The position numbers and the translations under genes were made by a program. The notes under the pieces were generated by a model. That model did not search any database. It saw nothing but the letters and a program-made list of their open reading frames with translations, and was not told the origin of the DNA. DNA of 64,000 bases from a virus. The DNA is taken from the IMG/VR virus record IMGVR_UViG_3300002054_000009; one strand, given 5' to 3'. This document shows positions 1-64,000 of the stretch, in pieces. How positions within the stretch are numbered: the first letter of the stretch is position 1; the number at the start of each line of letters is the position of its first letter.

Positions 1-1
1 T

Positions 2-277
2 AATGTTTCAGCACGATCTCAACCATTTACTACAACGGGAACCACATTACCCACCTCTCAAGATGTTGTTCCGAATTTAATTGATCCTGATTTCAATCCA
101 GTCGATGTGGGTGGGTATATTAAACCAGAAATACCAACACCAGAACCAGAAGTAGAGATTGGAGGGGGGGAGGAAACATCTCCCCCACCCAGAAAGGGTG
201 GTGGATCAATTGCGCTGTATATGTTGATGTTGCTCGTTAGTGGTAATGTCTGGCGTAAACTTTTTAGGAAGGTTTAA
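2..277 (+). CDS. 3' end of a protein with Pro/Glu/Thr-rich linker and GlyGly-CTERM-like sorting tail (partial, runs off window start)
   Basis: Frame 2 is open from base 2 to TAA 275-277 and ends ...PTPEPEVEIGGGEETSPPPRKGGGSIALYMLMLLVSGNVWRKLFRKV*. Not in the ORF track. Confidence 0.75.
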   Translation, partial: NVSARSQPFTTTGTTLPTSQDVVPNLIDPDFNPVDVGGYIKPEIPTPEPEVEIGGGEETSPPPRKGGGSIALYMLMLLVSGNVWRKLFRKV

Positions 278-1667
278 TAATATTCTCTATATCAGATAAC
301 AATTGAGAGATTTTATCAATATCAGATTTTGATAGAGTAATGGTATCAACTTCCTCCACGGTTGGAACATTGATTTTTGGGGGGAGTTGTGGTGATGGTT
401 TTACTTCTGCTTTTATTTTTTTACCGAATCTATGACTTGATACATATCCATATTCTGGCTCAATTTTAATATTATTAGCTGGCCGACGTTCATTTGTTTT
501 GGTTAGGAAACAGGATAGGTATCCATAATATTCAGCCCGTCGATCAACAACCATTTTCGTTCTTGAGTTAGTAACACCAGAACTTATTTTATGACTTTTA
601 CCGACTGATCCATCCGACATTAATTGGGTCATGGTAACGTCATCTCTAAAATTACTAACAGTAAAAATATCACCATCGAAAGTAGTGACTTCCATAGTCC
701 TATCTGATTTGACATTTTTTATAGGAGTAGTGACCCACTCAGTATTTTTTTCATTTCGTCTAATATAATAATATTTCTTTTGGCGATCAGGTATAATCAT
801 GTGGGGCATACCAGAATCATCTACAGTGATTGATAACATGTTAAATGGTTTTGGATCACCCTTAGATGTATCCCAGATCAATTGTGTTTGGCTACCGGAT
901 TTCGAATTATGATAATAAGCGAATGGCAACTCGGCATGAGTTCCATCGATATATGTCCAATCTGTCCCGTTCATAGACATGATATGAAATAGATCCTGTT
1001 GCTTATCTGGACCTCCCCCATTTTTTTCATCCCTCCATAACCCACATAAATGGAGTCCAGACGGCCCCATTGCAATATTCGAGACATACATCCTCACCCA
1101 ATCACTCGTATTAATTTGTGCCATTTCGGACCACTTTCCGGTTCTAACATCAAGTTTTTTCAAATACCAGATGAATAATGGAGCAGTTTTTCCTGAAATT
1201 CGTGTATGGTCCTGCTCTCTATATGAGAAACATAGATCATCACCATGATAAAAGAATTCTGGATAGGTAACTCGATCAGTATCCTTAGTGCCCAATAAAC
1301 TCCGATTAACATTAGAAAATCCTGAATGTATGGTATATGGTGCATCTGATTTACACATGTATAGGGGGTCAACATGATGATCTCCCGCCACGTAAATATA
1401 TCCTAGAGTGTCAATACCAATTGTAATATTATTGTGACTATCACCATCAACAGTATTACAACCTAGGGCATCTGAAACATCAACTTCTTTAGACCATTCT
1501 CCTTCTGGAAACCTTCGAATGGAAACTTTTGCCCGCCGATCATCCCCCCAATAAGTAACTAATTGTGACAGATCTCCATCAACATCTTCGAATGTTGTAA
1601 GGTTTTCATTGCCAGATACATTATATTGAAATGAACCATCTAATTTACTAGGAAGTTTTGCTTGCAT
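264..1667 (-). CDS. BNR_4-family beta-propeller, PL24/PL25 ulvan-lyase-like polysaccharide lyase
   Basis: Motifs GDSHNNITIGID..G.IYVAGDHH.DPL and VTYPEF...L.FSYR; no signal peptide; TAAATA on minus strand at 1701-1706. Confidence 0.7.
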   Translation of the reverse strand: MQAKLPSKLDGSFQYNVSGNENLTTFEDVDGDLSQLVTYWGDDRRAKVSIRRFPEGEWSKEVDVSDALGCNTVDGDSHNNITIGIDTLGYIYVAGDHHVDPLYMCKSDAPYTIHSGFSNVNRSLLGTKDTDRVTYPEFFYHGDDLCFSYREQDHTRISGKTAPLFIWYLKKLDVRTGKWSEMAQINTSDWVRMYVSNIAMGPSGLHLCGLWRDEKNGGGPDKQQDLFHIMSMNGTDWTYIDGTHAELPFAYYHNSKSGSQTQLIWDTSKGDPKPFNMLSITVDDSGMPHMIIPDRQKKYYYIRRNEKNTEWVTTPIKNVKSDRTMEVTTFDGDIFTVSNFRDDVTMTQLMSDGSVGKSHKISSGVTNSRTKMVVDRRAEYYGYLSCFLTKTNERRPANNIKIEPEYGYVSSHRFGKKIKAEVKPSPQLPPKINVPTVEEVDTITLSKSDIDKISQLLSDIENIIKPS

Positions 1668-1725
1668 ATTATGTTTTTTATTGAGGATGATAATATATTA
1701 TATTTATGGTGAGTAAAATAGAATA

Positions 1726-1754
1726 TTGACATTTACCATCCAACTCAGCATAAT
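1726..1754 (+). promoter_or_regulatory. sigma70-type promoter
   Basis: TTGACA-17 nt-CATAAT upstream of ATG 1780. Confidence 0.65.
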
Positions 1755-1779
1755 ACATAAAATTTCTCGGGGTAATAAG

Positions 1780-1998
1780 ATGTCTGCACAAGGAAAAATT
1801 GAATATTACGAAACTGAATCTGGATGGGAGTGGCGATTTATCGCGGCAAATGGTGAAGTACTCGCCCACTCAGGCGAAGTGTTTAGTAGTAAACAAGCTG
1901 TTCTAAAAAGCATAGAAACCACTACTGAATATTTTATTAATTATGATAAATTTGGGTTGTTGGTAGAAGTTGATTATAAAAATGGAGAAGAAAAATGA
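1780..1998 (+). CDS. DUF1508/YegP (UPF0339)-like small protein
   Basis: KIEYY...WEWRFIAANGEVLAHSGEVFSSKQAVLKSIE; probable start ATG 1780. Confidence 0.75.
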   Translation: MSAQGKIEYYETESGWEWRFIAANGEVLAHSGEVFSSKQAVLKSIETTTEYFINYDKFGLLVEVDYKNGEEK

Positions 1999-2411
1999 AT
2001 TTTAAAGATTTTACACAAAACGCACTTCGAACGGAAAGTGTACCGGATGTAGTAAGGATACACACTGAATTATTTGAAACTATGCAAGCAGTGTCAGTTA
2101 GTGTGGCAGATAATCTCGATCTGATTAAGAAAAATGTTTTTTATGGCAAAGATCTTGATCAGGAACGAGTAGTTCGAAATTTGCGACATTGCAAAGTAAT
2201 GCTAGAAAATCTATCAAAAAATATAGATGGAGATTCGGGGACATTTTCAAAAATTGATGAGATGGTCATTAACCCGAGAGAATTTCATGGTGTATTGGGA
2301 ATTTTGACAGAAGCCAATGAATTATTAGACTGTGTAAATTTAGGTTCAAAATCATTGCCCGTAAAGGAGTGCGTGGATGAGTTGGGTGATGTTATGTGGT
2401 ATACAGCATGA
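1995..2411 (+). CDS. mazG: MazG-like nucleotide pyrophosphohydrolase, apparently C-terminally truncated
   Basis: GILTEANELLD...ECVDELGDVMWY motif; stops two residues after WY. Confidence 0.7.
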   Translation: MNFKDFTQNALRTESVPDVVRIHTELFETMQAVSVSVADNLDLIKKNVFYGKDLDQERVVRNLRHCKVMLENLSKNIDGDSGTFSKIDEMVINPREFHGVLGILTEANELLDCVNLGSKSLPVKECVDELGDVMWYTA

Positions 2412-2485
2412 TATAAATATAGTTATCAGATGCCTTATGGGTCTGATATGACATTAAACTTGCTTAACTAAGAGGAGAAAATATT
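2412..2485 (+). promoter_or_regulatory. T4-type late promoter TATAAATA plus two-hairpin 5' UTR (ROSE-like thermometer)
   Basis: TATAAATA 2412-2419; hairpin ATCAGA/TCTGAT 2425-2447; CTTGCTT-AACT-AAGAGGAG 2459-2477 pairs over the SD. Confidence 0.6.
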
Positions 2486-2914
2486 ATGTCAACTAGAACT
2501 TTAGATAGTTTAATGAATGACCTTTTTCGATCAGCTATTGGTTATGACGATCTATTTCGATCTATATCGAGAGCATCGATCAAACAACCAAATTTCCCAC
2601 CCTATAATATCGTCAATACCGAAGATGGGCATGTAATAGCTGTTGCTCTAGCAGGATATGGTAATGATGATATTGAAGTTACCGTAGATGCCGAAATTCT
2701 GACCATTAAAACAGTGGATGAATTGGATACTGCCAAGGATGAAGATGGTTTGGAAAATGTTCAGTATCGAGGTATTTCAAAACGGAAATTTAATCTTACC
2801 TTTTCATTGAATCGAAAATTGGAGGTATCTAGTGCTAAACTAGAAAACGGACTCTTAATGATAGATATACGTAATGTAAAAAATGAAGATGTTAAGATGA
2901 TACCCATCCTCTAA
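2486..2914 (+). CDS. hsp20: small heat shock protein Hsp20
   Basis: FPPYNIV...IAVALAGY...YRGISKRKF...F.L...A.LENGLL.I alpha-crystallin motifs. Confidence 0.95.
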   Translation: MSTRTLDSLMNDLFRSAIGYDDLFRSISRASIKQPNFPPYNIVNTEDGHVIAVALAGYGNDDIEVTVDAEILTIKTVDELDTAKDEDGLENVQYRGISKRKFNLTFSLNRKLEVSSAKLENGLLMIDIRNVKNEDVKMIPIL

Positions 2915-2931
2915 TATTATAATGCCGAGTT

Positions 2932-3471
2932 GTGGTGAGGAATTTTTCCTCACCACAACAAGGTTTCAATAGGAAGGAGTATTATATTATCGATACTAAT
3001 GAAACCATAAATTCAATGATCTCTGCAATGAATAAAAAGGATAGAAAAAAATTCTTTAATATAAATTTTATGAGTAGACTCATTGATAATTTTTATTGGG
3101 GGATGGTTCATCGATTCCACCCCAAGAACAAATACAATACTATAAAAATTAGAAGTCTGAAACCCGGATACTATGACCCAGATCAGCGAATTTTGCATGG
3201 TTGTTTTGATTTGTTTTGTGAATGGTTTGAAGACGAAAATATATCTAAAAATATAAGAGATGACATGAGCACATATTCCAGAGAATGTGTTGATTTATAT
3301 CACTATTGGATGGTAATCAGGCCCAAATATCTCGATCTTATAGACACCAAATTAATCAACGACGCAACGAGTGGCAAAACTTCAATGGATCTTCATGAAA
3401 AATTAGATGAAATTGATAATAAAATGTTAATTCGATTGATTCACATTAGAACTAGTATATGGTATCTCTAA
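2932..3471 (+). CDS. hypothetical phage protein
   Basis: 179-aa ORF in operon orientation; no motif recognised. Confidence 0.6.
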   Translation: MVRNFSSPQQGFNRKEYYIIDTNETINSMISAMNKKDRKKFFNINFMSRLIDNFYWGMVHRFHPKNKYNTIKIRSLKPGYYDPDQRILHGCFDLFCEWFEDENISKNIRDDMSTYSRECVDLYHYWMVIRPKYLDLIDTKLINDATSGKTSMDLHEKLDEIDNKMLIRLIHIRTSIWYL

Positions 3472-3565
3472 TAAAATCAAATAGTTAGAAGTTATTTTTT
3501 ACTATTTCAAATTTTACCCTAAATAAGTTTATCTTACATTTTTAAGATACTAGAGGATAAAATTT

Positions 3566-4330
3566 ATGGGTAAAAAGGCTCGCAGATATTCACCCAACGC
3601 CACCCAACAGACAGATAACGTAGTATCTCTAAATTACCATGACCAACAAGCGAGATTGCATGGCCCTAAAAAGAAAAATTGGAGTATACATGATCTCCAC
3701 AACGTAACTCCCCTAACAGAAAAACAAGAAGATATGTTTCATGCTTGGTTTCAGGGTGATGATATATGCGCTCATGGTTCAGCGGGAACAGGAAAATCCT
3801 TTTTATCGCTATTTTTAGCATGTTCGGAAATGTTAGACCGTGGAGAGCATGATAGGATAATTATTATTCGATCTGCAGTTCAGGGGAGAGATATGGGCCA
3901 TTTGCCCGGATCACTCGAAGAGAAATATGCAGAATATGAGGCTCCATATCAAGCAATTTTATCTGATTTATTTGGACGTAAATCAACATATGCAGATATG
4001 AAAGAAGCTGGAAAAATAGAGTTTATGACAACTTCATTTATTAGGGGATTAACATTTGACAATGCCATTATTATTCTTGACGAATTCCAAAATTGTACGT
4101 TTGCAGAAATCGACTCTGTAATGACGCGAGTGGGAAAGAATAGTAGAGTATTGGTGGCTGGTGATGATAAGCGTCAGTGTGATCTGAGGCACCATGAAGA
4201 GACGGGAAGTAATCGAATGATTAGTGCATTTAAGAAGATGGGGGAATTTTCTACTATCGAATTTAATACTGAGGATGTAGTAAGGTCTGCATATGCTAAA
4301 TCGTGGTTGTTAGCAACTGGACAAGCCTAA
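3566..4330 (+). CDS. phoH: PhoH-family ATPase
   Basis: GSAGTGKS Walker A, GHLPGSLEEK, FIRGLTFDNAIIILDEFQN, RVGKNSR; TAAATA at 3520. Confidence 0.95.
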   Translation: MGKKARRYSPNATQQTDNVVSLNYHDQQARLHGPKKKNWSIHDLHNVTPLTEKQEDMFHAWFQGDDICAHGSAGTGKSFLSLFLACSEMLDRGEHDRIIIIRSAVQGRDMGHLPGSLEEKYAEYEAPYQAILSDLFGRKSTYADMKEAGKIEFMTTSFIRGLTFDNAIIILDEFQNCTFAEIDSVMTRVGKNSRVLVAGDDKRQCDLRHHEETGSNRMISAFKKMGEFSTIEFNTEDVVRSAYAKSWLLATGQA

Positions 4331-4338
4331 ATTTGGGG

Positions 4339-4367
4339 TTGATTTAATGAAGTGAATCGTCTATAAT
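4339..4367 (+). promoter_or_regulatory. sigma70-type promoter
   Basis: TTGATT-17 nt-TATAAT. Confidence 0.6.
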
Positions 4368-4403
4368 CCAACAAAATATAATCCAACAAAATAGGATTCA
4401 TAG

Positions 4404-4619
4404 ATGAAAGAAAAAATTCCATATATTTACTTCAATAATGATTCATATGTTGAAGTGGAGACTACTGGCAGGGTAGCTAAAAAAACTATCCCTGCGGTGG
4501 GGACGATGAGAGCCAGAGTAGAACTTCTGGTAGAAGTTAAACCATCCAAAATGGAAGATGGAAGATGGGTTAAGTTTGTCAATGAATCCGAGCTACATGA
4601 GATTCTTGACGATGAATAA
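4404..4619 (+). CDS. hypothetical protein
   Basis: 71 aa, AGGA RBS, stop overlaps thyA start. Confidence 0.6.
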   Translation: MKEKIPYIYFNNDSYVEVETTGRVAKKTIPAVGTMRARVELLVEVKPSKMEDGRWVKFVNESELHEILDDE

Positions 4620-5511
4620 TTATCTATTATCTGAATACGACGATAATCTTCGAGCCATTTATGAAAATGGATTTGATATATCTGGAGATCGTACTGGAGT
4701 TGGTACTAGGTGTTTATTTGGACTTAACACTACGATTGATTTATCAAGTGGTAGAGTTCCTATCTTAACAAAGCGGCGAGTAGCATACAAAAGTATCATA
4801 CGCGAGGTGTTGTGGTATATCAGCGGCTCTTCAAATATTAATGATTTAGAGGCTATGGGATCTGGGATATGGACTCCTTGGAAAAGTAAGGAGTTTACAG
4901 ATAAACATGATTTACCAGAAGGTTCTGGTGGTTATTTGTATGGTCATAATTTGATACATTTTGGAAAAGATATTAAAAATCCTGATGATGTGGGATTTAA
5001 TCAGTTAGATTATGTAATCAATACACTGAAACAGAATCCAAAAAGTAGACAGGCATGTTTTACATTCTGGATGCCGGGGAGTGGAAATAATGGCATAATC
5101 AGCGATTTCACCAAACCCGCATTGCTTCCGGCATGTCATGCTTTTTATTCTTTTATTGCGAGTCCAGATGAAAATGGTGATATTAAAAATTTAAATGTTG
5201 CTATACATCAACGCTCTGTTGATACTGCAATCGGTTTAGGAATGGGAAATTTATTAACGGGTGCAATCTTTTTACATTTGGTAGCACATCAAGTTGGATT
5301 ATCTGCCAATAAAATTTTTCATTCAGGTGCACATTGCCATATATATCACAACCAATTTGATGCTGTTGAAGAATATTTGAAAAGAACTCCCATTGATTCT
5401 CCGATGATGCAAATCAATCATCATGATTCAATTTATAATTACAGTGATGAAGATTTCGAAATCATAAACTATCAGGCTCATGAAAAAATAAAATTCGAAA
5501 TTGCAGTATAA
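4612..5511 (+). CDS. thyA: thymidylate synthase
   Basis: DRTGVGT, PILTKR, E.LWYISG, IW..W, SRQ, LPACH, HQRS.D; probable start ATG 4612. Confidence 0.97.
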   Translation: MNNYLLSEYDDNLRAIYENGFDISGDRTGVGTRCLFGLNTTIDLSSGRVPILTKRRVAYKSIIREVLWYISGSSNINDLEAMGSGIWTPWKSKEFTDKHDLPEGSGGYLYGHNLIHFGKDIKNPDDVGFNQLDYVINTLKQNPKSRQACFTFWMPGSGNNGIISDFTKPALLPACHAFYSFIASPDENGDIKNLNVAIHQRSVDTAIGLGMGNLLTGAIFLHLVAHQVGLSANKIFHSGAHCHIYHNQFDAVEEYLKRTPIDSPMMQINHHDSIYNYSDEDFEIINYQAHEKIKFEIAV

Positions 5512-5514
5512 AAT

Positions 5515-5862
5515 ATGGCACAAAAAACTACAGAAAAGTTTATTGAACAAGCGAAGGCTGTTCATGGAAATCGTTATGATTATTCAAACACGATTTATAT
5601 CCATTGGTCAGAAAAAATTAATATAGTTTGTAAAAAACACGGCGAAATTTCAATAAGACCAAATGATCATTTGCAGGGTTATAATTGTAAATTATGTGCA
5701 ATTGAAGGAAGAACCAACGATAAAGAGGGTTTCCTAAGAAATGCATTTGAGGCTCATGGTGATTTGTATGATTATTCCCAAGTAGTTTATAAAAGTAACA
5801 AAAAGAAGGTTGATATAATTTGTCCAATCCACGGAATATTTAAATTTCCAATTGCAGTATAA
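5515..5862 (+). pseudogene. truncated homing endonuclease (CxxH zinc-ribbon/DUF723-like repeats) fused to a second copy of the thyA 3' end
   Basis: Two YDYS..Y....K..I.C..HG repeats, no nuclease domain; ends KFPIAV* like thyA KFEIAV*. Confidence 0.75.
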
Positions 5863-5970
5863 TTTACTGGCAACCGTAAACAAATGTCAACAATCCTTCT
5901 ATACCCACTTTCCTATTGACATAATTGATATATACTTAGTCACTAACCAATAACAATAATATAAATTAAC

Positions 5971-6594
5971 ATGAATACTTTAGTTAAAAATAGAAAAATA
6001 GAATCCATACCACACATTAATTCCAAGCGAATGTTGGATATCGCTGGTGCATCATTGGCACTATTATTTCTTGCAGTACCAATGCTTGTTTCTTGTATAT
6101 TAATAAAACTCACTAGTAAGGGCAGTATTATATATAAACAAACACGAGTCGGATTAAATGGCGAAGAGTTCGAAATTTTCAAATTTCGAACTCTTTATAG
6201 TGATAGGTGTGCTAGTGGCTTTCAGGCAAATTCGGACGATTCTGTAAAAACACCATTTGGAAAATTCGCAAGAAAATATAGTATTGACGAACTCCCCCAA
6301 TTATTTAATGTACTGAGGGGTGATATGTCTTTAGTTGGTCCACGTCCCGTTGCACGATATTTGGATGAACAGTTTTCTAGTGTTAGAAACTTACAACATC
6401 GATATAAAGTACTTCCCGGTATAACAGGTCTTGCACAAATAAATGGTTGTAGGGGTGAAACTACCACTATAGAGGAATATCAAAAACGCATCAATTATGA
6501 TATTTTATATGTCAAACATGCGTCACTATTGTTGGATTTTAAAATATTATTAAATACAGTTCGCACCGTTTTCACGTCAAACACGGGATCATAA
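5971..6594 (+). CDS. monotopic phosphoglycosyl transferase (Bac_transf, WcaJ/WbaP C-terminal-like)
   Basis: KRMLDI, FEIFKFRT, SIDELPQLFNVLRGDMSLVGPRP, PGITGLAQING, YD..YV. Confidence 0.93.
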   Translation: MNTLVKNRKIESIPHINSKRMLDIAGASLALLFLAVPMLVSCILIKLTSKGSIIYKQTRVGLNGEEFEIFKFRTLYSDRCASGFQANSDDSVKTPFGKFARKYSIDELPQLFNVLRGDMSLVGPRPVARYLDEQFSSVRNLQHRYKVLPGITGLAQINGCRGETTTIEEYQKRINYDILYVKHASLLLDFKILLNTVRTVFTSNTGS

Positions 6595-6595
6595 A

Positions 6596-7084
6596 TTGAA
6601 TTTAAATTTGATAGTGGCCGTTGATGAAATGGGTGGATTTGGGAAATCAGGAAAAATCCCTTGGAACGTTCCCGAAGATATGAAACATTTTAAAGAAGTA
6701 ACATCTAATCATGTATGTGTAATGGGGAGAAAAACTTATGCTGATATGCTGAAGATGTACCAAGATAGACTTGGTGACTCATTTGAATCTACACTGGGTG
6801 ATTCACTGTTTCAAATTTTGCCCAATCGAGATTCTTATGTAGTTAGCAGAAACTCAGAATTGGAGGCTATTGGTGCAAAGCGAGTTAATAGTCCAAGTGA
6901 AGTATTTGATAAATTTGTGAAGACTAACCGAAAAATCTTTGTGTTGGGTGGATACCAATTATTTGTAGCAGCATTAAATGAGGGTGCAAAGGTTTACATG
7001 ACTATTATAAAAGGAGACAATTACAGTTGTGATGTTAAATTTCCCATCAAAATATTGGATAACTATAAAATTAAGATGAAGTAG
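6596..7084 (+). CDS. folA: dihydrofolate reductase (C-terminus appears short)
   Basis: LIVAVD...GFG..GKIPW.VPEDMKHFK, VMGRKT, LPNR, VLGG; TTG start. Confidence 0.9.
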   Translation: MNLNLIVAVDEMGGFGKSGKIPWNVPEDMKHFKEVTSNHVCVMGRKTYADMLKMYQDRLGDSFESTLGDSLFQILPNRDSYVVSRNSELEAIGAKRVNSPSEVFDKFVKTNRKIFVLGGYQLFVAALNEGAKVYMTIIKGDNYSCDVKFPIKILDNYKIKMK

Positions 7085-7120
7085 TTGAAGATGAAGTAGT
7101 TGAAGATGAAGTAGTTGAAG
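7073..7120 (+). repeat. 15-bp tandem repeat AAGATGAAGTAGTTG x3 (encodes EDEVV)
   Basis: Read directly from sequence. Confidence 0.9.
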
Positions 7121-7263
7121 AGCCAAAAATTGAAGATATGACCGAAGAAATGAATGTTTCTGAATTGCGAGATCGAGCATCAGAATTGAATATTGAGGGT
7201 CGTTCAGGAATGAATAAGGCTGATCTTATTGCAGCTATTAATAAAGCTGAAGGCGACGATTAA
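7075..7263 (+). CDS. Rho_N (Rho termination factor N-terminal) domain protein with acidic linker; 5' end missing or starts at ATG 7138
   Basis: Frame 1 reads DEVVEDEVVEDEVVEEPKIEDMTEEMNVSELRDRASELNIEGRSGMNKADLIAAINKAEGDD*; not in ORF track. Confidence 0.7.
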   Translation, partial: DEVVEDEVVEDEVVEEPKIEDMTEEMNVSELRDRASELNIEGRSGMNKADLIAAINKAEGDD

Positions 7264-7291
7264 TTACTAGAAAGTTGTTTCTACCGGGGGT

Positions 7292-7816
7292 ATGTTGATG
7301 ATTTTGGAAGAATTATTTGAGTCAGAAGAAAAACCCCCCGGTACTTATGCTGCAGCCATATTTGATAAAGATTCTCAAAAAATAGTTGCAGACTATATTC
7401 GAAAAAATGAAATTCCAAATTCTACCAAACCGACAAAAATACATTGCACTATAATTTACAGTAGAGAACATATTCCAAATTTTAAAATAACTAAGAATTA
7501 TGATACTCCCTTAAAATGTGTACCTAATGGCCTTGTCGTATGGAAAACTCAACCAGATGATGACGGCAATACTAAAAACTGTTTAGTATTAAAATTGAAG
7601 TGTCCTGAAATTGTTAAGCGCCATGAGGAATTAATGCAAAAATACCCGATGGCAACATATGATTATCCAGAATTTAAGGTGCATATGACATTATCATATG
7701 ATATAGATGATATGACTAAGGATGATTTCCCAGATTTCGATGAAGAATTATATCTAAGTGGAGAAATTACAAGTCCATTGGATACTGTTTGGGCCAAGAA
7801 AAACACCAAAAAGTAA
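7292..7816 (+). CDS. acb1: anti-CBASS nuclease Acb1 (T4 gp57B-like 2H phosphodiesterase)
   Basis: G.YAAA.F, KIHCTIIYSR, L.VWKTQ, LVLKL, RH, A.YDY.EFKVHMTLSY, PLD..WA closely follow T4 Acb1 as recalled. Confidence 0.88.
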   Translation: MLMILEELFESEEKPPGTYAAAIFDKDSQKIVADYIRKNEIPNSTKPTKIHCTIIYSREHIPNFKITKNYDTPLKCVPNGLVVWKTQPDDDGNTKNCLVLKLKCPEIVKRHEELMQKYPMATYDYPEFKVHMTLSYDIDDMTKDDFPDFDEELYLSGEITSPLDTVWAKKNTKK

Positions 7817-7869
7817 AAATAGTGTAAAAATTTGCAGATAAATAATATTATTCCTTAAAGAGTAATAAT

Positions 7870-8634
7870 ATGATTTCCAATAATTCATCTACTTTAGAGT
7901 TGACTTCCGAGCCAAATCCACCCGTACATTATTACCAAGAACATATCACTAATATAATACACCATTTTTATCTATCAACTGATATTGGTCCCGCAACACA
8001 TTATGTAGAGATGATTCACGCCATACGTACAGCAGCGCCTACTGATGTCGTCTTCATTCACTTAAATTCTGCTGGTGGTCACTTAGATACTGGAATCCAA
8101 ATAATCAACGCTATGCGCGAATCAAGAGCACATATTATATGTAGTATCGAATCCGAAGCGTACTCAATGGCATCATTAATCTTTTTGAGTGCTGATGAAT
8201 TTATTGTACATGAGAATTGTATGCTAATGATTCATAATTTCAGTAGTGGTATGGTTGGGAAGGGTAATGAACAGCGTTTGCGCCTAGATGCAACATCTAC
8301 ACTTTTTGAGCGGTTTGCTCGTCCACTGTATGTACCGTTTATCTCAGAAGATGAATTTGATGGTGTGTTAGACGGGAAAGATATGTGGTTTCACACAGAT
8401 GAAATTCGGGATCGACTCATTAAAAATATGAATATCGCGAATGAAGATGAGATGCTTGGTGTTTTAAATCATGAAGAGGATGATGTTGAAGAAGAGGAGG
8501 TGGAGGTAGTGAAACCCAAACCGAAGCACAAGAAACGCCCGACACCACCACCAGTTAGGGATATAAAAGAGAGTGATGAACATAAGAAACGCATCTCATT
8601 ATTAAAAAGTATTGACGCTGATGACGAAGTTTGA
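7870..8634 (+). CDS. clpP: ClpP-like protease subunit with acidic/basic C-terminal extension
   Basis: IHLNSAGG, AYSMASLIF (catalytic Ser), LMIH; TAAATA at 7839. Confidence 0.85.
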   Translation: MISNNSSTLELTSEPNPPVHYYQEHITNIIHHFYLSTDIGPATHYVEMIHAIRTAAPTDVVFIHLNSAGGHLDTGIQIINAMRESRAHIICSIESEAYSMASLIFLSADEFIVHENCMLMIHNFSSGMVGKGNEQRLRLDATSTLFERFARPLYVPFISEDEFDGVLDGKDMWFHTDEIRDRLIKNMNIANEDEMLGVLNHEEDDVEEEEVEVVKPKPKHKKRPTPPPVRDIKESDEHKKRISLLKSIDADDEV

Positions 8635-8971
8635 TCCGAAAACAAAAGAGCTGCTAGGAGCCGATGGCTTGGCTAGGTATGAAGCTTTTCAGCAATTTAG
8701 CCCAATCTCCGGTGAAAGCTCGATGTCGAAACTGTCCGTGGCTGTCATGAGCACATTCGTTTCCGCACTAGATAAAATAGACTTTGAGCCAAGTTTGTTC
8801 TTAACAAGCTCGGGTAATCTGGAATTGGGATGGGAAGACGAAAGTGGTCAACAAATTTCTGTCGAATTTTATTCAGATAGAATTGAATACTTCATCGAGA
8901 AGAATGATTGTGAAGGTGAGGTAGGTGTTGATATCGCAGAAATAAAATCGATTTTTTCCGGGTCACGTTAA
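8612..8971 (+). CDS. hypothetical protein
   Basis: 119-aa ORF overlapping the clpP stop. Confidence 0.55.
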   Translation: MTLMTKFDPKTKELLGADGLARYEAFQQFSPISGESSMSKLSVAVMSTFVSALDKIDFEPSLFLTSSGNLELGWEDESGQQISVEFYSDRIEYFIEKNDCEGEVGVDIAEIKSIFSGSR

Positions 8972-9072
8972 TACTCTTCCCTATCTCCGTAATCTATGAG
9001 TTCGATAGAATTGCTGACCGATGAGATGGTTGTATATGATATAATGGATCTTCCAAAAGATGAACAAAAATC

Positions 9073-10092
9073 ATGTCCGAATTAGAAGAATTAATTAAAG
9101 AGAATATTGAATTGCACGGCGAATCTGCAAAGGGTTGGCAGGCATGTTTGCATATTGGGTGTGATCATGGACGAAAAGGCAATCGTGCAGGATTTAACTT
9201 TAATGGTGACACCATTTCATTTCAATGTTTTAATTGTTCAACTGCTGCTGTGGTTAATGTCACAGAAAATAAAAAAATGTCTATTAAGTTCCGTGGAGTA
9301 TTAGAAGATTTTGGTATTGATAAAAAATCATTGGATGCAATAGATTTTAATTTATTTCTTCAAAATGGAAAGTCAACTTCACAAAAATCATCAAAAAAGA
9401 AGAAAATTGAATCACTAATTCCTAAAAAAATTGATCTCCCTCACGAATTCATGTTGTTGGATAGGTGCAAAAATAAAAAATTTAAAGAGCAGTGTGAAAA
9501 ATATTTAATCGATGAGAGGGGTATTTCTCCCGACGAATATCCATTTATGGTTTGTGACCGGGTTAACAATTTAGGCATGAAATCATGGGAACAACGACTT
9601 ATAATTCCAATTATAAACAATGATAATATAGTCTTTTATCAGGGACGTGATATGACGGGGTATGCACCCAGTAAATATTTAAATGCGTCCGGTTCCAATA
9701 TTGATAGGGAGAAATTGTTAAGTAATTATGATGTTTTATTTGAGAAATTAGAAAAGCCACTATATATAGTGGAAGGATGGTTTGATGCTCATCTTTTGGA
9801 TGGTATAGCATTGTTTGGAAATCGTATAATGGATGGACAACGAGCATGGATAGGAAAATCTCACAGAGATAAAATTTTTATTCCTGATCGGTATGGTGAT
9901 GGTGTGGATATAGCAAAAAGTGCGTTAGAATTAGGTTGGAAAATCTCGGTTCCTTATGCTAAACTTGACGAAAATATTAAAGACGTGACTGATATGGTAG
10001 TGCGATATGGAAAATTATTTACGTTGAAACAGATTAAAAAACATACATCTACTTCTATTACAGAGGGAAATATAATGTTGAGTCTTTTATAA
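9073..10092 (+). CDS. DNA primase (T4 gp61-like)
   Basis: N-terminal Zn-binding C..C/CFNC, RLIIP, YQGR, KYLN, TOPRIM LYIVEGWFDA, PDRYGDG, KDVTD. Confidence 0.88.
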   Translation: MSELEELIKENIELHGESAKGWQACLHIGCDHGRKGNRAGFNFNGDTISFQCFNCSTAAVVNVTENKKMSIKFRGVLEDFGIDKKSLDAIDFNLFLQNGKSTSQKSSKKKKIESLIPKKIDLPHEFMLLDRCKNKKFKEQCEKYLIDERGISPDEYPFMVCDRVNNLGMKSWEQRLIIPIINNDNIVFYQGRDMTGYAPSKYLNASGSNIDREKLLSNYDVLFEKLEKPLYIVEGWFDAHLLDGIALFGNRIMDGQRAWIGKSHRDKIFIPDRYGDGVDIAKSALELGWKISVPYAKLDENIKDVTDMVVRYGKLFTLKQIKKHTSTSITEGNIMLSLL

Positions 10093-10094
10093 AA

Positions 10095-10538
10095 ATGAGC
10101 CAACAAAATATTCAAGATATAAGAGATTTAATTAAAACTGCCATTAAAATTGGTAGACGTGTTCCTATCACAGTCGATAAAAGGACTACGATGCACTGGT
10201 GGGAATTAATAAACCAATCTCTTTATGATAACAAACTAACACCACCAGTAGATTTTGAGTTCAAATGGTTTTATAATGACGTATTGGGTTGGTGTAGACC
10301 ATATGGGAAATCTAGGAAAGATGGTAAGCGTCGTGTTAAATTGGGAATGTCAACAGACTTAGATACCTTGGATGAATTTCTAATTATTCTCATACATGAA
10401 ACAGTGCATCAGTGTGAATATGAACTTGAGGGTGTATGGCATGATGCAGTGGCACATTCAAAATATTTCTATTCGTGGCGAAATAAAATTGAAGAATATT
10501 ATGATGCCCCACTGAAGGCTAAATATGCGTTTACATGA
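10095..10538 (+). CDS. SprT-like zinc metalloprotein
   Basis: ILIHETVHQ (HExxH), H...F..W. Confidence 0.75.
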   Translation: MSQQNIQDIRDLIKTAIKIGRRVPITVDKRTTMHWWELINQSLYDNKLTPPVDFEFKWFYNDVLGWCRPYGKSRKDGKRRVKLGMSTDLDTLDEFLIILIHETVHQCEYELEGVWHDAVAHSKYFYSWRNKIEEYYDAPLKAKYAFT

Positions 10539-10816
10539 ATAGACCATATTTAATCTCACCAGATTCTAGAAGTCCTAACAGAACAAATGGAGATTTTCTT
10601 GACATAATTATTGGTGGAGACTATAGTTACTTAGATGTACATATAAAATTAGACGGTGAATATATTGAGCCTATAGCTATTGAGCGAATTACAAATTTCA
10701 TGGGTGGGTACCAACCATTCCATAAAATAACGGTCAGGGGAGTTGAATTGGGGCGACATACAATTCAGATTAATAATGGACATATACATGTTTTTTACAC
10801 CAACCCATTGTATTAA
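10535..10816 (+). CDS. hypothetical protein
   Basis: Coupled ATGA overlap. Confidence 0.55.
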   Translation: MNRPYLISPDSRSPNRTNGDFLDIIIGGDYSYLDVHIKLDGEYIEPIAIERITNFMGGYQPFHKITVRGVELGRHTIQINNGHIHVFYTNPLY

Positions 10817-10831
10817 AATGGAGCAAATAAC

Positions 10832-12703
10832 TTGAGTAAGAATTATAGTGAAGATGATATTAAGGTATTGTCTGAAATTGAGCATATTCATAAGCGAACA
10901 TCCATGTATCTCGGAACTACTGAGGAGACTGAATATCAAGTACCACTATTAAATAATACTTTTGAGATAGCAAATATTAGTTTTATTCCGGCAGTAATGA
11001 AATTATTTTCCGAGATTGTTGATAACGCCAACGATGAGTTAATACAGGCTAATGTTAAATCACCTACAATAACAATAACCGCAGATTATGAAAGTCAAAT
11101 TTTTTCAGTGGAAGATAATGGTAGAGGAATTCCTATTGGTAAGCATGAAACCGGGAAGTATACACCCGAGGTTGTATTTACATCTCTTCGATCAGGAAGG
11201 AATTTTTCCGATAATAAACAAAAGGGTGTTATAGGGTTAAATGGTGTAGGCTCTAGTATAGTGTGTATGTGCTCTGAATGGTTTGAGATTGAGATATATC
11301 GTGATGGTAAGTGTTATAAGCAACTGTTTAGTGATGCATCTCGAATCATTGGCGACCCAATTATTTCAAAATCAAAGCGAATATCAGGAACTAAAGTATC
11401 TTTCAAATTGATGGATGGTATATTTAAAGATAAAACTCTACCAGAATCGTTAATTAGAAATCGGGCTGTCGAATTAGCAGCAACCAATCCCAATACTAAA
11501 ATAATTCTCAATGATGAGGAGTTTTTATATAAGAGGGGATTTCCAGAATTGGTATCTAATTATTTTGATGAAAGTATTCTCTTCGGTAATGATGAAATAG
11601 AGTTTCATATTATTCGTGACTTTCATAAGGGACAAAATGAGCTTATTTTTTCATGGGTTAATAGTTCATTTTTGTATAATGGTGGTATTTGTAATACGCA
11701 ATTTATGAATGCATTCGTTGATAAAACTATTTCTCATTTAGCTACAATAGCAAAAAAACGAAAAATTAAATTGACTCGGGGGGATGTCCTCACAAATTTA
11801 CTATTTCTTGGAAATCTTAAAGTTAGTGATCCACAATATGATTCTCAAGCAAAAACTAAATTGACTGGCCCAAATTTGCGAAAGCCGATGGATGATATTA
11901 TTGAGGCTAAGTGGAAGTTGTTTGTTCGAAATAATAAAGACTGGTTAGAAGAAATTGTTGAGCGTGCTGTTAGGAGAAGTAATGTTGCCGCTACAAAAGA
12001 TATTTTAAAAGATGTTGGGAAAAGCAAGAAAATAAAATTAGAAGGATTTATGGATGCGACATCAAAGCAGCGCGAAGAATGTCAGTTATTGATAACAGAA
12101 GGATTATCTGCAAGGGCCAATATAGTTGAATCCCGGAATCCAGAGACTATGGCTGCTTTGCCCCTAACCGGAAAAATAAACAATGTATATGGGGCTTCAG
12201 TGGCAGAATTAATGAAAATGGGCAAGGTATCTGATTTAATTAATGTCATTGGTTTGGTTCCCGGAAAAAGGGCAATTCGATCAGAACTTCGATATGGAAA
12301 AGTACATATATGTTCAGATGCAGATACTGATGGTGATCATATATGCGCTCTATTAATAAATCTGTTTTATCAATTTTGGCCAGAATTATTTGATCCACGC
12401 TACCCACCATTTTTTCATAGAATGGTTGTTCCAAATATTGTTGCAGTTAAAGGGAAGAAAAGAATTCATTTTCCAAATAGGGGATCATATGAGGTGGTGA
12501 AAAATAAATATAAATCGTATGAAATTTCATATTTAAAGGGGTTGGCAACCATGAGTCGTGTAGATTGGGCAATGATTCTTGGTGGAGAATTTGATTCCTG
12601 TGATCCGATTCAGGATATTGATGGGACACTAGCTGACGTTATGAAGTTATTATTCAGCCCTGATGTTGATGCAAGAAAGGAATGGTTACACGCTGATGAG
12701 TAG
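10832..12703 (+). CDS. type IIA DNA topoisomerase ATPase/TOPRIM subunit (T4 gp39+60-like)
   Basis: EIVDNAND, DNGRGIP, GLNGVGS, ITEGLSA, PLTGK, DADTDG.HI, YLKGLAT. Confidence 0.95.
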   Translation: MSKNYSEDDIKVLSEIEHIHKRTSMYLGTTEETEYQVPLLNNTFEIANISFIPAVMKLFSEIVDNANDELIQANVKSPTITITADYESQIFSVEDNGRGIPIGKHETGKYTPEVVFTSLRSGRNFSDNKQKGVIGLNGVGSSIVCMCSEWFEIEIYRDGKCYKQLFSDASRIIGDPIISKSKRISGTKVSFKLMDGIFKDKTLPESLIRNRAVELAATNPNTKIILNDEEFLYKRGFPELVSNYFDESILFGNDEIEFHIIRDFHKGQNELIFSWVNSSFLYNGGICNTQFMNAFVDKTISHLATIAKKRKIKLTRGDVLTNLLFLGNLKVSDPQYDSQAKTKLTGPNLRKPMDDIIEAKWKLFVRNNKDWLEEIVERAVRRSNVAATKDILKDVGKSKKIKLEGFMDATSKQREECQLLITEGLSARANIVESRNPETMAALPLTGKINNVYGASVAELMKMGKVSDLINVIGLVPGKRAIRSELRYGKVHICSDADTDGDHICALLINLFYQFWPELFDPRYPPFFHRMVVPNIVAVKGKKRIHFPNRGSYEVVKNKYKSYEISYLKGLATMSRVDWAMILGGEFDSCDPIQDIDGTLADVMKLLFSPDVDARKEWLHADE

Positions 12704-14198
12704 TAAAAAATCTCAAGAGCAAGTTATTCATGAATTTAAAGAAAATCACGGAAATAAATTTGATTATAGTGAAGTTGTTTACGAAGGCACTAATAACAAG
12801 GTTTCTATAATTTGTCCCATACATGGAAAATTTTATCAAACTCCACGAGAACATATAAAGAGAAGTTTTGGTTGCAGGGAATGTAGTATAGAGTACGCAA
12901 GAACAAAGACCACTATTTCAACAGAAGACTATATCAATTCGATAGATATTAATCACAGAAATTTGTATGATTTATCAAAGGTTAAATATGTTAGAAACAA
13001 AAAAAAGATAATAGTTATATGCCCGAAGCATGGAGAATTTACTATATCGGCCGCAGTATTTAAAAATGGTGGTGGATGCACTAAATGCCAATATGAAAAA
13101 CTTTCCAACCTTAATAGAGATTCTGAATCTTCTTTTATAGAAAAAAGTAAATTACTCTTCGGCAAAGATTATTTTAATTATTGGCCCATGCAATATGGTA
13201 AAAATGGACTAGACTATATATATCTGTGGTGCAATAAACATAGTAAACTAGTTAAAACAAAGCCTCAGTATCATTTACAGGGAAATAACTCATGTAGGAG
13301 TTGTAGGAGTTGTAGTATGTTTGAATTGACCATTAAAAATTTTTTAGATGAGCATAATATAGAATATATCGAAAATGATAAAAGGTTACTACATCCCAAA
13401 GAGATAGATATTGTAATACCTGACCACAATATAGGAATTGAATGTGATGGTATATATTGGCACGGTGAAAGTAAGGGGAAATATAAAAAATATCATTTGG
13501 AAAAAACTTTATCTGCGAATAATAATAATTATAGATTGATACATATTTTTGAAAATGAAATAATTAATAATGAAGAATTGGTTAAATCGAGATTATCGGT
13601 AATTTTAAAATTATCAAATATTAAAAAATATGGCGCTAGGGAATTGCGTGTTGATTATGTTGATAAACAATTATGTGTTGATTTCTTAAACGAAAACCAT
13701 ATACAGAAAAGTAGTAGTTCTAGTATTGATATTGCATTATTTCGGGAGACTGAGATAATTGCAGTGATGACATTTGGTATGGCGAGGTACAGTCAACGAC
13801 ACGAGTATGAATTGATACGATTTTGTTGTAAAAAATTTGTTACTGTTAGTGGTGGTGCTTCTAAATTATTTAAATATTTTATAAAGAATCATAATCCAAA
13901 ATCGATAGTATCATATTCAGATATTCGCTGGAATACGGGCAAATTATACAAAAATCTCGGATTTCTCGAAACTCATAAATCTGCACCCAATTATAAATAT
14001 TTTTGCAAACCCGACATATATAACCTACTATCTAGGGTTTCTTTTCAAAAGCACAAACTAAAATCTAAATTACTCCACTATGATGAAAAACTCACAGAAT
14101 GGGAAAATATGCAAGCAAATGGATATGATAGAATATGGGATTGTGGGAACATTGTATTTGAATGGTTGCAACCTGTTAAAGATAATGATATAATTTAA
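12696..14198 (+). CDS. free-standing homing endonuclease (CxxH zinc-ribbon repeats + PD-(D/E)xK domain, Hef-like)
   Basis: Three YDYS.V.Y...V.IICP.HG.F repeats, EIDIVIPDHNIGIECDGIYWH, C-terminal ELIRFC/SYSDIRW/RIWDCG. Confidence 0.8.
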   Translation: MSSKKSQEQVIHEFKENHGNKFDYSEVVYEGTNNKVSIICPIHGKFYQTPREHIKRSFGCRECSIEYARTKTTISTEDYINSIDINHRNLYDLSKVKYVRNKKKIIVICPKHGEFTISAAVFKNGGGCTKCQYEKLSNLNRDSESSFIEKSKLLFGKDYFNYWPMQYGKNGLDYIYLWCNKHSKLVKTKPQYHLQGNNSCRSCRSCSMFELTIKNFLDEHNIEYIENDKRLLHPKEIDIVIPDHNIGIECDGIYWHGESKGKYKKYHLEKTLSANNNNYRLIHIFENEIINNEELVKSRLSVILKLSNIKKYGARELRVDYVDKQLCVDFLNENHIQKSSSSSIDIALFRETEIIAVMTFGMARYSQRHEYELIRFCCKKFVTVSGGASKLFKYFIKNHNPKSIVSYSDIRWNTGKLYKNLGFLETHKSAPNYKYFCKPDIYNLLSRVSFQKHKLKSKLLHYDEKLTEWENMQANGYDRIWDCGNIVFEWLQPVKDNDII

Positions 14199-14201
14199 AG
14201 A

Positions 14202-14864
14202 ATGAAAACAGAAAAATATAGAAAAGAGTACCTCGCTTCATTATTTGGAAGTGTTTACGATTCTGTACTTGATCGAACATTTCCCATTGTAAATAATCCC
14301 CAAAAATATACCAATTGGTGTGATTTAAATCCAGCGTTGGCTGAGCACCGAGATGTTATTAACAGTAAAGTGTGGGTGGTAAGTGATCACCATTTTAATC
14401 ATGCAAACATCATGAAATACGCGAATCGAAAATTCAGTAATGTCCCTGAAATGAATCAGTTTATGATTGATCAACACAATGCGGTTGTTAAGTCTGATGA
14501 TGTTGTCATTCTCGGTGGCGATGTTGCATTTTGCGCAACGAACAAGGCGAACGACTTCCTTTCTCAATTAAATGGTTACAAAATTTTGATTATCGGGAAC
14601 CATGATTGGGAACGAAAGACTGGCAAGTTGAAAGTCTATGATGTGGATGAAATCCATATGAGTTATTTCATTGAACTTGATGGGACTGATATATTGATTA
14701 CTCATGTACCATTTTATTCAACAGTCATGATGGATAATAAAAATTTAAAAAATATTCATGGTCATATACACGACAAAAAAATGAATCATCCGCGATATAT
14801 TAATATGTGTGTAGAACACATTGATTATCAACCAGTGTTATTATCAGAACTAATCACAGGATAA
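14202..14864 (+). CDS. calcineurin-like metallophosphoesterase
   Basis: SDHHFNH, GGD, GNHD, THVP, IHGHIH. Confidence 0.9.
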   Translation: MKTEKYRKEYLASLFGSVYDSVLDRTFPIVNNPQKYTNWCDLNPALAEHRDVINSKVWVVSDHHFNHANIMKYANRKFSNVPEMNQFMIDQHNAVVKSDDVVILGGDVAFCATNKANDFLSQLNGYKILIIGNHDWERKTGKLKVYDVDEIHMSYFIELDGTDILITHVPFYSTVMMDNKNLKNIHGHIHDKKMNHPRYINMCVEHIDYQPVLLSELITG

Positions 14865-14868
14865 TATA

Positions 14869-16224
14869 ATGGGACAGGCATTATCATCAGAAAGAATTAC
14901 TGAAATGTGTAGGCTTTTTTCATTATATACCCTACAGTCAAGGGCGCTGCCACATGTTACAGATGGTCTTAAATCTGCTGCTAGAAGAGTGTTGTGGTGT
15001 GCAAAAGATGGAAAAAAATATAAAACAGCATCTTTAGCTGGTGGGACTCTACATTTACACCCGCATGCACCCCCAGAATCCGCGATTAATACAATGGCTG
15101 CATATTGGTCTAATAATATACCATTGTTATCGGGGACTGGTGCATTTGGAACTCTAATAAGTCCGGGGGATTATGGCGCTGGGAGATATACTTACGTACA
15201 AACATCTAAATTTACTAATGATGTAATATTTCGTGATATTGAAATTGTTCCCATGATGGAAAATTATGATTCGACTGAAATGGAACCCATACACTTTCTA
15301 CCGTTAGTACCAACAGTTCTATTGAATCCACAGCAGGGGGTAGCCACCGGATTTTCAACTAATATTTTACCAAGAGCATTAATCGATATTTTAATAGCAC
15401 AAATAAATCATCTTAATGGTGAAAATATTAAAGAATCTCTTCCGAATTTTACAACAACCAACAATAAGTGCATTAAAACGGAAACTGATTCAAAGGGGCA
15501 ATTGAGATATATATTTCGTGGTGAATATAAAAAAACTAGTGCTACTACAGTTAAAATAATTAATTTACCCTATGGAATAACACACGCCAAGTTTATGAAT
15601 AAATTAGATAAACTTGAAGATAATTCAGATAAAATTGTTAATATTATTGATAATTCAAAAGATATATTTAACATAGATATACAATTTAAGCGTGGTTTTT
15701 TATCTAATAGTACTGAAGAGGAAATATACAAATTTCTTGAATTGGAAACAAAATGTACCGAAAATTTAAACGTGATTGATTTCAATTCAGAATCTATACA
15801 CAATACAAATTACAAAGAACTAATTCAAGATTTCAGCGACTGGCGACTGAGTTGGTATTCAACACGTTATAAACGCCTAAAAAAACTGTTAGAATTGGAT
15901 ATACAAAAATATAGAGATATCATAACTGCAATTGATAACGATGTTGGTGGACTTGCTAAAGAAATTCCATCCCGGAATGATTTGAAGCATGAACTTAAGT
16001 CGTTTAATATTGTCAATGTAGACTACATAGCTGACCTTCCTGTGTATCGCTTCACGGTTGATGAAAAAAAGAAGATCAAAAATAAATTATCTGATGCATT
16101 AAAGCAACTTAAGGATTACAATGATATTCTTAGAAGTGAAGATCGACGTAGAGACATCTATGTAAGTGAGTTGCAAGAAATCTTGGTTAATGCGAAGAAA
16201 GGCAAATATAAAACCATAATGTGA
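14869..16224 (+). CDS. type IIA DNA topoisomerase breakage-reunion subunit (T4 gp52-like)
   Basis: RALPHVTDGLKSAARR, HPH, G.FGT, AGRYT (catalytic Tyr), G.ATGFSTNI. Confidence 0.95.
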   Translation: MGQALSSERITEMCRLFSLYTLQSRALPHVTDGLKSAARRVLWCAKDGKKYKTASLAGGTLHLHPHAPPESAINTMAAYWSNNIPLLSGTGAFGTLISPGDYGAGRYTYVQTSKFTNDVIFRDIEIVPMMENYDSTEMEPIHFLPLVPTVLLNPQQGVATGFSTNILPRALIDILIAQINHLNGENIKESLPNFTTTNNKCIKTETDSKGQLRYIFRGEYKKTSATTVKIINLPYGITHAKFMNKLDKLEDNSDKIVNIIDNSKDIFNIDIQFKRGFLSNSTEEEIYKFLELETKCTENLNVIDFNSESIHNTNYKELIQDFSDWRLSWYSTRYKRLKKLLELDIQKYRDIITAIDNDVGGLAKEIPSRNDLKHELKSFNIVNVDYIADLPVYRFTVDEKKKIKNKLSDALKQLKDYNDILRSEDRRRDIYVSELQEILVNAKKGKYKTIM

Positions 16225-16296
16225 TTTACTTCCTAAATTTTTGAGTAAATAAGAGTATGATAAACCTACCAACCAATAGAGAACTAAGAAAGACTT

Positions 16297-16524
16297 ATGA
16301 GTAAAAATTCTTTTAATGAGCGCGTTATCCTGAATGACATCAAAACGATGGATAGTGAAGAATTACTATCTGTTCATGGCATTCGAATTAATGAGGATGG
16401 CACTGTTTATGATCAAGCCTATGATAAATCCTTCCCGAATGTAGATGAATGGATTTATTTTTCGAGTAATGATGAGGATGTTGCTTTTGAAAAATTTGGA
16501 TATGATGATGTCGAATTCCAGTAA
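16297..16524 (+). CDS. hypothetical acidic protein
   Basis: TAAATA at 16246; 75 aa. Confidence 0.6.
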   Translation: MSKNSFNERVILNDIKTMDSEELLSVHGIRINEDGTVYDQAYDKSFPNVDEWIYFSSNDEDVAFEKFGYDDVEFQ

Positions 16525-16918
16525 GGTTGGATACAGTGCGTTTCTTTTACCCAAGAATCACAGACTAACCCTACTTGAATTGATACCGCCTACGCATGAT
16601 AAGATCATTGCACATCATGTGACTTATCAATTCGGAATATCTCGTGAGCACTTCAATATGAGTAGTATTCTAGATGCTATTATAAAGCCGTATGCGGTGG
16701 TTGATGATGGAGATAGTATACAGGCATTGGCAGTAACGGTTGATGGCGAGAGTGAGCGTACCGATGGGAATTACTACCATATAACATGGTCATTAGATCC
16801 AAGTAAGGCAAAGCCGGTTGATTCAAATAAAATTTTGAAAGATAAGACGTTATATACACCACTTGATGGTGCCAGCACAAAATCGATGGTATTCAACCAC
16901 GAATTTACAGAATTTTAA
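16445..16918 (+). CDS. second 2H phosphoesterase-like protein (real start probably near 16502)
   Basis: Two HxT motifs: AHHVTYQF and YHITWSL. Confidence 0.7.
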   Translation: MNGFIFRVMMRMLLLKNLDMMMSNSSKVGYSAFLLPKNHRLTLLELIPPTHDKIIAHHVTYQFGISREHFNMSSILDAIIKPYAVVDDGDSIQALAVTVDGESERTDGNYYHITWSLDPSKAKPVDSNKILKDKTLYTPLDGASTKSMVFNHEFTEF

Positions 16919-16935
16919 TAAGTTTTGAGGTATTT

Positions 16936-17229
16936 TTGATGATTACAAGTGCAATATTAGCAGCATGGCTAGCTACAAATTTGGATCATCAATTTTGTGG
17001 AAGAATAGAAACCGTATTAGATTCCATCATAACCTATGGAATTCCTTTGGGAGTGGTGGCAGATTCACCAAATCACTTCGTCTTAGGATGGCCAGTAGAT
17101 GATAACTATAATCGTTATTTGAGGGTGGCTGCGATAGAGCATGATGGATTCACTGTATGTCAGTCCGATTTTCGCTTTTATAATTCATCAAATCAGCGTG
17201 TTGATTCGAGTGGAAAAATTTTAGATTGA
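16936..17229 (+). CDS. hypothetical protein, hydrophobic N-terminus
   Basis: GAGG RBS, 97 aa. Confidence 0.55.
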   Translation: MMITSAILAAWLATNLDHQFCGRIETVLDSIITYGIPLGVVADSPNHFVLGWPVDDNYNRYLRVAAIEHDGFTVCQSDFRFYNSSNQRVDSSGKILD

Positions 17230-18144
17230 TTGGGATTCATCACTATGTATCCAATTTAAATCCCAAAGACACTTAACCGGAATAAGAAAGTGATATCGAT
17301 TTATGCTATACAATTTATATTTGTCGGCTAATTTTATATGAATGAAATCATTTTCTGATACTTTATTTTTCCTATCTCCCATATTATAGGAATATAACGA
17401 ATTTATTCTTACTAATTCTGCACCCACCAACGAATGGCGATTATTTCGTCTCGTTGCATATAGCCACTGTCGAGCCAGATTCCAGCTCGTGTATTCAAAA
17501 TTTTCTGATATTTTATCATCCATCTCTAGATATTGTTTTTTAGAAATAAAATTAAATTGATCTGAAGAATCATATAAATCCATAATAGATTCAAACGTTT
17601 TGAAATTACTCACATCCTCGGGAAAAAATTCCAAATGTGATGCGATCTTCTCATTAACTTTAGATGCATAGGTCGGTAAGTATGGACTTCCACATAAAAG
17701 TAGATAATCTGGAAATGAATCTTTAATTGCCTTAAAATCGATAGTATCTTCTCTGGTACTTGAAAGAATTAAATTATGAAAAATATCTGTAGATTTTCTT
17801 TTTTGTACGAGTAATATTATATATAAATCTCGGTATGCATAATACCACTTATCATTCCAAGCATATCCATTTTTCAATTTTTGAATATTTAAATTTGGTT
17901 CGAATCCACGATATACATCATATCCCAGAATTAAATTTCTTAAAAGAATTAATGCTGATGAATAATGCATATCAATATCGTAAGTAATTCTAGGATGCTT
18001 CTTTCTTTTTTTATCGAGGAGCCGCTGCTCATTAATAGTTTTTTTCCACAACTTTGAAAAACGATTCATTAATTCCTTATCACGTTTATCTATTTTATAT
18101 GGAAAATTAGAAATTAACGGTCTTTTATGTTTTTGGTCACTCAT
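17221..18144 (-). CDS. hypothetical protein
   Basis: 307-aa ORF; no motif recognised. Confidence 0.6.
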   Translation of the reverse strand: MSDQKHKRPLISNFPYKIDKRDKELMNRFSKLWKKTINEQRLLDKKRKKHPRITYDIDMHYSSALILLRNLILGYDVYRGFEPNLNIQKLKNGYAWNDKWYYAYRDLYIILLVQKRKSTDIFHNLILSSTREDTIDFKAIKDSFPDYLLLCGSPYLPTYASKVNEKIASHLEFFPEDVSNFKTFESIMDLYDSSDQFNFISKKQYLEMDDKISENFEYTSWNLARQWLYATRRNNRHSLVGAELVRINSLYSYNMGDRKNKVSENDFIHIKLADKYKLYSINRYHFLIPVKCLWDLNWIHSDESQSI

Positions 18145-18206
18145 TTTGGTCCCATATATAGCTCAACCAAAAATGTGATTGAGCTATATATGCCTATGTT
18201 GATGTG

Positions 18207-19742
18207 TTAATCTTTATCTGATCTTTTCAATAGTTTCATTAGAAGTGCAATTATCCTCTTAATGATCGAAGATGTTGATTCTTCCCCATCGTCCTTCACT
18301 TCTTCTGACTCCATAACTTCTGGTTTAATTATATCACTTCTTCCGATTTTATATACAACTTTTTCGGAATTAATGAATGGTCCACCATCAGGTGTTGATG
18401 TAACATAATATTCTCCTTCAGCACTACCTTCAGGGATAGTCCATTCGGTGCCCACCATCGAAGCTGTGTACACATTATCATTGAATTTGATATCATATTT
18501 ACTATCTTTATTGACATCATTCCATCGCATGATATTACCATCAATAGTGATATTGAAATCATTAGAATCATTTGCTTCTGTGGTGGTATCAACAGGCTTA
18601 GATGGGGTGGTTACTGTAGATACAATAACTTCATCACTATCTTCAACACCACTTAAGTCGCGCCAATTAGGAGCCAACCAGTTTCCTTCCTGATCTTCAT
18701 TTTGGTATACACGAACATATAGGATTGCACTTTTATCAGTCTCCAGTCGCTCATTAGACATAGTTCCGATATTATAACCCCAGAGGCCCGCATCGCGTTG
18801 GATATAGGGTGGATCTGCAGCGATTCCATCACCGCCACCAGCAGCACTATTCCCTTCGCGAGTTAAATATAGTGCCATTGCGATATGTACAATTGCAACA
18901 TCATCCCTCGCAACTTCAATTCCATCGACATACCAAATAGTAACGGTGTTATCCCAATATACTGCAATAGTGTGATCACCTTTAGTGATATCAATGCCAA
19001 ATTTTCTACAATCAACGGGTGGAATTTTTTTAGAATTTGCACCAATATTTTTACAAAGCAGAAAATGTTCTGCACCCGGTGATGGCTCATATTCAAAAAT
19101 GTCACATTCTAAACCGTTTGCAGCAGAATCATCATATGTTCCACCAACCAGCGATCTATCTTCATCAATTGGATCGACGGCTGGTAATAACCAAACACTA
19201 TTCCTACCACCTTCAACGTTGGTCTGTTCGAAATTTACACCAACTTCTACAAATCCATAACGAAAATAAAAGTTGGGACTATCTTGGCGAGCTGGCCTAA
19301 CAGCACCATCATGCCATGACATCGCATAGGTATCTAACCATGAGGTATAAATCTTTTTCCTAAAATCTGCAACGTCACCGTTCCGGGGATTCGTATATGG
19401 GTGATGGCTTGATTTAATAGTGGGATCATCTTCATCACTCCTATAAAATCCCATATAAAGAGCACCATCCTTAACTTCAATAGTTTTGTCATGATGTTTG
19501 TCGTACCAAACAGCATGGCGCTTACCATGTGGATACTCACCATCTCTCCTGTTTCCCTGAGTATCAAAACCGAAAGTATTAGTTACATGTTGACTCATCT
19601 GAGCATTATTTCCCTGAAAATCAGGAAGAATTTTTTCAATTCGCCACTTATCTTTATTCAGGCTATTGCCATTAAATTCATCATTCCAGACCATTTTCCA
19701 GTTTTTATTTTTATATGGTCCATCGTTTATAATTGGTAGCAT
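18207..19742 (-). CDS. GH16 glycoside hydrolase with C-terminal linker/extra domain
   Basis: WKMVWNDEFNG, RYGFVEV, WLLP, catalytic ECDIFE (ExDxxE), HT.AVYW...WYVDG; TAAATA at 19771-19776 on minus strand. Confidence 0.85.
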   Translation of the reverse strand: MLPIINDGPYKNKNWKMVWNDEFNGNSLNKDKWRIEKILPDFQGNNAQMSQHVTNTFGFDTQGNRRDGEYPHGKRHAVWYDKHHDKTIEVKDGALYMGFYRSDEDDPTIKSSHHPYTNPRNGDVADFRKKIYTSWLDTYAMSWHDGAVRPARQDSPNFYFRYGFVEVGVNFEQTNVEGGRNSVWLLPAVDPIDEDRSLVGGTYDDSAANGLECDIFEYEPSPGAEHFLLCKNIGANSKKIPPVDCRKFGIDITKGDHTIAVYWDNTVTIWYVDGIEVARDDVAIVHIAMALYLTREGNSAAGGGDGIAADPPYIQRDAGLWGYNIGTMSNERLETDKSAILYVRVYQNEDQEGNWLAPNWRDLSGVEDSDEVIVSTVTTPSKPVDTTTEANDSNDFNITIDGNIMRWNDVNKDSKYDIKFNDNVYTASMVGTEWTIPEGSAEGEYYVTSTPDGGPFINSEKVVYKIGRSDIIKPEVMESEEVKDDGEESTSSIIKRIIALLMKLLKRSDKD

Positions 19743-19793
19743 GTCTGTTGATCCTTTAGAAGTTAATATTTATTTAGTATTAATATTTTTTTC

Positions 19794-21686
19794 TTAGTTA
19801 CCAACCCTAACCAACTCAATATAATCAATAGCATGGTTCTGAGATCTTCCCGAAAACTCTAAGGTATATGTGTTACCAGCTTCTAAACGAACCTTAAATT
19901 GTTCGTGAGCTGATTGACCTTCTACATCAGCACTTGAAGATACTACCCATTTATTAACAGCTCCACCACTAAACACTTTTGTCCAATCGGTGAAATCAGC
20001 AGAACCCGATACCCTACCAGCATTAATTTTAAACCATGAATCATTAAAAAGATCAGATCGTGTGGGATTTACTGCCTGTGCCCGCATCCGAAACACATAT
20101 TCTCCTGATTGTGTTGCATCAATAATAATTTTAGAAGCGCCTCTTCCCGCAGTGCTATGTGCAAATGAGTCACCACCATTCCAGCGAATATAACCATCTC
20201 CTGAAAATCCAGAAATTGAAGATTCTTTTACCCATCCAGTACCTAGATTGGCCCTTTCTATTTCAACTCTAATCGTGCTTGATGTTTGATTAACTCTTAA
20301 ATCATCACTACCTCCAGTATTATCACCACTCACATTTCCTGTAGGTGTTGTTGTAGTTGGAAGGAAAGCATCAGCAAATTCGAACCAATTTGCAATATCC
20401 CCACTATCAAGTCCAAGTACCCACATCATTTCAACCGCATCAGATCCGTCAAATTTACTTCTAGGATTTAACAAATCAAATGCAACATTCCATTCGTCGC
20501 CATATTCTGCATTGTTACGAAATCGATTTACTAACCCAGCATTAAAATTACTTCCAGAAATATTCAAGTTAGCAGTTCGGTTATTACTCACATTTCCATT
20601 ATCAATTGTGAGATAATTTGCACGCGATGACATATAAGAAAGGTTTGAATTTAATGTATTATTCTGATTCCAAGCAGTGCTATGCTGGACTATGTTGATC
20701 TTTTTAAGATTTCCAGAATATCCAAGACTCTCAATTCTGCGAATGACCTCAGTTGAAAAATCCATTGGTCCACCATCTAATGCCCAAACAGAATTGCCTG
20801 CCTGTAACGTAGCTAACCACTTATTTGCCACTGCATTAACGGTGCTAGTATCAAAGGAGTTTGTTGTTCCAGATCTTCCCGCTGATTCATCATACGCATT
20901 AAACCACGTATTAATTGAACCTTCATTTCCATATAATTTATTAAAAATTCTTGGACTATCTTGGATGTAATTACTTCTTGGTCTATCAAAACCACATGTT
21001 CCATTAACAACAATGTAGTCAGTTCCTCGCTCAAGTGCATAGAAATCCAATAACATTCTTCCCGCAGTAGCAGCATGAATATCATCTGGATCTGGGCAGC
21101 TATCGTACTGTGCAGAAATCAAATCACCATCTTTGAATAGGGCATTTGAAGGAATTGTTCCATCCCCCAAATTGACCGCACCTCCTCCGACTGGGGTGGT
21201 TATATTTCCACCAACATTATTAGTGACATCAGATAATGTTGGGTTATTAAAACCTGCACAAATCCATCTACCATCTCCTACGGGATCACAATCAACACTG
21301 GCTTTCCCTGCTGCATCAAAATAGCCATTGCGGGCGGCAAGGATATTATTTCCCATGATTGCAATAGGATCAACTACTGGTGTTGGTGTTGGTGTTGGTG
21401 TTGGTGTTGGTGTTGGTGTTGGTGTTTCAACTCTTTTTAAGTTAGTGGCCTCTGCAAATAATGAAAATGTTGATTCAAGATCAGTTCCAAATACTGCAAT
21501 TCTATTATTAGTAGGTGTGGTTGGTATTACAGGTTCAATTGGTGTTGGTGTTGCAGATGTATCTACATCTGCCATTGTGGGGTTGTTAAAACTTGCACAG
21601 ACCCATCCACCAACCTGTTGCATTTGCATAAGCATTTCGTGCATCGGGTAAAGTTTTTCCGAATACTGCAACTGTTTGGGTTTCAA
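19794..21686 (-). CDS. C-terminal part of a large secreted modular protein (PT linker, repeated D..PD.DD domain, CBM-like beta-sandwich)
   Basis: Paralogous to 21586-22560 domain (GGP.DF, NLKKI..VQ); C-terminal GFSGDGYIRW...Y.L..SGRS...IDYI. Confidence 0.7.
   Translation of the reverse strand: MKPKQLQYSEKLYPMHEMLMQMQQVGGWVCASFNNPTMADVDTSATPTPIEPVIPTTPTNNRIAVFGTDLESTFSLFAEATNLKRVETPTPTPTPTPTPTPTPVVDPIAIMGNNILAARNGYFDAAGKASVDCDPVGDGRWICAGFNNPTLSDVTNNVGGNITTPVGGGAVNLGDGTIPSNALFKDGDLISAQYDSCPDPDDIHAATAGRMLLDFYALERGTDYIVVNGTCGFDRPRSNYIQDSPRIFNKLYGNEGSINTWFNAYDESAGRSGTTNSFDTSTVNAVANKWLATLQAGNSVWALDGGPMDFSTEVIRRIESLGYSGNLKKINIVQHSTAWNQNNTLNSNLSYMSSRANYLTIDNGNVSNNRTANLNISGSNFNAGLVNRFRNNAEYGDEWNVAFDLLNPRSKFDGSDAVEMMWVLGLDSGDIANWFEFADAFLPTTTTPTGNVSGDNTGGSDDLRVNQTSSTIRVEIERANLGTGWVKESSISGFSGDGYIRWNGGDSFAHSTAGRGASKIIIDATQSGEYVFRMRAQAVNPTRSDLFNDSWFKINAGRVSGSADFTDWTKVFSGGAVNKWVVSSSADVEGQSAHEQFKVRLEAGNTYTLEFSGRSQNHAIDYIELVRVGN
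21378..21426. repeat. TGTTGG hexamer tandem repeat encoding (PT)n linker
   Basis: Read directly. Confidence 0.9.
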
Positions 21687-22560
21687 ATACTATTGGAGTT
21701 TGATTTACTGGTGTTGTTTCAACTACTATATTATTAGTAATTGGAAAAAACTTATCAGCAAATGCTGATATTGTTGAATATTCACTAGTTTCTACTCCAA
21801 AAATATGCATTACTGCAACAAACTCAGAAAAATCAATTATTCTGGGACTTGATTGGGGGTCTACGTAAGAATACGCGGTAGACCACTGTGGACCATAATC
21901 AGAATTTAATGATCTCTCCTTAAAGTCATTTCTATCTTCTAATGTTGCATGTTTTCCGTTAAATGCTGGGGTACTGTTTGGGTCATTTCCATCATCAATA
22001 TTAATATAAGTTGTTAAATTTTTAACTATTGTAAGTGAAATATTACTAGTACTACGCTCATTTGCATTGAAACTGTTTTGTACGACACGAATTTTTTTTA
22101 AATTTTCAACCCCTCGATTATTTAATATATTAACCACTCGTGCAGTAAATTCAGATGGACCACCCTCAGCAACGTGAATAGTCCCTCCATTATTAAGAAT
22201 TGCTTCCCATGTATTAGCAACTGTTTGTGTTGTGGTTGGCCAATTTTTAAATCGGGCATCTATACCAGTTGGAAACATATTAATCATATGCTCATAGTTT
22301 CCCACTAAAGTAGTTGTTCCTGCTTTTGCGGAGTTTACGGTTGTCCCAACTACAGCAAGATAATTCACTTCACCATAATTATCAAATAATTCTCTAGTGG
22401 CAATCATTGCTTGCAAGTCATCATAATCTGGCAAAGCATCCCAATGTAAAGCAACTAAATCGCCCGGTTGATATGTTGAATTGGGTGTATTGTTAGATTG
22501 TCCGAATGACGTACCGAAGAAAAAGATGGTTAAAAATATTACACTTAAAAAACGTCTCAT
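21586..22560 (-). CDS. N-terminal part of the same secreted protein (Sec signal peptide), separated by a frameshifting deletion
   Basis: MRRFLSVIFLTIFFFGTSFG signal; ends mid-module AVFGKTLPDARNAYANATG, which continues GGWVCASFNNPT in the other frame. Confidence 0.7.
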   Translation of the reverse strand: MRRFLSVIFLTIFFFGTSFGQSNNTPNSTYQPGDLVALHWDALPDYDDLQAMIATRELFDNYGEVNYLAVVGTTVNSAKAGTTTLVGNYEHMINMFPTGIDARFKNWPTTTQTVANTWEAILNNGGTIHVAEGGPSEFTARVVNILNNRGVENLKKIRVVQNSFNANERSTSNISLTIVKNLTTYINIDDGNDPNSTPAFNGKHATLEDRNDFKERSLNSDYGPQWSTAYSYVDPQSSPRIIDFSEFVAVMHIFGVETSEYSTISAFADKFFPITNNIVVETTPVNQTPIVFETQTVAVFGKTLPDARNAYANATGWWMGLCKF

Positions 22561-22613
22561 TGAATATGCTCCTCTATATAAACATATTTATAAATCTTAA
22601 GAGGAGAAGAAAA

Positions 22614-23153
22614 TTAAGAATTTTTAGTGATAATCGCGACAGCTTCTGTGATAGTATTAACCTCTGGGAGATGATCTGATTCTACAATATTCATGACAAT
22701 TTCTGCTTCTAATTCAGTTTTAACCGTCTGGTTTTGAGTTTTGCGATCAAAATAAGTGTATTGATACCTACCTGTATATTTTTCACCATGTGCCCATCTA
22801 AAAGGAGTTGGTAAATCAGGTGATCCTAAAACTCTTACAGTAAGAAGGACAAGATAGGAAAATATCCAATAAAAACATCTCTTAAAAATATTTTGATCTA
22901 GTCCACATTCTTTTATCCCCCAATGGAGATCATAATCTGCATATTTTCTTTGCCCACGTGTCCCACCATAAAAATATCGTTCATCATGTTGATGGCAGAA
23001 TCGCAGAAACGGTAATGTTCTCTCCTCACCGTAAATTAACTTGGTAATTTTTCGATATAAAATAGAAATACCACTACATCCATCAGAGTTTTCTAAAATA
23101 AATGGACCCTCTCCACGTTTGACACGTTTTGACATGGTTTTTCTTCTCCTCAA
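22614..23153 (-). CDS. phospholipase A2-like (CxxHDxxY) protein
   Basis: DGCSG...FCHQHDERYFYGG...RKYAD; TAAATA at 23165-23170 on minus strand. Confidence 0.55.
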   Translation of the reverse strand: MRRRKTMSKRVKRGEGPFILENSDGCSGISILYRKITKLIYGEERTLPFLRFCHQHDERYFYGGTRGQRKYADYDLHWGIKECGLDQNIFKRCFYWIFSYLVLLTVRVLGSPDLPTPFRWAHGEKYTGRYQYTYFDRKTQNQTVKTELEAEIVMNIVESDHLPEVNTITEAVAIITKNS

Positions 23154-23225
23154 GTTATATATTCTATTTATTGATTGAGGGTAAAATCACAACATTAGAA
23201 TTTACTGTAAGATATAATATATTCC

Positions 23226-23540
23226 ATGAAGAAAACAAAGCAACAAAACGTGACCGCCATTATTTATGATAAGCGTGGACGGGTATTATCCATCGGGAAA
23301 AATTCTTATATTAAGACACATCCTCTTCAGGCACACCATGCCGAAAGAGTTGGCCTACCGGAGAAAGTGTATCTTCATGCAGAAATTGCTGCCATTGTCC
23401 GCTGCAAAAATTTGAAACGAGCACATAAGATATTAGTATCTAGGGTGCTTCGTGACGGATCACTGGGAATAGCGAAGCCATGTCCCGTATGTGCAAGTGC
23501 AATAGAAGCTGCTGGAATAGAAATTATTGAGCATTCGTAA
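23226..23540 (+). CDS. cytidine/dCMP deaminase-like zinc protein
   Basis: HAEIAAI...AKPCPVC. Confidence 0.85.
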   Translation: MKKTKQQNVTAIIYDKRGRVLSIGKNSYIKTHPLQAHHAERVGLPEKVYLHAEIAAIVRCKNLKRAHKILVSRVLRDGSLGIAKPCPVCASAIEAAGIEIIEHS

Positions 23541-24180
23541 AATTTAACAATTCTTCATATTCCTCAAATCGATTTTTATCGATTATTTCTATTTTATTAT
23601 CGATATACCACATGATCCGTCTCTCCGCCTCTTTAAGTATTAATTCTTGAGTATCAAGGACGGAAAGTTTCGGAACCGGTACTGATCTCTCCATTCTTTT
23701 TGGTTTTGGTGAACATGCACTAATCACTGTACCAATGGCTTGCCAAGAACCTTTTAGGTCGATATCCTGTATATAAACAGTATCGCCAAAAGAAGTATAC
23801 ATCGTAACATTATTACCACGTCTCAGGACATCTAATATAGTCTGATTTGATATATCATAGAACATTATATTATTTGAATTTATAGCAACTTTAGTAGCAA
23901 ATCTAAATGCTCTATCATCATCTATCTCAAATGTTACACTATAATCAGTAGGGACTTTTGTGGATTGTCCACCCCTTGACATTACCATGTAGAGGTTGGG
24001 TGGTCGATCATCAATTATTGAACATGATATAGATAATGAAGTATTTCCTGATGCCGTGGTTATCTTCTCGTCAGGAGCTTGGCGTACTTTTACTGACCAC
24101 TCGGAAAATACTTCTACAGGAAACAACACTAAGCATGTACCGAAGATCAAATTTCTTAACAAGAAACAACATTTTCCCAT
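23524..24180 (-). CDS. hypothetical exported protein
   Basis: Hydrophobic N-terminal signal-like segment. Confidence 0.55.
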   Translation of the reverse strand: MGKCCFLLRNLIFGTCLVLFPVEVFSEWSVKVRQAPDEKITTASGNTSLSISCSIIDDRPPNLYMVMSRGGQSTKVPTDYSVTFEIDDDRAFRFATKVAINSNNIMFYDISNQTILDVLRRGNNVTMYTSFGDTVYIQDIDLKGSWQAIGTVISACSPKPKRMERSVPVPKLSVLDTQELILKEAERRIMWYIDNKIEIIDKNRFEEYEELLNFTNAQ

Positions 24181-24186
24181 ATTACA

Positions 24187-24510
24187 TCAATTATTATTTT
24201 TGGTATATATAGTATGGGCCGCAATTTTAGTATTGATTGCAGCATTAACAAGTGCGGGAAGTTTCGATTCCATGTCAGCGGAATTAGTAACTAAATTGTT
24301 TTGAAGATTGTAAATATCCATTAATAGCTGACTTATAGAATTTTCTATATCTGATATTCTCTGCTCAAAATTAACATGGATGTCTGGAGCACGCATATAA
24401 TGTTGATGAATTAACGAATCACTTTCCTGTTTATTCGAATCATAACAATTACACAGTTTATCAGCAATTAAATTTCCCGTCGTATCAATAACACTTCCGT
24501 AATTATTCAT
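24187..24510 (-). CDS. hypothetical coiled-coil protein
   Basis: Coupled to upstream ORF. Confidence 0.55.
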   Translation of the reverse strand: MNNYGSVIDTTGNLIADKLCNCYDSNKQESDSLIHQHYMRAPDIHVNFEQRISDIENSISQLLMDIYNLQNNLVTNSADMESKLPALVNAAINTKIAAHTIYTKNNN

Positions 24511-24934
24511 TATTCTCTCCCCGTTTATTCCAAAACAATGGAAACTTTTTTGGTTTATTATCTAATTGATTTTTTGTAGATGAATTCATAACCTGATTGG
24601 CATCATGAATCTCGCGCTTACGTTCACATACTTCCAACACAAAGCCCAAATCGATAAATGGTAATTCATCATCTATTCGTATTTCAGTTATAGCATCTTC
24701 TATTCTATCAGTAAGTATTTCGATTAATTGTTCAAGTTTTTGAGCACAAAAATGCACATTACCATCATCAATGGTTGTTTTCCCAAACATGGCTTGAATT
24801 TCGGGTGGCTCATCATCCCTAGAATGTCTTAATAGTACTGACTCTAACATCCATTCAAACTTTCGCTTCTTGAGAAATAATTTTTCAACATTCTCATATT
24901 TTGAGGCTGGCACATCTCCTATAGAATCATACAT
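24503..24934 (-). CDS. hypothetical phage protein
   Basis: 143 aa, operon context. Confidence 0.6.
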   Translation of the reverse strand: MYDSIGDVPASKYENVEKLFLKKRKFEWMLESVLLRHSRDDEPPEIQAMFGKTTIDDGNVHFCAQKLEQLIEILTDRIEDAITEIRIDDELPFIDLGFVLEVCERKREIHDANQVMNSSTKNQLDNKPKKFPLFWNKRGENNE

Positions 24935-24937
24935 AAT

Positions 24938-25189
24938 CTATGATTGTCCTATTTTTTTCTTTCGATATCTGGCAGGGCCGGGATCATCAGAACAGTTCCA
25001 CATACTAGTTCCTGTGTGCTCCCCCGGAATTCTGAAACTCCCTGCAGGAACAATAATCCTTCGTAGTGTTCGCTGCCCACATTTTGGACATTCTACAAGT
25101 GGATCATCTTTCATGCTCTGAGTGACTTCAAATTGATCACTATGGAGTGGACAATCTTTATTATCGCATGTGTATGTATACGTTGCCAT
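24938..25189 (-). CDS. FmdB-family zinc-ribbon regulatory protein
   Basis: MATYTYTC...FEV.QSMKDDPL.ECPKCG...LRRII. Confidence 0.85.
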   Translation of the reverse strand: MATYTYTCDNKDCPLHSDQFEVTQSMKDDPLVECPKCGQRTLRRIIVPAGSFRIPGEHTGTSMWNCSDDPGPARYRKKKIGQS

Positions 25190-25414
25190 AGAAAATATTC
25201 CTGTAATTTCTATGTATTATATCAAAGAATATACATCAATGCTAGTAGAATAATCACACTGGTGATGATCACCAAATCTATCCCCCAAAAGGTAAGATGA
25301 TGAATATTATTGTGATAGAATTTTTTAAGTTTATGACTAATAGTATTCATGTTCTATGGCCCGATATATTTGAAGTTATAGATTACACAAATCAATCTCT
25401 TAAGTCAATGAGAG

Positions 25415-25987
25415 TTAGTCCTTGCCTTTATCTTCCAGTGCTTTAGCTTCACGCGCCTTTTGAAGATTGGTTGGACTCTTTCGCTTCTTCCTCCCCGCAC
25501 CTCCCGCAACATCAGTTAATGATGGTTTATCTTCTCCAACACGCTTCCTTGATAGAAACGCTATTGCTTTATCAAATGTGCTATTCATATGTTCTGCACT
25601 TGAAACCATTTTTTCATGGTGTTCCTTATTTCGATTATCCTGCCCATGTGAATCTTTTTGTGGTAATCGCGCTCGAATTTTTGGAAGTTCAATTAATGCT
25701 AATTTTAGTGCTGCCTGAACAGTATCTACATCATTCTCTTTAATTGCATCACTTGTTGCTTGGGATACTGCTCTTGAATTACCGATAGTGTAGGGTCCGA
25801 GTTTCTGTTCACCAGTAGTATAGATAGTGTGAATTTTTTTAGCACCGCGCTTTGCAGCTGCATCATCTGCGACTTCTCTAGCCTTTCGTGCATCAACATC
25901 AAATCGATTTTTGTTTAATCCCCCCACTACTTTATTAGTGGCAGTTCGAAATTTTCGTGGTCCTTCATACAATTGTTCAAGATTCAT
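25415..25987 (-). CDS. basic hypothetical protein with MxLx[EQ]LxE N-terminus (late, possible head-internal protein)
   Basis: Starts MNLEQLYE at 25987; TAAATA at 26022-26027 on minus strand. Confidence 0.6.
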   Translation of the reverse strand: MNLEQLYEGPRKFRTATNKVVGGLNKNRFDVDARKAREVADDAAAKRGAKKIHTIYTTGEQKLGPYTIGNSRAVSQATSDAIKENDVDTVQAALKLALIELPKIRARLPQKDSHGQDNRNKEHHEKMVSSAEHMNSTFDKAIAFLSRKRVGEDKPSLTDVAGGAGRKKRKSPTNLQKAREAKALEDKGKD

Positions 25988-26075
25988 GTGTAGCATTCCC
26001 AAAGATTAAATGTTATGCTATTATTTAGTCGTTTTTACCTGCGAAGTAATAAATATCAATAAAGGAGTGTATTCC

Positions 26076-26366
26076 ATGAAACTGAAGCAACTACACGAAA
26101 AAATTAAATTTGCACATTCTGGGTTTGATCATATTCGAAAAGAGTTGGCGAAAGATCTTACAAAGGGTGAGAGGAATCAATTGGATGATCTTGATAGAAA
26201 AATAACAAATGTCACCGATGAGGAAGATAAAGAGCGCCTTGAGACTATGGCACATGCATTACATTTAAAATTAATGAATAAATATCGATCCAAGGCACAT
26301 TCTCGTGATGATCTTCGAAATAAGAAGGAAGATAAGCGATTTAAAAAGGAAATGCGAGGGGAATAA
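26076..26366 (+). CDS. charged hypothetical protein with MxLx[EQ]LxE N-terminus (late)
   Basis: AAGGAG RBS, MKLKQLHE; TAAATA at 26050. Confidence 0.65.
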   Translation: MKLKQLHEKIKFAHSGFDHIRKELAKDLTKGERNQLDDLDRKITNVTDEEDKERLETMAHALHLKLMNKYRSKAHSRDDLRNKKEDKRFKKEMRGE

Positions 26367-26367
26367 T

Positions 26368-26652
26368 TTAATATTTCCTTTTTAGTCTTTCTAAATCTAT
26401 AGATTTCATAACAATATCATATACAGATATGCACGGACATACTTCTAAGCAACTCGATGAACCAGAACCAGACTGTGCTACCCTCTTCCTAAAGTCCCTA
26501 TCAGTATTTAACCGACGTATAATATCTACGTATCTAGCATCAGCTTCTTCTCGTGATTCAAATATAGTCCCCTGTATAATGTCGGGGACCATATTATCAT
26601 GTGAATCACTCCAAAAATAATCATTTGGTTTAGTATTTCTTATAAAAAACAT
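26368..26652 (-). CDS. RLK-tail family A
   Basis: GTIFESREEA; tail IDLERLKRKY. Confidence 0.7.
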   Translation of the reverse strand: MFFIRNTKPNDYFWSDSHDNMVPDIIQGTIFESREEADARYVDIIRRLNTDRDFRKRVAQSGSGSSSCLEVCPCISVYDIVMKSIDLERLKRKY

Positions 26653-26673
26653 ATACTTATTTATCCCAAAAAT

Positions 26674-26982
26674 TTAACACCGATTTATACGCTTTAAATT
26701 ATCAATAGACCTTTGTAATGCAGTAATTTCCATCGCAACAAGATTAGTATCGCAATGTAGTAAAAATTGGCGAGTGGAAAAAAGTGTATTCTTAATCATG
26801 TTAGATTCTAACCTATTTTTCATAAGATCTATAACTTCCTGCGCCTCAGCAGATGAAGAAAATATTTTTGCACCCATTTGACTATGAAAAACACTAAGAC
26901 CCAAAATTCTATCGTAGTCCAACTCATAATCTTCTAGATAGAAATTTGTGCTGGTGTTTCTTATTGAATATAATCGCTTCAT
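26674..26982 (-). CDS. RLK-tail family A
   Basis: AKIFSSSAEA; tail IDNLKRI. Confidence 0.7.
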   Translation of the reverse strand: MKRLYSIRNTSTNFYLEDYELDYDRILGLSVFHSQMGAKIFSSSAEAQEVIDLMKNRLESNMIKNTLFSTRQFLLHCDTNLVAMEITALQRSIDNLKRINRC

Positions 26983-27281
26983 CGTATAGCTCGCATTCGT
27001 TCAATACCTAGAAAATCACCAAGATCATATTCATAAATTCGTAGCCCATCAGCTATAAACTGTAGCATCAAGACACCTTCACCATCATAAGCCAAAGCAA
27101 ATATGTCTTCTTTGAATTTAGTTGCATCTGTCATACAATCAAATAAGTGTGCCTCACCCACAACGGTTGTCAACAATTCTAAAGACCGCCCACCTTCGGA
27201 ATTTCTATCATCATTAATGAATAATTTGTTGGTGGAAATAAAATGATTAAATTCTTGATGGTATAGAAGATATTTTATCAT
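26979..27281 (-). CDS. RLK-tail family A
   Basis: AHLFDCMTDA; tail LGIERMRAIR. Confidence 0.7.
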   Translation of the reverse strand: MIKYLLYHQEFNHFISTNKLFINDDRNSEGGRSLELLTTVVGEAHLFDCMTDATKFKEDIFALAYDGEGVLMLQFIADGLRIYEYDLGDFLGIERMRAIR

Positions 27282-27577
27282 GTTTTAATTTTTTGCATTC
27301 TTTCTAGTTTGAGAAATTTTTTCATCTTTTCAATGGTTATAGCTTCTATGTTTATTATATCAGATAGGGTGTTGGAGATCAATATACTACCTGATGTTAG
27401 CATCAATAATGATTTATGTTTATCTGCTGAGTGATATGTATCAAATAGTGCAACCCTAGTCATATTAGACGAAAATATATTGGTTAACAAATCAACAGAT
27501 TCGGACGCGAATGCAGCATCGGTGGTTACATAAGAATTATTAGCAACGTTCCTCAATACAAAATATTTAACAGTCAT
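27278..27577 (-). CDS. RLK-tail family A
   Basis: VALFDTYHSA; tail LKLERMQKI. Confidence 0.7.
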   Translation of the reverse strand: MTVKYFVLRNVANNSYVTTDAAFASESVDLLTNIFSSNMTRVALFDTYHSADKHKSLLMLTSGSILISNTLSDIINIEAITIEKMKKFLKLERMQKIKT

Positions 27578-27914
27578 ATCGAATATTCTTTAAACGTTCA
27601 AGATTGAGATATCTTTTAAACTTCGTCGTATAGTCATTGTCGGTAACAATAACGAAATCATTCATTATAATACAGTTGTCCATGTTTTTACTAATATCTC
27701 CATTCCAATATTTTATTTTATTCAATGCATCTTCTGCAGATTCTTCTGATGTATAAGGACGTGCTTTACTTGGATCACCTGAAAGAATCATTTCATCAAA
27801 AATAAAACTAGCTGATACTGGTGGAGAATTTGATTTATCGATATAAAATCCCATTTTTGTTTCGGTTATTCCGGTGAAGTAACTCATGGTTTGTGGGCGA
27901 ATAATATAAAACAT
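27567..27914 (-). CDS. RLK-tail family A
   Basis: ARPYTSEESA; tail LNLERLKNI. Confidence 0.7.
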   Translation of the reverse strand: MFYIIRPQTMSYFTGITETKMGFYIDKSNSPPVSASFIFDEMILSGDPSKARPYTSEESAEDALNKIKYWNGDISKNMDNCIIMNDFVIVTDNDYTTKFKRYLNLERLKNIRYDC

Positions 27915-27958
27915 AGTGAAGATTCCTTAAAACAACATTTTTATATTTTTATAATATA

Positions 27959-28271
27959 TCATATACCTGTAAATGCCAATAACTTCATTCGGTTGATCCC
28001 CACCATATCCTTGAAATAGGGCTTAGAGAATGATACCACTCGCATTCTACCAATTAGAAATGTCATTAATAATGAAGTATTTTTCATATTCTGGAACCGT
28101 TTAACGTGTGCATCGGCGTCACTATATTCAGGAAAAAAAATAAGCCCCACATAGAGTTTGGGTTAATATAGATTTAGTGGTATCGTCTGAGCCATCTGTT
28201 GAGACAGCAATATCAACAGTCGTTAGGTATGCCCCAACTGTATCTATCTGTATTACATAAACATTATCCAT
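27959..28271 (-). pseudogene. RLK-tail family A member frameshifted in a T8 tract
   Basis: MDNVYVIQI...GAYFF, T8 at 28133-28140, then PEYSDADAH...VGINRMKLL in the other frame. Confidence 0.7.
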
Positions 28272-28273
28272 AA

Positions 28274-28540
28274 TTAAACTTTCTGTAATCGTCTAATAGC
28301 ATCATATATTGGATCTTTTACAACCTTCTGATTAAATCGTTTGGTACTAATAAAATTCTCAATTATATATTCTTCTGCTGCCTCGCGACTTTTAAACTGC
28401 ATACACCCATTAAACCATATGCGAAATTTGCAACCTATTATATCATGATGAAGATAATAAATTGTGCCCTCTGGGTCGTCATCACGTATTCTATCACAAG
28501 TTATTATAAATTTATCGTCCACGTTAACTATAACCACCAA
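28274..28540 (-). CDS. RLK-tail family A
   Basis: CMQFKSREAA; tail DAIRRLQKV. Confidence 0.65.
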   Translation of the reverse strand: MVVIVNVDDKFIITCDRIRDDDPEGTIYYLHHDIIGCKFRIWFNGCMQFKSREAAEEYIIENFISTKRFNQKVVKDPIYDAIRRLQKV

Positions 28541-28583
28541 GAAATGGCACGAAAATAGTATATTTTAAATTTTCTTCTTTTTG

Positions 28584-28919
28584 TTATACGATACTCTTGA
28601 GTCTTTCTAGACCAATAACTTTTGACATATATTCTCTATTGACTTGGCGAACAACTATACCATCCTCATACAAAGATAACACATTTTCTGGATCATGAGA
28701 TACTTTATACCTGATCATTCCCCGAGCATCTGCCGACCTCCTCACATATTCCATTGCATGTAAAGCATCTGCTATATTGAAATACAATATAGCACTAAAG
28801 ACATCATAGGTAAAATAATCATAATCAACAAACCTGTTTTGAAAATGCATATCACTATAGGCTATTTTTACCGTATATATTTTTTCAATATTGCCGAATG
28901 GTATATTACGTTTCAACAC
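28584..28919 (-). CDS. RLK-tail family A
   Basis: AILYFNIADA; tail IGLERLKSIV. Confidence 0.7.
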   Translation of the reverse strand: MLKRNIPFGNIEKIYTVKIAYSDMHFQNRFVDYDYFTYDVFSAILYFNIADALHAMEYVRRSADARGMIRYKVSHDPENVLSLYEDGIVVRQVNREYMSKVIGLERLKSIV

Positions 28920-29293
28920 CGACTAATATCCTGCATTCGGAAAATAGTTTCCGGTAATGATATTTGATTTACATAGAAACCATCTCGAATACATAAACAA
29001 TTTACATCAATTACTTTTGGTTTTTCAAGATTGAAACTACATAACATTTTACCTTTATGATATTTGATGGCAGTATTTACAATTGTTTCGAGAAATTCAT
29101 ATGCAGTTGACCAACCCATAAAACTGTAAGTAATCTCGTCTGAAAGATTTAATATTCTTATTCTATTATTACTAGAATAAACAGCACTACTAATCGAAAA
29201 ATCAGTATATTTCACACTAATGGCGTAGGCACTATCCAACTTTTTATAAAATAGTCTATCATAATTCTGTAAAATTACATTATTATAATCCAT
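28913..29293 (-). CDS. RLK-tail family A (divergent)
   Basis: Tail TIFRMQDI. Confidence 0.6.
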   Translation of the reverse strand: MDYNNVILQNYDRLFYKKLDSAYAISVKYTDFSISSAVYSSNNRIRILNLSDEITYSFMGWSTAYEFLETIVNTAIKYHKGKMLCSFNLEKPKVIDVNCLCIRDGFYVNQISLPETIFRMQDISRC

Positions 29294-29311
29294 TTCTTGA
29301 TAACTCTCTCT

Positions 29312-29625
29312 TTGACATCCACCCCACGTCTAAAAGACGGGGGATTCCTCCAGCGAGACGGCCATGCCCGACCGCGAAATATATTTGTTCGTCCGCATCA
29401 CTGGCAAATACATTCTTATTCAAGTTATGCCAAATGGCACGAACATAACTCGGTTATATTGCTTTATTGCTTTATTGCTTTATTGCTTTATTGTTACAAC
29501 CCGATGGCCTAATAACCGGATACGTCGAGTTGATGGAAAGATGTTACTTGATTTGATTGAATATGTCAAGCACTTTCGTGCCTTATATCCCCATATCTGA
29601 AGAAAGGGGATTTACAGCACATTTG
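29312..29625 (-). mobile_element. non-autonomous IS200/IS605-family element (no tnpA/tnpB) with internal promoter and omegaRNA-like right end
   Basis: Left-end hairpin CCCC..GGGG preceded by AAAT; inserted 3' of TTAA with no target duplication; right-end hairpin preceded by GAAT and ending GTCAA; TTGACA-17-TAACAT at 29569-29541. Confidence 0.8.
29458..29495. repeat. 8-bp tandem repeat TTTATTGC (about 4.5 copies) inside the IS605 derivative
   Basis: Read directly. Confidence 0.85.
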
Positions 29626-29707
29626 TTAATCTATCAATTTTTATATCCGCCCTCAAATAAGCTTCGAAAATATTCGAAGCTATTAAAATATCTACAGATT
29701 CTTCAGT
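29626..29707 (-). pseudogene. 3' fragment of a recent duplicate of gene 29991-30332, split by the IS605 element
   Basis: About 7 differences in 82 bp versus 30008-30089; TEESVDILIASNIFEAYLRADIKIDRL. Confidence 0.8.
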
Positions 29708-29715
29708 TTTGGTTG

Positions 29716-29994
29716 TCACGAGATTTCTTCTCCGCTTCTTCGAATTTCCTTAGTTCTCCGAAGTTCTATTAAATTCATAAAATCACATTTAATAATTTCA
29801 CAATCACGAAACATCATCATATATAAATATGAAGCACTACTCAGCAGTTCCAAGTGATCTTCGGCCTTCTTTACTGATGTAAAAAACAAAGCTTTCTTGA
29901 TATCCACTACAAACATATTTTGAATGTCAGTCGATGAATCAAAGGCAATGTAAGAATTAATTGAACTGTCATATATTGCATATACATTTTTCAT
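29716..29994 (-). CDS. RLK-tail family A
   Basis: ALFFTSVKKA; tail IELRRTKEI. Confidence 0.7.
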   Translation of the reverse strand: MKNVYAIYDSSINSYIAFDSSTDIQNMFVVDIKKALFFTSVKKAEDHLELLSSASYLYMMMFRDCEIIKCDFMNLIELRRTKEIRRSGEEIS

Positions 29995-30332
29995 CGAATA
30001 ACTCTTTTTAATCTATCGAGTTTTATATCTGCCTTCAAATAATCTTCAAAAATATTCGAAGCTATTAAAATATCTGCAGATTCTTCAGTAATACATTCAG
30101 GATATCCATCAAAAAAATATTTAAATTTCTTTCTTTTTGGCATCCTAGCTTCTAATATATAATCAATAGACCAAATAGCATTTTGTTTAGAAGAAAATGT
30201 GTAACAATCAAGAATGTCATCAGTAAACATTATTAATTCTTTACCCTCATCGAAATTTTTATAATATGCTGGTCTATTGGTAAGTATGAGCGTATACAAT
30301 TCGGTCGAAGATTTTGACATTCTAGTTTTCAC
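29991..30332 (-). CDS. RLK-tail family A
   Basis: CYTFSSKQNA; tail IKLDRLKRVIR. Confidence 0.7.
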   Translation of the reverse strand: MKTRMSKSSTELYTLILTNRPAYYKNFDEGKELIMFTDDILDCYTFSSKQNAIWSIDYILEARMPKRKKFKYFFDGYPECITEESADILIASNIFEDYLKADIKLDRLKRVIR

Positions 30333-30399
30333 TTAATTTTTCATAGCCATATCTTACCATGATTGGAATACTATTAATATGAAATAGGTCAGTTAATAT

Positions 30400-30690
30400 C
30401 TAATCTAAATCATCCATACCGAAGAGCGGTAGCCGCTTAATTTGTTGCAGCCTATCGAGAATACTTTTAAAGGGTGATTTTTCAATTTTATAAGAATATA
30501 CACCATGTTCAAATACTATATCACAGAAAGTATTCGCTTCTTCAAGTGTATTAAATGTAATACAACCAAGTTCTACTGATTTGAAATCATAAAGGCTGTT
30601 AATGATATTATTTTCTTCATGAAGAAATATTGTTTTCATGTTTGGATTAGAAGAGGGTTTATTGAGTATGATTACATATTCTATTTTCAT
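30400..30690 (-). CDS. RLK-tail family A
   Basis: CITFNTLEEA; tail ILDRLQQI. Confidence 0.7.
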   Translation of the reverse strand: MKIEYVIILNKPSSNPNMKTIFLHEENNIINSLYDFKSVELGCITFNTLEEANTFCDIVFEHGVYSYKIEKSPFKSILDRLQQIKRLPLFGMDDLD

Positions 30691-30726
30691 TGTGGTGTTT
30701 TTCTAATTTTCTGCAATCTGGGTACA

Positions 30727-31002
30727 TTAATTAATGTTTTTTCGTAATACTTCACACATCCTATCAACATTAATAATTTTAGACAAGTGAATTATTTCGA
30801 ACATCCCATCAGCAAAACCATACATTTTACTTGCTCTGTGAACTGCCTGATTAGCATTATCCATAGTTTTCCAAGCAGTTGCATTGTTTATAATTCCAGT
30901 GAGATTCATACTGGAATCATCACCACCACATAGATAGACGTTTGGTAATATAATTCCATCCTTACCATCGGGGTAAACTGTTAATTTAACAATATACATC
31001 AA
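30727..31002 (-). CDS. RLK-tail family A
   Basis: ATAWKTMDNA; tail INVDRMCEV. Confidence 0.7.
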   Translation of the reverse strand: MMYIVKLTVYPDGKDGIILPNVYLCGGDDSSMNLTGIINNATAWKTMDNANQAVHRASKMYGFADGMFEIIHLSKIINVDRMCEVLRKNIN

Positions 31003-31266
31003 TATTGCCTAGTGACAGTCTTCATCCTTAAAATTTCAAGACTACCAAACAAATCATATTCAACAATTCGTAAGTCCTTAACAATTCTTACGTGATGGAG
31101 ACTGTTTATGGCATTTTCAGCACTTTCCATACTAGTAAAAAGTTGCGCATGATGTATATGTCTGGTGAACAAACTATTAGGATTGTTGGGGCTAGCAAAA
31201 TATGTCCGAAAGTCCGTATTTAAAACATACATATCCCGCACAAACTCACGAATAATATAATTCATA
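30999..31266 (-). CDS. RLK-tail family A
   Basis: Probable start MNYIIR; AQLFTSMESA; tail LEILRMKTV. Confidence 0.7.
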
Positions 31267-31548
31267 ATCTTTGACATCCACCCCACGTCTAAAAGACGGG
31301 GGATTTGCGACACATTCACTAATTAATTCAGAAGCATGGATTATTAGTATATTACTATTATCCATATTATGATATTCAACCATTAAATCATCTACAACTT
31401 TACTGACTTCGTAGTATGTATACCAGAGTTTCGCAAGGTTACAATTATCAAATAATTTCATTTCGCCTGAAATTTCCCCAACATACTTGGTTGAGTTTGG
31501 TACAGACCAAATGGATGGTTGCCAATCTTTTATTTCAATAATATACAC
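31246..31548 (-). CDS. RLK-tail family A member whose tail is replaced by the mini element
   Basis: AKLWYTYYEV core; C-terminus reads through element sequence (NPPSFRRGVDVK). Confidence 0.65.
   Translation of the reverse strand: MYIIEIKDWQPSIWSVPNSTKYVGEISGEMKLFDNCNLAKLWYTYYEVSKVVDDLMVEYHNMDNSNILIIHASELISECVANPPSFRRGVDVKDYELYYS
31271..31318 (-). mobile_element. 48-bp minimal IS605-derived palindromic element
   Basis: 31271-31305 identical to 29312-29346, joined to a left-end-like TGAATGTGTCGCAAAT. Confidence 0.75.
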
Positions 31549-31549
31549 A

Positions 31550-31831
31550 TTAACACCGCTTAATTTCTAACAATCTATCAAGTTTGCACAAACCCCAAAT
31601 ATCAATTCTAATCACCTCAGCTGCTACAATATCAAGTCGAATATGACACAGCTTCTCTAGTTCATCATTAGCCTCTTCTTTACGTTTCCATACCATCGCA
31701 TCTTCTAGGCCATTACAAAACCTATTGTGGCCGATTGTGGTGATATTATTATAGTCAAGTATATAGGTATTCTCCAAAGATGAAACAGCAAATCCCGGTG
31801 GCCTACACTTAGTAATTTTAATAGTGTACAT
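31550..31831 (-). CDS. RLK-tail family A
   Basis: AMVWKRKEEA; tail CKLDRLLEI. Confidence 0.7.
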   Translation of the reverse strand: MYTIKITKCRPPGFAVSSLENTYILDYNNITTIGHNRFCNGLEDAMVWKRKEEANDELEKLCHIRLDIVAAEVIRIDIWGLCKLDRLLEIKRC

Positions 31832-31836
31832 AATTA

Positions 31837-31920
31837 ATCAGTATAGCATTTTTAGTCGTGATAAGTTTATACCATACCTCATTACATCCATTATAGAAAT
31901 TAATAATAGATAACTAGTTC
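31837..31920 (-). pseudogene. orphan RLK tail remnant
   Basis: ...MDVMRYGINLSRLKMLY* with no intact 5' part. Confidence 0.55.
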
Positions 31921-31950
31921 ACATTTTATTCGGAAAAAATTTTCTCTGGA

Positions 31951-32220
31951 TCAAATTTCGGATTTACAATTACTCAATATTGATTTCATTTGTTTCAACC
32001 CAATTAAATCTTTAAGAATATCTTCCATATCGATTATTTCAGAAGAGCTGGCAGCGCCATTCCAATCATTTACGGTCCCGATTGCAGATTCAACTTCATC
32101 TCTAGTATTCCACACTCTAGCATCTGATGCATCTACTGTAGTGTCAATCCGCACAAGAGAAACCCACTTGATGAAATAAGTTTTATCATCAAAAACAACA
32201 GTAATTCCATAAAATTTCAT
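31951..32220 (-). CDS. RLK-tail family A
   Basis: ARVWNTRDEV; tail IGLKQMKSI. Confidence 0.7.
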   Translation of the reverse strand: MKFYGITVVFDDKTYFIKWVSLVRIDTTVDASDARVWNTRDEVESAIGTVNDWNGAASSSEIIDMEDILKDLIGLKQMKSILSNCKSEI

Positions 32221-32227
32221 AGTTTTA

Positions 32228-32509
32228 TTATATCCTAATAATATTTTTCAATCGAGTTAAACCTAAATCATATTTGCCAATTTCATCTAGATTAACAATC
32301 TCAACTTTCCTTAATCCTTTAATTCCAAGCAACCACTCTGTTAATAATTTCATATCCTCATTAGCATCATCCTCTGTTATCCATATCCGAGCTGCCCATG
32401 CATATGAAGTCATATCACAATATGTCTGATTAATTATAGGCAATACATTGATGTTACTTGCATAATAACAACTATCATTAATGATTATTCGAATTCCATA
32501 ATATATCAT
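32228..32509 (-). CDS. RLK-tail family A
   Basis: ARIWITEDDA; tail LGLTRLKNI. Confidence 0.7.
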   Translation of the reverse strand: MIYYGIRIIINDSCYYASNINVLPIINQTYCDMTSYAWAARIWITEDDANEDMKLLTEWLLGIKGLRKVEIVNLDEIGKYDLGLTRLKNIIRI

Positions 32510-32781
32510 TTTATACTCACAGATTTCATTCTATCTATACCCAATTCTCCTCGAATTTTAGTACATTCAACAATAGAAGAATTTACCAACTCTTGAGTAA
32601 ATGCAGTCATATGAATAAACTCTACTTTTATTTGAGTAAGCACTGCAGTTGCAGCTTCTCTGCTTGTGAATATAAATGCTTTGTGTGGATTGGGAGATGC
32701 AAATATATAATCTTTGTCATATGGATTATTACTCGCAATAAAAATATTATATTGCTCGTTAAAAATAATATATACCTTCAT
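32506..32781 (-). CDS. RLK-tail family A
   Basis: AFIFTSREAA; tail LGIDRMKSV. Confidence 0.7.
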   Translation of the reverse strand: MKVYIIFNEQYNIFIASNNPYDKDYIFASPNPHKAFIFTSREAATAVLTQIKVEFIHMTAFTQELVNSSIVECTKIRGELGIDRMKSVSIK

Positions 32782-33068
32782 GTCAAATTCTTCATTCGAT
32801 TGATGTTAATTTGATCTCTAATTATTTCTTCTGCATCAATGACATGTATTGATAATCGCATACTCTGTATTTTATTACAAAGCGCCAATATTTTTTTTAC
32901 TAATTCTTCGTCATAAAATATCACTGCGTTTGCGATATTTTGGCCAAATGTTGGCCAATCATCAACATCAACATTAACAACGTAATCAAAATTTTCGATA
33001 GTTCGTGTGTTGAGATCCACAGTACGCATTTCAATAGCCATATATTTAAGATTATATAATTTTCCCAT
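32778..33068 (-). CDS. RLK-tail family A
   Basis: AVIFYDEE; tail ININRMKNL. Confidence 0.7.
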   Translation of the reverse strand: MGKLYNLKYMAIEMRTVDLNTRTIENFDYVVNVDVDDWPTFGQNIANAVIFYDEELVKKILALCNKIQSMRLSIHVIDAEEIIRDQININRMKNLT

Positions 33069-33102
33069 GAGATGCCATCTTATTTTAATTCATCTGGATT
33101 AT

Positions 33103-33321
33103 TTAATCACCACCTTCTATCGCTGCCATCATATCTTCATGTTCCAAAATAGTAACATCAAGCATTTTGGCCATTCGCCTATACATTCGTAACACGCTGG
33201 GCGTCTGGTCAGAGTCATTACAACTCGAATCAAATATATCTCGCAAATCTGCGATTTCTTGTATAGAAGCATTGGCAATAGTTTCGATGATTATTAATGT
33301 TTCATCCGGATCAATTTTCAT
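33103..33321 (-). CDS. hypothetical helical protein (no RLK tail)
   Basis: 72 aa. Confidence 0.55.
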   Translation of the reverse strand: MKIDPDETLIIIETIANASIQEIADLRDIFDSSCNDSDQTPSVLRMYRRMAKMLDVTILEHEDMMAAIEGGD

Positions 33322-33326
33322 TATAT

Positions 33327-33542
33327 TTACCTACGTGGATTTCCTGTTAGTGCATCTAATAGTTGAATCATATGTTGGAGTTCGGATCTTTCCACTTCCA
33401 ATAAACGACACGTCGAAATAATGTCACCAAGCTCTACTCTAACATTATGTATACGACCAGTGGTTTGATCTGATTCACATTTATCATCAAATGCGTTTTC
33501 TTTGTCTAGTTGTTCTGCTGCCCACTTTCGACCATCACCCAT
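33327..33542 (-). CDS. hypothetical helical protein (no RLK tail)
   Basis: GGAGAG RBS, 71 aa. Confidence 0.55.
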   Translation of the reverse strand: MGDGRKWAAEQLDKENAFDDKCESDQTTGRIHNVRVELGDIISTCRLLEVERSELQHMIQLLDALTGNPRR

Positions 33543-33620
33543 TTCATCTCTCCTAATTGTTTTTAGAACATGGATTATACCTATATCCTATCACATCCTA
33601 ATATCATTTAGCCAACATAA

Positions 33621-33890
33621 TCAAATTCTCTGTATTGCCAACATTTGGTCAATTTTACATTCATCACGTAAGAAATCACTTAGATTTGTGGTAGTATATT
33701 GCATAACATGCTGTGATTTATTTAACTCATCTACGAATTCATCAATATCATCCTTATTATTCCAAATTTCTGCGGCTGTTATATTAGCAGAATGTCCACA
33801 TACTATATTCGTGTTATTTTTGTGTGATGTTATATAACTTACACGGCATAGAAATATGTCAGTACACTTAACCACATACATATTAACCAT
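33621..33890 (-). CDS. RLK-tail family A
   Basis: AAEIWNNKDDI; tail CKIDQMLAI. Confidence 0.65.
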   Translation of the reverse strand: MVNMYVVKCTDIFLCRVSYITSHKNNTNIVCGHSANITAAEIWNNKDDIDEFVDELNKSQHVMQYTTTNLSDFLRDECKIDQMLAIQRI

Positions 33891-34069
33891 CTTCGTATTT
33901 CCTTTTTAATTTTTCCAAGAGAGCCAATTCAATTTCCCGTTTATCTCTTGATTGGCGGCACTTCGAAAAGATCAACGCTTATAATCTCCCCCTCTGAATT
34001 ACACACTTCATCATTTCATGTCCTCATCAATATTTTAATATAACACAAACTAAAATATGTATTTGTGAA

Positions 34070-34258
34070 CTAATACTGCTTCAATCGCAATATAATAAGA
34101 TAAAGTTCATCCAACTCATCATTCATCTCTGCCAATATTGTCTTGGCTTCCAAAAACTTTTTTATATGGCGTCTAGAAAGCTTTCCTGTGTTTTGTCTGG
34201 CATTGTAGTACGCAACAACACCCTTCATTCTATCCATATTAGCGGGTGTGTATTTCAT
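34070..34258 (-). CDS. helical protein with RLK tail
   Basis: Tail LIILRLKQY. Confidence 0.6.
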   Translation of the reverse strand: MKYTPANMDRMKGVVAYYNARQNTGKLSRRHIKKFLEAKTILAEMNDELDELYLIILRLKQY

Positions 34259-34524
34259 AAAAGTCTATTTACTAACTTCATTCTATTCAATTTAATACAT
34301 TCAGTTCGTATAATATGAGTGGCGTCAATAATTTCTAATGCTTCTTTTACTGCTGTAGATCGAATACGTGAAATAATTTTATAAACATCTACCATACTAA
34401 AAAATAGAGATGCCTCATTTATACGGTCAGTTGCTAATAATGCACCTCCAGGATTTTCATACATGTAAAGTGGGATATTGCTGCCGCGCAAAAATTTATC
34501 TACTCTAATAACATACATAATCAA
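34255..34524 (-). CDS. RLK-tail family A
   Basis: EASLFFSMVDV; tail IKLNRMKLV. Confidence 0.7.
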   Translation of the reverse strand: MIMYVIRVDKFLRGSNIPLYMYENPGGALLATDRINEASLFFSMVDVYKIISRIRSTAVKEALEIIDATHIIRTECIKLNRMKLVNRLL

Positions 34525-34766
34525 GATTTATCTATTGCCCTTAGTCTGTCAATATTAACAAATTCTCGAAGATGATTTTTAATATTAGTTACAACACCAT
34601 AACAGTTCCATTCGTATTTGAATGTGTTGAGTGTATCGTATGCTTCGTCAAATGTCTCCCACAATCTGGCTTCACGAAGTCTGGGTGTCATGAATATTTC
34701 CTCTTCATTCCAATGAGTAACATAACGTATATTATTGATGCCGATTTCTATTATATACATAATCAA
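34521..34766 (-). CDS. RLK-tail family A
   Basis: ARLWETFDEA; tail VNIDRLRAI. Confidence 0.7.
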   Translation of the reverse strand: MIMYIIEIGINNIRYVTHWNEEEIFMTPRLREARLWETFDEAYDTLNTFKYEWNCYGVVTNIKNHLREFVNIDRLRAIDKS

Positions 34767-35020
34767 ATCCTTTTTACAGATGCCATTCGTTTAAGCCCCA
34801 ATTGATCCCTAACATATGAATCCTCAACCAAATCCACCCTATATTTCTTGGGGGATTTATCATAGATTAGTGTAAATTTTGAAAGCCATAACTGTGCATC
34901 CTCTTTCTTATACCACATATACGCATTACGCAAAAGGTAGGTGGCCTCAATAGGCTCCAGCTCTCTAATATAATGCCCATGATTTTTATCTTCCTTAACG
35001 ATATACATAATTTTTATCAA
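34763..35020 (-). CDS. RLK-tail family A
   Basis: AYMWYKKEDA; tail LGLKRMASV. Confidence 0.7.
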   Translation of the reverse strand: MIKIMYIVKEDKNHGHYIRELEPIEATYLLRNAYMWYKKEDAQLWLSKFTLIYDKSPKKYRVDLVEDSYVRDQLGLKRMASVKRI

Positions 35021-35128
35021 TCACTTGTTTAGGATACAGGATAGTTTATCATATTAATGTATAGTCGTTCACTAATAATGATTTTCAAACTATGATATAG
35101 TCCCTATCCCAAAGAGGACAAAATCTCC

Positions 35129-35425
35129 ATGCCAGAAATATCAATCAAGACCGGCTACTTTTTTGCTATCATCTTCACTCTATTCGGATGGATCACGGCC
35201 ATCAACCTCAGTCTCGTTCCACAATTCATTATATACGCCTCCCTTGCTTGGTTCATCACCACCTCATGGAAAGTCCAACAACTTGAATTAGGAGCAATTC
35301 CTTATTTTATCATCTTTATTGGATATAGTCTTGGAGTATTAGCGGGCAATGCTGCCTACTTTCTCAAGTATGGATATACATCATCAAACACGTTATCTTT
35401 TCTATGGGATCTAATCACACCTTAA
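35129..35425 (+). CDS. small membrane protein (about 3 TM segments)
   Basis: Hydrophobic segments; GAGG RBS. Confidence 0.65.
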   Translation: MPEISIKTGYFFAIIFTLFGWITAINLSLVPQFIIYASLAWFITTSWKVQQLELGAIPYFIIFIGYSLGVLAGNAAYFLKYGYTSSNTLSFLWDLITP

Positions 35426-35471
35426 CTCGTTATTTTGTGTTATAGTCTATTCAAACAAAGGAAAATTAATT

Positions 35472-35771
35472 ATGAAATCATTTATTAAGTTTGCATCAGC
35501 CACCCTTTTAGGTAGTGTCCTGACAGTAGGATTCATCTTCTCCAGTGCTCATGCATTTAGTCTCTGGAATATCGTCACGACAGGTGATTGGGAAACTATC
35601 ATTCCACTTAAACAAAAGATTGATGTTAAGGGAGAGGACTTGCGAATCTATACATGGCCTGCACCATTAAACTCTAGTTATGCGTGTTCCGCAGTCTTTT
35701 CAAATGCAGGCACTAGTACAGTATGTTTCCCCGTTGATCCAAATCATGAATTAGTGAATGTTGAAGATTAA
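35472..35771 (+). CDS. exported small protein
   Basis: Signal peptide ending SAHA; Cys pair. Confidence 0.65.
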   Translation: MKSFIKFASATLLGSVLTVGFIFSSAHAFSLWNIVTTGDWETIIPLKQKIDVKGEDLRIYTWPAPLNSSYACSAVFSNAGTSTVCFPVDPNHELVNVED

Positions 35772-35863
35772 AAAGGTCTGAGAGAATCCAAAATTTTTTT
35801 AGAAATTTTTAGAGATGTCGGGAATAATGGTGGGGTATTGTTTTTAGAGAGTTAGAAGAGTCG

Positions 35864-35912
35864 TTTTAGAAAGAATGATTTTAGAAAGAATGATTTTAGA
35901 AAGAATGATTTT
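35864..35912. repeat. 15-bp tandem repeat TTTTAGAAAGAATGA x3
   Basis: Read directly. Confidence 0.9.
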
Positions 35913-36278
35913 CTTCAGATTGTGACATATCTCCCAGTGGTATCCCATCACAAAACAAAACATTCTTAAATTGTCTACCACATCACACCACGATGGCATC
36001 ACAAAAAATAATTCTAATACCTAGACACCATCACAAAGTTACTACAAACATTTCTCTATAGTGTGAACATCATTCCATATCATGAAGAACTACATCACAT
36101 GTTAGATATCATGTTACTGTGTCACATAAATGAATATCCAATTGTGTGATGGATGCACAATGTGAGGAATGTCTCATATGAACTGTGTCACAAAAAAGAA
36201 AGAACTATGTCTCTCTTTTGATTATTGTGGACTGTAGCACAAAAAGAAGATTCCATTCTTCTTTTGTTGATTTGTGAT

Positions 36279-36557
36279 TCAGTACTCATTCCAGAACATT
36301 GAGTAATCATCTTCCATTATTGGGTGATCCATCACAAAATCACCCATCTCTTCGCGCACATTTTCCATTTCTGAGGCTTCATCCACAATCTCGTTAATTG
36401 CCCCGTGATCTATCTCATCATAATTGTGTCTTGTGTGCTCATCCACATAACGATCAACACACCCATTCACAAAACTCGATTCTGTGAAACCATTCACAAA
36501 ATCAAGGACAATTTCACGAACAGCAATAACAAGAGCATCTTGTGATACAGTAGACAT
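36279..36557 (-). CDS. acidic hypothetical cassette protein
   Basis: Own TATAAT promoter near 36595. Confidence 0.65.
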   Translation of the reverse strand: MSTVSQDALVIAVREIVLDFVNGFTESSFVNGCVDRYVDEHTRHNYDEIDHGAINEIVDEASEMENVREEMGDFVMDHPIMEDDYSMFWNEY

Positions 36558-36940
36558 ATTTGAATTCCTGTTTAGGATGAGAGGATGTGTCCATTATACC
36601 GCGCTGCCCGAGAATATTCGTGCTCCCATCACAAATTTGTTCGCAATCGAAAATTATTTTTTGTGATCGAAGTCCGATGATATATTTGTCCCGTTTTTGT
36701 GATCGCGTTCGCAGAACGTACATCTGGGATAAATGTCTCACCGTGCATAGTAGACATTGAGACATTTCTTCCAATAATGCGTTTTGTGTGGTTCATCACA
36801 AAAACGAGACAAATCTCTCAAGGGACTTGCATCACAAAAAATAATTCTGAAAGCTGTGCTTTTTTGTGCGCTATGCACGGACAGGGCCGATAGCTCGGCC
36901 TATAATGGTCACATCTTCTACGCAATCAGGTACACGCAAC

Positions 36941-37189
36941 ATGGCTAACACTGAATCACTGTTCAAAAATCTTGAAGTTCTCACCATGCGTGAGCGCGGT
37001 GACTATAGAGAGTGGTCACTGGATAGTGACGAGGCCACCGTCATAAAGACGGTAAAAGGCGAATACTTTTATGATAGTCTTTTTCATGTATCGGAAGCCC
37101 TGTTGGGTGATGTCCGTAGGACAGTGCCATATGAATTCTTCAGAAGTGAGGATTGTAGTAAACAAAAGTTTGAGATCTTCACAATGTGA
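36941..37189 (+). CDS. hypothetical cassette protein
   Basis: TATAAT 36901; terminator 37198. Confidence 0.65.
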   Translation: MANTESLFKNLEVLTMRERGDYREWSLDSDEATVIKTVKGEYFYDSLFHVSEALLGDVRRTVPYEFFRSEDCSKQKFEIFTM

Positions 37190-37197
37190 TCTAATTC

Positions 37198-37223
37198 AAA
37201 AAAGGGGCTTCGGCCCCTTTTTT
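37198..37223 (+). terminator. intrinsic terminator GGGGC-TTCG-GCCCC-T7
   Basis: Same hairpin at 41304-41325 and 46131-46155. Confidence 0.9.
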
Positions 37224-37686
37224 GTGATCTATTTTTATTTTTGTAGGTTTGAGATATTTCTCACATGTCAAATCAATCACAAAAAATAATGTGAACTTCT
37301 CGCATCGTTTTTTCTTTGTATGCCTTCGAGATAGTTACCCTATACACTGACATCACTCGCACCTATACGGCTCGGTATCGACGCTCAGAGCATCAGGAAA
37401 CGATAGTTTGAACCAACGGCTGACAGTAATCTATAGCTAACAGACCAAAGGATCAACCCACAAGATATTGTGATGGAGTAGACATTACAACATTTCTCAC
37501 ATTGTGATGTAAGTTTGTTGAGACATTTCTCTCAATACCACGTTCTGCGAACGCGATCACAAAAAAGGGACAAATACCTCATCGGACTTCGATCACAAAA
37601 AAATAATTCCAGAACCGATCCTTTTTTGTGACCCAAGCACGGGACATAACCGATCAATCGACCTACAATGGCACCACACCAACGCA

Positions 37687-38154
37687 ATGAGACACACGAC
37701 TATGACCGCATCTGCTACCCAGTTCGCTATTGTTGCCGTTTTTCAGGTTCGTGAGAACTACGCCGCCCATGATGGTTTTACGGGCGAGTATTACTGGAAG
37801 TGTAAGGGAGGCGAGGAGGCCGTGTCCGATCTTATGTCGCTCGATACCCTTATGGGTATGGATCAAGCCGCTAAGGAAGCGCTGGTCGCTTCTATTGCGC
37901 CCGAGTCTAACGACTATTATGAGCACACGCTCATAGATTGGGAAATTGTTTCCCTTGACTCCGAATCTGCGAACAGGGTCGCAGATTTTATTGCCGAATC
38001 TCCGGGCGAGGATATTGATTTCCTGCGGTACAAGTTTGGTAACGATTTCCTATTTGATTGGGCCGTGAAGCAGCGCCCAGAAATAGCAAAAAATACTTCC
38101 GACCCTTTCGGATATGCGAGGCGGTTGGGGATTGAGCTACCGACCGCTGCGTAG
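37687..38154 (+). CDS. hypothetical cassette protein
   Basis: TACAAT 37664; higher GC than flanks. Confidence 0.7.
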   Translation: MRHTTMTASATQFAIVAVFQVRENYAAHDGFTGEYYWKCKGGEEAVSDLMSLDTLMGMDQAAKEALVASIAPESNDYYEHTLIDWEIVSLDSESANRVADFIAESPGEDIDFLRYKFGNDFLFDWAVKQRPEIAKNTSDPFGYARRLGIELPTAA

Positions 38155-38163
38155 TTCACAAAA

Positions 38164-38195
38164 CAGAAAAGGGAACCAAAAGGTTCCCTTTTCTG
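38164..38195 (+). terminator. intrinsic terminator
   Basis: CAGAAAAGGGAACC-AAAA-GGTTCCCTTTTCTG. Confidence 0.85.
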
Positions 38196-38436
38196 TGATA
38201 TAATTTTATTTTTATAGGTCTGAGACATTTTACACAAAAAACTTACATCACAAAATAAAAATGTGAAGTTATCGCATCATTTTTTCTCTGTGTACTCTCA
38301 TCCCAGTTATCCTATACGATGATACTACTGACACTTATACGGTCGCATACAGAGCCAATGGCTGGCACTGTTGGGTATTTATTGGCATATATACTGAAGT
38401 ACCACCTCTCAATTCATTCGGTTGATGACGAGGAAT

Positions 38437-38478
38437 TGTGAGGTAGATCACCGAAAAATACTTTCGTACCCCCTATAA
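38437..38478 (+). promoter_or_regulatory. class II CRP-like promoter
   Basis: TGTGA-GGTAGA-TCACC centred about -40.5 relative to TATAAT 38473. Confidence 0.6.
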
Positions 38479-38516
38479 TAGTTTACACACCAACGCAAAA
38501 ACGAGACTTAAATCAC

Positions 38517-38960
38517 ATGAAAACTCGATTCACTAATGTTGATGCAGTTCGCACTTTCCTTGCCCAATCTCAGGATTATGGCACAAATGCTGGTGGATCG
38601 TTTTATTTTCGTGATTCCGTCGCATATTCGTATGGGGATCATTATCCGTTGGCGCGCTTCTTGTCATGTGGTACGCTTCTCATTTCTGAGCGCGATAGCT
38701 CACCTACTACAAACAAACTCAACACATTACTAAGGCGTGAAGCCCGCTGTGAGATTATCGAAGTGCAAGATGTACTAGCAGATACCCGTGATGATCGTGG
38801 CGCTAACATGGACCGCTTGAATGCTCTAGCAGAGCAATCTAAAGCTAAGGCTAGCCGCTCGCGCAAATACGCTGAGCTTCATCTAAACGATGCCAGCCGC
38901 TACTATAATATGCTAACCCGATATATGGAATTGACGGTTCCCGATGCGATAGCCGCCTAA
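38517..38960 (+). CDS. hypothetical cassette protein
   Basis: YSYG.HYPLA motif typical of small phage proteins. Confidence 0.7.
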   Translation: MKTRFTNVDAVRTFLAQSQDYGTNAGGSFYFRDSVAYSYGDHYPLARFLSCGTLLISERDSSPTTNKLNTLLRREARCEIIEVQDVLADTRDDRGANMDRLNALAEQSKAKASRSRKYAELHLNDASRYYNMLTRYMELTVPDAIAA

Positions 38961-39240
38961 CACAAACACGAAAAAGAAAGTGAGAGATGATTCTCACTTT
39001 CTTTTTTTAATACACTTTTTTGTTTTGTGATCGGATACCAGTGAGACATTTTTCACACTGTGATCCAATTCTTTTGAGACATTTCTCACAAAAGTATTCT
39101 ATCACAAAAATAAAGTGTGATCTAGTTCCAGTTGATCCACGTCACAAAAATAAAATAAAAAATCATCACAAAAATTGTGAACCAATGCCACCATTTTTTA
39201 TTCATCGCAGTATAATGATCGCACACCAACCAACGTAGGA

Positions 39241-39516
39241 ATGGATATGCACAAGCTGACTGTCGTAGAACTTGATATCTGGGGCGACGAGGTAGACGGT
39301 TTTGAGGTGAACAATGCGTTCTATACGTCTTATTCACTGGGTGTCTCCGAGGATTGTAGCGATGCGAAAATCATTCAAGGTTTGATCGACATTGATTACC
39401 TGTCAGTTGATGTGACCGAGGATGATGTAGAGATCGACGGAGATCCTGAGCACGGTCTTTATATCAACCTCGCAGAGAATGGTAAGCCGTTGATCCATCT
39501 CCTCCCCAGATACTAA
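39241..39516 (+). CDS. acidic hypothetical cassette protein
   Basis: TATAAT 39211. Confidence 0.7.
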   Translation: MDMHKLTVVELDIWGDEVDGFEVNNAFYTSYSLGVSEDCSDAKIIQGLIDIDYLSVDVTEDDVEIDGDPEHGLYINLAENGKPLIHLLPRY

Positions 39517-39557
39517 TAGGTAGGCGCTGGTAAGGTTTCTATAATTTACCAGCGCCA

Positions 39558-39605
39558 TACACTTTTACACTTTTACACTTTTACACTTTTACACTTTTAC
39601 ACTTT
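39558..39605. repeat. TACACTTT x6 microsatellite
   Basis: Same array at 57572-57618. Confidence 0.9.
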
Positions 39606-39640
39606 TATGGACACCATACCAACGTAAACGGGCAAGCATT

Positions 39641-39850
39641 ATGAATAAGTCATTCCTATCTATTGAGCACACGTTCAAAAATGTTGAGAATGGTGAACTA
39701 CTTAACATTGCAGTTGAGCGAACGGTGCCGCCCGAGAATGGTGTCTCAGAATGTGAGCACGTTACTGCCATTGGGCACAAAATGGCGAAAGCCATCACAC
39801 TTTCTGGAACATGGGTATATTTTATGTCTCAATGGGTAAACTGTGAATAA
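39641..39850 (+). CDS. hypothetical cassette protein
   Basis: ACCAAC leader. Confidence 0.6.
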   Translation: MNKSFLSIEHTFKNVENGELLNIAVERTVPPENGVSECEHVTAIGHKMAKAITLSGTWVYFMSQWVNCE

Positions 39851-40092
39851 AATCACTAAATAATCCTACAGACTAATATAGGAAATTATTGTTGAGAACC
39901 AAATAACACAGATTTTTGTGTTATTTGGTCCATAATATACACAAAGTATGTCAGACTTCTTTATCAGACAACGATAGTGAGAGATAGATCACAAATTAAC
40001 TTTTGTGATCTATCCTACAGCGAGACATTTCTCACAGATGTATTGGTCCACAAAAAGAAGATTCCATTCTCTTTTTTGTGGACTACTGCTCA

Positions 40093-40287
40093 TTATTTTT
40101 TCGTAGCAGCCCGTTCTTCCTGATAGGAAAACAGTGTAGCTTGTGCATCTGTTAATGCTTTAATGCGCTTTTCAATTTGACTATATTCCATATCTGCATG
40201 GACAGCTTCTAATTCATTTGCACGGCGGATGACCGCCAGCTTAAAACCACGTTCGATCATGTTAGCAGTGTCAGTAGATACGCTCAT
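40093..40287 (-). CDS. hypothetical cassette protein (start MSVSTD)
   Basis: AGGA RBS; TATAAT 40329-40324; CGTGA-N6-TCACA 40350-40365. Confidence 0.65.
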   Translation of the reverse strand: MSVSTDTANMIERGFKLAVIRRANELEAVHADMEYSQIEKRIKALTDAQATLFSYQEERAATKK

Positions 40288-40466
40288 ATTTAGATTCCTG
40301 TATAGGTCGATTCGATGTGGTCCATTATAACGCCATGTCTTAAAATATCCGTGATGTCGATCACAAAAAATAATTTCAAATCCGATTCTTTTTTGTGATC
40401 GTATTCTCTCCAATTTTTTTAGTCGCTGGTATAATGGACATATTCCCACCAATGAATATGTAAACA

Positions 40467-40886
40467 ATGTCTGATCTTATCAATATGCGTGTTTTTCGCG
40501 TTGAACACATGACAGACAAGCATGATAGTTCTAAGCATTTCTTAGGTCCATTCGGTCACAATAGTTGTATGTTTGCCTACGCTTGTAACACGTTGCTAGA
40601 TGATGATCCGTATTCCCATCCTATCCCTAGCAATGATGGAATATCCTTGCGATGGTTTGAAGGCAACCGTGTATGTGCAGTGCAGACATTGGATATGGTA
40701 GCAGAATGGTTTGAGTGCCCGTTGGGAAGGCGAGCGATGGCTAGTCTAGGTTTTCATGTAGTCGAGTATCAAGCATCTGTTAACGCCGCTCATATAGGCG
40801 ATATGCAAGTAGTATTTGATCCATCACTAGCCGAGCCTGTTTCGACCTATCATCTCGAAACCTTGCAGAAGTTCACAAATTGCTAA
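40467..40886 (+). CDS. hypothetical cassette protein
   Basis: TATAAT 40430, divergent from previous gene. Confidence 0.7.
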   Translation: MSDLINMRVFRVEHMTDKHDSSKHFLGPFGHNSCMFAYACNTLLDDDPYSHPIPSNDGISLRWFEGNRVCAVQTLDMVAEWFECPLGRRAMASLGFHVVEYQASVNAAHIGDMQVVFDPSLAEPVSTYHLETLQKFTNC

Positions 40887-41061
40887 TAAAAGTTGTTTTG
40901 TGATTGGTTGATGGGTGATATTTTTCACAAATAGATGAGTTCACAAACCTCCATCACAAAAAATAATTTTCAAATAGGAGTATTTTTTGTGAGTTAGTTA
41001 CTGTACCTATCAATCCAATTTACCTATAATAGCCCCATCAACCAACGAGAGATTAGACGTT

Positions 41062-41256
41062 ATGAGCAAAGAGCAAATGCAAAAGATTTTCGCTGAATAT
41101 GATTGTGAAAACAAGACTCAGTATCTTGAGATGCTCGCTGACGAGAATGATGTACCGTTGTCTGATGTTCAGATGCTCGCTGATATTCTAGGTGATAATG
41201 AGTTGTTTGATGGTCTAGTGACTAGTGTTGAGGACATGGGAGGCGGTTGGATGTAA
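41062..41256 (+). CDS. small acidic cassette protein
   Basis: YLEMLADE..VP...V.MLA.ILG..E.FDGLV. Confidence 0.7.
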   Translation: MSKEQMQKIFAEYDCENKTQYLEMLADENDVPLSDVQMLADILGDNELFDGLVTSVEDMGGGWM

Positions 41257-41340
41257 TTTTCTGTAGTGTGTTGTGTGTAGCAGAATCGTGGTGGATTCTG
41301 TAGAAGGGGCTTCGGCCCCTTTTTTGTGATCTATTTTTAT

Positions 41341-41384
41341 TGTGACATTTCTCACATAAAAATAATTATGTGAAATTGATCACA
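41341..41384. promoter_or_regulatory. two perfect CRP-consensus boxes
   Basis: TGTGA-CATTTC-TCACA (41341) and TGTGA-AATTGA-TCACA (41369). Confidence 0.7.
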
Positions 41385-41487
41385 CAAAAATAATATCAAA
41401 TAGCACTATCAAATTGTGAATCAATACCACCATATTTTTATCCATCGCGCTATAATGACTCCACATCAACCAAAACAGGAATACAAA

Positions 41488-41757
41488 ATGTCATCTGTCG
41501 AATCACTCAAGTTCGTAATTAACAACAACGGTGATGCTGCGAAAACGTTGATGGAAAACTATCGCAATGTGTTCTTGCTTGCGATGGATTTAGACAAGGC
41601 TATGGCTCTTGCAAGCCCTCACGCTCGCAATTACCAGACTGCCGAGGTTGGAGAATTCGAGGCTGATGTGAAGCTCTGGAATGAGCTGAGAACGCAACTA
41701 AAAAATATTGAGAACGTGGCTGCAAAAGCAGGCTACCGCGCAATCCAAAAGAAGTAA
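41488..41757 (+). CDS. hypothetical cassette protein
   Basis: TATAAT 41451; AGGA RBS. Confidence 0.7.
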   Translation: MSSVESLKFVINNNGDAAKTLMENYRNVFLLAMDLDKAMALASPHARNYQTAEVGEFEADVKLWNELRTQLKNIENVAAKAGYRAIQKK

Positions 41758-41807
41758 TAACAAAATTTAAGTGATCTAAATACTAGAAACCAAACAGGAA
41801 ACACTAT

Positions 41808-42041
41808 ATGAACACTTATAAATGCCGAGCTGAAGCTGCCGCCGATGTTACCAAAATGAAAAATGCGCTAGGCGATTCTGCTACCGTTAAAGGCGTTAAA
41901 GGCTCAGACGTTACCATCGAGTCCGATCTCGATTTAGCCAAGCTCAGAAGCAAAATGAAGGCGGTAGGTGATGATACCCATCGCATGTACCAGACACTAA
42001 ACACTGCTGACAAGTATGATGGTAGTATCGTATCGTGGTAA
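41808..42041 (+). CDS. hypothetical protein with late-type promoter
   Basis: TAAATA 41777. Confidence 0.65.
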   Translation: MNTYKCRAEAAADVTKMKNALGDSATVKGVKGSDVTIESDLDLAKLRSKMKAVGDDTHRMYQTLNTADKYDGSIVSW

Positions 42042-42164
42042 ATTAACGATCTTTTTTGTGATTCAATTCTTTTGCGACATTTCTCTCAAAAAATAAAATG
42101 TGGAGTTGATCACAGAAAAAATAATTCTTTTCTCATATCATTTTTGTGAATCAATGCCACCATA

Positions 42165-42467
42165 GAATTTAATGCTTCACTGCGTGCTGAACACGGTCGC
42201 AAGTATATCAAAGTTCTCAAAGAAAACAGTGTCTGGGGATTTATTGTCGCGGTCGATAATGATAAGAAGTTCAAGAAAGGCGACATCCTTAAAGCTGCCA
42301 GCTACAAGACTCCAGAACGCAACGCTGCTAGAGGAAACATCCTGACAGGTTATTCTGTTAATTGGACAGGCCCAGCCTATTTGGGAACGAAACAGGTAGA
42401 AAAATCACAGACGTTGGCAGCAGCGGGGGAAACTGTACAAAATCTCAAAAATGTGACCTATGCCTAA
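42165..42467 (+). pseudogene. 5'-truncated conserved phage gene (GRKYIK...GDILKAAS.K.P...RGNI...WTGP.YL)
   Basis: Coding frame begins directly after promoter-proximal TGTGAATCAATGCCACCATA; -10 box and start codon are missing. Confidence 0.75.
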
Positions 42468-42475
42468 TAAAACTA

Positions 42476-42498
42476 GGGAGCCGAAAGGCTCCCTTTTT
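42476..42498 (+). terminator. intrinsic terminator GGGAGCC-GAAA-GGCTCCC-T5
   Basis: Same hairpin at 43278-43303. Confidence 0.9.
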
Positions 42499-42648
42499 GA
42501 TTCAATTCACTATTGACTTTCCTCACAAAAGTATTCCATCACAAAAAATTCTTTTATTTCTCATACACTTTTTGTGATCGAATCCAATCATTTATTTTTT
42601 GGTCGCTAGTATAATGGGTCGCATACCAACCAATATAGGAATACCGTT

Positions 42649-42930
42649 ATGTCATCAGATGAAACCACCTACGAATTGATCGAGGAACGTTTGGTTGATG
42701 CTGGCCTTGAGCCGGAAGATTTTGATGTAGCTGATATGGTTTTCGATTTTAATAACGGAAACCTGAACCTTAACACAGATGAGTTGGAAGTTTATGATAA
42801 GTTTAACATTGTTCGTTGTAGTATTGTGAATGGACAGTTTAAGCAGGCAAAAAGTCAGTGTGAGCGCTATCACATTGATTTTGAGAACACGTACTTGTCT
42901 GTTACAGGTAGTAATTTTGGAGGTATTTGA
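42649..42930 (+). CDS. acidic hypothetical cassette protein
   Basis: TATAAT 42610. Confidence 0.7.
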   Translation: MSSDETTYELIEERLVDAGLEPEDFDVADMVFDFNNGNLNLNTDELEVYDKFNIVRCSIVNGQFKQAKSQCERYHIDFENTYLSVTGSNFGGI

Positions 42931-43089
42931 TGAAAACAAATATTTTGTGAGTCAGTTCTTTTGTGATATTTCTCACAACTTACACATCCATCACAATGTG
43001 AGAAATGTCTCAGTGGTATTTGGCCACAAAACTACGTCACAAAAAAATAATTCTTTTCTCATATCATTTTTGTGAATCAATGCCACCAT

Positions 43090-43266
43090 ATTGCCAGAAT
43101 GGTCAACAATGACGTTGACTTCGATGGATATGGTCTGTCGGACGATGAAGATGAAGATGAAGATATCCACAATAGCATGGTGGGCTTTGCGGTGGATAAG
43201 CGCGTAAACACCCTACTTAATACCTTAGCCGCGAATCCACACATCTGTCACGTTCCAAAATACTAA
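43090..43266 (+). pseudogene. 5'-truncated cassette gene
   Basis: Same left junction TGTGAATCAATGCCACCATA as at 42145. Confidence 0.6.
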
Positions 43267-43465
43267 CAGAAAATAAGAAGGGAGCCGAAAGGCTCCCTTT
43301 TTTGTGATCCAATTCTTTTGCGACATTTCTCTCAAAAAATAATTGTGTGATGTTGATCACATAAAAAATGTTTTCTTTTTCCATACACTTTTTGTGATCT
43401 AATTCAATACACTTTTTTGGTAATACACTATAATGGCTCCACACCAACCAATTGAGGGCTTACAC

Positions 43466-43786
43466 ATGTTCATCACTGAATCAACTTCTAGTCGTGGCTC
43501 AAGCCTTAATATCCTCGCACCGTTAACCAATGCAGGAATTCCCATTGATAAAATCTTCGAGGAAATTATGTGGATTAACTTTGTGAAGGGGAACATGTAT
43601 TTTTTCGAGAATGATGGGCATGATTATATCTATAATTTCTCACGAGTGGGTCGTGATTTTGCAATGAATCGCAGGCAGAAAAAAGCTCTGGTGCGTTATG
43701 TGACACGATCAACAGAAGTTATTTCTGAGAATGTTGAGTGTTACAAATTAGACCGAGATCTCAAATTACAGGAGAATGTGACATGA
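43466..43786 (+). CDS. hypothetical cassette protein
   Basis: TATAAT 43429; perfect CRP box 43346-43361. Confidence 0.7.
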   Translation: MFITESTSSRGSSLNILAPLTNAGIPIDKIFEEIMWINFVKGNMYFFENDGHDYIYNFSRVGRDFAMNRRQKKALVRYVTRSTEVISENVECYKLDRDLKLQENVT

Positions 43787-44049
43787 GTTGGGAATTGAAA
43801 AAAATAGATGCAGGTCACAAGAAGAATGAAGTTTTCGTGACGAGCTTTTTTGGTGGTGAACATGACAAGCGTTGTTTACAGTTAACACAAGTTGCAGGCG
43901 AAGGTTCTGGAATTGAAGGATCAACGCAATTTGTGCAGCTCTCACGCGCTCAATTGTTGGAACTGGTCAAGCGTATAAATGACTGGGATTCAGGCGCTGT
44001 AAGCGAGTATGATCCACATGGTACGGGTATTTTTCCAGAGGATGACTAG
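43783..44049 (+). CDS. hypothetical protein
   Basis: AGGAGA RBS, coupled. Confidence 0.65.
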   Translation: MSWELKKIDAGHKKNEVFVTSFFGGEHDKRCLQLTQVAGEGSGIEGSTQFVQLSRAQLLELVKRINDWDSGAVSEYDPHGTGIFPEDD

Positions 44050-44246
44050 AAAATCAGGAGGTGTAAAAACCTCCTGATTTTTTGTGATGGGATACTAATG
44101 AGATATTTTTCACAAAAGTATTAGATCACAAAACCACGTCACAAAAAATAATATCAAGAGACACTCAAAAATTGTGAACCAATACCAACACATTTTTCTT
44201 CAATATCGTATTATATTCCTACTGAAACGAAACGTGTTCAACGCAA

Positions 44247-45050
44247 ATGACCAAACTCAATCGCACAATCCTCGCCACATTAGTTCCCGTTCTCATAGTC
44301 GGATGTGAGGCTAGTGACGTTGGTGATGTTATGGACAAAACAAGTGAAGTCATTTTTGAAGATTTCATTGGTTCTCTTATGAATGGCAACAAATACGATA
44401 GTGATTCAAACTCTGTTGTTGTGAAACCGTCCACAGAAACAGAAGATGATAGTGTGGAAGTTGCTCAGGAAGAGAGAACTGTGATCGTGACCCCAGAAGC
44501 AACTACTACTGTAGTAGCTGAAGAAGAATCTGTGATTGAATCGGATGAACCAAATATAGTAGTTCAGCAAGAATCAGACGTGGTTCATATAGAAGATGTG
44601 ACGTATGATGAGGATCTACCGATTGCTGAGATTATTGCGAATTTATTTGCAGTAACAGAAAATCAGGATGAGCCTGTCGCTGAGGAGCGATCCTTTACGG
44701 TTGACTTTGATCCTTCCATGAATCCACGTAAGGGATGGGCTGATAGTTATTCTGTAGGCAATCGCTGTTATATGCACACAACATTCGATCATGGTGCAGG
44801 TGATCTAGTAGTTAATACACCTTATGGTGAGATGACGGTTTTCATGGTCCATGAGACTATTGGACCCGGACCCGGTATCAAACATGCAGAAGCTATTTAC
44901 AACGATGTACAGTGTGGTAATGGTCCTGCTAACAATGTAGGTGATGAGGACGTAGGTCAATGTCCGGGACGAGTAGATCAAGGTGGTGCAGGATGTGGAA
45001 CCATACACTATGGATGGTTTGACTATCTTGAGTTAGAAAGTGTTGACTGA
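44247..45050 (+). CDS. lipoprotein with acidic linker and Cys/His-rich C-terminal domain
   Basis: Lipobox LIVG-C; WADSYSV..RCY...FDHG...YNDVQCGNGPAN.GDE...CPGRVD.G..GC. Confidence 0.75.
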   Translation: MTKLNRTILATLVPVLIVGCEASDVGDVMDKTSEVIFEDFIGSLMNGNKYDSDSNSVVVKPSTETEDDSVEVAQEERTVIVTPEATTTVVAEEESVIESDEPNIVVQQESDVVHIEDVTYDEDLPIAEIIANLFAVTENQDEPVAEERSFTVDFDPSMNPRKGWADSYSVGNRCYMHTTFDHGAGDLVVNTPYGEMTVFMVHETIGPGPGIKHAEAIYNDVQCGNGPANNVGDEDVGQCPGRVDQGGAGCGTIHYGWFDYLELESVD

Positions 45051-45277
45051 TACACAATTACAATAATAATCTGATACACTTCCGGGAGGTTGAGAAATCA
45101 ACCTCCTTTTTTAATACACTTTTTGATATTTTTGTGATGGTAGTTTTTTAATACACTTTTCACAAAAGTATTGATTCACATAAAATAATTCTTTTCTCAT
45201 ACACTTTTTGTTAATTAGTTCCTACACATATTTTTCTCATACACTATAATGGACATATCAACCAATACAGAAATAAT

Positions 45278-45490
45278 TTACCATCTATTACCGGGCGCAT
45301 TTTTTTGCATTTTTGATACAACATTATCAATTAAATCTTTTTGAAATCCCTTTCTTCGCAATTCTTTTTTAATTGTTAAGAAGTTAACACCCTTATCGTG
45401 CATGGCGTAAGCTTCTTCTTCACATGCTTCTAAATCACCATCCCACGATTCTTTCAATCGGCCAATTTCCATCAATTCTTTTAAGATCAT
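45278..45490 (-). CDS. small protein with MxLxELxE N-terminus (late)
   Basis: MILKELME; TAAATA at 45515-45520 on minus strand. Confidence 0.65.
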   Translation of the reverse strand: MILKELMEIGRLKESWDGDLEACEEEAYAMHDKGVNFLTIKKELRRKGFQKDLIDNVVSKMQKNAPGNRW

Positions 45491-45767
45491 AACAATAATT
45501 CCATAAGTTTCATTTATTTATTATTGTGATGTAGTTCTATTATGACTTTCCTCACAATGGTATTCAGTCACACAAAAATAATATCAAATAACACTATCAA
45601 ATTGTGAATCAATACCACCATATTTTTATTCATCGCGCTATAATAAGTCTCATACCAACTAAGGAAAGATGTGCAATCAAACAAATCACAAAATTAAAAA
45701 AAGAAATACCCCGAACAATTTTAATTTTGATATAATAACTCCACAACAACCAAAGAGAGATACGAAA

Positions 45768-46127
45768 ATGGCACAGCAATACGAACGTGAAACTGTTATC
45801 GCCTTCCCTGAGTTGGATTCCATGCGCGACCTAGATGGTGAAGATAAAACCACCATCATGAAAATCAGAACGTCTAAGGGGTACAATGGTGGAGCGGTAG
45901 AGACTGGAGTTATGGTTGTTACACGCGATGATGGATTCATTACGTTTAAGGTGTTTGGGGACTATATGGTGACTGTCAAACGCAAAGAAGCCAAGCGAGT
46001 GACTAAAAAAGCAGTCGATACCATGCACGATTCTATCACAGAAGATGATATTGCTTATTGGAAAAATTGTGCAACCGATCATTATGTTGAGAAGTTGGCA
46101 AAAAAAGCATTGCTAGATGCAGCATAA
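45768..46127 (+). CDS. hypothetical cassette protein
   Basis: TATAAT 45731; terminator 46131. Confidence 0.7.
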   Translation: MAQQYERETVIAFPELDSMRDLDGEDKTTIMKIRTSKGYNGGAVETGVMVVTRDDGFITFKVFGDYMVTVKRKEAKRVTKKAVDTMHDSITEDDIAYWKNCATDHYVEKLAKKALLDAA

Positions 46128-46179
46128 CCAAGGAAGGGGCTTCGGCCCCTTTCCTGTATACTAGATAAAGGAGGCACCT

Positions 46180-46401
46180 ATGGAACTTGATTCAAAAAAT
46201 GAGCGACCAATTAACTCAGGGATTACCCGAGTATGTGGAGTGACTGGCAAAACAATCACCAAACATATTCCGGGCGCAAATAATGGGGTTATTGAGGAAT
46301 GGCTCAAGATTCCGAGGGAGGATCGTCCGTTGCTTGATAGTGTGACACAACCCCTTAGACCAGAAGAAAAACGATTTATTTTGTCCGGAATTGACTACTA
46401 A
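46180..46401 (+). CDS. hypothetical protein
   Basis: AAGGAGG RBS. Confidence 0.7.
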   Translation: MELDSKNERPINSGITRVCGVTGKTITKHIPGANNGVIEEWLKIPREDRPLLDSVTQPLRPEEKRFILSGIDY

Positions 46402-46514
46402 TAACAACGAACATCACAAAAATTCTTTTATTTCTCATACACTTTTTGTGATTTAATTCAATACACTTTTTTGGTAATACACTACAATAGTTACATACCA
46501 ACGGAGACAGACCA

Positions 46515-46760
46515 ATGAACGCACAAATCACACGCGCTATCTTCAAGGCGACGGGCCATGCTGATGTAAAGGTATTCAAGGCAGAGGGCCTGTGCTATTT
46601 TGGTTCGGACACTAACAATGCGATTGATACAATCTTGTCTGCTGGTGACGCCCCTAGCGTTTATGTAAACGCCCTAAACCACCTAACCGTGGATCAGTGG
46701 GTAAATGAGTTCAAAAACGCCCTACAGGAAGCAATGGATAACATCAACGATGTTCTGTGA
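46515..46760 (+). CDS. hypothetical cassette protein
   Basis: TACAAT promoter, GGAG RBS. Confidence 0.7.
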   Translation: MNAQITRAIFKATGHADVKVFKAEGLCYFGSDTNNAIDTILSAGDAPSVYVNALNHLTVDQWVNEFKNALQEAMDNINDVL

Positions 46761-46914
46761 TGTGATGTGATTATCTGTGCGACATTTCTCTCAAAAAACT
46801 TGGATCACAAAAAAATAATTTCAAAACCGGTCCTAATTTGTTAACCAGTTCCTTCTAAGATTTTGGTAGCTTGATATAATAGCTCCACACCAACGCAAAG
46901 AGAGCAACACAATT

Positions 46915-47241
46915 ATGGTTATGTTTGAATGGGTAGCTGAGGAAATTCTTGCAGACGATTCTCATGGTGATATTGTAAATGTGAGTCACTTTGATGAGTT
47001 GTCTGAGGCGTCTGAGTTCATTACGGATGCTATGTTTAACAACCTGTTGAGTGATAAACCAAAGATTCGGTTTGATCTTGGACTCAAGCGACTAGACCAT
47101 GAAGGTGATGTTGCATACGCTTATATCAAGGATGGTGAGTTGCCTGCTGTGCTCCGCAATGCTTGTGGTGGTATCGTCACACATGTACCTGCACGATATG
47201 TCAAAGAGTTTATCAAAACTACTCTCTGGGAGGATGTGTAA
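46915..47241 (+). CDS. acidic hypothetical cassette protein
   Basis: TATAAT 46875. Confidence 0.7.
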   Translation: MVMFEWVAEEILADDSHGDIVNVSHFDELSEASEFITDAMFNNLLSDKPKIRFDLGLKRLDHEGDVAYAYIKDGELPAVLRNACGGIVTHVPARYVKEFIKTTLWEDV

Positions 47242-47411
47242 TGAAAATGCAAAAGGAATCCACGTCACTATTAGATGAGTTGTTTGCTCTAGTATCAATA
47301 GAGAATAGTGAATTTGGAACATTGACAGAGGATCAGGCAACCCGGTATATGGAATTGGTACACGAACTCAAAGAACGGAATGAGGAAATTCCATTTGGTA
47401 TTGAGTATTGA
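47241..47411 (+). CDS. small hypothetical protein
   Basis: GGAGG RBS, coupled. Confidence 0.55.
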   Translation: MKMQKESTSLLDELFALVSIENSEFGTLTEDQATRYMELVHELKERNEEIPFGIEY

Positions 47412-47519
47412 TTCACAATAAAATAATTTCCAAATCCATGCACTTTTTGTGGATTGGTTCCTACACATTATTTTCCCATACACTATAATGATCGCATGCC
47501 AACCAAGGAAACAAAACGA

Positions 47520-47789
47520 ATGTCATTTGAGCGATTTTCTGAGGCAATGGAAGGATTGCAAGTTAAGGATACAAGCATTGCAACATTCTTTCATAAGACC
47601 GACAAACATTCACTGGAAATTTCTGGGGATGGTTGCATTCTCGACTATGGGATTTATCCAATAGACGGAGTTATCTACAATAAAAAGCAGGGATGGTTCC
47701 GATTTATGCAAGATAAGCACACAATCTTGCAAATTGATGAGCATGATTATTCTGATGTTAAAGATATGCTCCACATAATTGAGATATAA
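47520..47789 (+). CDS. hypothetical cassette protein
   Basis: TATAAT 47484. Confidence 0.65.
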   Translation: MSFERFSEAMEGLQVKDTSIATFFHKTDKHSLEISGDGCILDYGIYPIDGVIYNKKQGWFRFMQDKHTILQIDEHDYSDVKDMLHIIEI

Positions 47790-47862
47790 AATGTTAACCA
47801 ATGCCACCACATTTTTTATGGGTTGGTTATAATAGTCGCATACATTCCAAGGACTAACCATC

Positions 47863-48159
47863 ATGTACGCAGTCGAAAAAACAAATACCAAGAAGATACT
47901 GGAACTCTATTCATCTTTTGATGTAACTTCCAAAGACTGGAAGTATATGAAATTTTTGGGTAAGGCACTTGAGGAAATTCGTGAGGAGTGTTGGCAGAGT
48001 CCTGATTATGAGGCTGAGGAGCATCTTATGGGAGAAGGTATGCACAATTGGCAAATGTTTTTTAAGGGTGTGTCAATTGGTTATGCTCGGTCGCGTGAAG
48101 ATGTGTATGCACTAGCGGTAGATCATTACGTGGATAACATGTTGGATACCGGAGAATAA
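47863..48159 (+). CDS. hypothetical cassette protein
   Basis: TATAAT 47828. Confidence 0.7.
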   Translation: MYAVEKTNTKKILELYSSFDVTSKDWKYMKFLGKALEEIREECWQSPDYEAEEHLMGEGMHNWQMFFKGVSIGYARSREDVYALAVDHYVDNMLDTGE

Positions 48160-48192
48160 AATGTTAATCACTGAAAATAGGCAGGAAATGTT

Positions 48193-48483
48193 ATGAAAAT
48201 TGAAACACTCAAAGAGAGACTGTCAGTAATCGCCAATCCTAATGATGTTAGGAATGACCAAACATTATTTACACCACAAGACAATACCGCGATTGTATTT
48301 TCTTGTACGGATGATTATGATGATCCTATCAAGGAGTTGGTAGAGTATTTTCTAATCATTGAATTGAATAACGGATACTATCTATTGCGCATTGTTGCTA
48401 CGACTGGTTCAACATACACATTCACCGACGAGGATTTAACTGGTGCATTGTTTGATCAGTTTGAAATTTATAAAAAGGTATAG
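48193..48483 (+). CDS. hypothetical protein
   Basis: AGGA RBS. Confidence 0.65.
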   Translation: MKIETLKERLSVIANPNDVRNDQTLFTPQDNTAIVFSCTDDYDDPIKELVEYFLIIELNNGYYLLRIVATTGSTYTFTDEDLTGALFDQFEIYKKV

Positions 48484-48629
48484 CGATATGCTAATCATTG
48501 GTCGTCAGTGTACTGAGTACAGGCAGTGGATCAAATTCACCTGTCAATCTTGGGAACGAGAAGTAAATACCCAGAACCAAAAAAGGAGAGCAGATGCTCT
48601 CCTTTTCATGCCTACATTTTACTGATGGA

Positions 48630-48893
48630 TTAGCGAGTAGTAGCTAAGTTAATCACCTGAGAGACACCATCAAGGCGTTCAACGGTATTCTTTGCCTGAG
48701 CAACGGTGAGACCATCACCATAACCAGAGAGTGTTACCACATCACCAGAGACTACAACTCGAAGGTTGTTGCCTCCACCATGTGTAACGTCCATAACGGC
48801 CATCCTAACATCACTGACATCAACGGCTGCATACGCACTTGTTGCTGCGAATAGGGATAGGGCAAGACCGGTAACGATAAGTAGATTTTTCAT
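48630..48893 (-). CDS. exported BON-domain protein
   Basis: Signal peptide ending SAYA; LRVVVSGDVVTLSG...VERLDGVSQVIN; TAAATA at 48919-48924 on minus strand. Confidence 0.8.
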   Translation of the reverse strand: MKNLLIVTGLALSLFAATSAYAAVDVSDVRMAVMDVTHGGGNNLRVVVSGDVVTLSGYGDGLTVAQAKNTVERLDGVSQVINLATTR

Positions 48894-49100
48894 TGTATTT
48901 CCTCTTGTTTGTGATAATTATTTATCAGTAAGTGAAGCGATAATAGCGCATAAAACGGTTAAATGGATATACCATTTTGTATGCTTTGGGCAATGTTTTG
49001 GTGGAGGAGTTTTGTGATGAAATACTGTTGAGAGAAATGTCACAATATGAACACGTCACATAATCAGATAGTTTCTGATTATGTGACGGTCAACTCAATC

Positions 49101-49373
49101 TTAGAATACGAACTCAACATTTTTCGGATCTACAATATAACCCACATTCGTTTCAAAAGTAGTTGGGCCATTGGGTACTTGTGATTCCACCTTAAAGACC
49201 AACTCAACATTATCATAAGGTGATAACAGAGGTCCGACAGTCTGCTCAAGGTATGAACTAAGGACGAAGAACACATGATTGTTGGCGGTCTGTAGAATGG
49301 TCATATCCTGATCTCGGCCTTCACTATCCATAGCAGTATACTCACCAATCTCTTTAACTTCCATGAAATTCAT
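49101..49373 (-). CDS. hypothetical cassette protein
   Basis: TATAAT near 49410. Confidence 0.65.
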   Translation of the reverse strand: MNFMEVKEIGEYTAMDSEGRDQDMTILQTANNHVFFVLSSYLEQTVGPLLSPYDNVELVFKVESQVPNGPTTFETNVGYIVDPKNVEFVF

Positions 49374-49557
49374 AGTAGTAATATCCTATTGTTTGTGTGG
49401 CTGTAATTATACAGCAGGAGATTATGTTATATGTGGTATCCGATCACAATATATGTTTTAGATGGCAACATATTTTTTGTGCTCGGATACCAATGCGACA
49501 TTTCTCACAATAAAATCAAATCACAAAAAAAGGGGAGCCTTTCGACTCCCCGATTTC

Positions 49558-49725
49558 TTATTTCAACAAAACTACCGAAAGACCATTGCGTGTTGCATTT
49601 GCAGTGATTTTACGCAGTTCTTCACCTTCCACATAGGCTGGGATATACTGTACATTACCCTTGCGGTAACAGGCGAGCATCGGAACTGAGAGCTTCGGAG
49701 TATTTGCGTTGGGATCAATAAACAT
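49558..49725 (-). CDS. small cassette protein (55 aa, not in track)
   Basis: AGGAGA RBS; MFIDPNANTPKLSVPMLACYRKG...; terminator 49526-49552. Confidence 0.65.
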   Translation of the reverse strand: MFIDPNANTPKLSVPMLACYRKGNVQYIPAYVEGEELRKITANATRNGLSVVLLK

Positions 49726-49774
49726 TTAATTTCTCCTAAAAGTGAAAAACAATTATAACAGGTTATGTGATAAT

Positions 49775-49960
49775 TTATTTAACCAATTTCAAATTCCTGA
49801 CATTCCCGACATTTTCACGAAAAATCTCACGCCTAACATCAGTGCATTCGTGTAGTTCGTTATCCCCATCCAAAACATCATCTAATGAATCAGGTATAGA
49901 ACCGTCATGTGATACAACAGTGACAGTGTACTTTATAACAACCTGAGCTGATTTAGACAT
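49775..49960 (-). CDS. hypothetical cassette protein
   Basis: Start MSKSAQ after GAGG. Confidence 0.6.
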   Translation of the reverse strand: MSKSAQVVIKYTVTVVSHDGSIPDSLDDVLDGDNELHECTDVRREIFRENVGNVRNLKLVK

Positions 49961-50030
49961 AACGTGAAACCTCATACCGTTGAAAGAAAATATATAATAC
50001 CGTATCAACAAAAAAATTGTTGGGAATACA

Positions 50031-50435
50031 TCACAAAATATCATAAACGCTTAAAACAGGCAGATGATCCTTCATGTAAAGGTCTACGTCGCGGAGAATA
50101 TCATAGATCGCCCTCTGCTCACGTTCATGCCCGAGTCTGATAGCCTCCTCACGATTTCTAACAAATTGTGCCAACTCAAGGCACAATTTCCCTTCGTCTA
50201 CCCATCCACCAATGTAGACATCACCACCAACCTGACTTGAGAGATCGGTCAACATTTCGGCAATTTTTTTAACATCATTCATCTCTACGATGCTTGTCTC
50301 AACATTTTTATTGAGTGCTACCATGTAGCCATTAGTGAATGACTTGCTGCGAAAATCCTCATCAAGGGTAAACCCATTATCACGGGTAGCAAGACCGATT
50401 ACATAGATCGACGTTAATGTAGATGCTTGGGTCAT
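50031..50435 (-). CDS. hypothetical cassette protein
   Basis: 134 aa; 3' end runs into next promoter. Confidence 0.65.
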   Translation of the reverse strand: MTQASTLTSIYVIGLATRDNGFTLDEDFRSKSFTNGYMVALNKNVETSIVEMNDVKKIAEMLTDLSSQVGGDVYIGGWVDEGKLCLELAQFVRNREEAIRLGHEREQRAIYDILRDVDLYMKDHLPVLSVYDIL

Positions 50436-50621
50436 GGTAGTGTGTCATCCAATATGTGTAGATGTATTATATTTGCTCCCTACAAAAAAGAGTTGGAACC
50501 ACTCCACAAAATATAAGATGAATTTTTATTTTATATTTTGTGATGAATTCACTATTAGACATTTCGCACAGAAGAATTGGATCACAAAAAAGGGGAGCCG
50601 AAGCTCCCCATGCTTTAGACT

Positions 50622-50894
50622 TCAGAATAAATTGTAGGTAGGAACATCTTCAGAAATTATACGATGTGGAGTTATCAACTTACTCTCCACCAGATCAAAC
50701 TTAGATTCTCCATCAATAACATCATCATCAAAATAACCATTTTCAATGGTGAGAGGAGCGTCCCAACGATTGATTAACTTATTTCGTTCAATCTCAGCCT
50801 CATCCCTATCAAAATAAGAGTTATGAGAGATGACTCTCCGGTAATCAGGTCGGTTAGTGTCTATAACATATTCAATGATTGTGTAGACTTGCAT
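50622..50894 (-). CDS. hypothetical cassette protein
   Basis: Promoter 50923-50953 identical to 53267-53297. Confidence 0.65.
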   Translation of the reverse strand: MQVYTIIEYVIDTNRPDYRRVISHNSYFDRDEAEIERNKLINRWDAPLTIENGYFDDDVIDGESKFDLVESKLITPHRIISEDVPTYNLF

Positions 50895-50959
50895 GGTATG
50901 TGTATCCGTTGAAAGTAAAACAATTATAAGGCATCCTTGCCTTTTTTATTGTGAATTAC

Positions 50960-51343
50960 CTACCAATAATACTCATCATCATCCTCATCATCATCCTCAT
51001 CATCATCCTCATCATCAGGTTCTCCCCAACCCTGATTAGGATCATCCTCCGAGCAGGTAGTAGGCAACATACCCCTATAATACTCCTCAAGGATTGCGGC
51101 TATCCCGTCCTTTGGATTGTCATTGCACATGAGGTCTACAATCTCATCCCAATCAGCATAAGTCCACTTAAGGCTATCAGAGCGGTCCTCATTGAATACA
51201 CAGCCATAGCTATCGTACTCACCACGCATTTCTTCTACGATTTCTCCATCGACCAGAAGATAAAGACGAACCTTGTCGCCAGAAAAGGAATCCGAGAGAA
51301 CGGCCTTGTCTGATTCTTTACAGATAAATGAGAAATTTCCCAA
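50960..51343 (-). CDS. acidic-tailed cassette protein (TTG start), annotated in track as part of a 241-aa chimera
   Basis: Internal TATAAT + AGGAGA RBS at 51383-51350; ends DDEDDDEDDDEDDDEYYW. Confidence 0.6.
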   Translation of the reverse strand: MGNFSFICKESDKAVLSDSFSGDKVRLYLLVDGEIVEEMRGEYDSYGCVFNEDRSDSLKWTYADWDEIVDLMCNDNPKDGIAAILEEYYRGMLPTTCSEDDPNQGWGEPDDEDDDEDDDEDDDEYYW

Positions 51344-51384
51344 TTGATATTCTCCTATATTCGTTGAAAGTGGGATCATTATAG

Positions 51385-51685
51385 TGACAGCGATTTTCAT
51401 GATTTCTTTATCGACATCTGAACCTCCCATAAAATTTTTAGATGCTGCCTGTCGCTTATACACATACTCTTGCATAACATAGTCGTTTGGATAAACATTT
51501 TGTACCTGTTGCATGTATTGGTATGAGTCCATTTGATTTCTATACACATAATTTTGCATAACATAATCGTTGGGGTATTCTAAACGTGCATGTGCTTTGA
51601 TTTCTTCTTCAATGTCCTGCGAATGAACCAATCCAGTAAACCCAGAAATAAACAGGGTGATCGTCAGTAGTATTGTTTTTTTCAT
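51385..51685 (-). pseudogene. exported protein with YPNDYVMQ repeats, 3'-truncated and fused in frame to the next cassette
   Basis: Signal peptide; two YPNDYVMQ.YVY repeats. Confidence 0.6.
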
Positions 51686-51789
51686 GTGAATTTATCCCAG
51701 AAGTGTGTTGTTAAATTGCGTAAATATCATGTTGGTACATCTCTTTGTGTGAGATCATTATAGCGTGATGAATTAAAAAGAGGGTGAAG

Positions 51790-52122
51790 TCATTTCACAA
51801 AACAGGAGTGTTGCTTGATATTGTTTTTGTGTGACTGAACACCACTGTGATATTTCTCACAATAAAAATAGATCACAAGGTTGCCATAATCATCAATATC
51901 CATCTCAGGAGCAATACAAGGCCCGCCAAACAAACCAATGAAAGGATCACCGTCACGACCTTCAAAGGGAGTGTAAGAACCATTACAACTCTCTGATTCA
52001 AAAAGTTCACACATGATTGACTCATCATCCTGATAACCACCATCAATCATATCCTGAACTTCGGAAGGATCAATGGCAGAAACTTCGAGATCACCGTTGT
52101 CAAGAATCGTAAGGTTGAGCAT
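51790..52122 (-). pseudogene. cassette gene whose 3' end is replaced by intergenic operator sequence
   Basis: After DDYGNL the frame reads through the CRP-like box 51846-51861. Confidence 0.6.
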
Positions 52123-52199
52123 TTTCTAGTCCTCGTTGGTTGGTATGCGACTATTATAAAGACACTCAAAAAATAATACAGGAATTGGTTAACAAATTT

Positions 52200-52523
52200 T
52201 TATAAATGATCTCGGAGAATATCTTGCGATATATCATCAGGCATATTATCTACCATTTCACGAAGCAAACTACTTATTTGGGCCTTTGTCATATTACGAA
52301 TAGCATCATCAATATCTATATGTGATGCTGCATTAAGTGCCCGTTGGAGTTCGTCGGCACGAAGTTCTGATTCATCAACTAGGACTTGAGTACGTAGAAC
52401 CATCACAGAATTAGTATCACTAATGTTTTGATCGATAACTTCAAATACATCATCCCGGTCGAGATCACTGGGAATATCAATGATACTTACTCCACTTGGA
52501 AGTGGTTGTCGTGATCGGGGCAT
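52200..52523 (-). CDS. hypothetical protein
   Basis: AGGAGAA RBS. Confidence 0.65.
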   Translation of the reverse strand: MPRSRQPLPSGVSIIDIPSDLDRDDVFEVIDQNISDTNSVMVLRTQVLVDESELRADELQRALNAASHIDIDDAIRNMTKAQISSLLREMVDNMPDDISQDILRDHL

Positions 52524-52560
52524 AACTATTCTCCTTTTGGATTTGGGTCTATTCTATATT

Positions 52561-52818
52561 TTATTTGGAGGTTTTGTTGATGACTGGTTTGCAATTAGAT
52601 AAAAGATCAGGATTGCCAGCATAAAATCCGGCTGCAAATGCTTCAGTTAGTGCATTGTGTACTTCACTTTTACTCACTTCATGGAAATCAAACGGGTCAC
52701 GTTCTTGGTTGGGAATCGTTGCATCAAACCCGAGATGACGTTGACTGATCTCCTGTATTTTTGCGTCAATATCCATTTCAATTCTCTGTTTCTTGATCGT
52801 AAAACTATTATAAGACAT
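52561..52818 (-). CDS. hypothetical protein (DFHEVS...V..AL..AF.AG)
   Basis: Motif seen in small phage/prophage proteins. Confidence 0.65.
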   Translation of the reverse strand: MSYNSFTIKKQRIEMDIDAKIQEISQRHLGFDATIPNQERDPFDFHEVSKSEVHNALTEAFAAGFYAGNPDLLSNCKPVINKTSK

Positions 52819-52820
52819 CC

Positions 52821-53231
52821 TTATCTTTTTGGTTGTGAATAGGTTAGTGAATACTCATGTGCAAGTTTTGCCATGTTCTCTTCAAAATACGACATAAAGA
52901 GTGGTGAAACATCACGACCAGACTTAGACTCATGCTCAGCAGTATCATGTGCACCTTGCAAGTCGTACAAAAAGTTAATGAGTTCCTCCGTATAATCTAC
53001 ATTAACAATATCTTTAAGATCATAAATTAGACCATACACATCATCGAACACTTCCTCTGCATGTGGTAATACCTCCGTAGTTAGGCAATGGCCTAAATTA
53101 CATCTACAATTCAAATCTTTAATGTAATAACTACAAGATAAACCATCCTCAGACACACTAGCCCTCCCTTGTGCTCGGACACCTTTGAGTGCAAGATTAA
53201 AAAGTTCTTGTTTATCTGTAGAAAGTAACAT
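52821..53231 (-). CDS. hypothetical cassette protein
   Basis: C.Y...RC..GH; LQ.AHD. Confidence 0.65.
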   Translation of the reverse strand: MLLSTDKQELFNLALKGVRAQGRASVSEDGLSCSYYIKDLNCRCNLGHCLTTEVLPHAEEVFDDVYGLIYDLKDIVNVDYTEELINFLYDLQGAHDTAEHESKSGRDVSPLFMSYFEENMAKLAHEYSLTYSQPKR

Positions 53232-53304
53232 TTAGATTTTAAGTCCTATTGATTGAATGTAGCTTTATTATAAGGCATCCTTGCCTTTTTTATTGTGGGT
53301 TGCT

Positions 53305-53718
53305 TCAATTTTGACGAAATGCCAGATAACTTCCGATTTGTTTTTCTGATCCATCATATCGAGAAAGGAAATGTCCAGCACCATCCGTTGATATTGCAAA
53401 CTGAGCAAATTCCTTCATATCACAAATACTGAGAATCAACTTGCTACATGCTTCAAATGCTTCTTCTGCTTGCATAGCTGCGATAGCACCCTGATCTATA
53501 CCAGTTTGACTGGAAATGAACCAGTCAGCAAAGCATCCAAGTGAGTATTCGTCATTTGATAGATAATCGGCAAGATACTTCACAATTTGATCTTCGTGAA
53601 CAAATAGATAATCGTTCACCTCAAAGCTGTCGTCCTCATCTCGCATTTTAGTCATCACTTCAACGGCATCAGCGCGGTCAAAGCAAAGGTTATTGCGGAG
53701 TTGTGTATAGACTTTCAT
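53305..53718 (-). CDS. hypothetical protein
   Basis: DG.GHFLSRYDG.E. Confidence 0.7.
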   Translation of the reverse strand: MKVYTQLRNNLCFDRADAVEVMTKMRDEDDSFEVNDYLFVHEDQIVKYLADYLSNDEYSLGCFADWFISSQTGIDQGAIAAMQAEEAFEACSKLILSICDMKEFAQFAISTDGAGHFLSRYDGSEKQIGSYLAFRQN

Positions 53719-53745
53719 AAAATATCTCTATGCGTTGAGCGTTAA

Positions 53746-54120
53746 TTATACTACGTTGATAACTTCCATTCGGAAAATTTTTTGCTTATACTTCACAATA
53801 TTATGAACAATTCCACGCGGATCAGAAGCATTGCCCTGTTTTGAACTTCTAGCAAAATACCACTCCGATTCTCTACCATTACGAACAATATCAGCAGCTC
53901 GTATGGCAGATTCTCTTCTGTGCCACTGTCCCGGTACTTTCATATTGATTTGATAGGTAACACTACGCAAGATTTCTTTTTTGTATTCCTCACGAGTATA
54001 CGGCTCAAGGCGATTGTCAGTGTACAGGACGCCTTCACGATCAAGAGTTCGCATGTGTTGTGCAACTCTCTTAGCTCTTAGTACCCGCGTTGCCAATTCT
54101 TCTTTTTTGGTTTGAGTCAT
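53746..54120 (-). CDS. hypothetical cassette protein (start MTQTKK)
   Basis: TATAAT near 54153. Confidence 0.65.
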   Translation of the reverse strand: MTQTKKEELATRVLRAKRVAQHMRTLDREGVLYTDNRLEPYTREEYKKEILRSVTYQINMKVPGQWHRRESAIRAADIVRNGRESEWYFARSSKQGNASDPRGIVHNIVKYKQKIFRMEVINVV

Positions 54121-54327
54121 GACTATCTCGAATTGATTTGATGGGTTAATTATACGGGCTTCATTAAATAAATGGTGGTAGCAGCTCACAATATAGGATT
54201 GCTATTTAAGAATTATTTTCTGTGATCAAATACTACTGTGACATTTCTCACAATAAAACCAGATCACAAAAAAGCATGTAATATAGACTCTACCCCCAAG
54301 AATCTACATTACATGCCTTGATATGTT

Positions 54328-54516
54328 TTATTTTACTTCTTCTACATCTATCTTACTTTCACCAACATCACCATTTGAAAAATCAATCTCTCCCTGATCC
54401 ATTGCGTACTGAAAGGCACTGTCATTATCAAGATCTGTCGGAATTTCTACTGTCCATTCATGGTGGACAGTTTCTGTCATGCTGATTTTAACAACTTTGG
54501 TTTCATCAAAATTCAT
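54328..54516 (-). CDS. small acidic cassette protein
   Basis: AAGGA RBS. Confidence 0.6.
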   Translation of the reverse strand: MNFDETKVVKISMTETVHHEWTVEIPTDLDNDSAFQYAMDQGEIDFSNGDVGESKIDVEEVK

Positions 54517-54693
54517 ATTTGTTTCCTTGGGTGGTGTAGGTGAAAATATATAATACCAATACCTTCAAAAAATATCTCAACCTATATCACAAAATAGTAT
54601 GTTAGAAATCGTAAAATAATATGCTTTATACATATTTCAAAATTATTCAATGTGCTAAATACTAACACATATTAAACCTAATTAAAGAGAACA

Positions 54694-55296
54694 ATGTCAA
54701 AACTAATAAAAACCTTCCGAGTCTTACACATGTTGATCGTCGTTCCTGCTGCGATAATAGTTTTCGTAGCATTTGGTGTTTTTATTTACGAAAAAAATTA
54801 CGATTTCATCAATACGAATGTGAAATACTACACGGTTGTATCAACTAAGGATCATTATGAAAAGGGTGAGCCAATCGAATTTATTTCTTTCAATGAGTCT
54901 TATACCGTCAACGATATGAAATGGCATGAAATCGTCTTCTGTGATACTAATGATAATGGCCTGTATAATTATTTTGATGAAACGGATTATGTTGATCCAT
55001 TAGATTATATCACAGTTAAGACTTTTAGTGATCCATTATTAAATCTATTTGAGAGACAAAACTATAATTCAAAGCCTAGTGTGTCAAACTTGACCAATGC
55101 CGCCGATACATCTGAGATTCTTCGCAACTACGCTAGAGAAAATTCGATGGAAACATGGCGTTTGACTATTGAGAAGCCACCTGCATTCAGTTCATGTTAT
55201 GTGAAGCATATCATTACTTACTACACGGAAAGGTTCAAACTTCCCCGTGAGCAAGTGATCTACAGTAACATTTGGACTTATGGTGGACATGATTGA
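54694..55296 (+). CDS. membrane-anchored protein with late promoter
   Basis: N-terminal TM; TAAATA 54656; terminator 55321-55350. Confidence 0.7.
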   Translation: MSKLIKTFRVLHMLIVVPAAIIVFVAFGVFIYEKNYDFINTNVKYYTVVSTKDHYEKGEPIEFISFNESYTVNDMKWHEIVFCDTNDNGLYNYFDETDYVDPLDYITVKTFSDPLLNLFERQNYNSKPSVSNLTNAADTSEILRNYARENSMETWRLTIEKPPAFSSCYVKHIITYYTERFKLPREQVIYSNIWTYGGHD

Positions 55297-55378
55297 CATC
55301 ATCTCACCTATCAACTGAAAAGAAAACCCCGGAAAATATCCGGGGTTTTCTGTTTTTGGATCAATCGAAAACTTCTAC

Positions 55379-55837
55379 TTAATCAACTTCTGTCTGGTGA
55401 AGTGAAGCATACGTTCGGATCGGAGACTTAACCTTATGATGAATTTCTTTAAGTGTAAATGCCTGACCAAGTTCGGTGAGTCGATTGACGAGAACCGCAG
55501 CATCTGAATCTTCTTCAAGATAAACAGTGCCACCTTTTCGATATGAAAAATTTGAGATTTGGTCCAGATCAATACCCAATTCTTCGAGATAGTTAACCTT
55601 AACCGCCAACCAAGAATGGCCCGGATCACTATAGACTTTGAACTCCTTGCTAACAGGAGCCAATTCAGACTTCTTAAGGCGTGAGGTCAATTGCTCAGTC
55701 AGAAATGCAATAGTATCTGCTGCTGCTGCCAGTTCACGAGAGGTTGAAATTTTCTTCTCACGTTCTGATAGAGTGCGAAGGTTTGTAACCTGAACATTGG
55801 CCGAGAGGATTCGTGTTGGATTGAATTTGTTGTTCAT
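55379..55837 (-). CDS. hypothetical cassette protein
   Basis: DPGHSWLAV...IS.FSY..G..VYLEED.DA. Confidence 0.7.
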   Translation of the reverse strand: MNNKFNPTRILSANVQVTNLRTLSEREKKISTSRELAAAADTIAFLTEQLTSRLKKSELAPVSKEFKVYSDPGHSWLAVKVNYLEELGIDLDQISNFSYRKGGTVYLEEDSDAAVLVNRLTELGQAFTLKEIHHKVKSPIRTYASLHQTEVD

Positions 55838-56021
55838 TTTTATTGTTATCGTGTTGTTGAAAGAAAGGTTATAATATCAAATAGAAAAAATAAAATCTAA
55901 AACTAACTCACAAATTTAATCAGGATCATCTAACTCATAATAAATATCTCAGTTCGTTTCAGTGGAATAATTATAAGATAATTCAACAATAAAAGGTGTG
56001 ATCTATTTCAAAAAAGGAAGC

Positions 56022-56357
56022 CTACACTCCCCGATTTCTTGGTGATATTTTTCTCGACGGAGCCTTCTCATACATCGAAATTTTTTGTATGATCTGCTTC
56101 ATATCAAGCAAAATAACTTCACCACAAAGGGTGTAGACGGTGACGAGCGAATCAATACGTGGAAATTTTGTATCATTAACGTCATCATTAAGTTTAGACT
56201 CAAAATCAATAGTGATTGATTCTACAATTCTGGTCATATCACTATCATCGGTGTATAGTACAACCTGATCTAATACCGGAGAATAAGAGAGGTAAGTCTC
56301 TTCCGGTCGTTCTCGTTTCATATCTGAAAGAAAGTAATCGAAATCTTCAAAGTTCAT
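56022..56357 (-). CDS. hypothetical protein
   Basis: AGGA RBS. Confidence 0.6.
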   Translation of the reverse strand: MNFEDFDYFLSDMKRERPEETYLSYSPVLDQVVLYTDDSDMTRIVESITIDFESKLNDDVNDTKFPRIDSLVTVYTLCGEVILLDMKQIIQKISMYEKAPSRKISPRNRGV

Positions 56358-56528
56358 AATTATATTCCTGTGTATTTTATTGAATAATTATAAAAGAAGT
56401 TCGATAAAATTGTTGTTATCTACTTCTTACTTTCGTTTCTTTACTGTTGGTCGTGATTTTCTTGATGTTTTAATAGATGCCGATTTAGTCTTGGATGATT
56501 TATTGGTTTTGGCTTTCATTGTTAGTGG

Positions 56529-56801
56529 TTAAGCTGAGTGAAAATTATGGAACTGTTGTTCCGCGATGTTATCATTCCTTTGATCCATAAAATCTAACAC
56601 AAAATTATAGAGTCCTTCATTAGAAATATCAGTCAATCCCAAATCTGTGACGTGTTCCTCTCCCATCAATTCGTGGCCATTCATGTATATAGACAGAAAC
56701 CCGTTGATATCTAGACGTGCTTCCAACTGTTCGTGATAGTAAGTATCAGCGACAATCACCCTGATTGTTCCGGGAATTGAATTGTCCTCAACAAATAACA
56801 T
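56529..56801 (-). CDS. acidic hypothetical protein
   Basis: 90 aa. Confidence 0.6.
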   Translation of the reverse strand: MLFVEDNSIPGTIRVIVADTYYHEQLEARLDINGFLSIYMNGHELMGEEHVTDLGLTDISNEGLYNFVLDFMDQRNDNIAEQQFHNFHSA

Positions 56802-56836
56802 TGTGCTTCATCCGTGGATCAAGTAGACTATATTAT

Positions 56837-57043
56837 ATGCGAATGTTAAGTGAAAAAAATGAGCAACGGCTCAAAGGTTATGAAAGAGAATTAAAAACTC
56901 TTGAAGAGTATGTGTATGAGCATGAAATGGTTGGCGCTTCTCAACATGTCTTACAAAGAAGAATAGAAATTTGTGAGGCTACTATCAGAGAAATCTATAG
57001 TAAAGATGTATATTCAATCGTTCATAGATTAAAGAACATTTAA
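56837..57043 (+). CDS. helical RLK-tail protein (family B)
   Basis: Tail IVHRLKNI. Confidence 0.7.
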   Translation: MRMLSEKNEQRLKGYERELKTLEEYVYEHEMVGASQHVLQRRIEICEATIREIYSKDVYSIVHRLKNI

Positions 57044-57044
57044 T

Positions 57045-57176
57045 ATGACTAAGCAAACCCCATCGGCGTCAGCATCTGATGTGATGAATAACATCAAACG
57101 GCGGTATGGAGTACAGAAGAAAACCAAAAGACAGCGACTGATAGAAGATCTGAAGTCTCGAAAATATAGAAAGTAA
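57045..57176 (+). CDS. 43-aa RLK-variant tail protein (not in track)
   Basis: MTKQTPSASASD...RLIEDLKSRKYRK*. Confidence 0.55.
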   Translation: MTKQTPSASASDVMNNIKRRYGVQKKTKRQRLIEDLKSRKYRK

Positions 57177-57331
57177 ATTTGTCGAACTGGTCACAACAAA
57201 AAAGAAAAATGTTTGGTATAATGGTGTCATATCTGAAAGGCATAGCAAGCTAGCGCCGCCCCTGCGCGATGAAAAATTTTCGCGAATTTTGTGATGAAGT
57301 TGAAATGAGACATTTATCACAGTGTACATCT

Positions 57332-57380
57332 ATCACACAAAATTCGGAATCACATCACACAAAATTCGGAATCACATCAC
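57332..57380. repeat. 22-bp tandem duplication ATCACACAAAATTCGGAATCAC
   Basis: Read directly. Confidence 0.85.
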
Positions 57381-57571
57381 TCTGTGTCCTATATCTCATA
57401 ATAGATATTATCTAATATGTGGACAATCTCTCATCATAAGAAAAATAGTTGTTTTGTGATGGTTGCACATTGTGAGAAATAGCACAGTTCAACTACATCA
57501 CAAAAATGGAAAGATTGTTATTATGGGATGGTATCCACAGTTATACTAATTTACATAACTGACTAATGGTT

Positions 57572-64000: not shown

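Follow-up and report, generated by a model that had tools for sequence, protein, structure and literature searches.

A tandem array of diverged small-protein genes with a common C-terminal tail in a T4-like phage

To our knowledge, a small gene is rarely represented by more than a few paralogues in a phage genome, and the T-even phages possess a few internal-protein genes each. These internal proteins (IPI, IPII and IPIII) were described as diverse defence proteins with a common short capsid-targeting sequence, the known examples being injected anti-restriction proteins (PMC3012670). Targeting peptides were also identified for the encapsulins, NTGGDLGIRK and DGSLGIGSLKG among them, which feature 'LGI' and a C-terminal Lys (PMC7925596). 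Further, the hyperplastic regions of T4-type phages were reported to contain many PeSL promoter-terminator cassettes, through which modules are shuffled (Arbiol et al. 2010, PMC2839356; PMC4122927), segmental amplification of a counter-defence gene was documented for T4 tifA (PMC9391042), and poxvirus K3L constitutes a gene accordion.

The locus described here lies within 64,000 nucleotides of viral DNA (IMG/VR record IMGVR_UViG_3300002054_000009, hereafter the window) and combines 23 intact copies of a new family, family A, with other families ending in the same tail, which is an unusually large expansion. Its setting is an accessory region of a ~281-kb uncultured T4-like phage from an algae-associated metagenome; the family's proteins sit on a contig of 280,865 bp, the window carries genes for thymidylate synthase, primase and topoisomerase II, and the nearest relative, of 292 kb, encodes a gp23-type capsid protein. 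The family was not found in this relative. Searches with 23-28 sequences gave no PHROG match and no consistent Pfam match even at E up to 10, no tail-bearing homologue was identified among 1.84 billion representatives, no solved structure was matched and fold searches returned uncharacterised small phage proteins and generic folds only. The N-terminal ~60 positions of the family profile match repeat units in large uncharacterised, tail-less proteins (P0018, P0020, P0021, P0028), and DUF2849 reached 19 bits on one outside protein, which is below the Pfam cut-off, and matched no array member. Judged by sequence comparison, family A is new and lineage-specific. As a side aspect, its paralogues are saturated and orthologues are absent.

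Layout of the array and membership of family A

26368..35020, reverse strand: whole tandem array, with 23 intact family members, 4-5 fragments and 3 unrelated small ORFs (ORF map, alignment, HMM scan, leave-one-out)
35021..35128, no strand assigned: divergent intergenic region at the array head, with a weak sigma-70-like match only (TTGTCC-18-TATCAT)

Over 8.6 kb of DNA with 32% G+C, the ORFs are tiled in one orientation, about half of them with stop/start overlaps of 1-11 nt, and the intact members encode 79-126 aa. The co-oriented, coupled arrangement proposed in the initial annotation was thus recovered, as were the features by which the family had been delimited (an M.Y.I start, an A..[FW].[ST]...A core and a tail). 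When the 23 intact ORFs were aligned, the start motif showed Y in 19 and an aliphatic residue in all; the core consists of A (17/23), followed after two positions by [FWY] (23/23), after one more by [ST] (16/23) and after another three by A (18/23); and the tail shows R in 20 sequences, followed by [ML], K and [IV]. The significance of the core motif had been named as a point on which the idea of a family could fail; leave-one-out HMMs recovered 18 of the 23 members at E<1e-4 (17-37 bits, E 1e-4 to 1e-10, against the 617 six-frame ORFs of the window), the top unrelated window ORF scoring 10-16 bits, and five were marginal (30400-30690, 28913-29293, 28584-28919, 28274-28540 and 26674-26982). 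With the HMM of the entire family, members scored 33-67 bits and the background of all six-frame window ORFs at most 10.5 bits; phmmer linked 29 member pairs at E<0.01. On these sequence data the array genes are real and homologous, with marginal support for the five members named. The earlier estimate of about 28 paralogues holds as to a single family but not as to the count, which is 23 intact members plus the 4-5 fragments. Three ORFs inside the array (34070-34258, 33327-33542 and 33103-33321) do not belong to the family. The region 35021-35128 likely is the start of a polycistronic array transcript; the genes flanking the array were uninformative.

Insertion, degenerate copies and turnover

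29312..29625, reverse strand: non-coding insertion of 314 bp with a hairpin, a GNRA-loop hairpin, a TTGACA-17-TAACAT promoter, a repeat of the form (CAATAAAG)x4 and a terminal hairpin
31268..31305, reverse strand: second exact copy of the insertion's 38-nt hairpin end, standing in place of the tail of gene 31246-31548, shortly before the start of the next gene
27959..28271, reverse strand: frameshifted copy, with its N-terminal piece at 28128-28271 and its C-terminal piece, in another frame, at 27959-28150
29612..29719, reverse strand: truncated copy (a gene's 3' third), 91% identical to the tail region of 29991-30332, 20.5 bits with the HMM, interrupted by the insertion
31832..31900, reverse strand: orphan tail GINLSRLKMLY followed by a stop codon, in a 119-nt gap between two members (three-frame gap translation, motif table)
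33883..33975, reverse strand: orphan tail ORF of 30 aa, ending in LALLEKLKRKYEDG and a stop codon (gap translation, motif table)

Two array copies had been thought to be hit by IS elements, a designation which overstates the finding: what is present is one non-coding insertion of a protein-less hairpin/promoter type and, elsewhere, a second 38-nt end, and a transposase is absent. In silico excision of 29312-29625 restores an in-frame tail ending in IKIDRLKRELSRNGL and a stop codon. The insertion forms subterminal hairpins when folded as DNA, holds neither a transposase-sized ORF nor any ORF of its own, and found no Rfam match even at E up to 1. An insertion sequence, of the IS200/IS605 type or other, was considered both as encoding a transposase and as a recognisable protein-less derivative, and neither form was recognised, a transposase ORF and an Rfam match being absent; the element is thus classed as an insertion only. 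Within the window no second full-length copy exists; the right end of 38 nt alone recurs, an exact repeat of a length for which none is expected by chance. Logan unitigs break at both 38-nt copies, and a third context of the core was seen as loose ends in run X1. The TTGACA-17-TAACAT promoter is preceded by two hairpins and is absent between the array's other genes; overall, promoter-like matches are fewer than the shuffled expectation (54 vs 66.6).

The degenerate copies named initially are real. Both pieces of the frameshifted copy match a family HMM built without either of them (17.2 and 12.3 bits), the shift lies just upstream of a T8 run and the sequence is identical in the independent contig L005. 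The orphan tails INLSRLKMLY and LLEKLKRKY are present, and the duplicate of about 90% identity was found to be 29623-29707 vs 30005-30089, with 91% identity over 85 nt. Its pN/pS of ~0.5 on 31 codons is compatible with relaxed constraint on a dead copy.

The remaining copies are far older in appearance: identity to the first aligned member amounts to 10-24%, the closest pair reaches ~28% and nearly all copies are just 10-28% identical, which makes the majority of the duplications either old or saturated. The further apart two members lie in the array, the less similar their bodies are, a weak but significant trend (rho -0.19, permutation p 0.003) that tandem duplication would predict, and for the 89-aa member P0010 (31951-32220) the nearest paralogue is the neighbouring gene 32228-32509 (phmmer E 1.6e-8). 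L004, L005 and L006 do not differ in array copy number, and the array is near-invariant among three assemblies of the same sample, two other assemblies being unchanged save for one 8-nt repeat unit; the 8-nt repeat number of the insertion differs in L004. The same-sample contig L003 is ~100% identical over 3.1 kb and lacks 122, 137 and 262 bp inside array units, unit number being unchanged; as part of the insertion is retained there, L003 is the derived form. Array loss may thus be ongoing, as suggested by this one short, low-coverage contig. Of the active birth-and-death process postulated earlier, the history of birth and death stands (pseudogene, orphan tails, recent partial duplicate, insertion), whereas its continuation is reduced to this possible loss. 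The term gene accordion does not hold, as recent copy-number change is lacking, the 85-nt repeat is the sole recent one and the three contigs are equal in copy number. It is suggested that the family expanded through rounds of tandem duplication, after which the copies diverged extremely, and that it would now be eroding through frameshift, truncation, insertion and deletion.

The variable body, the conserved tail and their possible role

31951..32220, reverse strand: representative member P0010 (AlphaFold2 with the family alignment, mean pLDDT 88.4, pTM 0.72)
61316..63323, reverse strand: second array, of ~70-aa all-helical proteins with the same R-L-K-x-[VI] tail (tail-HMM scan, ORFs, alignment)

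The confident AlphaFold2 model of P0010 comprises three strands (residues 4-10, 13-20 and 25-28), a helix (40-57), a further strand (59-64) and a C-terminal helix (65-88) which bears the tail, with the motif [LI]-x-R-[LM]-K-x-[IV]. Pairwise identity is 31% in the tail vs 17% in the body, whose conserved columns are hydrophobic, Ala or helix-cap positions; in the body only core residues are conserved, and the surface varies among copies. The tail Arg is encoded by CGA (eight times), AGA (nine), AGG (three) and CGT (one), nine different codons occur at the Leu/Ile position, and, the recent duplicate aside, one 27-nt match at 78% is all the nucleotide repetition seen between tails. Because of this synonymous and codon-family variation and the near-absence of nucleotide repeats, the tail is conserved as protein and not as DNA. 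It is not confined to family A. The array at 61316-63323, which lies outside this family, encodes proteins modelled as three helices (pLDDT 89); when its profile was compared with that of family A by hhalign, 17 tail columns alone aligned. A pair at 58439-59004 and other small window proteins end in the tail as well (tail-HMM scan, ORFs). As it terminates unrelated small proteins encoded by this phage, the tail is a portable module.

As best reading, albeit a tentative one, variable binding bodies with a shared docking tag are suggested. Each protein would consist of a compact variable body and an amphipathic, basic C-terminal helix; the tail would dock all tail-bearing proteins to one common partner or location, and the differing binding specificities of the bodies could yield a set of accessory or host-interaction factors. 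None of the results connects the proteins with counter-defence or host range, the roles expected initially. The array would then represent a natural experiment, in which the body surface is free to change and a tail of 7-10 residues is fixed. Should the tail serve for docking or targeting, identifying its partner would explain ~35-45 genes of unknown function at once, and the short tag could be used to direct proteins in phage-infected cells or capsids.

As a counterpoint to a docking tag, the helix of the tail could have a structural role or mediate self-association. It would then dimerise or oligomerise the proteins or pair paralogues, no shared external partner being involved. The modelled tails reside within helices of 24-34 residues with hydrophobics at i, i+3 and i+6, and in the helical family the tail helix was modelled at pLDDT 91-96, both of which fit such a role; however, a structural role would not call for R-[LM]-K-x-[IV] to recur on unrelated folds, and this explanation is considered unlikely. 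A pair model of P0010 and P0007 gave a score of 0.00, which by the rule of the tool is no verdict in either direction.

Alternatively, the tail may be a virion-packaging signal that directs the proteins into the capsid or to the prohead scaffold, from where they would be injected with the DNA as pre-made effectors. The members, of 9-14 kDa, are within the range of small ejected proteins, T4 IPI* being one of comparable size, and the lineage possesses a T4-type gp23 capsid protein. Precedent is given by the T-even internal proteins, diverse small defence proteins with one short targeting peptide in common (PMC3012670), and 7 of 25 tails show L/I-G-L/I followed by basic residues (R-[LM]-K), recalling encapsulin targeting peptides (PMC7925596). 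Yet the T4 signal is N-terminal and cleaved and the array tail is C-terminal; the tail is predicted to be helical and continuous with the body, whereas encapsulin peptides are extended and Gly-rich; and the TATAAATA late-type motif is absent from the array's strand. The genes for capsid, scaffold and protease of this phage lie beyond the window. Packaging is rated as rather improbable, and its most specific form, in which the R-[LM]-K-x-[IV] helix serves at the C-terminus as a cargo tag and brings dozens of different small proteins into a T4-like jumbo capsid for co-injection, as slightly more doubtful still. A T4-type N-terminal targeting peptide with a prohead-protease site was ruled out, as the conserved M-x-Y-x-I forms the first strand and the shared peptide is C-terminal.

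Rather improbable, too, are the roles of an amphipathic helix targeting membranes or of a C-terminal signal for degradation or chaperone recognition, by which location or lifetime of early proteins would be set. Basic tails (mean charge +1.7) follow bodies that are mildly acidic (mean -2.8), and hydrophobic residues alternate with Arg/Lys in the tails, a pattern which we take to be loosely like MinD/FtsA-type membrane helices, the MuA-type ClpX signal and DnaK-binding motifs, and which is a lead only in favour of such signals. Against this, the hydrophobic moment ranges widely and is often low (0.05-2.07), and the distance of 0 to 12 residues between motif and true C-terminus fits poorly to a protease that recognises protein ends.

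A reason at the nucleotide or translation level (a regulatory RNA motif, a site at which cassettes recombine and are shuffled, or re-initiation in coupled genes helped by the nascent peptide) would account for tails adjoining stop/start overlaps in tightly packed arrays and for gene 29716-29994, which has a tail copy on either side, as left by recombination-mediated insertion; it is nonetheless very improbable, as every conserved position varies synonymously or by codon family, tails outside the recent duplicate have nearly no nucleotide repeat in common, and they are no worse on the array's last gene or where a gap of 21-119 nt follows. Equally remote is the view of the array as mostly decaying duplicated DNA without function, whose ORFs survive by chance or inertia, for which the fragments and the one pseudogene, the dispensability suggested by the same-sample variant with three deletions and the nearest relative devoid of the family may be cited, but which is opposed by 23 uninterrupted ORFs on one strand at low G+C, by core and tail residues retained through saturated divergence with synonymous variation, and by the confidently predicted fold.

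Comparison with known systems

At the level of the body fold, uncharacterised phage proteins of 60-90 aa, DUF2849 (PF11011) and terminal domains of some HNH/GIY-YIG nucleases are alike (TM 0.5-0.66), but none of these has the tail. Like the accordions of poxvirus K3L and T4 tifA, the array represents a viral accessory gene multiplied in tandem, with subsequent divergence or collapse; their copies are however recent and near-identical, while those of the array are strongly diverged apart from the one short recent duplicate. With the hyperplastic regions the array has in common that small ORFs, non-essential and of unknown function, form blocks between core genes, and that these blocks are prone to insertion, deletion and replacement. 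In general layout the 314-bp insertion resembles a PeSL, with a stem-loop and a sigma-70-like promoter. In contrast to PeSL regions, the array consists of paralogous genes from a single family, most of them coupled and without intergenic cassettes, and only a single promoter/stem-loop element is present; from this, growth by tandem duplication was deduced. For evolution this would mean that accessory regions of large phages can expand through tandem duplication, beyond cassette shuffling alone.

The T-even internal proteins are comparable in being small and highly diverse, in having one short common peptide and in being encoded at variable loci of T4-type phages. Their peptide is N-terminal, spans ~10 residues and is cleaved by the prohead protease, while that of the array is C-terminal, helical and unrelated in sequence; moreover, at least 23 genes of one family plus other families are found here, for which packaging is only hypothetical. 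Encapsulin peptides likewise are short C-terminal tags, which send unrelated cargo to an HK97-fold shell and which the seven L/I-G-L/I tails resemble; as they are flexible, Gly-rich and positioned behind linkers, and the array tails are predicted to be helical and mostly lack Gly, this resemblance is a lead only. Should the cargo-tag reading nevertheless be true, family A would be a large, fast-evolving arsenal of pre-made effectors, and its loading would parallel that of encapsulins and the T4 capsid-targeting sequence, with a new signal and at a far larger scale.

Membership and common fold of the family-A array

Minus-strand ORFs tile 26368-35020, with stop/start overlaps of 1-11 nt at about half of their junctions, and an alignment (A1) of the 23 intact ORFs of 79-126 aa contains the shared start, core and tail motifs which the initial annotation had described. 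Within this alignment Y occupies its position in the N-terminal strand motif in 19/23 sequences and an aliphatic residue occurs in this motif in 23/23, the core motif reads A (17/23) x x [FWY] (23/23) x [ST] (16/23) x x x A (18/23), and the tail, a conserved C-terminal helix, holds R (20/23), [ML] (21/23), K (12/23), [IV] (21/23) plus one more R (12/18). In all-vs-all comparison phmmer joined 29 member pairs at E<0.01, and leave-one-out profiles recovered 18 of the 23 members at 17-37 bits, with the best unrelated ORF (617 ORFs) reaching 10-16 bits. Five members were marginal in the latter comparison (30400-30690, 28913-29293, 28584-28919, 28274-28540 and 26674-26982) and were counted in by position, size and tail. 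Judged by these sequence comparisons, family-A homology is statistically sound. The full family profile identified no further member elsewhere in the window, Pfam and PHROG searches with all members gave no consistent match, and ESM Atlas returned nothing informative for two marginal members. A late-promoter scan (TATAAATA) gave no site on the array's strand, the motif being without enrichment in the window.

Ending in Cys is a minority feature, found in four of the 23 members (26674-26982, 27567-27914, 28913-29293 and 31550-31831, all (-); …NRC, …RYDC, …SRC, …KRC) and in one member of a separate helical family (62025-62237 (-), …ERVC). Within the array resides a non-family 62-aa ORF (34070-34258 (-)), which starts tail-like (…NMDRMKGVV…), ends …LIILRLKQY* and has the look of a helical body framed by leftover pieces of tail.

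Using the family alignment, AlphaFold2 yielded a confident model for member 31951-32220 (pLDDT 88.4), comprising strands at residues 4-10, 13-20 and 25-28, a helix at 40-57, a strand at 59-64 and a C-terminal helix at 65-88 which holds the tail. The conserved body columns correspond to core positions of this model, and the surface is therefore the variable part; the pI of the members ranges from 4.5 to 9.5. The genes are real, and the members are homologues that share one fold. Comparison with solved structures gave a best E of 0.64 in Foldseek and a best Z of 4.7 in VIA-align, which is under the noise level of that program. Among the VIA-align matches were small phage inhibitors (T4 Dmd and a chain of an anti-CRISPR complex, Z 3-4.6); these lie within noise and constitute no evidence. 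Predicted-structure libraries returned many uncharacterised phage proteins of 60-90 aa, DUF2849, and terminal domains of some HNH and GIY-YIG nucleases.

The tail and its possible functions

Pairwise identity is 31% in the tail versus 17% in the body. The tail Arg is encoded by CGA (8), AGA (9), AGG (3) and CGT (1), nine codons are in use at the preceding Leu/Ile position, and, the recent duplicate aside, only one tail-to-tail nucleotide repeat was found (27 nt at 78%). These codon tables argue against conservation at the nucleotide level; the tail is conserved, and selected, as protein. A tail-only profile identified C-termini outside the array, nearly all of them belonging to co-oriented small genes at 58-64 kb. 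The proteins with the same or closely related tails (…DRLKRIERVC, …VIERLKNI, …IKELKNRTYE) on different bodies are located as follows:

61316-64000 (-), includes a coupled array of ~70-aa proteins with the tail (61316-63323)
58439-59004 (-), tail or related tail
59053-59696 (+), tail or related tail
57645-58079 (+), tail or related tail

The 61316-63323 group is predicted to fold into three helices (pLDDT 89) with the tail within the last one, and its alignment with family A is confined to 17 columns of the tail (hhalign P 6e-4). Since the predicted fold differs and only tail columns align, the tail is a portable module on unrelated scaffolds, of which there are at least three or four.

The suggested mechanism assumes that the tail would bring all tail-bearing proteins to one partner or place, while the variable bodies would supply differing specificities. 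That the tail serves instead as a self-association helix appears unlikely; complex prediction for member 31951-32220 (P0010) with a second paralog (P0007) gave a score of 0.00, which counts neither for nor against pairing. Somewhat less probable still is a true packaging tag: a resemblance to encapsulin targeting peptides (PMC7925596) is seen in some tails, but the tails described here are predicted to be helical. A membrane or degradation signal is doubtful to the same degree. It is very improbable that the tail is kept for a nucleotide- or translation-level role, given the codon variation at tail positions and tails that are equally good on uncoupled genes; a role in translational coupling was rejected, tails being no worse on such genes. 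Equally far-fetched is the idea that the array is junk, in view of residue conservation and intact frames.

Duplication, decay and same-sample variants

The birth-and-death process proposed initially is supported by pseudogene pieces, a truncated copy, tail remnants and a decay of similarity along the array, which has both gained and lost units:

27959-28271, frameshifted copy
29612-29719, truncated copy
31832-31900, tail-only remnant
33883-33975, tail-only remnant
29312-29625 (-), 314-bp insertion

The family profile matches three pieces outside its training set, namely both halves of the frameshifted copy, confirming its earlier assignment, and the truncated copy. The frameshift lies directly before a T8 run and is identical in an independent contig. 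The truncated copy, previously reported as a recent duplicate of about 90% identity, shares 91% over 85 nt with the 3' part of gene 29991-30332, and their pN/pS of ~0.5 over 31 codons would be as expected for a duplicate pair with one dead copy. The two tail-only remnants correspond to the orphan tails noted before. Bodies become slightly but significantly less similar with increasing array distance (Spearman -0.19, permutation p 0.003) and the closest member pair are adjacent genes, which together agrees with tandem duplication and subsequent divergence close to saturation; the proposed accordion of recent copies was not borne out.

Two copies had been described as interrupted by IS elements. 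Indeed, the 314-bp insertion splits one tail, as its excision in silico joins …IKIDRL to KRELSRNGL* and yields a complete in-frame tail overlapping the start of the next gene, and an exact copy of its final 38 nt is present at 31268-31305, replacing the tail of gene 31246-31548; the designation as IS element was not confirmed, the insert being devoid of an own ORF. It consists of two hairpins, a TTGACA-17-TAACAT promoter, four CAATAAAG repeats and a terminal hairpin, and its hairpin core occurs in a third sequence context in the run data. Rfam scans matched no family to insertion or window. The insertion resembles a PeSL-like promoter/stem-loop cassette (PMC2839356) no more and no less than it does a protein-less transposon. 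The 12-mer TTCGTGCCATTT is present in two exact copies just upstream of array genes (28542-28553 and 29432-29443 (-)), one of them within the insertion, and at five sites with up to one mismatch versus 0.38 expected, and may act in regulation or form part of a hairpin.

The 3,139-bp JGI contig L003, from the same sample, aligns to 29184-32846 with one mismatch and lacks three segments:

31374-31495, inside one member
30069-30205, within a second member, whose frame is shifted by the loss
29461-29722, truncated copy and left half of the insertion

Because the right half of the insertion is kept, L003 is the derived form. As its deletion junctions carry no repeats, an assembly artefact is unlikely, although the matching run reaches a depth of only 3-5x; one unitig of this run ends at 31372, adjoining the first junction. 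In the same-sample assemblies L004 and L005/L006 the array is unchanged but for one CAATAAAG unit. On the evidence of the single contig L003, ongoing loss is therefore plausible.

Source phage, distribution and comparison with known regions

The window originates from a large T4-like phage and carries genes for thymidylate synthase, a primase-like protein and both topoisomerase II subunits:

10832-12703, topoisomerase II large-subunit gene
12663-14198 (+), HNH/DUF723 homing-endonuclease gene (PHROG 559, E 1.7e-119), between the two subunit genes
14869-16224, gp52-like subunit gene

Topoisomerase II shares only ~35% identity with the nearest sequenced phages; its IMG/VR relatives are L001 (65%, same sample) and L002 (50%, on a 292-kb contig), the latter's record including a gp23-type capsid protein. 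A search with the relative's capsid protein gave thousands of relatives, none assignable to this phage; a large clade of metagenomic phages has a gp23 that is 60-93% identical to that of relative G002. The longest contig with array proteins measures 280,865 bp, and window DNA occurs in only three public runs, all from one algae-metagenome sample. The phage collection searched contained no near-identical DNA, a tRNA scan of the window gave no match, and domain searches with the genes flanking the array were uninformative except for one zinc ribbon.

A 467-aa protein (264-1667 (-)) strongly matches BNR_4 (PF15892, E 1.5e-35); the phage, sampled from an algae metagenome, thus encodes a propeller of carbohydrate-active-like type. 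At 21612, L004 holds 29 extra bases by which ORFs 21586-22560 and 19794-21686 become a single 954-aa protein. What the window carries may therefore be a large late gene in a deletion or frameshift variant; TATAAATA occurs nearby at 22585-22592 (-). A 15-nt AAGAATGATTTTAGA-like tandem repeat (35856-35912) varies in copy number between assemblies, with ~106 extra bases in L004 and breaks in the Logan unitigs. To the right of ~35.9 kb (~35900-38000 vs 24000-35890) depth almost doubles (run X1 ~28 to 48; run X2 ~282 to 510-530) and G+C rises from ~0.33 to ~0.41; the depth step could reflect a terminal repeat, a segment common with a second strain, or an array present in part of the population.

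Profile search of 1.84 billion representative proteins gave 31 matches. All full-length, tail-bearing ones inspected were proteins of the window itself or variants from the same sample; the outside matches inspected cover the first ~60 profile positions only, none with the tail, and several are repeat units within large uncharacterised proteins. A word-indexed search of 5.8 billion proteins added none, the 292-kb relative, scanned in full, contains neither family A nor tail-bearing ORFs, and the family profile matched nothing in relatives G001 and G002. Neither an expansion of this size nor a C-terminal tag common to several folds was found described for such regions in the literature searched; variable accessory regions of T4-type phages, the setting seen here, are of a known kind.

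What the first reader, a model, noticed from the sequence alone, without database searches (positions are those of the whole stretch)
29290..29630. Protein-less IS605 derivative with an intact promoter and omegaRNA-like end, inserted inside an RLK tail
Seen (minus strand): TTAA|CAAATGTGCTGTAAAT-hairpin (left end), a TTGACA-17-TAACAT promoter, about 225 nt, then GAAT-hairpin-GGATGTCAA| (right end). There is no target duplication and no tnpA/tnpB. Removing 29312-29625 restores ...IKIDRL|KRELSRNGL*, a complete RLK tail. Established: IS200/IS605 elements insert 3' of a 4-5 nt motif chosen by a guide next to the left hairpin. Under the IS608 pairing rule as I recall it, AAAT predicts TTxA and GAAT predicts TCxA, matching both ends here. 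TnpB omegaRNA spans the right end and takes its guide from the flank, here AGAGAGAGTTATCAAGAAAT. Inference: the element may express a guide RNA for a TnpB supplied in trans against the empty allele in competing phages. AGA-TTA-AAN (RLK) codons may also make the tails insertion hotspots.
Basis: partly seen in the sequence, partly recalled or inferred. Interest (0 to 1): 0.7.

Follow-up and report, generated by a model that had tools for sequence, protein, structure and literature searches.

The report
Gene-less TnpB guide-RNA mini-transposon in phage
A 314-base, protein-free leftover of an IS200/IS605 (tnpB-type) jumping gene sits inside the tail of a tiny gene of a giant phage from an algal culture; it keeps both transposon ends, a promoter and the 3' core of the TnpB guide RNA, which makes it a clear example of an already described kind of element (a PATE), not a new system.

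Summary
Window 29312-29625 (minus strand) is a 314-nt protein-less derivative of an IS200/IS605-family, tnpB-only (IS1341-type) element.

- **Left end:** it matches the left ends of TnpB-bearing elements in bacterial MAGs and viral contigs: TTAA|, a 16-nt segment ending in the guide AAAT, a hairpin, an ATATAAGGCAC box, then TTGACA-17-TAACAT.
- **Right end:** the last ~130 nt are a decayed tnpB 3' end (FAVGHGRLAGGIP) plus GAAT-hairpin-TGGATGTCAA.
- **RNA core:** a covariance model built only from TnpB-linked 3' ends hits 29312-29410 over its full length (52 bits, E 1.5e-9). The covarying stems are kept.
- **Insertion point:** the joined flanks align without a break to the intact tail of the neighbouring paralogue, so the insertion point is exact.
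- **Second copy:** a 48-nt one-hairpin derivative lies in frame at 31271-31318.

Not shown:
- No tnpA or tnpB lies in the 64 kb.
- No RNA data exist.
- No empty site was found. Every assembly of this phage carries the element. One variant has lost the left half by a 262-nt deletion.

PATEs that encode omegaRNAs are described (Meers 2023), and a strongly transcribed PATE is known in an archaeal virus. This scan has already reported the same kind of element in at least eight other phages, and this same element in another record. Verdict: new member of a known kind.

The parts
29312..29625 (-). Whole 314-nt protein-less IS200/IS605-family element (PATE)
   Evidence: Boundaries follow the family rule (TTAA| ... 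TCAA|). The flanks joined across it align contiguously to the paralogue tail. GC is 42% against 36% for the window.
29626..29629 (-). Target / transposon-adjacent motif TTAA abutting the left end
   Evidence: relatives whose guide is AAAT also abut TTAA.
29610..29625 (-). Left-end 16-nt segment CAAATGTGCTGTAAAT, ending in the DNA guide AAAT (29613-29610)
   Evidence: Aligns to C.AA..GCCGTAAAN of 15 relatives.
29589..29609 (-). Left-end imperfect hairpin CCCC-13 nt-GGGG
   Evidence: The fold is weak (-5 kcal/mol) but has the same architecture as relatives.
29578..29588 (-). Conserved left-end box ATATAAGGCAC
   Evidence: Identical or nearly identical in MAG and viral relatives.
29541..29569 (-). 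Sigma-70-like promoter TTGACA-17-TAACAT, at the position of the tnpB promoter in relatives
   Evidence: 10 of 12. Methylotenera and Ohtaekwangia copies have TTGACA-17-TAGAAT 7 nt after the box, followed by the tnpB ATG.
29457..29493 (-). Tandem repeat, 8-nt unit (AATAAAGC on the minus strand), 4.6 copies; 3.6 copies in another sample
   Evidence: TRF. This was the only difference in 6.3 kb against L153.
29312..29441 (-). Decayed tnpB 3' end, which is the omegaRNA 3' region. The covariance-model hit covers 29312-29410; the TnpB C-terminal remnant FAVGHGRLAGGIPRL lies at 29334-29378.
29358..29375 (-). Covarying 7-bp stem GCGGTCG / TGGCCGT of the omegaRNA core
   Evidence: 6 of 7 pairs show compensatory changes among 13 sequences, and the window keeps all of them.
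29322..29347 (-). Right-end guide GAAT (29347-29344) and right-end hairpin (29343-29322)
   Evidence: -8 kcal/mol, z -2.3.
29312..29321 (-). Right-end tail TGGATGTCAA ending in the cleavage motif TCAA. GGATGT pairs with upstream AUAUUU in the RNA model.
   Evidence: Invariant in more than 100 viral copies whose flanks are unrelated. Long-range stem.
29296..29311 (-). Flank that would serve as the 16-nt guide (AGAGAGAGTTATCAAG) if an omegaRNA is made
   Evidence: By position only. There is no other TTAA-plus-guide site in the window with fewer than 5 mismatches.
29626..29719 (-). 5' part of the interrupted 40-codon mini-paralogue (GTG start overlapping the upstream stop)
   Evidence: About 90% identical to 30008-30089.
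29283..29311 (-). 3' part of the interrupted ORF (KRELSRNGL*)
29991..30089 (-). Uninterrupted paralogous tail (…IKLDRLKRVIR*) that serves as an in-genome proxy for the empty site
   Evidence: Alignment.
31271..31318 (-). 48-nt one-hairpin derivative: a left-end-like 16 nt with guide AAAT, then the right-end hairpin and tail (31 nt identical to 29312-29342). It lies in frame in the 100-codon gene 31246-31548.
   Evidence: Present in all variants seen.

Best explanation
The element is a non-autonomous, protein-less deletion derivative (a PATE) of an IS200/IS605-family, tnpB-only (IS1341-type) insertion sequence. It inserted by single-strand 'peel-and-paste' 3' of a TTAA in the tail of a small phage gene.

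It keeps what such elements need:
- the left end, with its DNA guide and hairpin;
- the tnpB promoter;
- about 130 nt of the tnpB 3' end, which holds the omegaRNA 3' core;
- the right end.

It can move only if a Y1 TnpA acts on it in trans.

Its RNA would be made from its own promoter or by read-through, since it points the same way as the surrounding genes. That RNA would run across the right end into the flank. If a compatible TnpB loaded it, it would guide cleavage of TTAA-AGAGAGAGTTATCAAG, which is the insertion-free allele, and so favour copying of the element by recombination.

**Shown:** identity, anatomy, precise insertion, and a conserved RNA core.

**Inferred:** transcription, loading by a TnpB, and any present-day activity. 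I put the identity at about 0.9, and a currently working guide RNA at about 0.3.
For: - **Right end.** The last 66 nt are 80-88% identical to the tnpB 3' end plus right end of Bacillus phage Dartukuta, Salmonella phage LPSTLL and many IMG/VR contigs. Those proteins are TnpB by Pfam: PF07282 plus PF01385.
- **Coding remnant.** FAVGHGRLAGGIPRL matches LAVGHGRLAVGIPVL*.
- **Left end.** Homologous to the left ends of TnpB-bearing elements in Methylotenera, Ohtaekwangia, Clostridiales, Lachnospiraceae and Butyricicoccus MAGs. They share the box and the promoter position, and Methylotenera, Ohtaekwangia and Clostridiales also share the TTAA target.
- **Guide/target rule.** Holds in 24 of 26 left ends: AAAT-TTAA, AAAG-TTAC, AAAA-TTAT.
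- **RNA core.** RNAalifold and pair counts on 13 sequences give 98.5% paired cells and a covariation score of 0.459, against 0.134 in shuffles (0 of 500 reach it) and 0.075 or less when partners are slid. Model R1, built without the window, hits 29312-29410 full length at 52.1 bits.
- **Insertion point.** The joined flanks align contiguously to the paralogue tail.
- **Same architecture elsewhere.** Protein-less relatives occur in viral contigs: L039, L108, L050 and L119 (two copies). L016 carries a 335-nt copy beside a 1761-nt full copy with the same ends.
- **Literature.** PATEs 'often encode omegaRNAs that would need TnpB in trans' (PMC10055086). TnpB processes its own transcript into omegaRNA (PMC10278001, title and abstract).
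Against: - No tnpA or tnpB lies in the 64-kb window, and the remaining 216 kb or more of the phage could not be searched.
- The scaffold is truncated. About 25 nt (the zinc-finger coding part) are missing, sequence upstream of ~29441 is not homologous, and one pair of the long-range stem is non-canonical.
- The left-end hairpin has a T-T mismatch and folds weakly.
- The interior carries a length-variable microsatellite.
- One natural variant (JGI 3300002055 AA2_1002197) has deleted the left end, the promoter and the repeat. An intact element is therefore not required.
- Only one full copy exists in the window, and no polymorphic empty site was seen in any assembly.
Confidence: 0.85

Rival explanations
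1. Inert fossil. It is the same kind of element, but dead. It was left by a past insertion (perhaps acquired in a host that carried the parent IS), has no partner transposase or nuclease now, and is slowly decaying. Any transcript is a by-product.
For: - No partner genes in 64 kb.
- Truncated scaffold and weak left-end hairpin.
- A microsatellite inside it.
- A variant with the left half deleted.
- The element is fixed in all assemblies seen, with no excision joints in contigs.
- A second copy is already reduced to 48 nt.
Against: - The 3' core keeps every covarying stem and scores 52 bits.
- The promoter hexamers are near consensus.
- Both cleavage motifs and both guides are intact and mutually consistent.
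- A contig in the same sample carries a related right end with a tnpB-like 3' part, so partners may be around.
Confidence: 0.45
2. IStron-like element. The insertion is removed at the RNA level by a group I intron fused to IS605 ends, so the small gene stays functional.
For: It is inserted in a coding tail in the sense orientation. IStrons are IS605 relatives (PMC13565253).
Against: No group I intron or any other Rfam family matches, at gathering score or at E up to 10. The 5' ~180 nt are too short and consist of the left end, the promoter and a simple repeat. Overall fold z-score is only -1.8.
Confidence: 0.02
3. A phage-own regulatory hairpin or sRNA (REP-like or terminator-like repeat) that only resembles IS ends by chance.
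For: The right-end hairpin occurs twice, each time between or at the ends of small genes.
Against: There is extended homology to tnpB coding sequence and to left and right ends from unrelated bacteria and phages. No terminator-like site was found. GC content is foreign to the window.
Confidence: 0.02

Closest known systems
PATEs (palindrome-associated transposable elements) of IS200/IS605, including the omegaRNA-bearing PATE-like elements of Geobacillus stearothermophilus (Meers et al. 2023, PMC10055086)
   Same: Protein-less. Keeps the left and right ends with subterminal hairpins. Keeps the region that encodes the TnpB guide RNA. Depends on TnpA and TnpB in trans. Makes no target duplication.
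   Different: It is carried by a giant phage, sits inside a coding tail, keeps only the 3' ~100-130 nt of the scaffold, and holds a variable 8-nt microsatellite. Activity is untested.
tnpB-only IS200/IS605 (IS1341-type) elements with the right end GGAATCCCC-hairpin-GGATGTCAA, e.g. in Bacillus phage vB_BspP_Dartukuta (MW749009) and Salmonella phage LPSTLL (NC_070846)
   Same: The right end and the last ~130 nt are homologous, the covarying RNA stems are the same, and the TCAA end is the same.
   Different: Those carry a 360-420-aa TnpB. Here about 1 kb of coding sequence is gone.
IS608 of Helicobacter pylori (the model for guide-directed cleavage)
   Same: A tetranucleotide guide lies 5' of each hairpin. 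The right end is GAAT...TCAA, 10 nt after the hairpin. Insertion is 3' of a TTAN target.
   Different: The left-end guide/target pair is AAAT/TTAA instead of AAAG/TTAC, 16 nt separate the cleavage site from the left-end hairpin, there is no tnpA, and the sequences are unrelated outside the motifs (IS608 features are from memory).
489-bp PATE in the haloarchaeal virus HRTV-DL1, strongly transcribed during infection (Mercier et al. 2023, PMC10544981)
   Same: A PATE resident in a virus genome with an RNA product from one end.
   Different: Archaeal system, shared with its host at 99% identity, and expression has been shown. Here the setting is bacterial, the host copy is unknown and there are no RNA data.

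Membership tests
IS200/IS605 family, non-autonomous derivative (PATE) | Subterminal imperfect hairpins at both ends, no terminal inverted repeats, no target-site duplication | tested here: met
   left-end hairpin 29609-29589, right-end hairpin 29343-29322, flanks TTAA| and |AGAG not duplicated.
IS200/IS605 family, non-autonomous derivative (PATE) | Insertion 3' of a 4-nt target that matches the guide next to the left-end hairpin; right-end cleavage motif that matches the right-end guide | tested here: met
   AAAT/TTAA and GAAT/TCAA in the window. The 4th-base complementarity holds in 24 of 26 related left ends.
IS200/IS605 family, non-autonomous derivative (PATE) | Ends homologous to those of elements that carry tnpB or tnpA | tested here: met
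   Right end. Left end.
IS200/IS605 family, non-autonomous derivative (PATE) | No protein-coding gene inside | tested here: met
   only chance ORFs, and a 15-residue TnpB remnant.
IS200/IS605 family, non-autonomous derivative (PATE) | Evidence of mobility (empty site in a relative, or several copies with different flanks) | tested here: inconclusive
   There is only a paralogous 'empty-like' site and a 48-nt second copy. No empty allele was found in assemblies, contigs of three runs, or IMG/VR.
IS200/IS605 family, non-autonomous derivative (PATE) | A Y1 TnpA available in trans | not testable with these tools
   No whole genome is held, and host genomes are unknown.
TnpB omegaRNA | Overlaps the tnpB 3' end and the right end, with the family's conserved secondary structure | tested here: met
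   Met for the 3' 100 nt: 52.1 bits over the full model length, and the covarying stems are kept.
TnpB omegaRNA | Complete scaffold as in TnpB-linked copies | tested here: inconclusive
   About 25 nt are missing between GAATAAGAATG and the HDRD-coding part, and there is no homology upstream of ~29441. How much scaffold this TnpB clade needs is unknown.
TnpB omegaRNA | A cognate TnpB in the same genome or cell | tested here: not met
   Not in the 64-kb window. There is only a lead: a 23-kb contig in run X1 with a related right end.
TnpB omegaRNA | Expressed and processed RNA with a flank-derived guide | not testable with these tools
   No RNA run is listed for this DNA.
IStron / group I intron | Group I intron core fused to IS605 ends | tested here: not met
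   No Rfam match at gathering score or at E up to 10.

The most novel reading that the evidence does not exclude
The phage keeps an orphan guide-RNA gene and borrows a TnpB made by its host, or by a co-resident element, to cut related phages that lack the insertion. That would be RNA-guided marker exclusion or homing without carrying the nuclease. The variant that lost the left end but kept the 149-nt RNA part plus the right end would then be a domesticated form, no longer mobile.
Probability: 0.1. Interest if true: 0.6.

Novelty: new member of a known kind. Interest (0 to 1): 0.3.

Why it matters
This is a clean, well-bounded case showing that tnpB-type IS elements and their gene-less guide-RNA miniatures colonise even giant phages of environmental (algal-culture) communities. 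It also gives a family-wide view of the left-end guide/target rule (TTAA, TTAC, TTAT).

If a partner TnpB were found, the element would be a simple system for testing whether orphan omegaRNAs bias inheritance between co-infecting phages. As it stands it mainly improves annotation: it explains a broken small ORF, a spurious 78-codon ORF, and an assembly break at a 31-nt repeat.

Tried and rejected
- **Miscounted TnpB-less copies.** My first count of TnpB-less right ends in IMG/VR (94 of 124) was wrong because many tnpB stops lie more than 45 nt before the end. Recounted: 66 with an ORF of at least 300 aa, 34 too close to a contig end to tell, 24 without.
- **Exact scans for the element.** The window's right end and left end in IMG/VR gave nothing.
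- **JGI metagenome scans.** The right end and the sequence of a related contig gave nothing. These blanks are uninformative, because a JGI contig that does carry the right end (L159/L162) was not found by the scan either.
- **Empty-site scans of IMG/VR.** The 26-mer found nothing. The 20-mer TTAA-plus-guide found one hit in an unrelated gene with no other similarity (L163), which I take as chance.
- **Sequencing runs.** Three DNA runs of one algal sample are held only as contigs, and no RNA holder is listed. Laying them showed no joint across the element, only assembly breaks at the 31-nt repeat.
- **Larger contigs.** Apparent gene-call differences in larger contigs turned out to be a scaffold gap and upstream deletions, not empty sites.
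- **Rfam.** Nothing relevant.
- **Literature search for the right-end motif.** Nothing relevant.
- **Upstream RNA pairing.** An AGAATG/CATTCT pairing shows no covariation on inspection of the alignment, so I dropped it.

Full report
**Observation**

- TTAA at 29629-29626.
- CAAATGTGCTGTAAAT at 29625-29610.
- A CCCC...GGGG hairpin at 29609-29589.
- ATATAAGGCAC at 29588-29578.
- TTGACA-17-TAACAT at 29569-29541 (10 of 12 consensus matches).
- About 190 nt of interior, with an 8-nt tandem repeat at 29457-29493.
- GAAT at 29347-29344.
- A hairpin at 29343-29322.
- TGGATGTCAA at 29321-29312.

There is no duplication of the flank. ORFs inside the element have no family. The window holds no tnpB or tnpA (tblastn).

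**Right half**

A blastn search of the phage collection matched only the last 66 nt. The matches lie at the 3' end of annotated tnpB genes in Bacillus phage Dartukuta and Salmonella phage LPSTLL, in the same orientation. Both proteins are TnpB by Pfam.

The window keeps a recognisable C-terminal remnant: FAVGHGRLAGGIPRL against LAVGHGRLAVGIPVL*. DNA homology can be followed back to about 29441 (CTTGAATAAGAATG against CTTGGAATAAGAGAATGG), with about 25 nt missing in between.

The right-end pattern GGAATCCCC-hairpin-GGGG-N-GGATGTCAA is widespread. More than 117 IMG/VR contigs carry it. Of the 124 copies, 66 follow an ORF of at least 300 aa, 34 are too close to a contig end to tell, and 24 have no long ORF (which corrects).

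**RNA structure**

I aligned 12-14 TnpB-linked 3' ends. RNAalifold finds four features:
- a 7-bp stem with compensatory changes in 6 of 7 pairs, even though it lies in coding sequence;
- a 3-bp stem;
- the right-end hairpin;
- a long-range stem ACAUUC(U)/(A)GGAUGU.

With the window included, 98.5% of cells pair. The covariation score is 0.459, against 0.134 in shuffles (0 of 500 reach it) and at most 0.075 when partners are slid.

A covariance model built without the window (R1) hits 29312-29410 over its full length at 52.1 bits, E 1.5e-9, with one non-canonical pair. TnpB-linked copies score 88-114 bits. The 3' core of the guide-RNA scaffold is therefore kept, in a somewhat eroded form. Upstream of ~29441 the sequence is not homologous to tnpB.

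**Left half**

A scan of species genomes for TAAATCCCC-hairpin-GGGGATATAAGGCAC found seven left ends in five MAGs. A search of those genomes found many more copies.

In Methylotenera and Ohtaekwangia the left end reads TTTAA|CCAAC.TGCCGTAAAT-hairpin-ATATAAGGCACG. It is followed by TTGACA-17-TAGAAT and the tnpB start (399 aa in Ohtaekwangia). The window's promoter lies at the same place.

Viral contigs with the window's right-end type have the same left-end plan. Across 26 left ends, the fourth base of the guide is complementary to the fourth base of the target in 24: AAAT with TTAA, AAAG with TTAC, AAAA with TTAT. The window obeys this rule.

The closest left ends (Methylotenera, Ohtaekwangia and Clostridiales) go with a different right-end type, GAAG...TTCACA. 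No full-length element with both ends closely matching the window's was found.

**Insertion site**

The interrupted ORF is a 40-codon mini-paralogue. Its first 83 nt are about 90% identical to the tail of the gene at 29991-30332. When the two flanks are joined, they align to that tail straight across the junction (GATAGATTAA|AGAGAGAGTTAT against GATAGATTAA|AAAGAGTTAT), giving ...IKIDRLKRELSRNGL*. In more than 100 relatives the sequence after TCAA is unrelated, which fixes the right boundary.

TTAA occurs 483 times in the window, so the tail is not a special target.

**Second copy**

At 31271-31318 a 48-nt piece combines three parts:
- a left-end-like 16 nt (TGAATGTGTCGCAAAT, 11 of 16 identical to copy 1, with guide AAAT);
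- the right-end hairpin;
- the right-end tail.

The last 31 nt are identical to copy 1. It is in frame in a 100-codon gene and is present in all variants seen. A deletion between the AATCCCC motifs of a left and a right end would give exactly this product; that origin is an inference.

**Population data**

The phage occurs in several assemblies of algal-culture metagenomes. The largest contig is 280,865 nt, so the genome is at least that long. Its topoisomerase II is only 34% identical to any deposited phage.

- Over 6.3 kb an independent assembly (L153) differs from the window only by one 8-nt repeat unit inside the element.
- Logan contigs break at the 31-nt repeat shared by the two copies.
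- A JGI contig (L162) is a variant with three deletions. One of them, 29461-29722, removes the upstream flank, the left end, the promoter and the repeat, but leaves 149 nt plus the right end.
- No insertion-free allele was found.
- In one run a 23-kb contig of different abundance carries a related right end preceded by AACATTCT and a stem-like tnpB 3' part. It is a possible partner or source, but I could not retrieve it.

**Interpretation**

The anatomy is that of a PATE derived from a tnpB-only IS. Similar gene-less copies of 190-335 nt occur in viral contigs. One of them lies beside its full-length parent with identical ends (L016).

TnpA excises and pastes single-stranded copies. The RNA across the right end guides TnpB to the scarless empty site. 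PATEs would need TnpB in trans (PMC10055086). A PATE with a strongly expressed RNA is also known in an archaeal virus (PMC10544981).

What is missing here is any partner gene, any transcript and any sign of recent movement. I therefore rate the identity as near certain and present activity as uncertain, at roughly one in three.

**Novelty**

This is a new member of a known kind. The scan's own records list the same element in another record, and follow-ups of the same kind of gene-less TnpB guide-RNA mini-element in at least eight other phages. I did not re-test those reports.

Noticed in passing
window 29457-29493: The 8-nt repeat (AATAAAGC on the minus strand) inside the element has 4.6 copies here and 3.6 in ENA ERZ27298441 (L153). 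This is the only difference in 6.3 kb between the two assemblies.
   Followed up: yes
L162 (JGI 3300002055 AA2_1002197), against window 29461-29722, 30069-30205, 31374-31495: A 3.1-kb variant contig of the same phage carries three deletions of 262, 137 and 122 nt in the small-gene array. The first removes the element's left end, promoter and repeat, and fuses the 92-codon gene to the remaining 149 nt plus right end.
   Followed up: partly
window 2408/2409 and 7072-7262, against L150-L152: Other assemblies of the phage have 182 nt that the window lacks at 2408/2409. They also have different sequence around 7.1-7.3 kb (Rho_N/Acb1 region, with 15-nt GAAGATGAAGTAGTT repeats nearby). These are strain-level indels.
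   Followed up: no
run X1, a 23,004-nt contig matching window 29322-29354: A contig at different depth, and absent from run X2, carries a near-identical right-end hairpin (2 differences in 33 nt). It is preceded by AACATTCT plus a stem, like a tnpB 3' end, and followed by AGATGTCAA. It is a possible source or partner element in the same community.
   Followed up: partly
L163 3940-3959 (IMGVR_UViG_3300008255_001725): An exact 20-mer, TTAA plus the 16-nt would-be guide, lies inside a coding-looking stretch of an unrelated viral contig. There is no other similarity to the window, so this is most likely chance.
   Followed up: partly
L016 (IMGVR_UViG_3300031718_000040): One viral contig holds a 1761-nt tnpB element (450-aa ORF) and a 335-nt gene-less copy with the same left and right ends. 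L119 has two gene-less copies of ~190 nt, and L017 has three near-identical full copies.
   Followed up: partly
window 35900-60250: About 20 dispersed copies of a 50-60-nt intergenic motif (TTTTGTGAT...GAGACATTTCTCACAA...ATCACAAAAA), often next to TATAAT-like boxes. They look like phage promoter or operator repeats. There are also (CACTTTTA)n arrays at about 39560-39612 and 57570-57626.
   Followed up: no
window 26400-35000: An array of co-oriented 45-125-codon paralogues with overlapping start and stop codons. The 29626-29707 segment is a ~90% duplicate of 30008-30089.
   Followed up: partly
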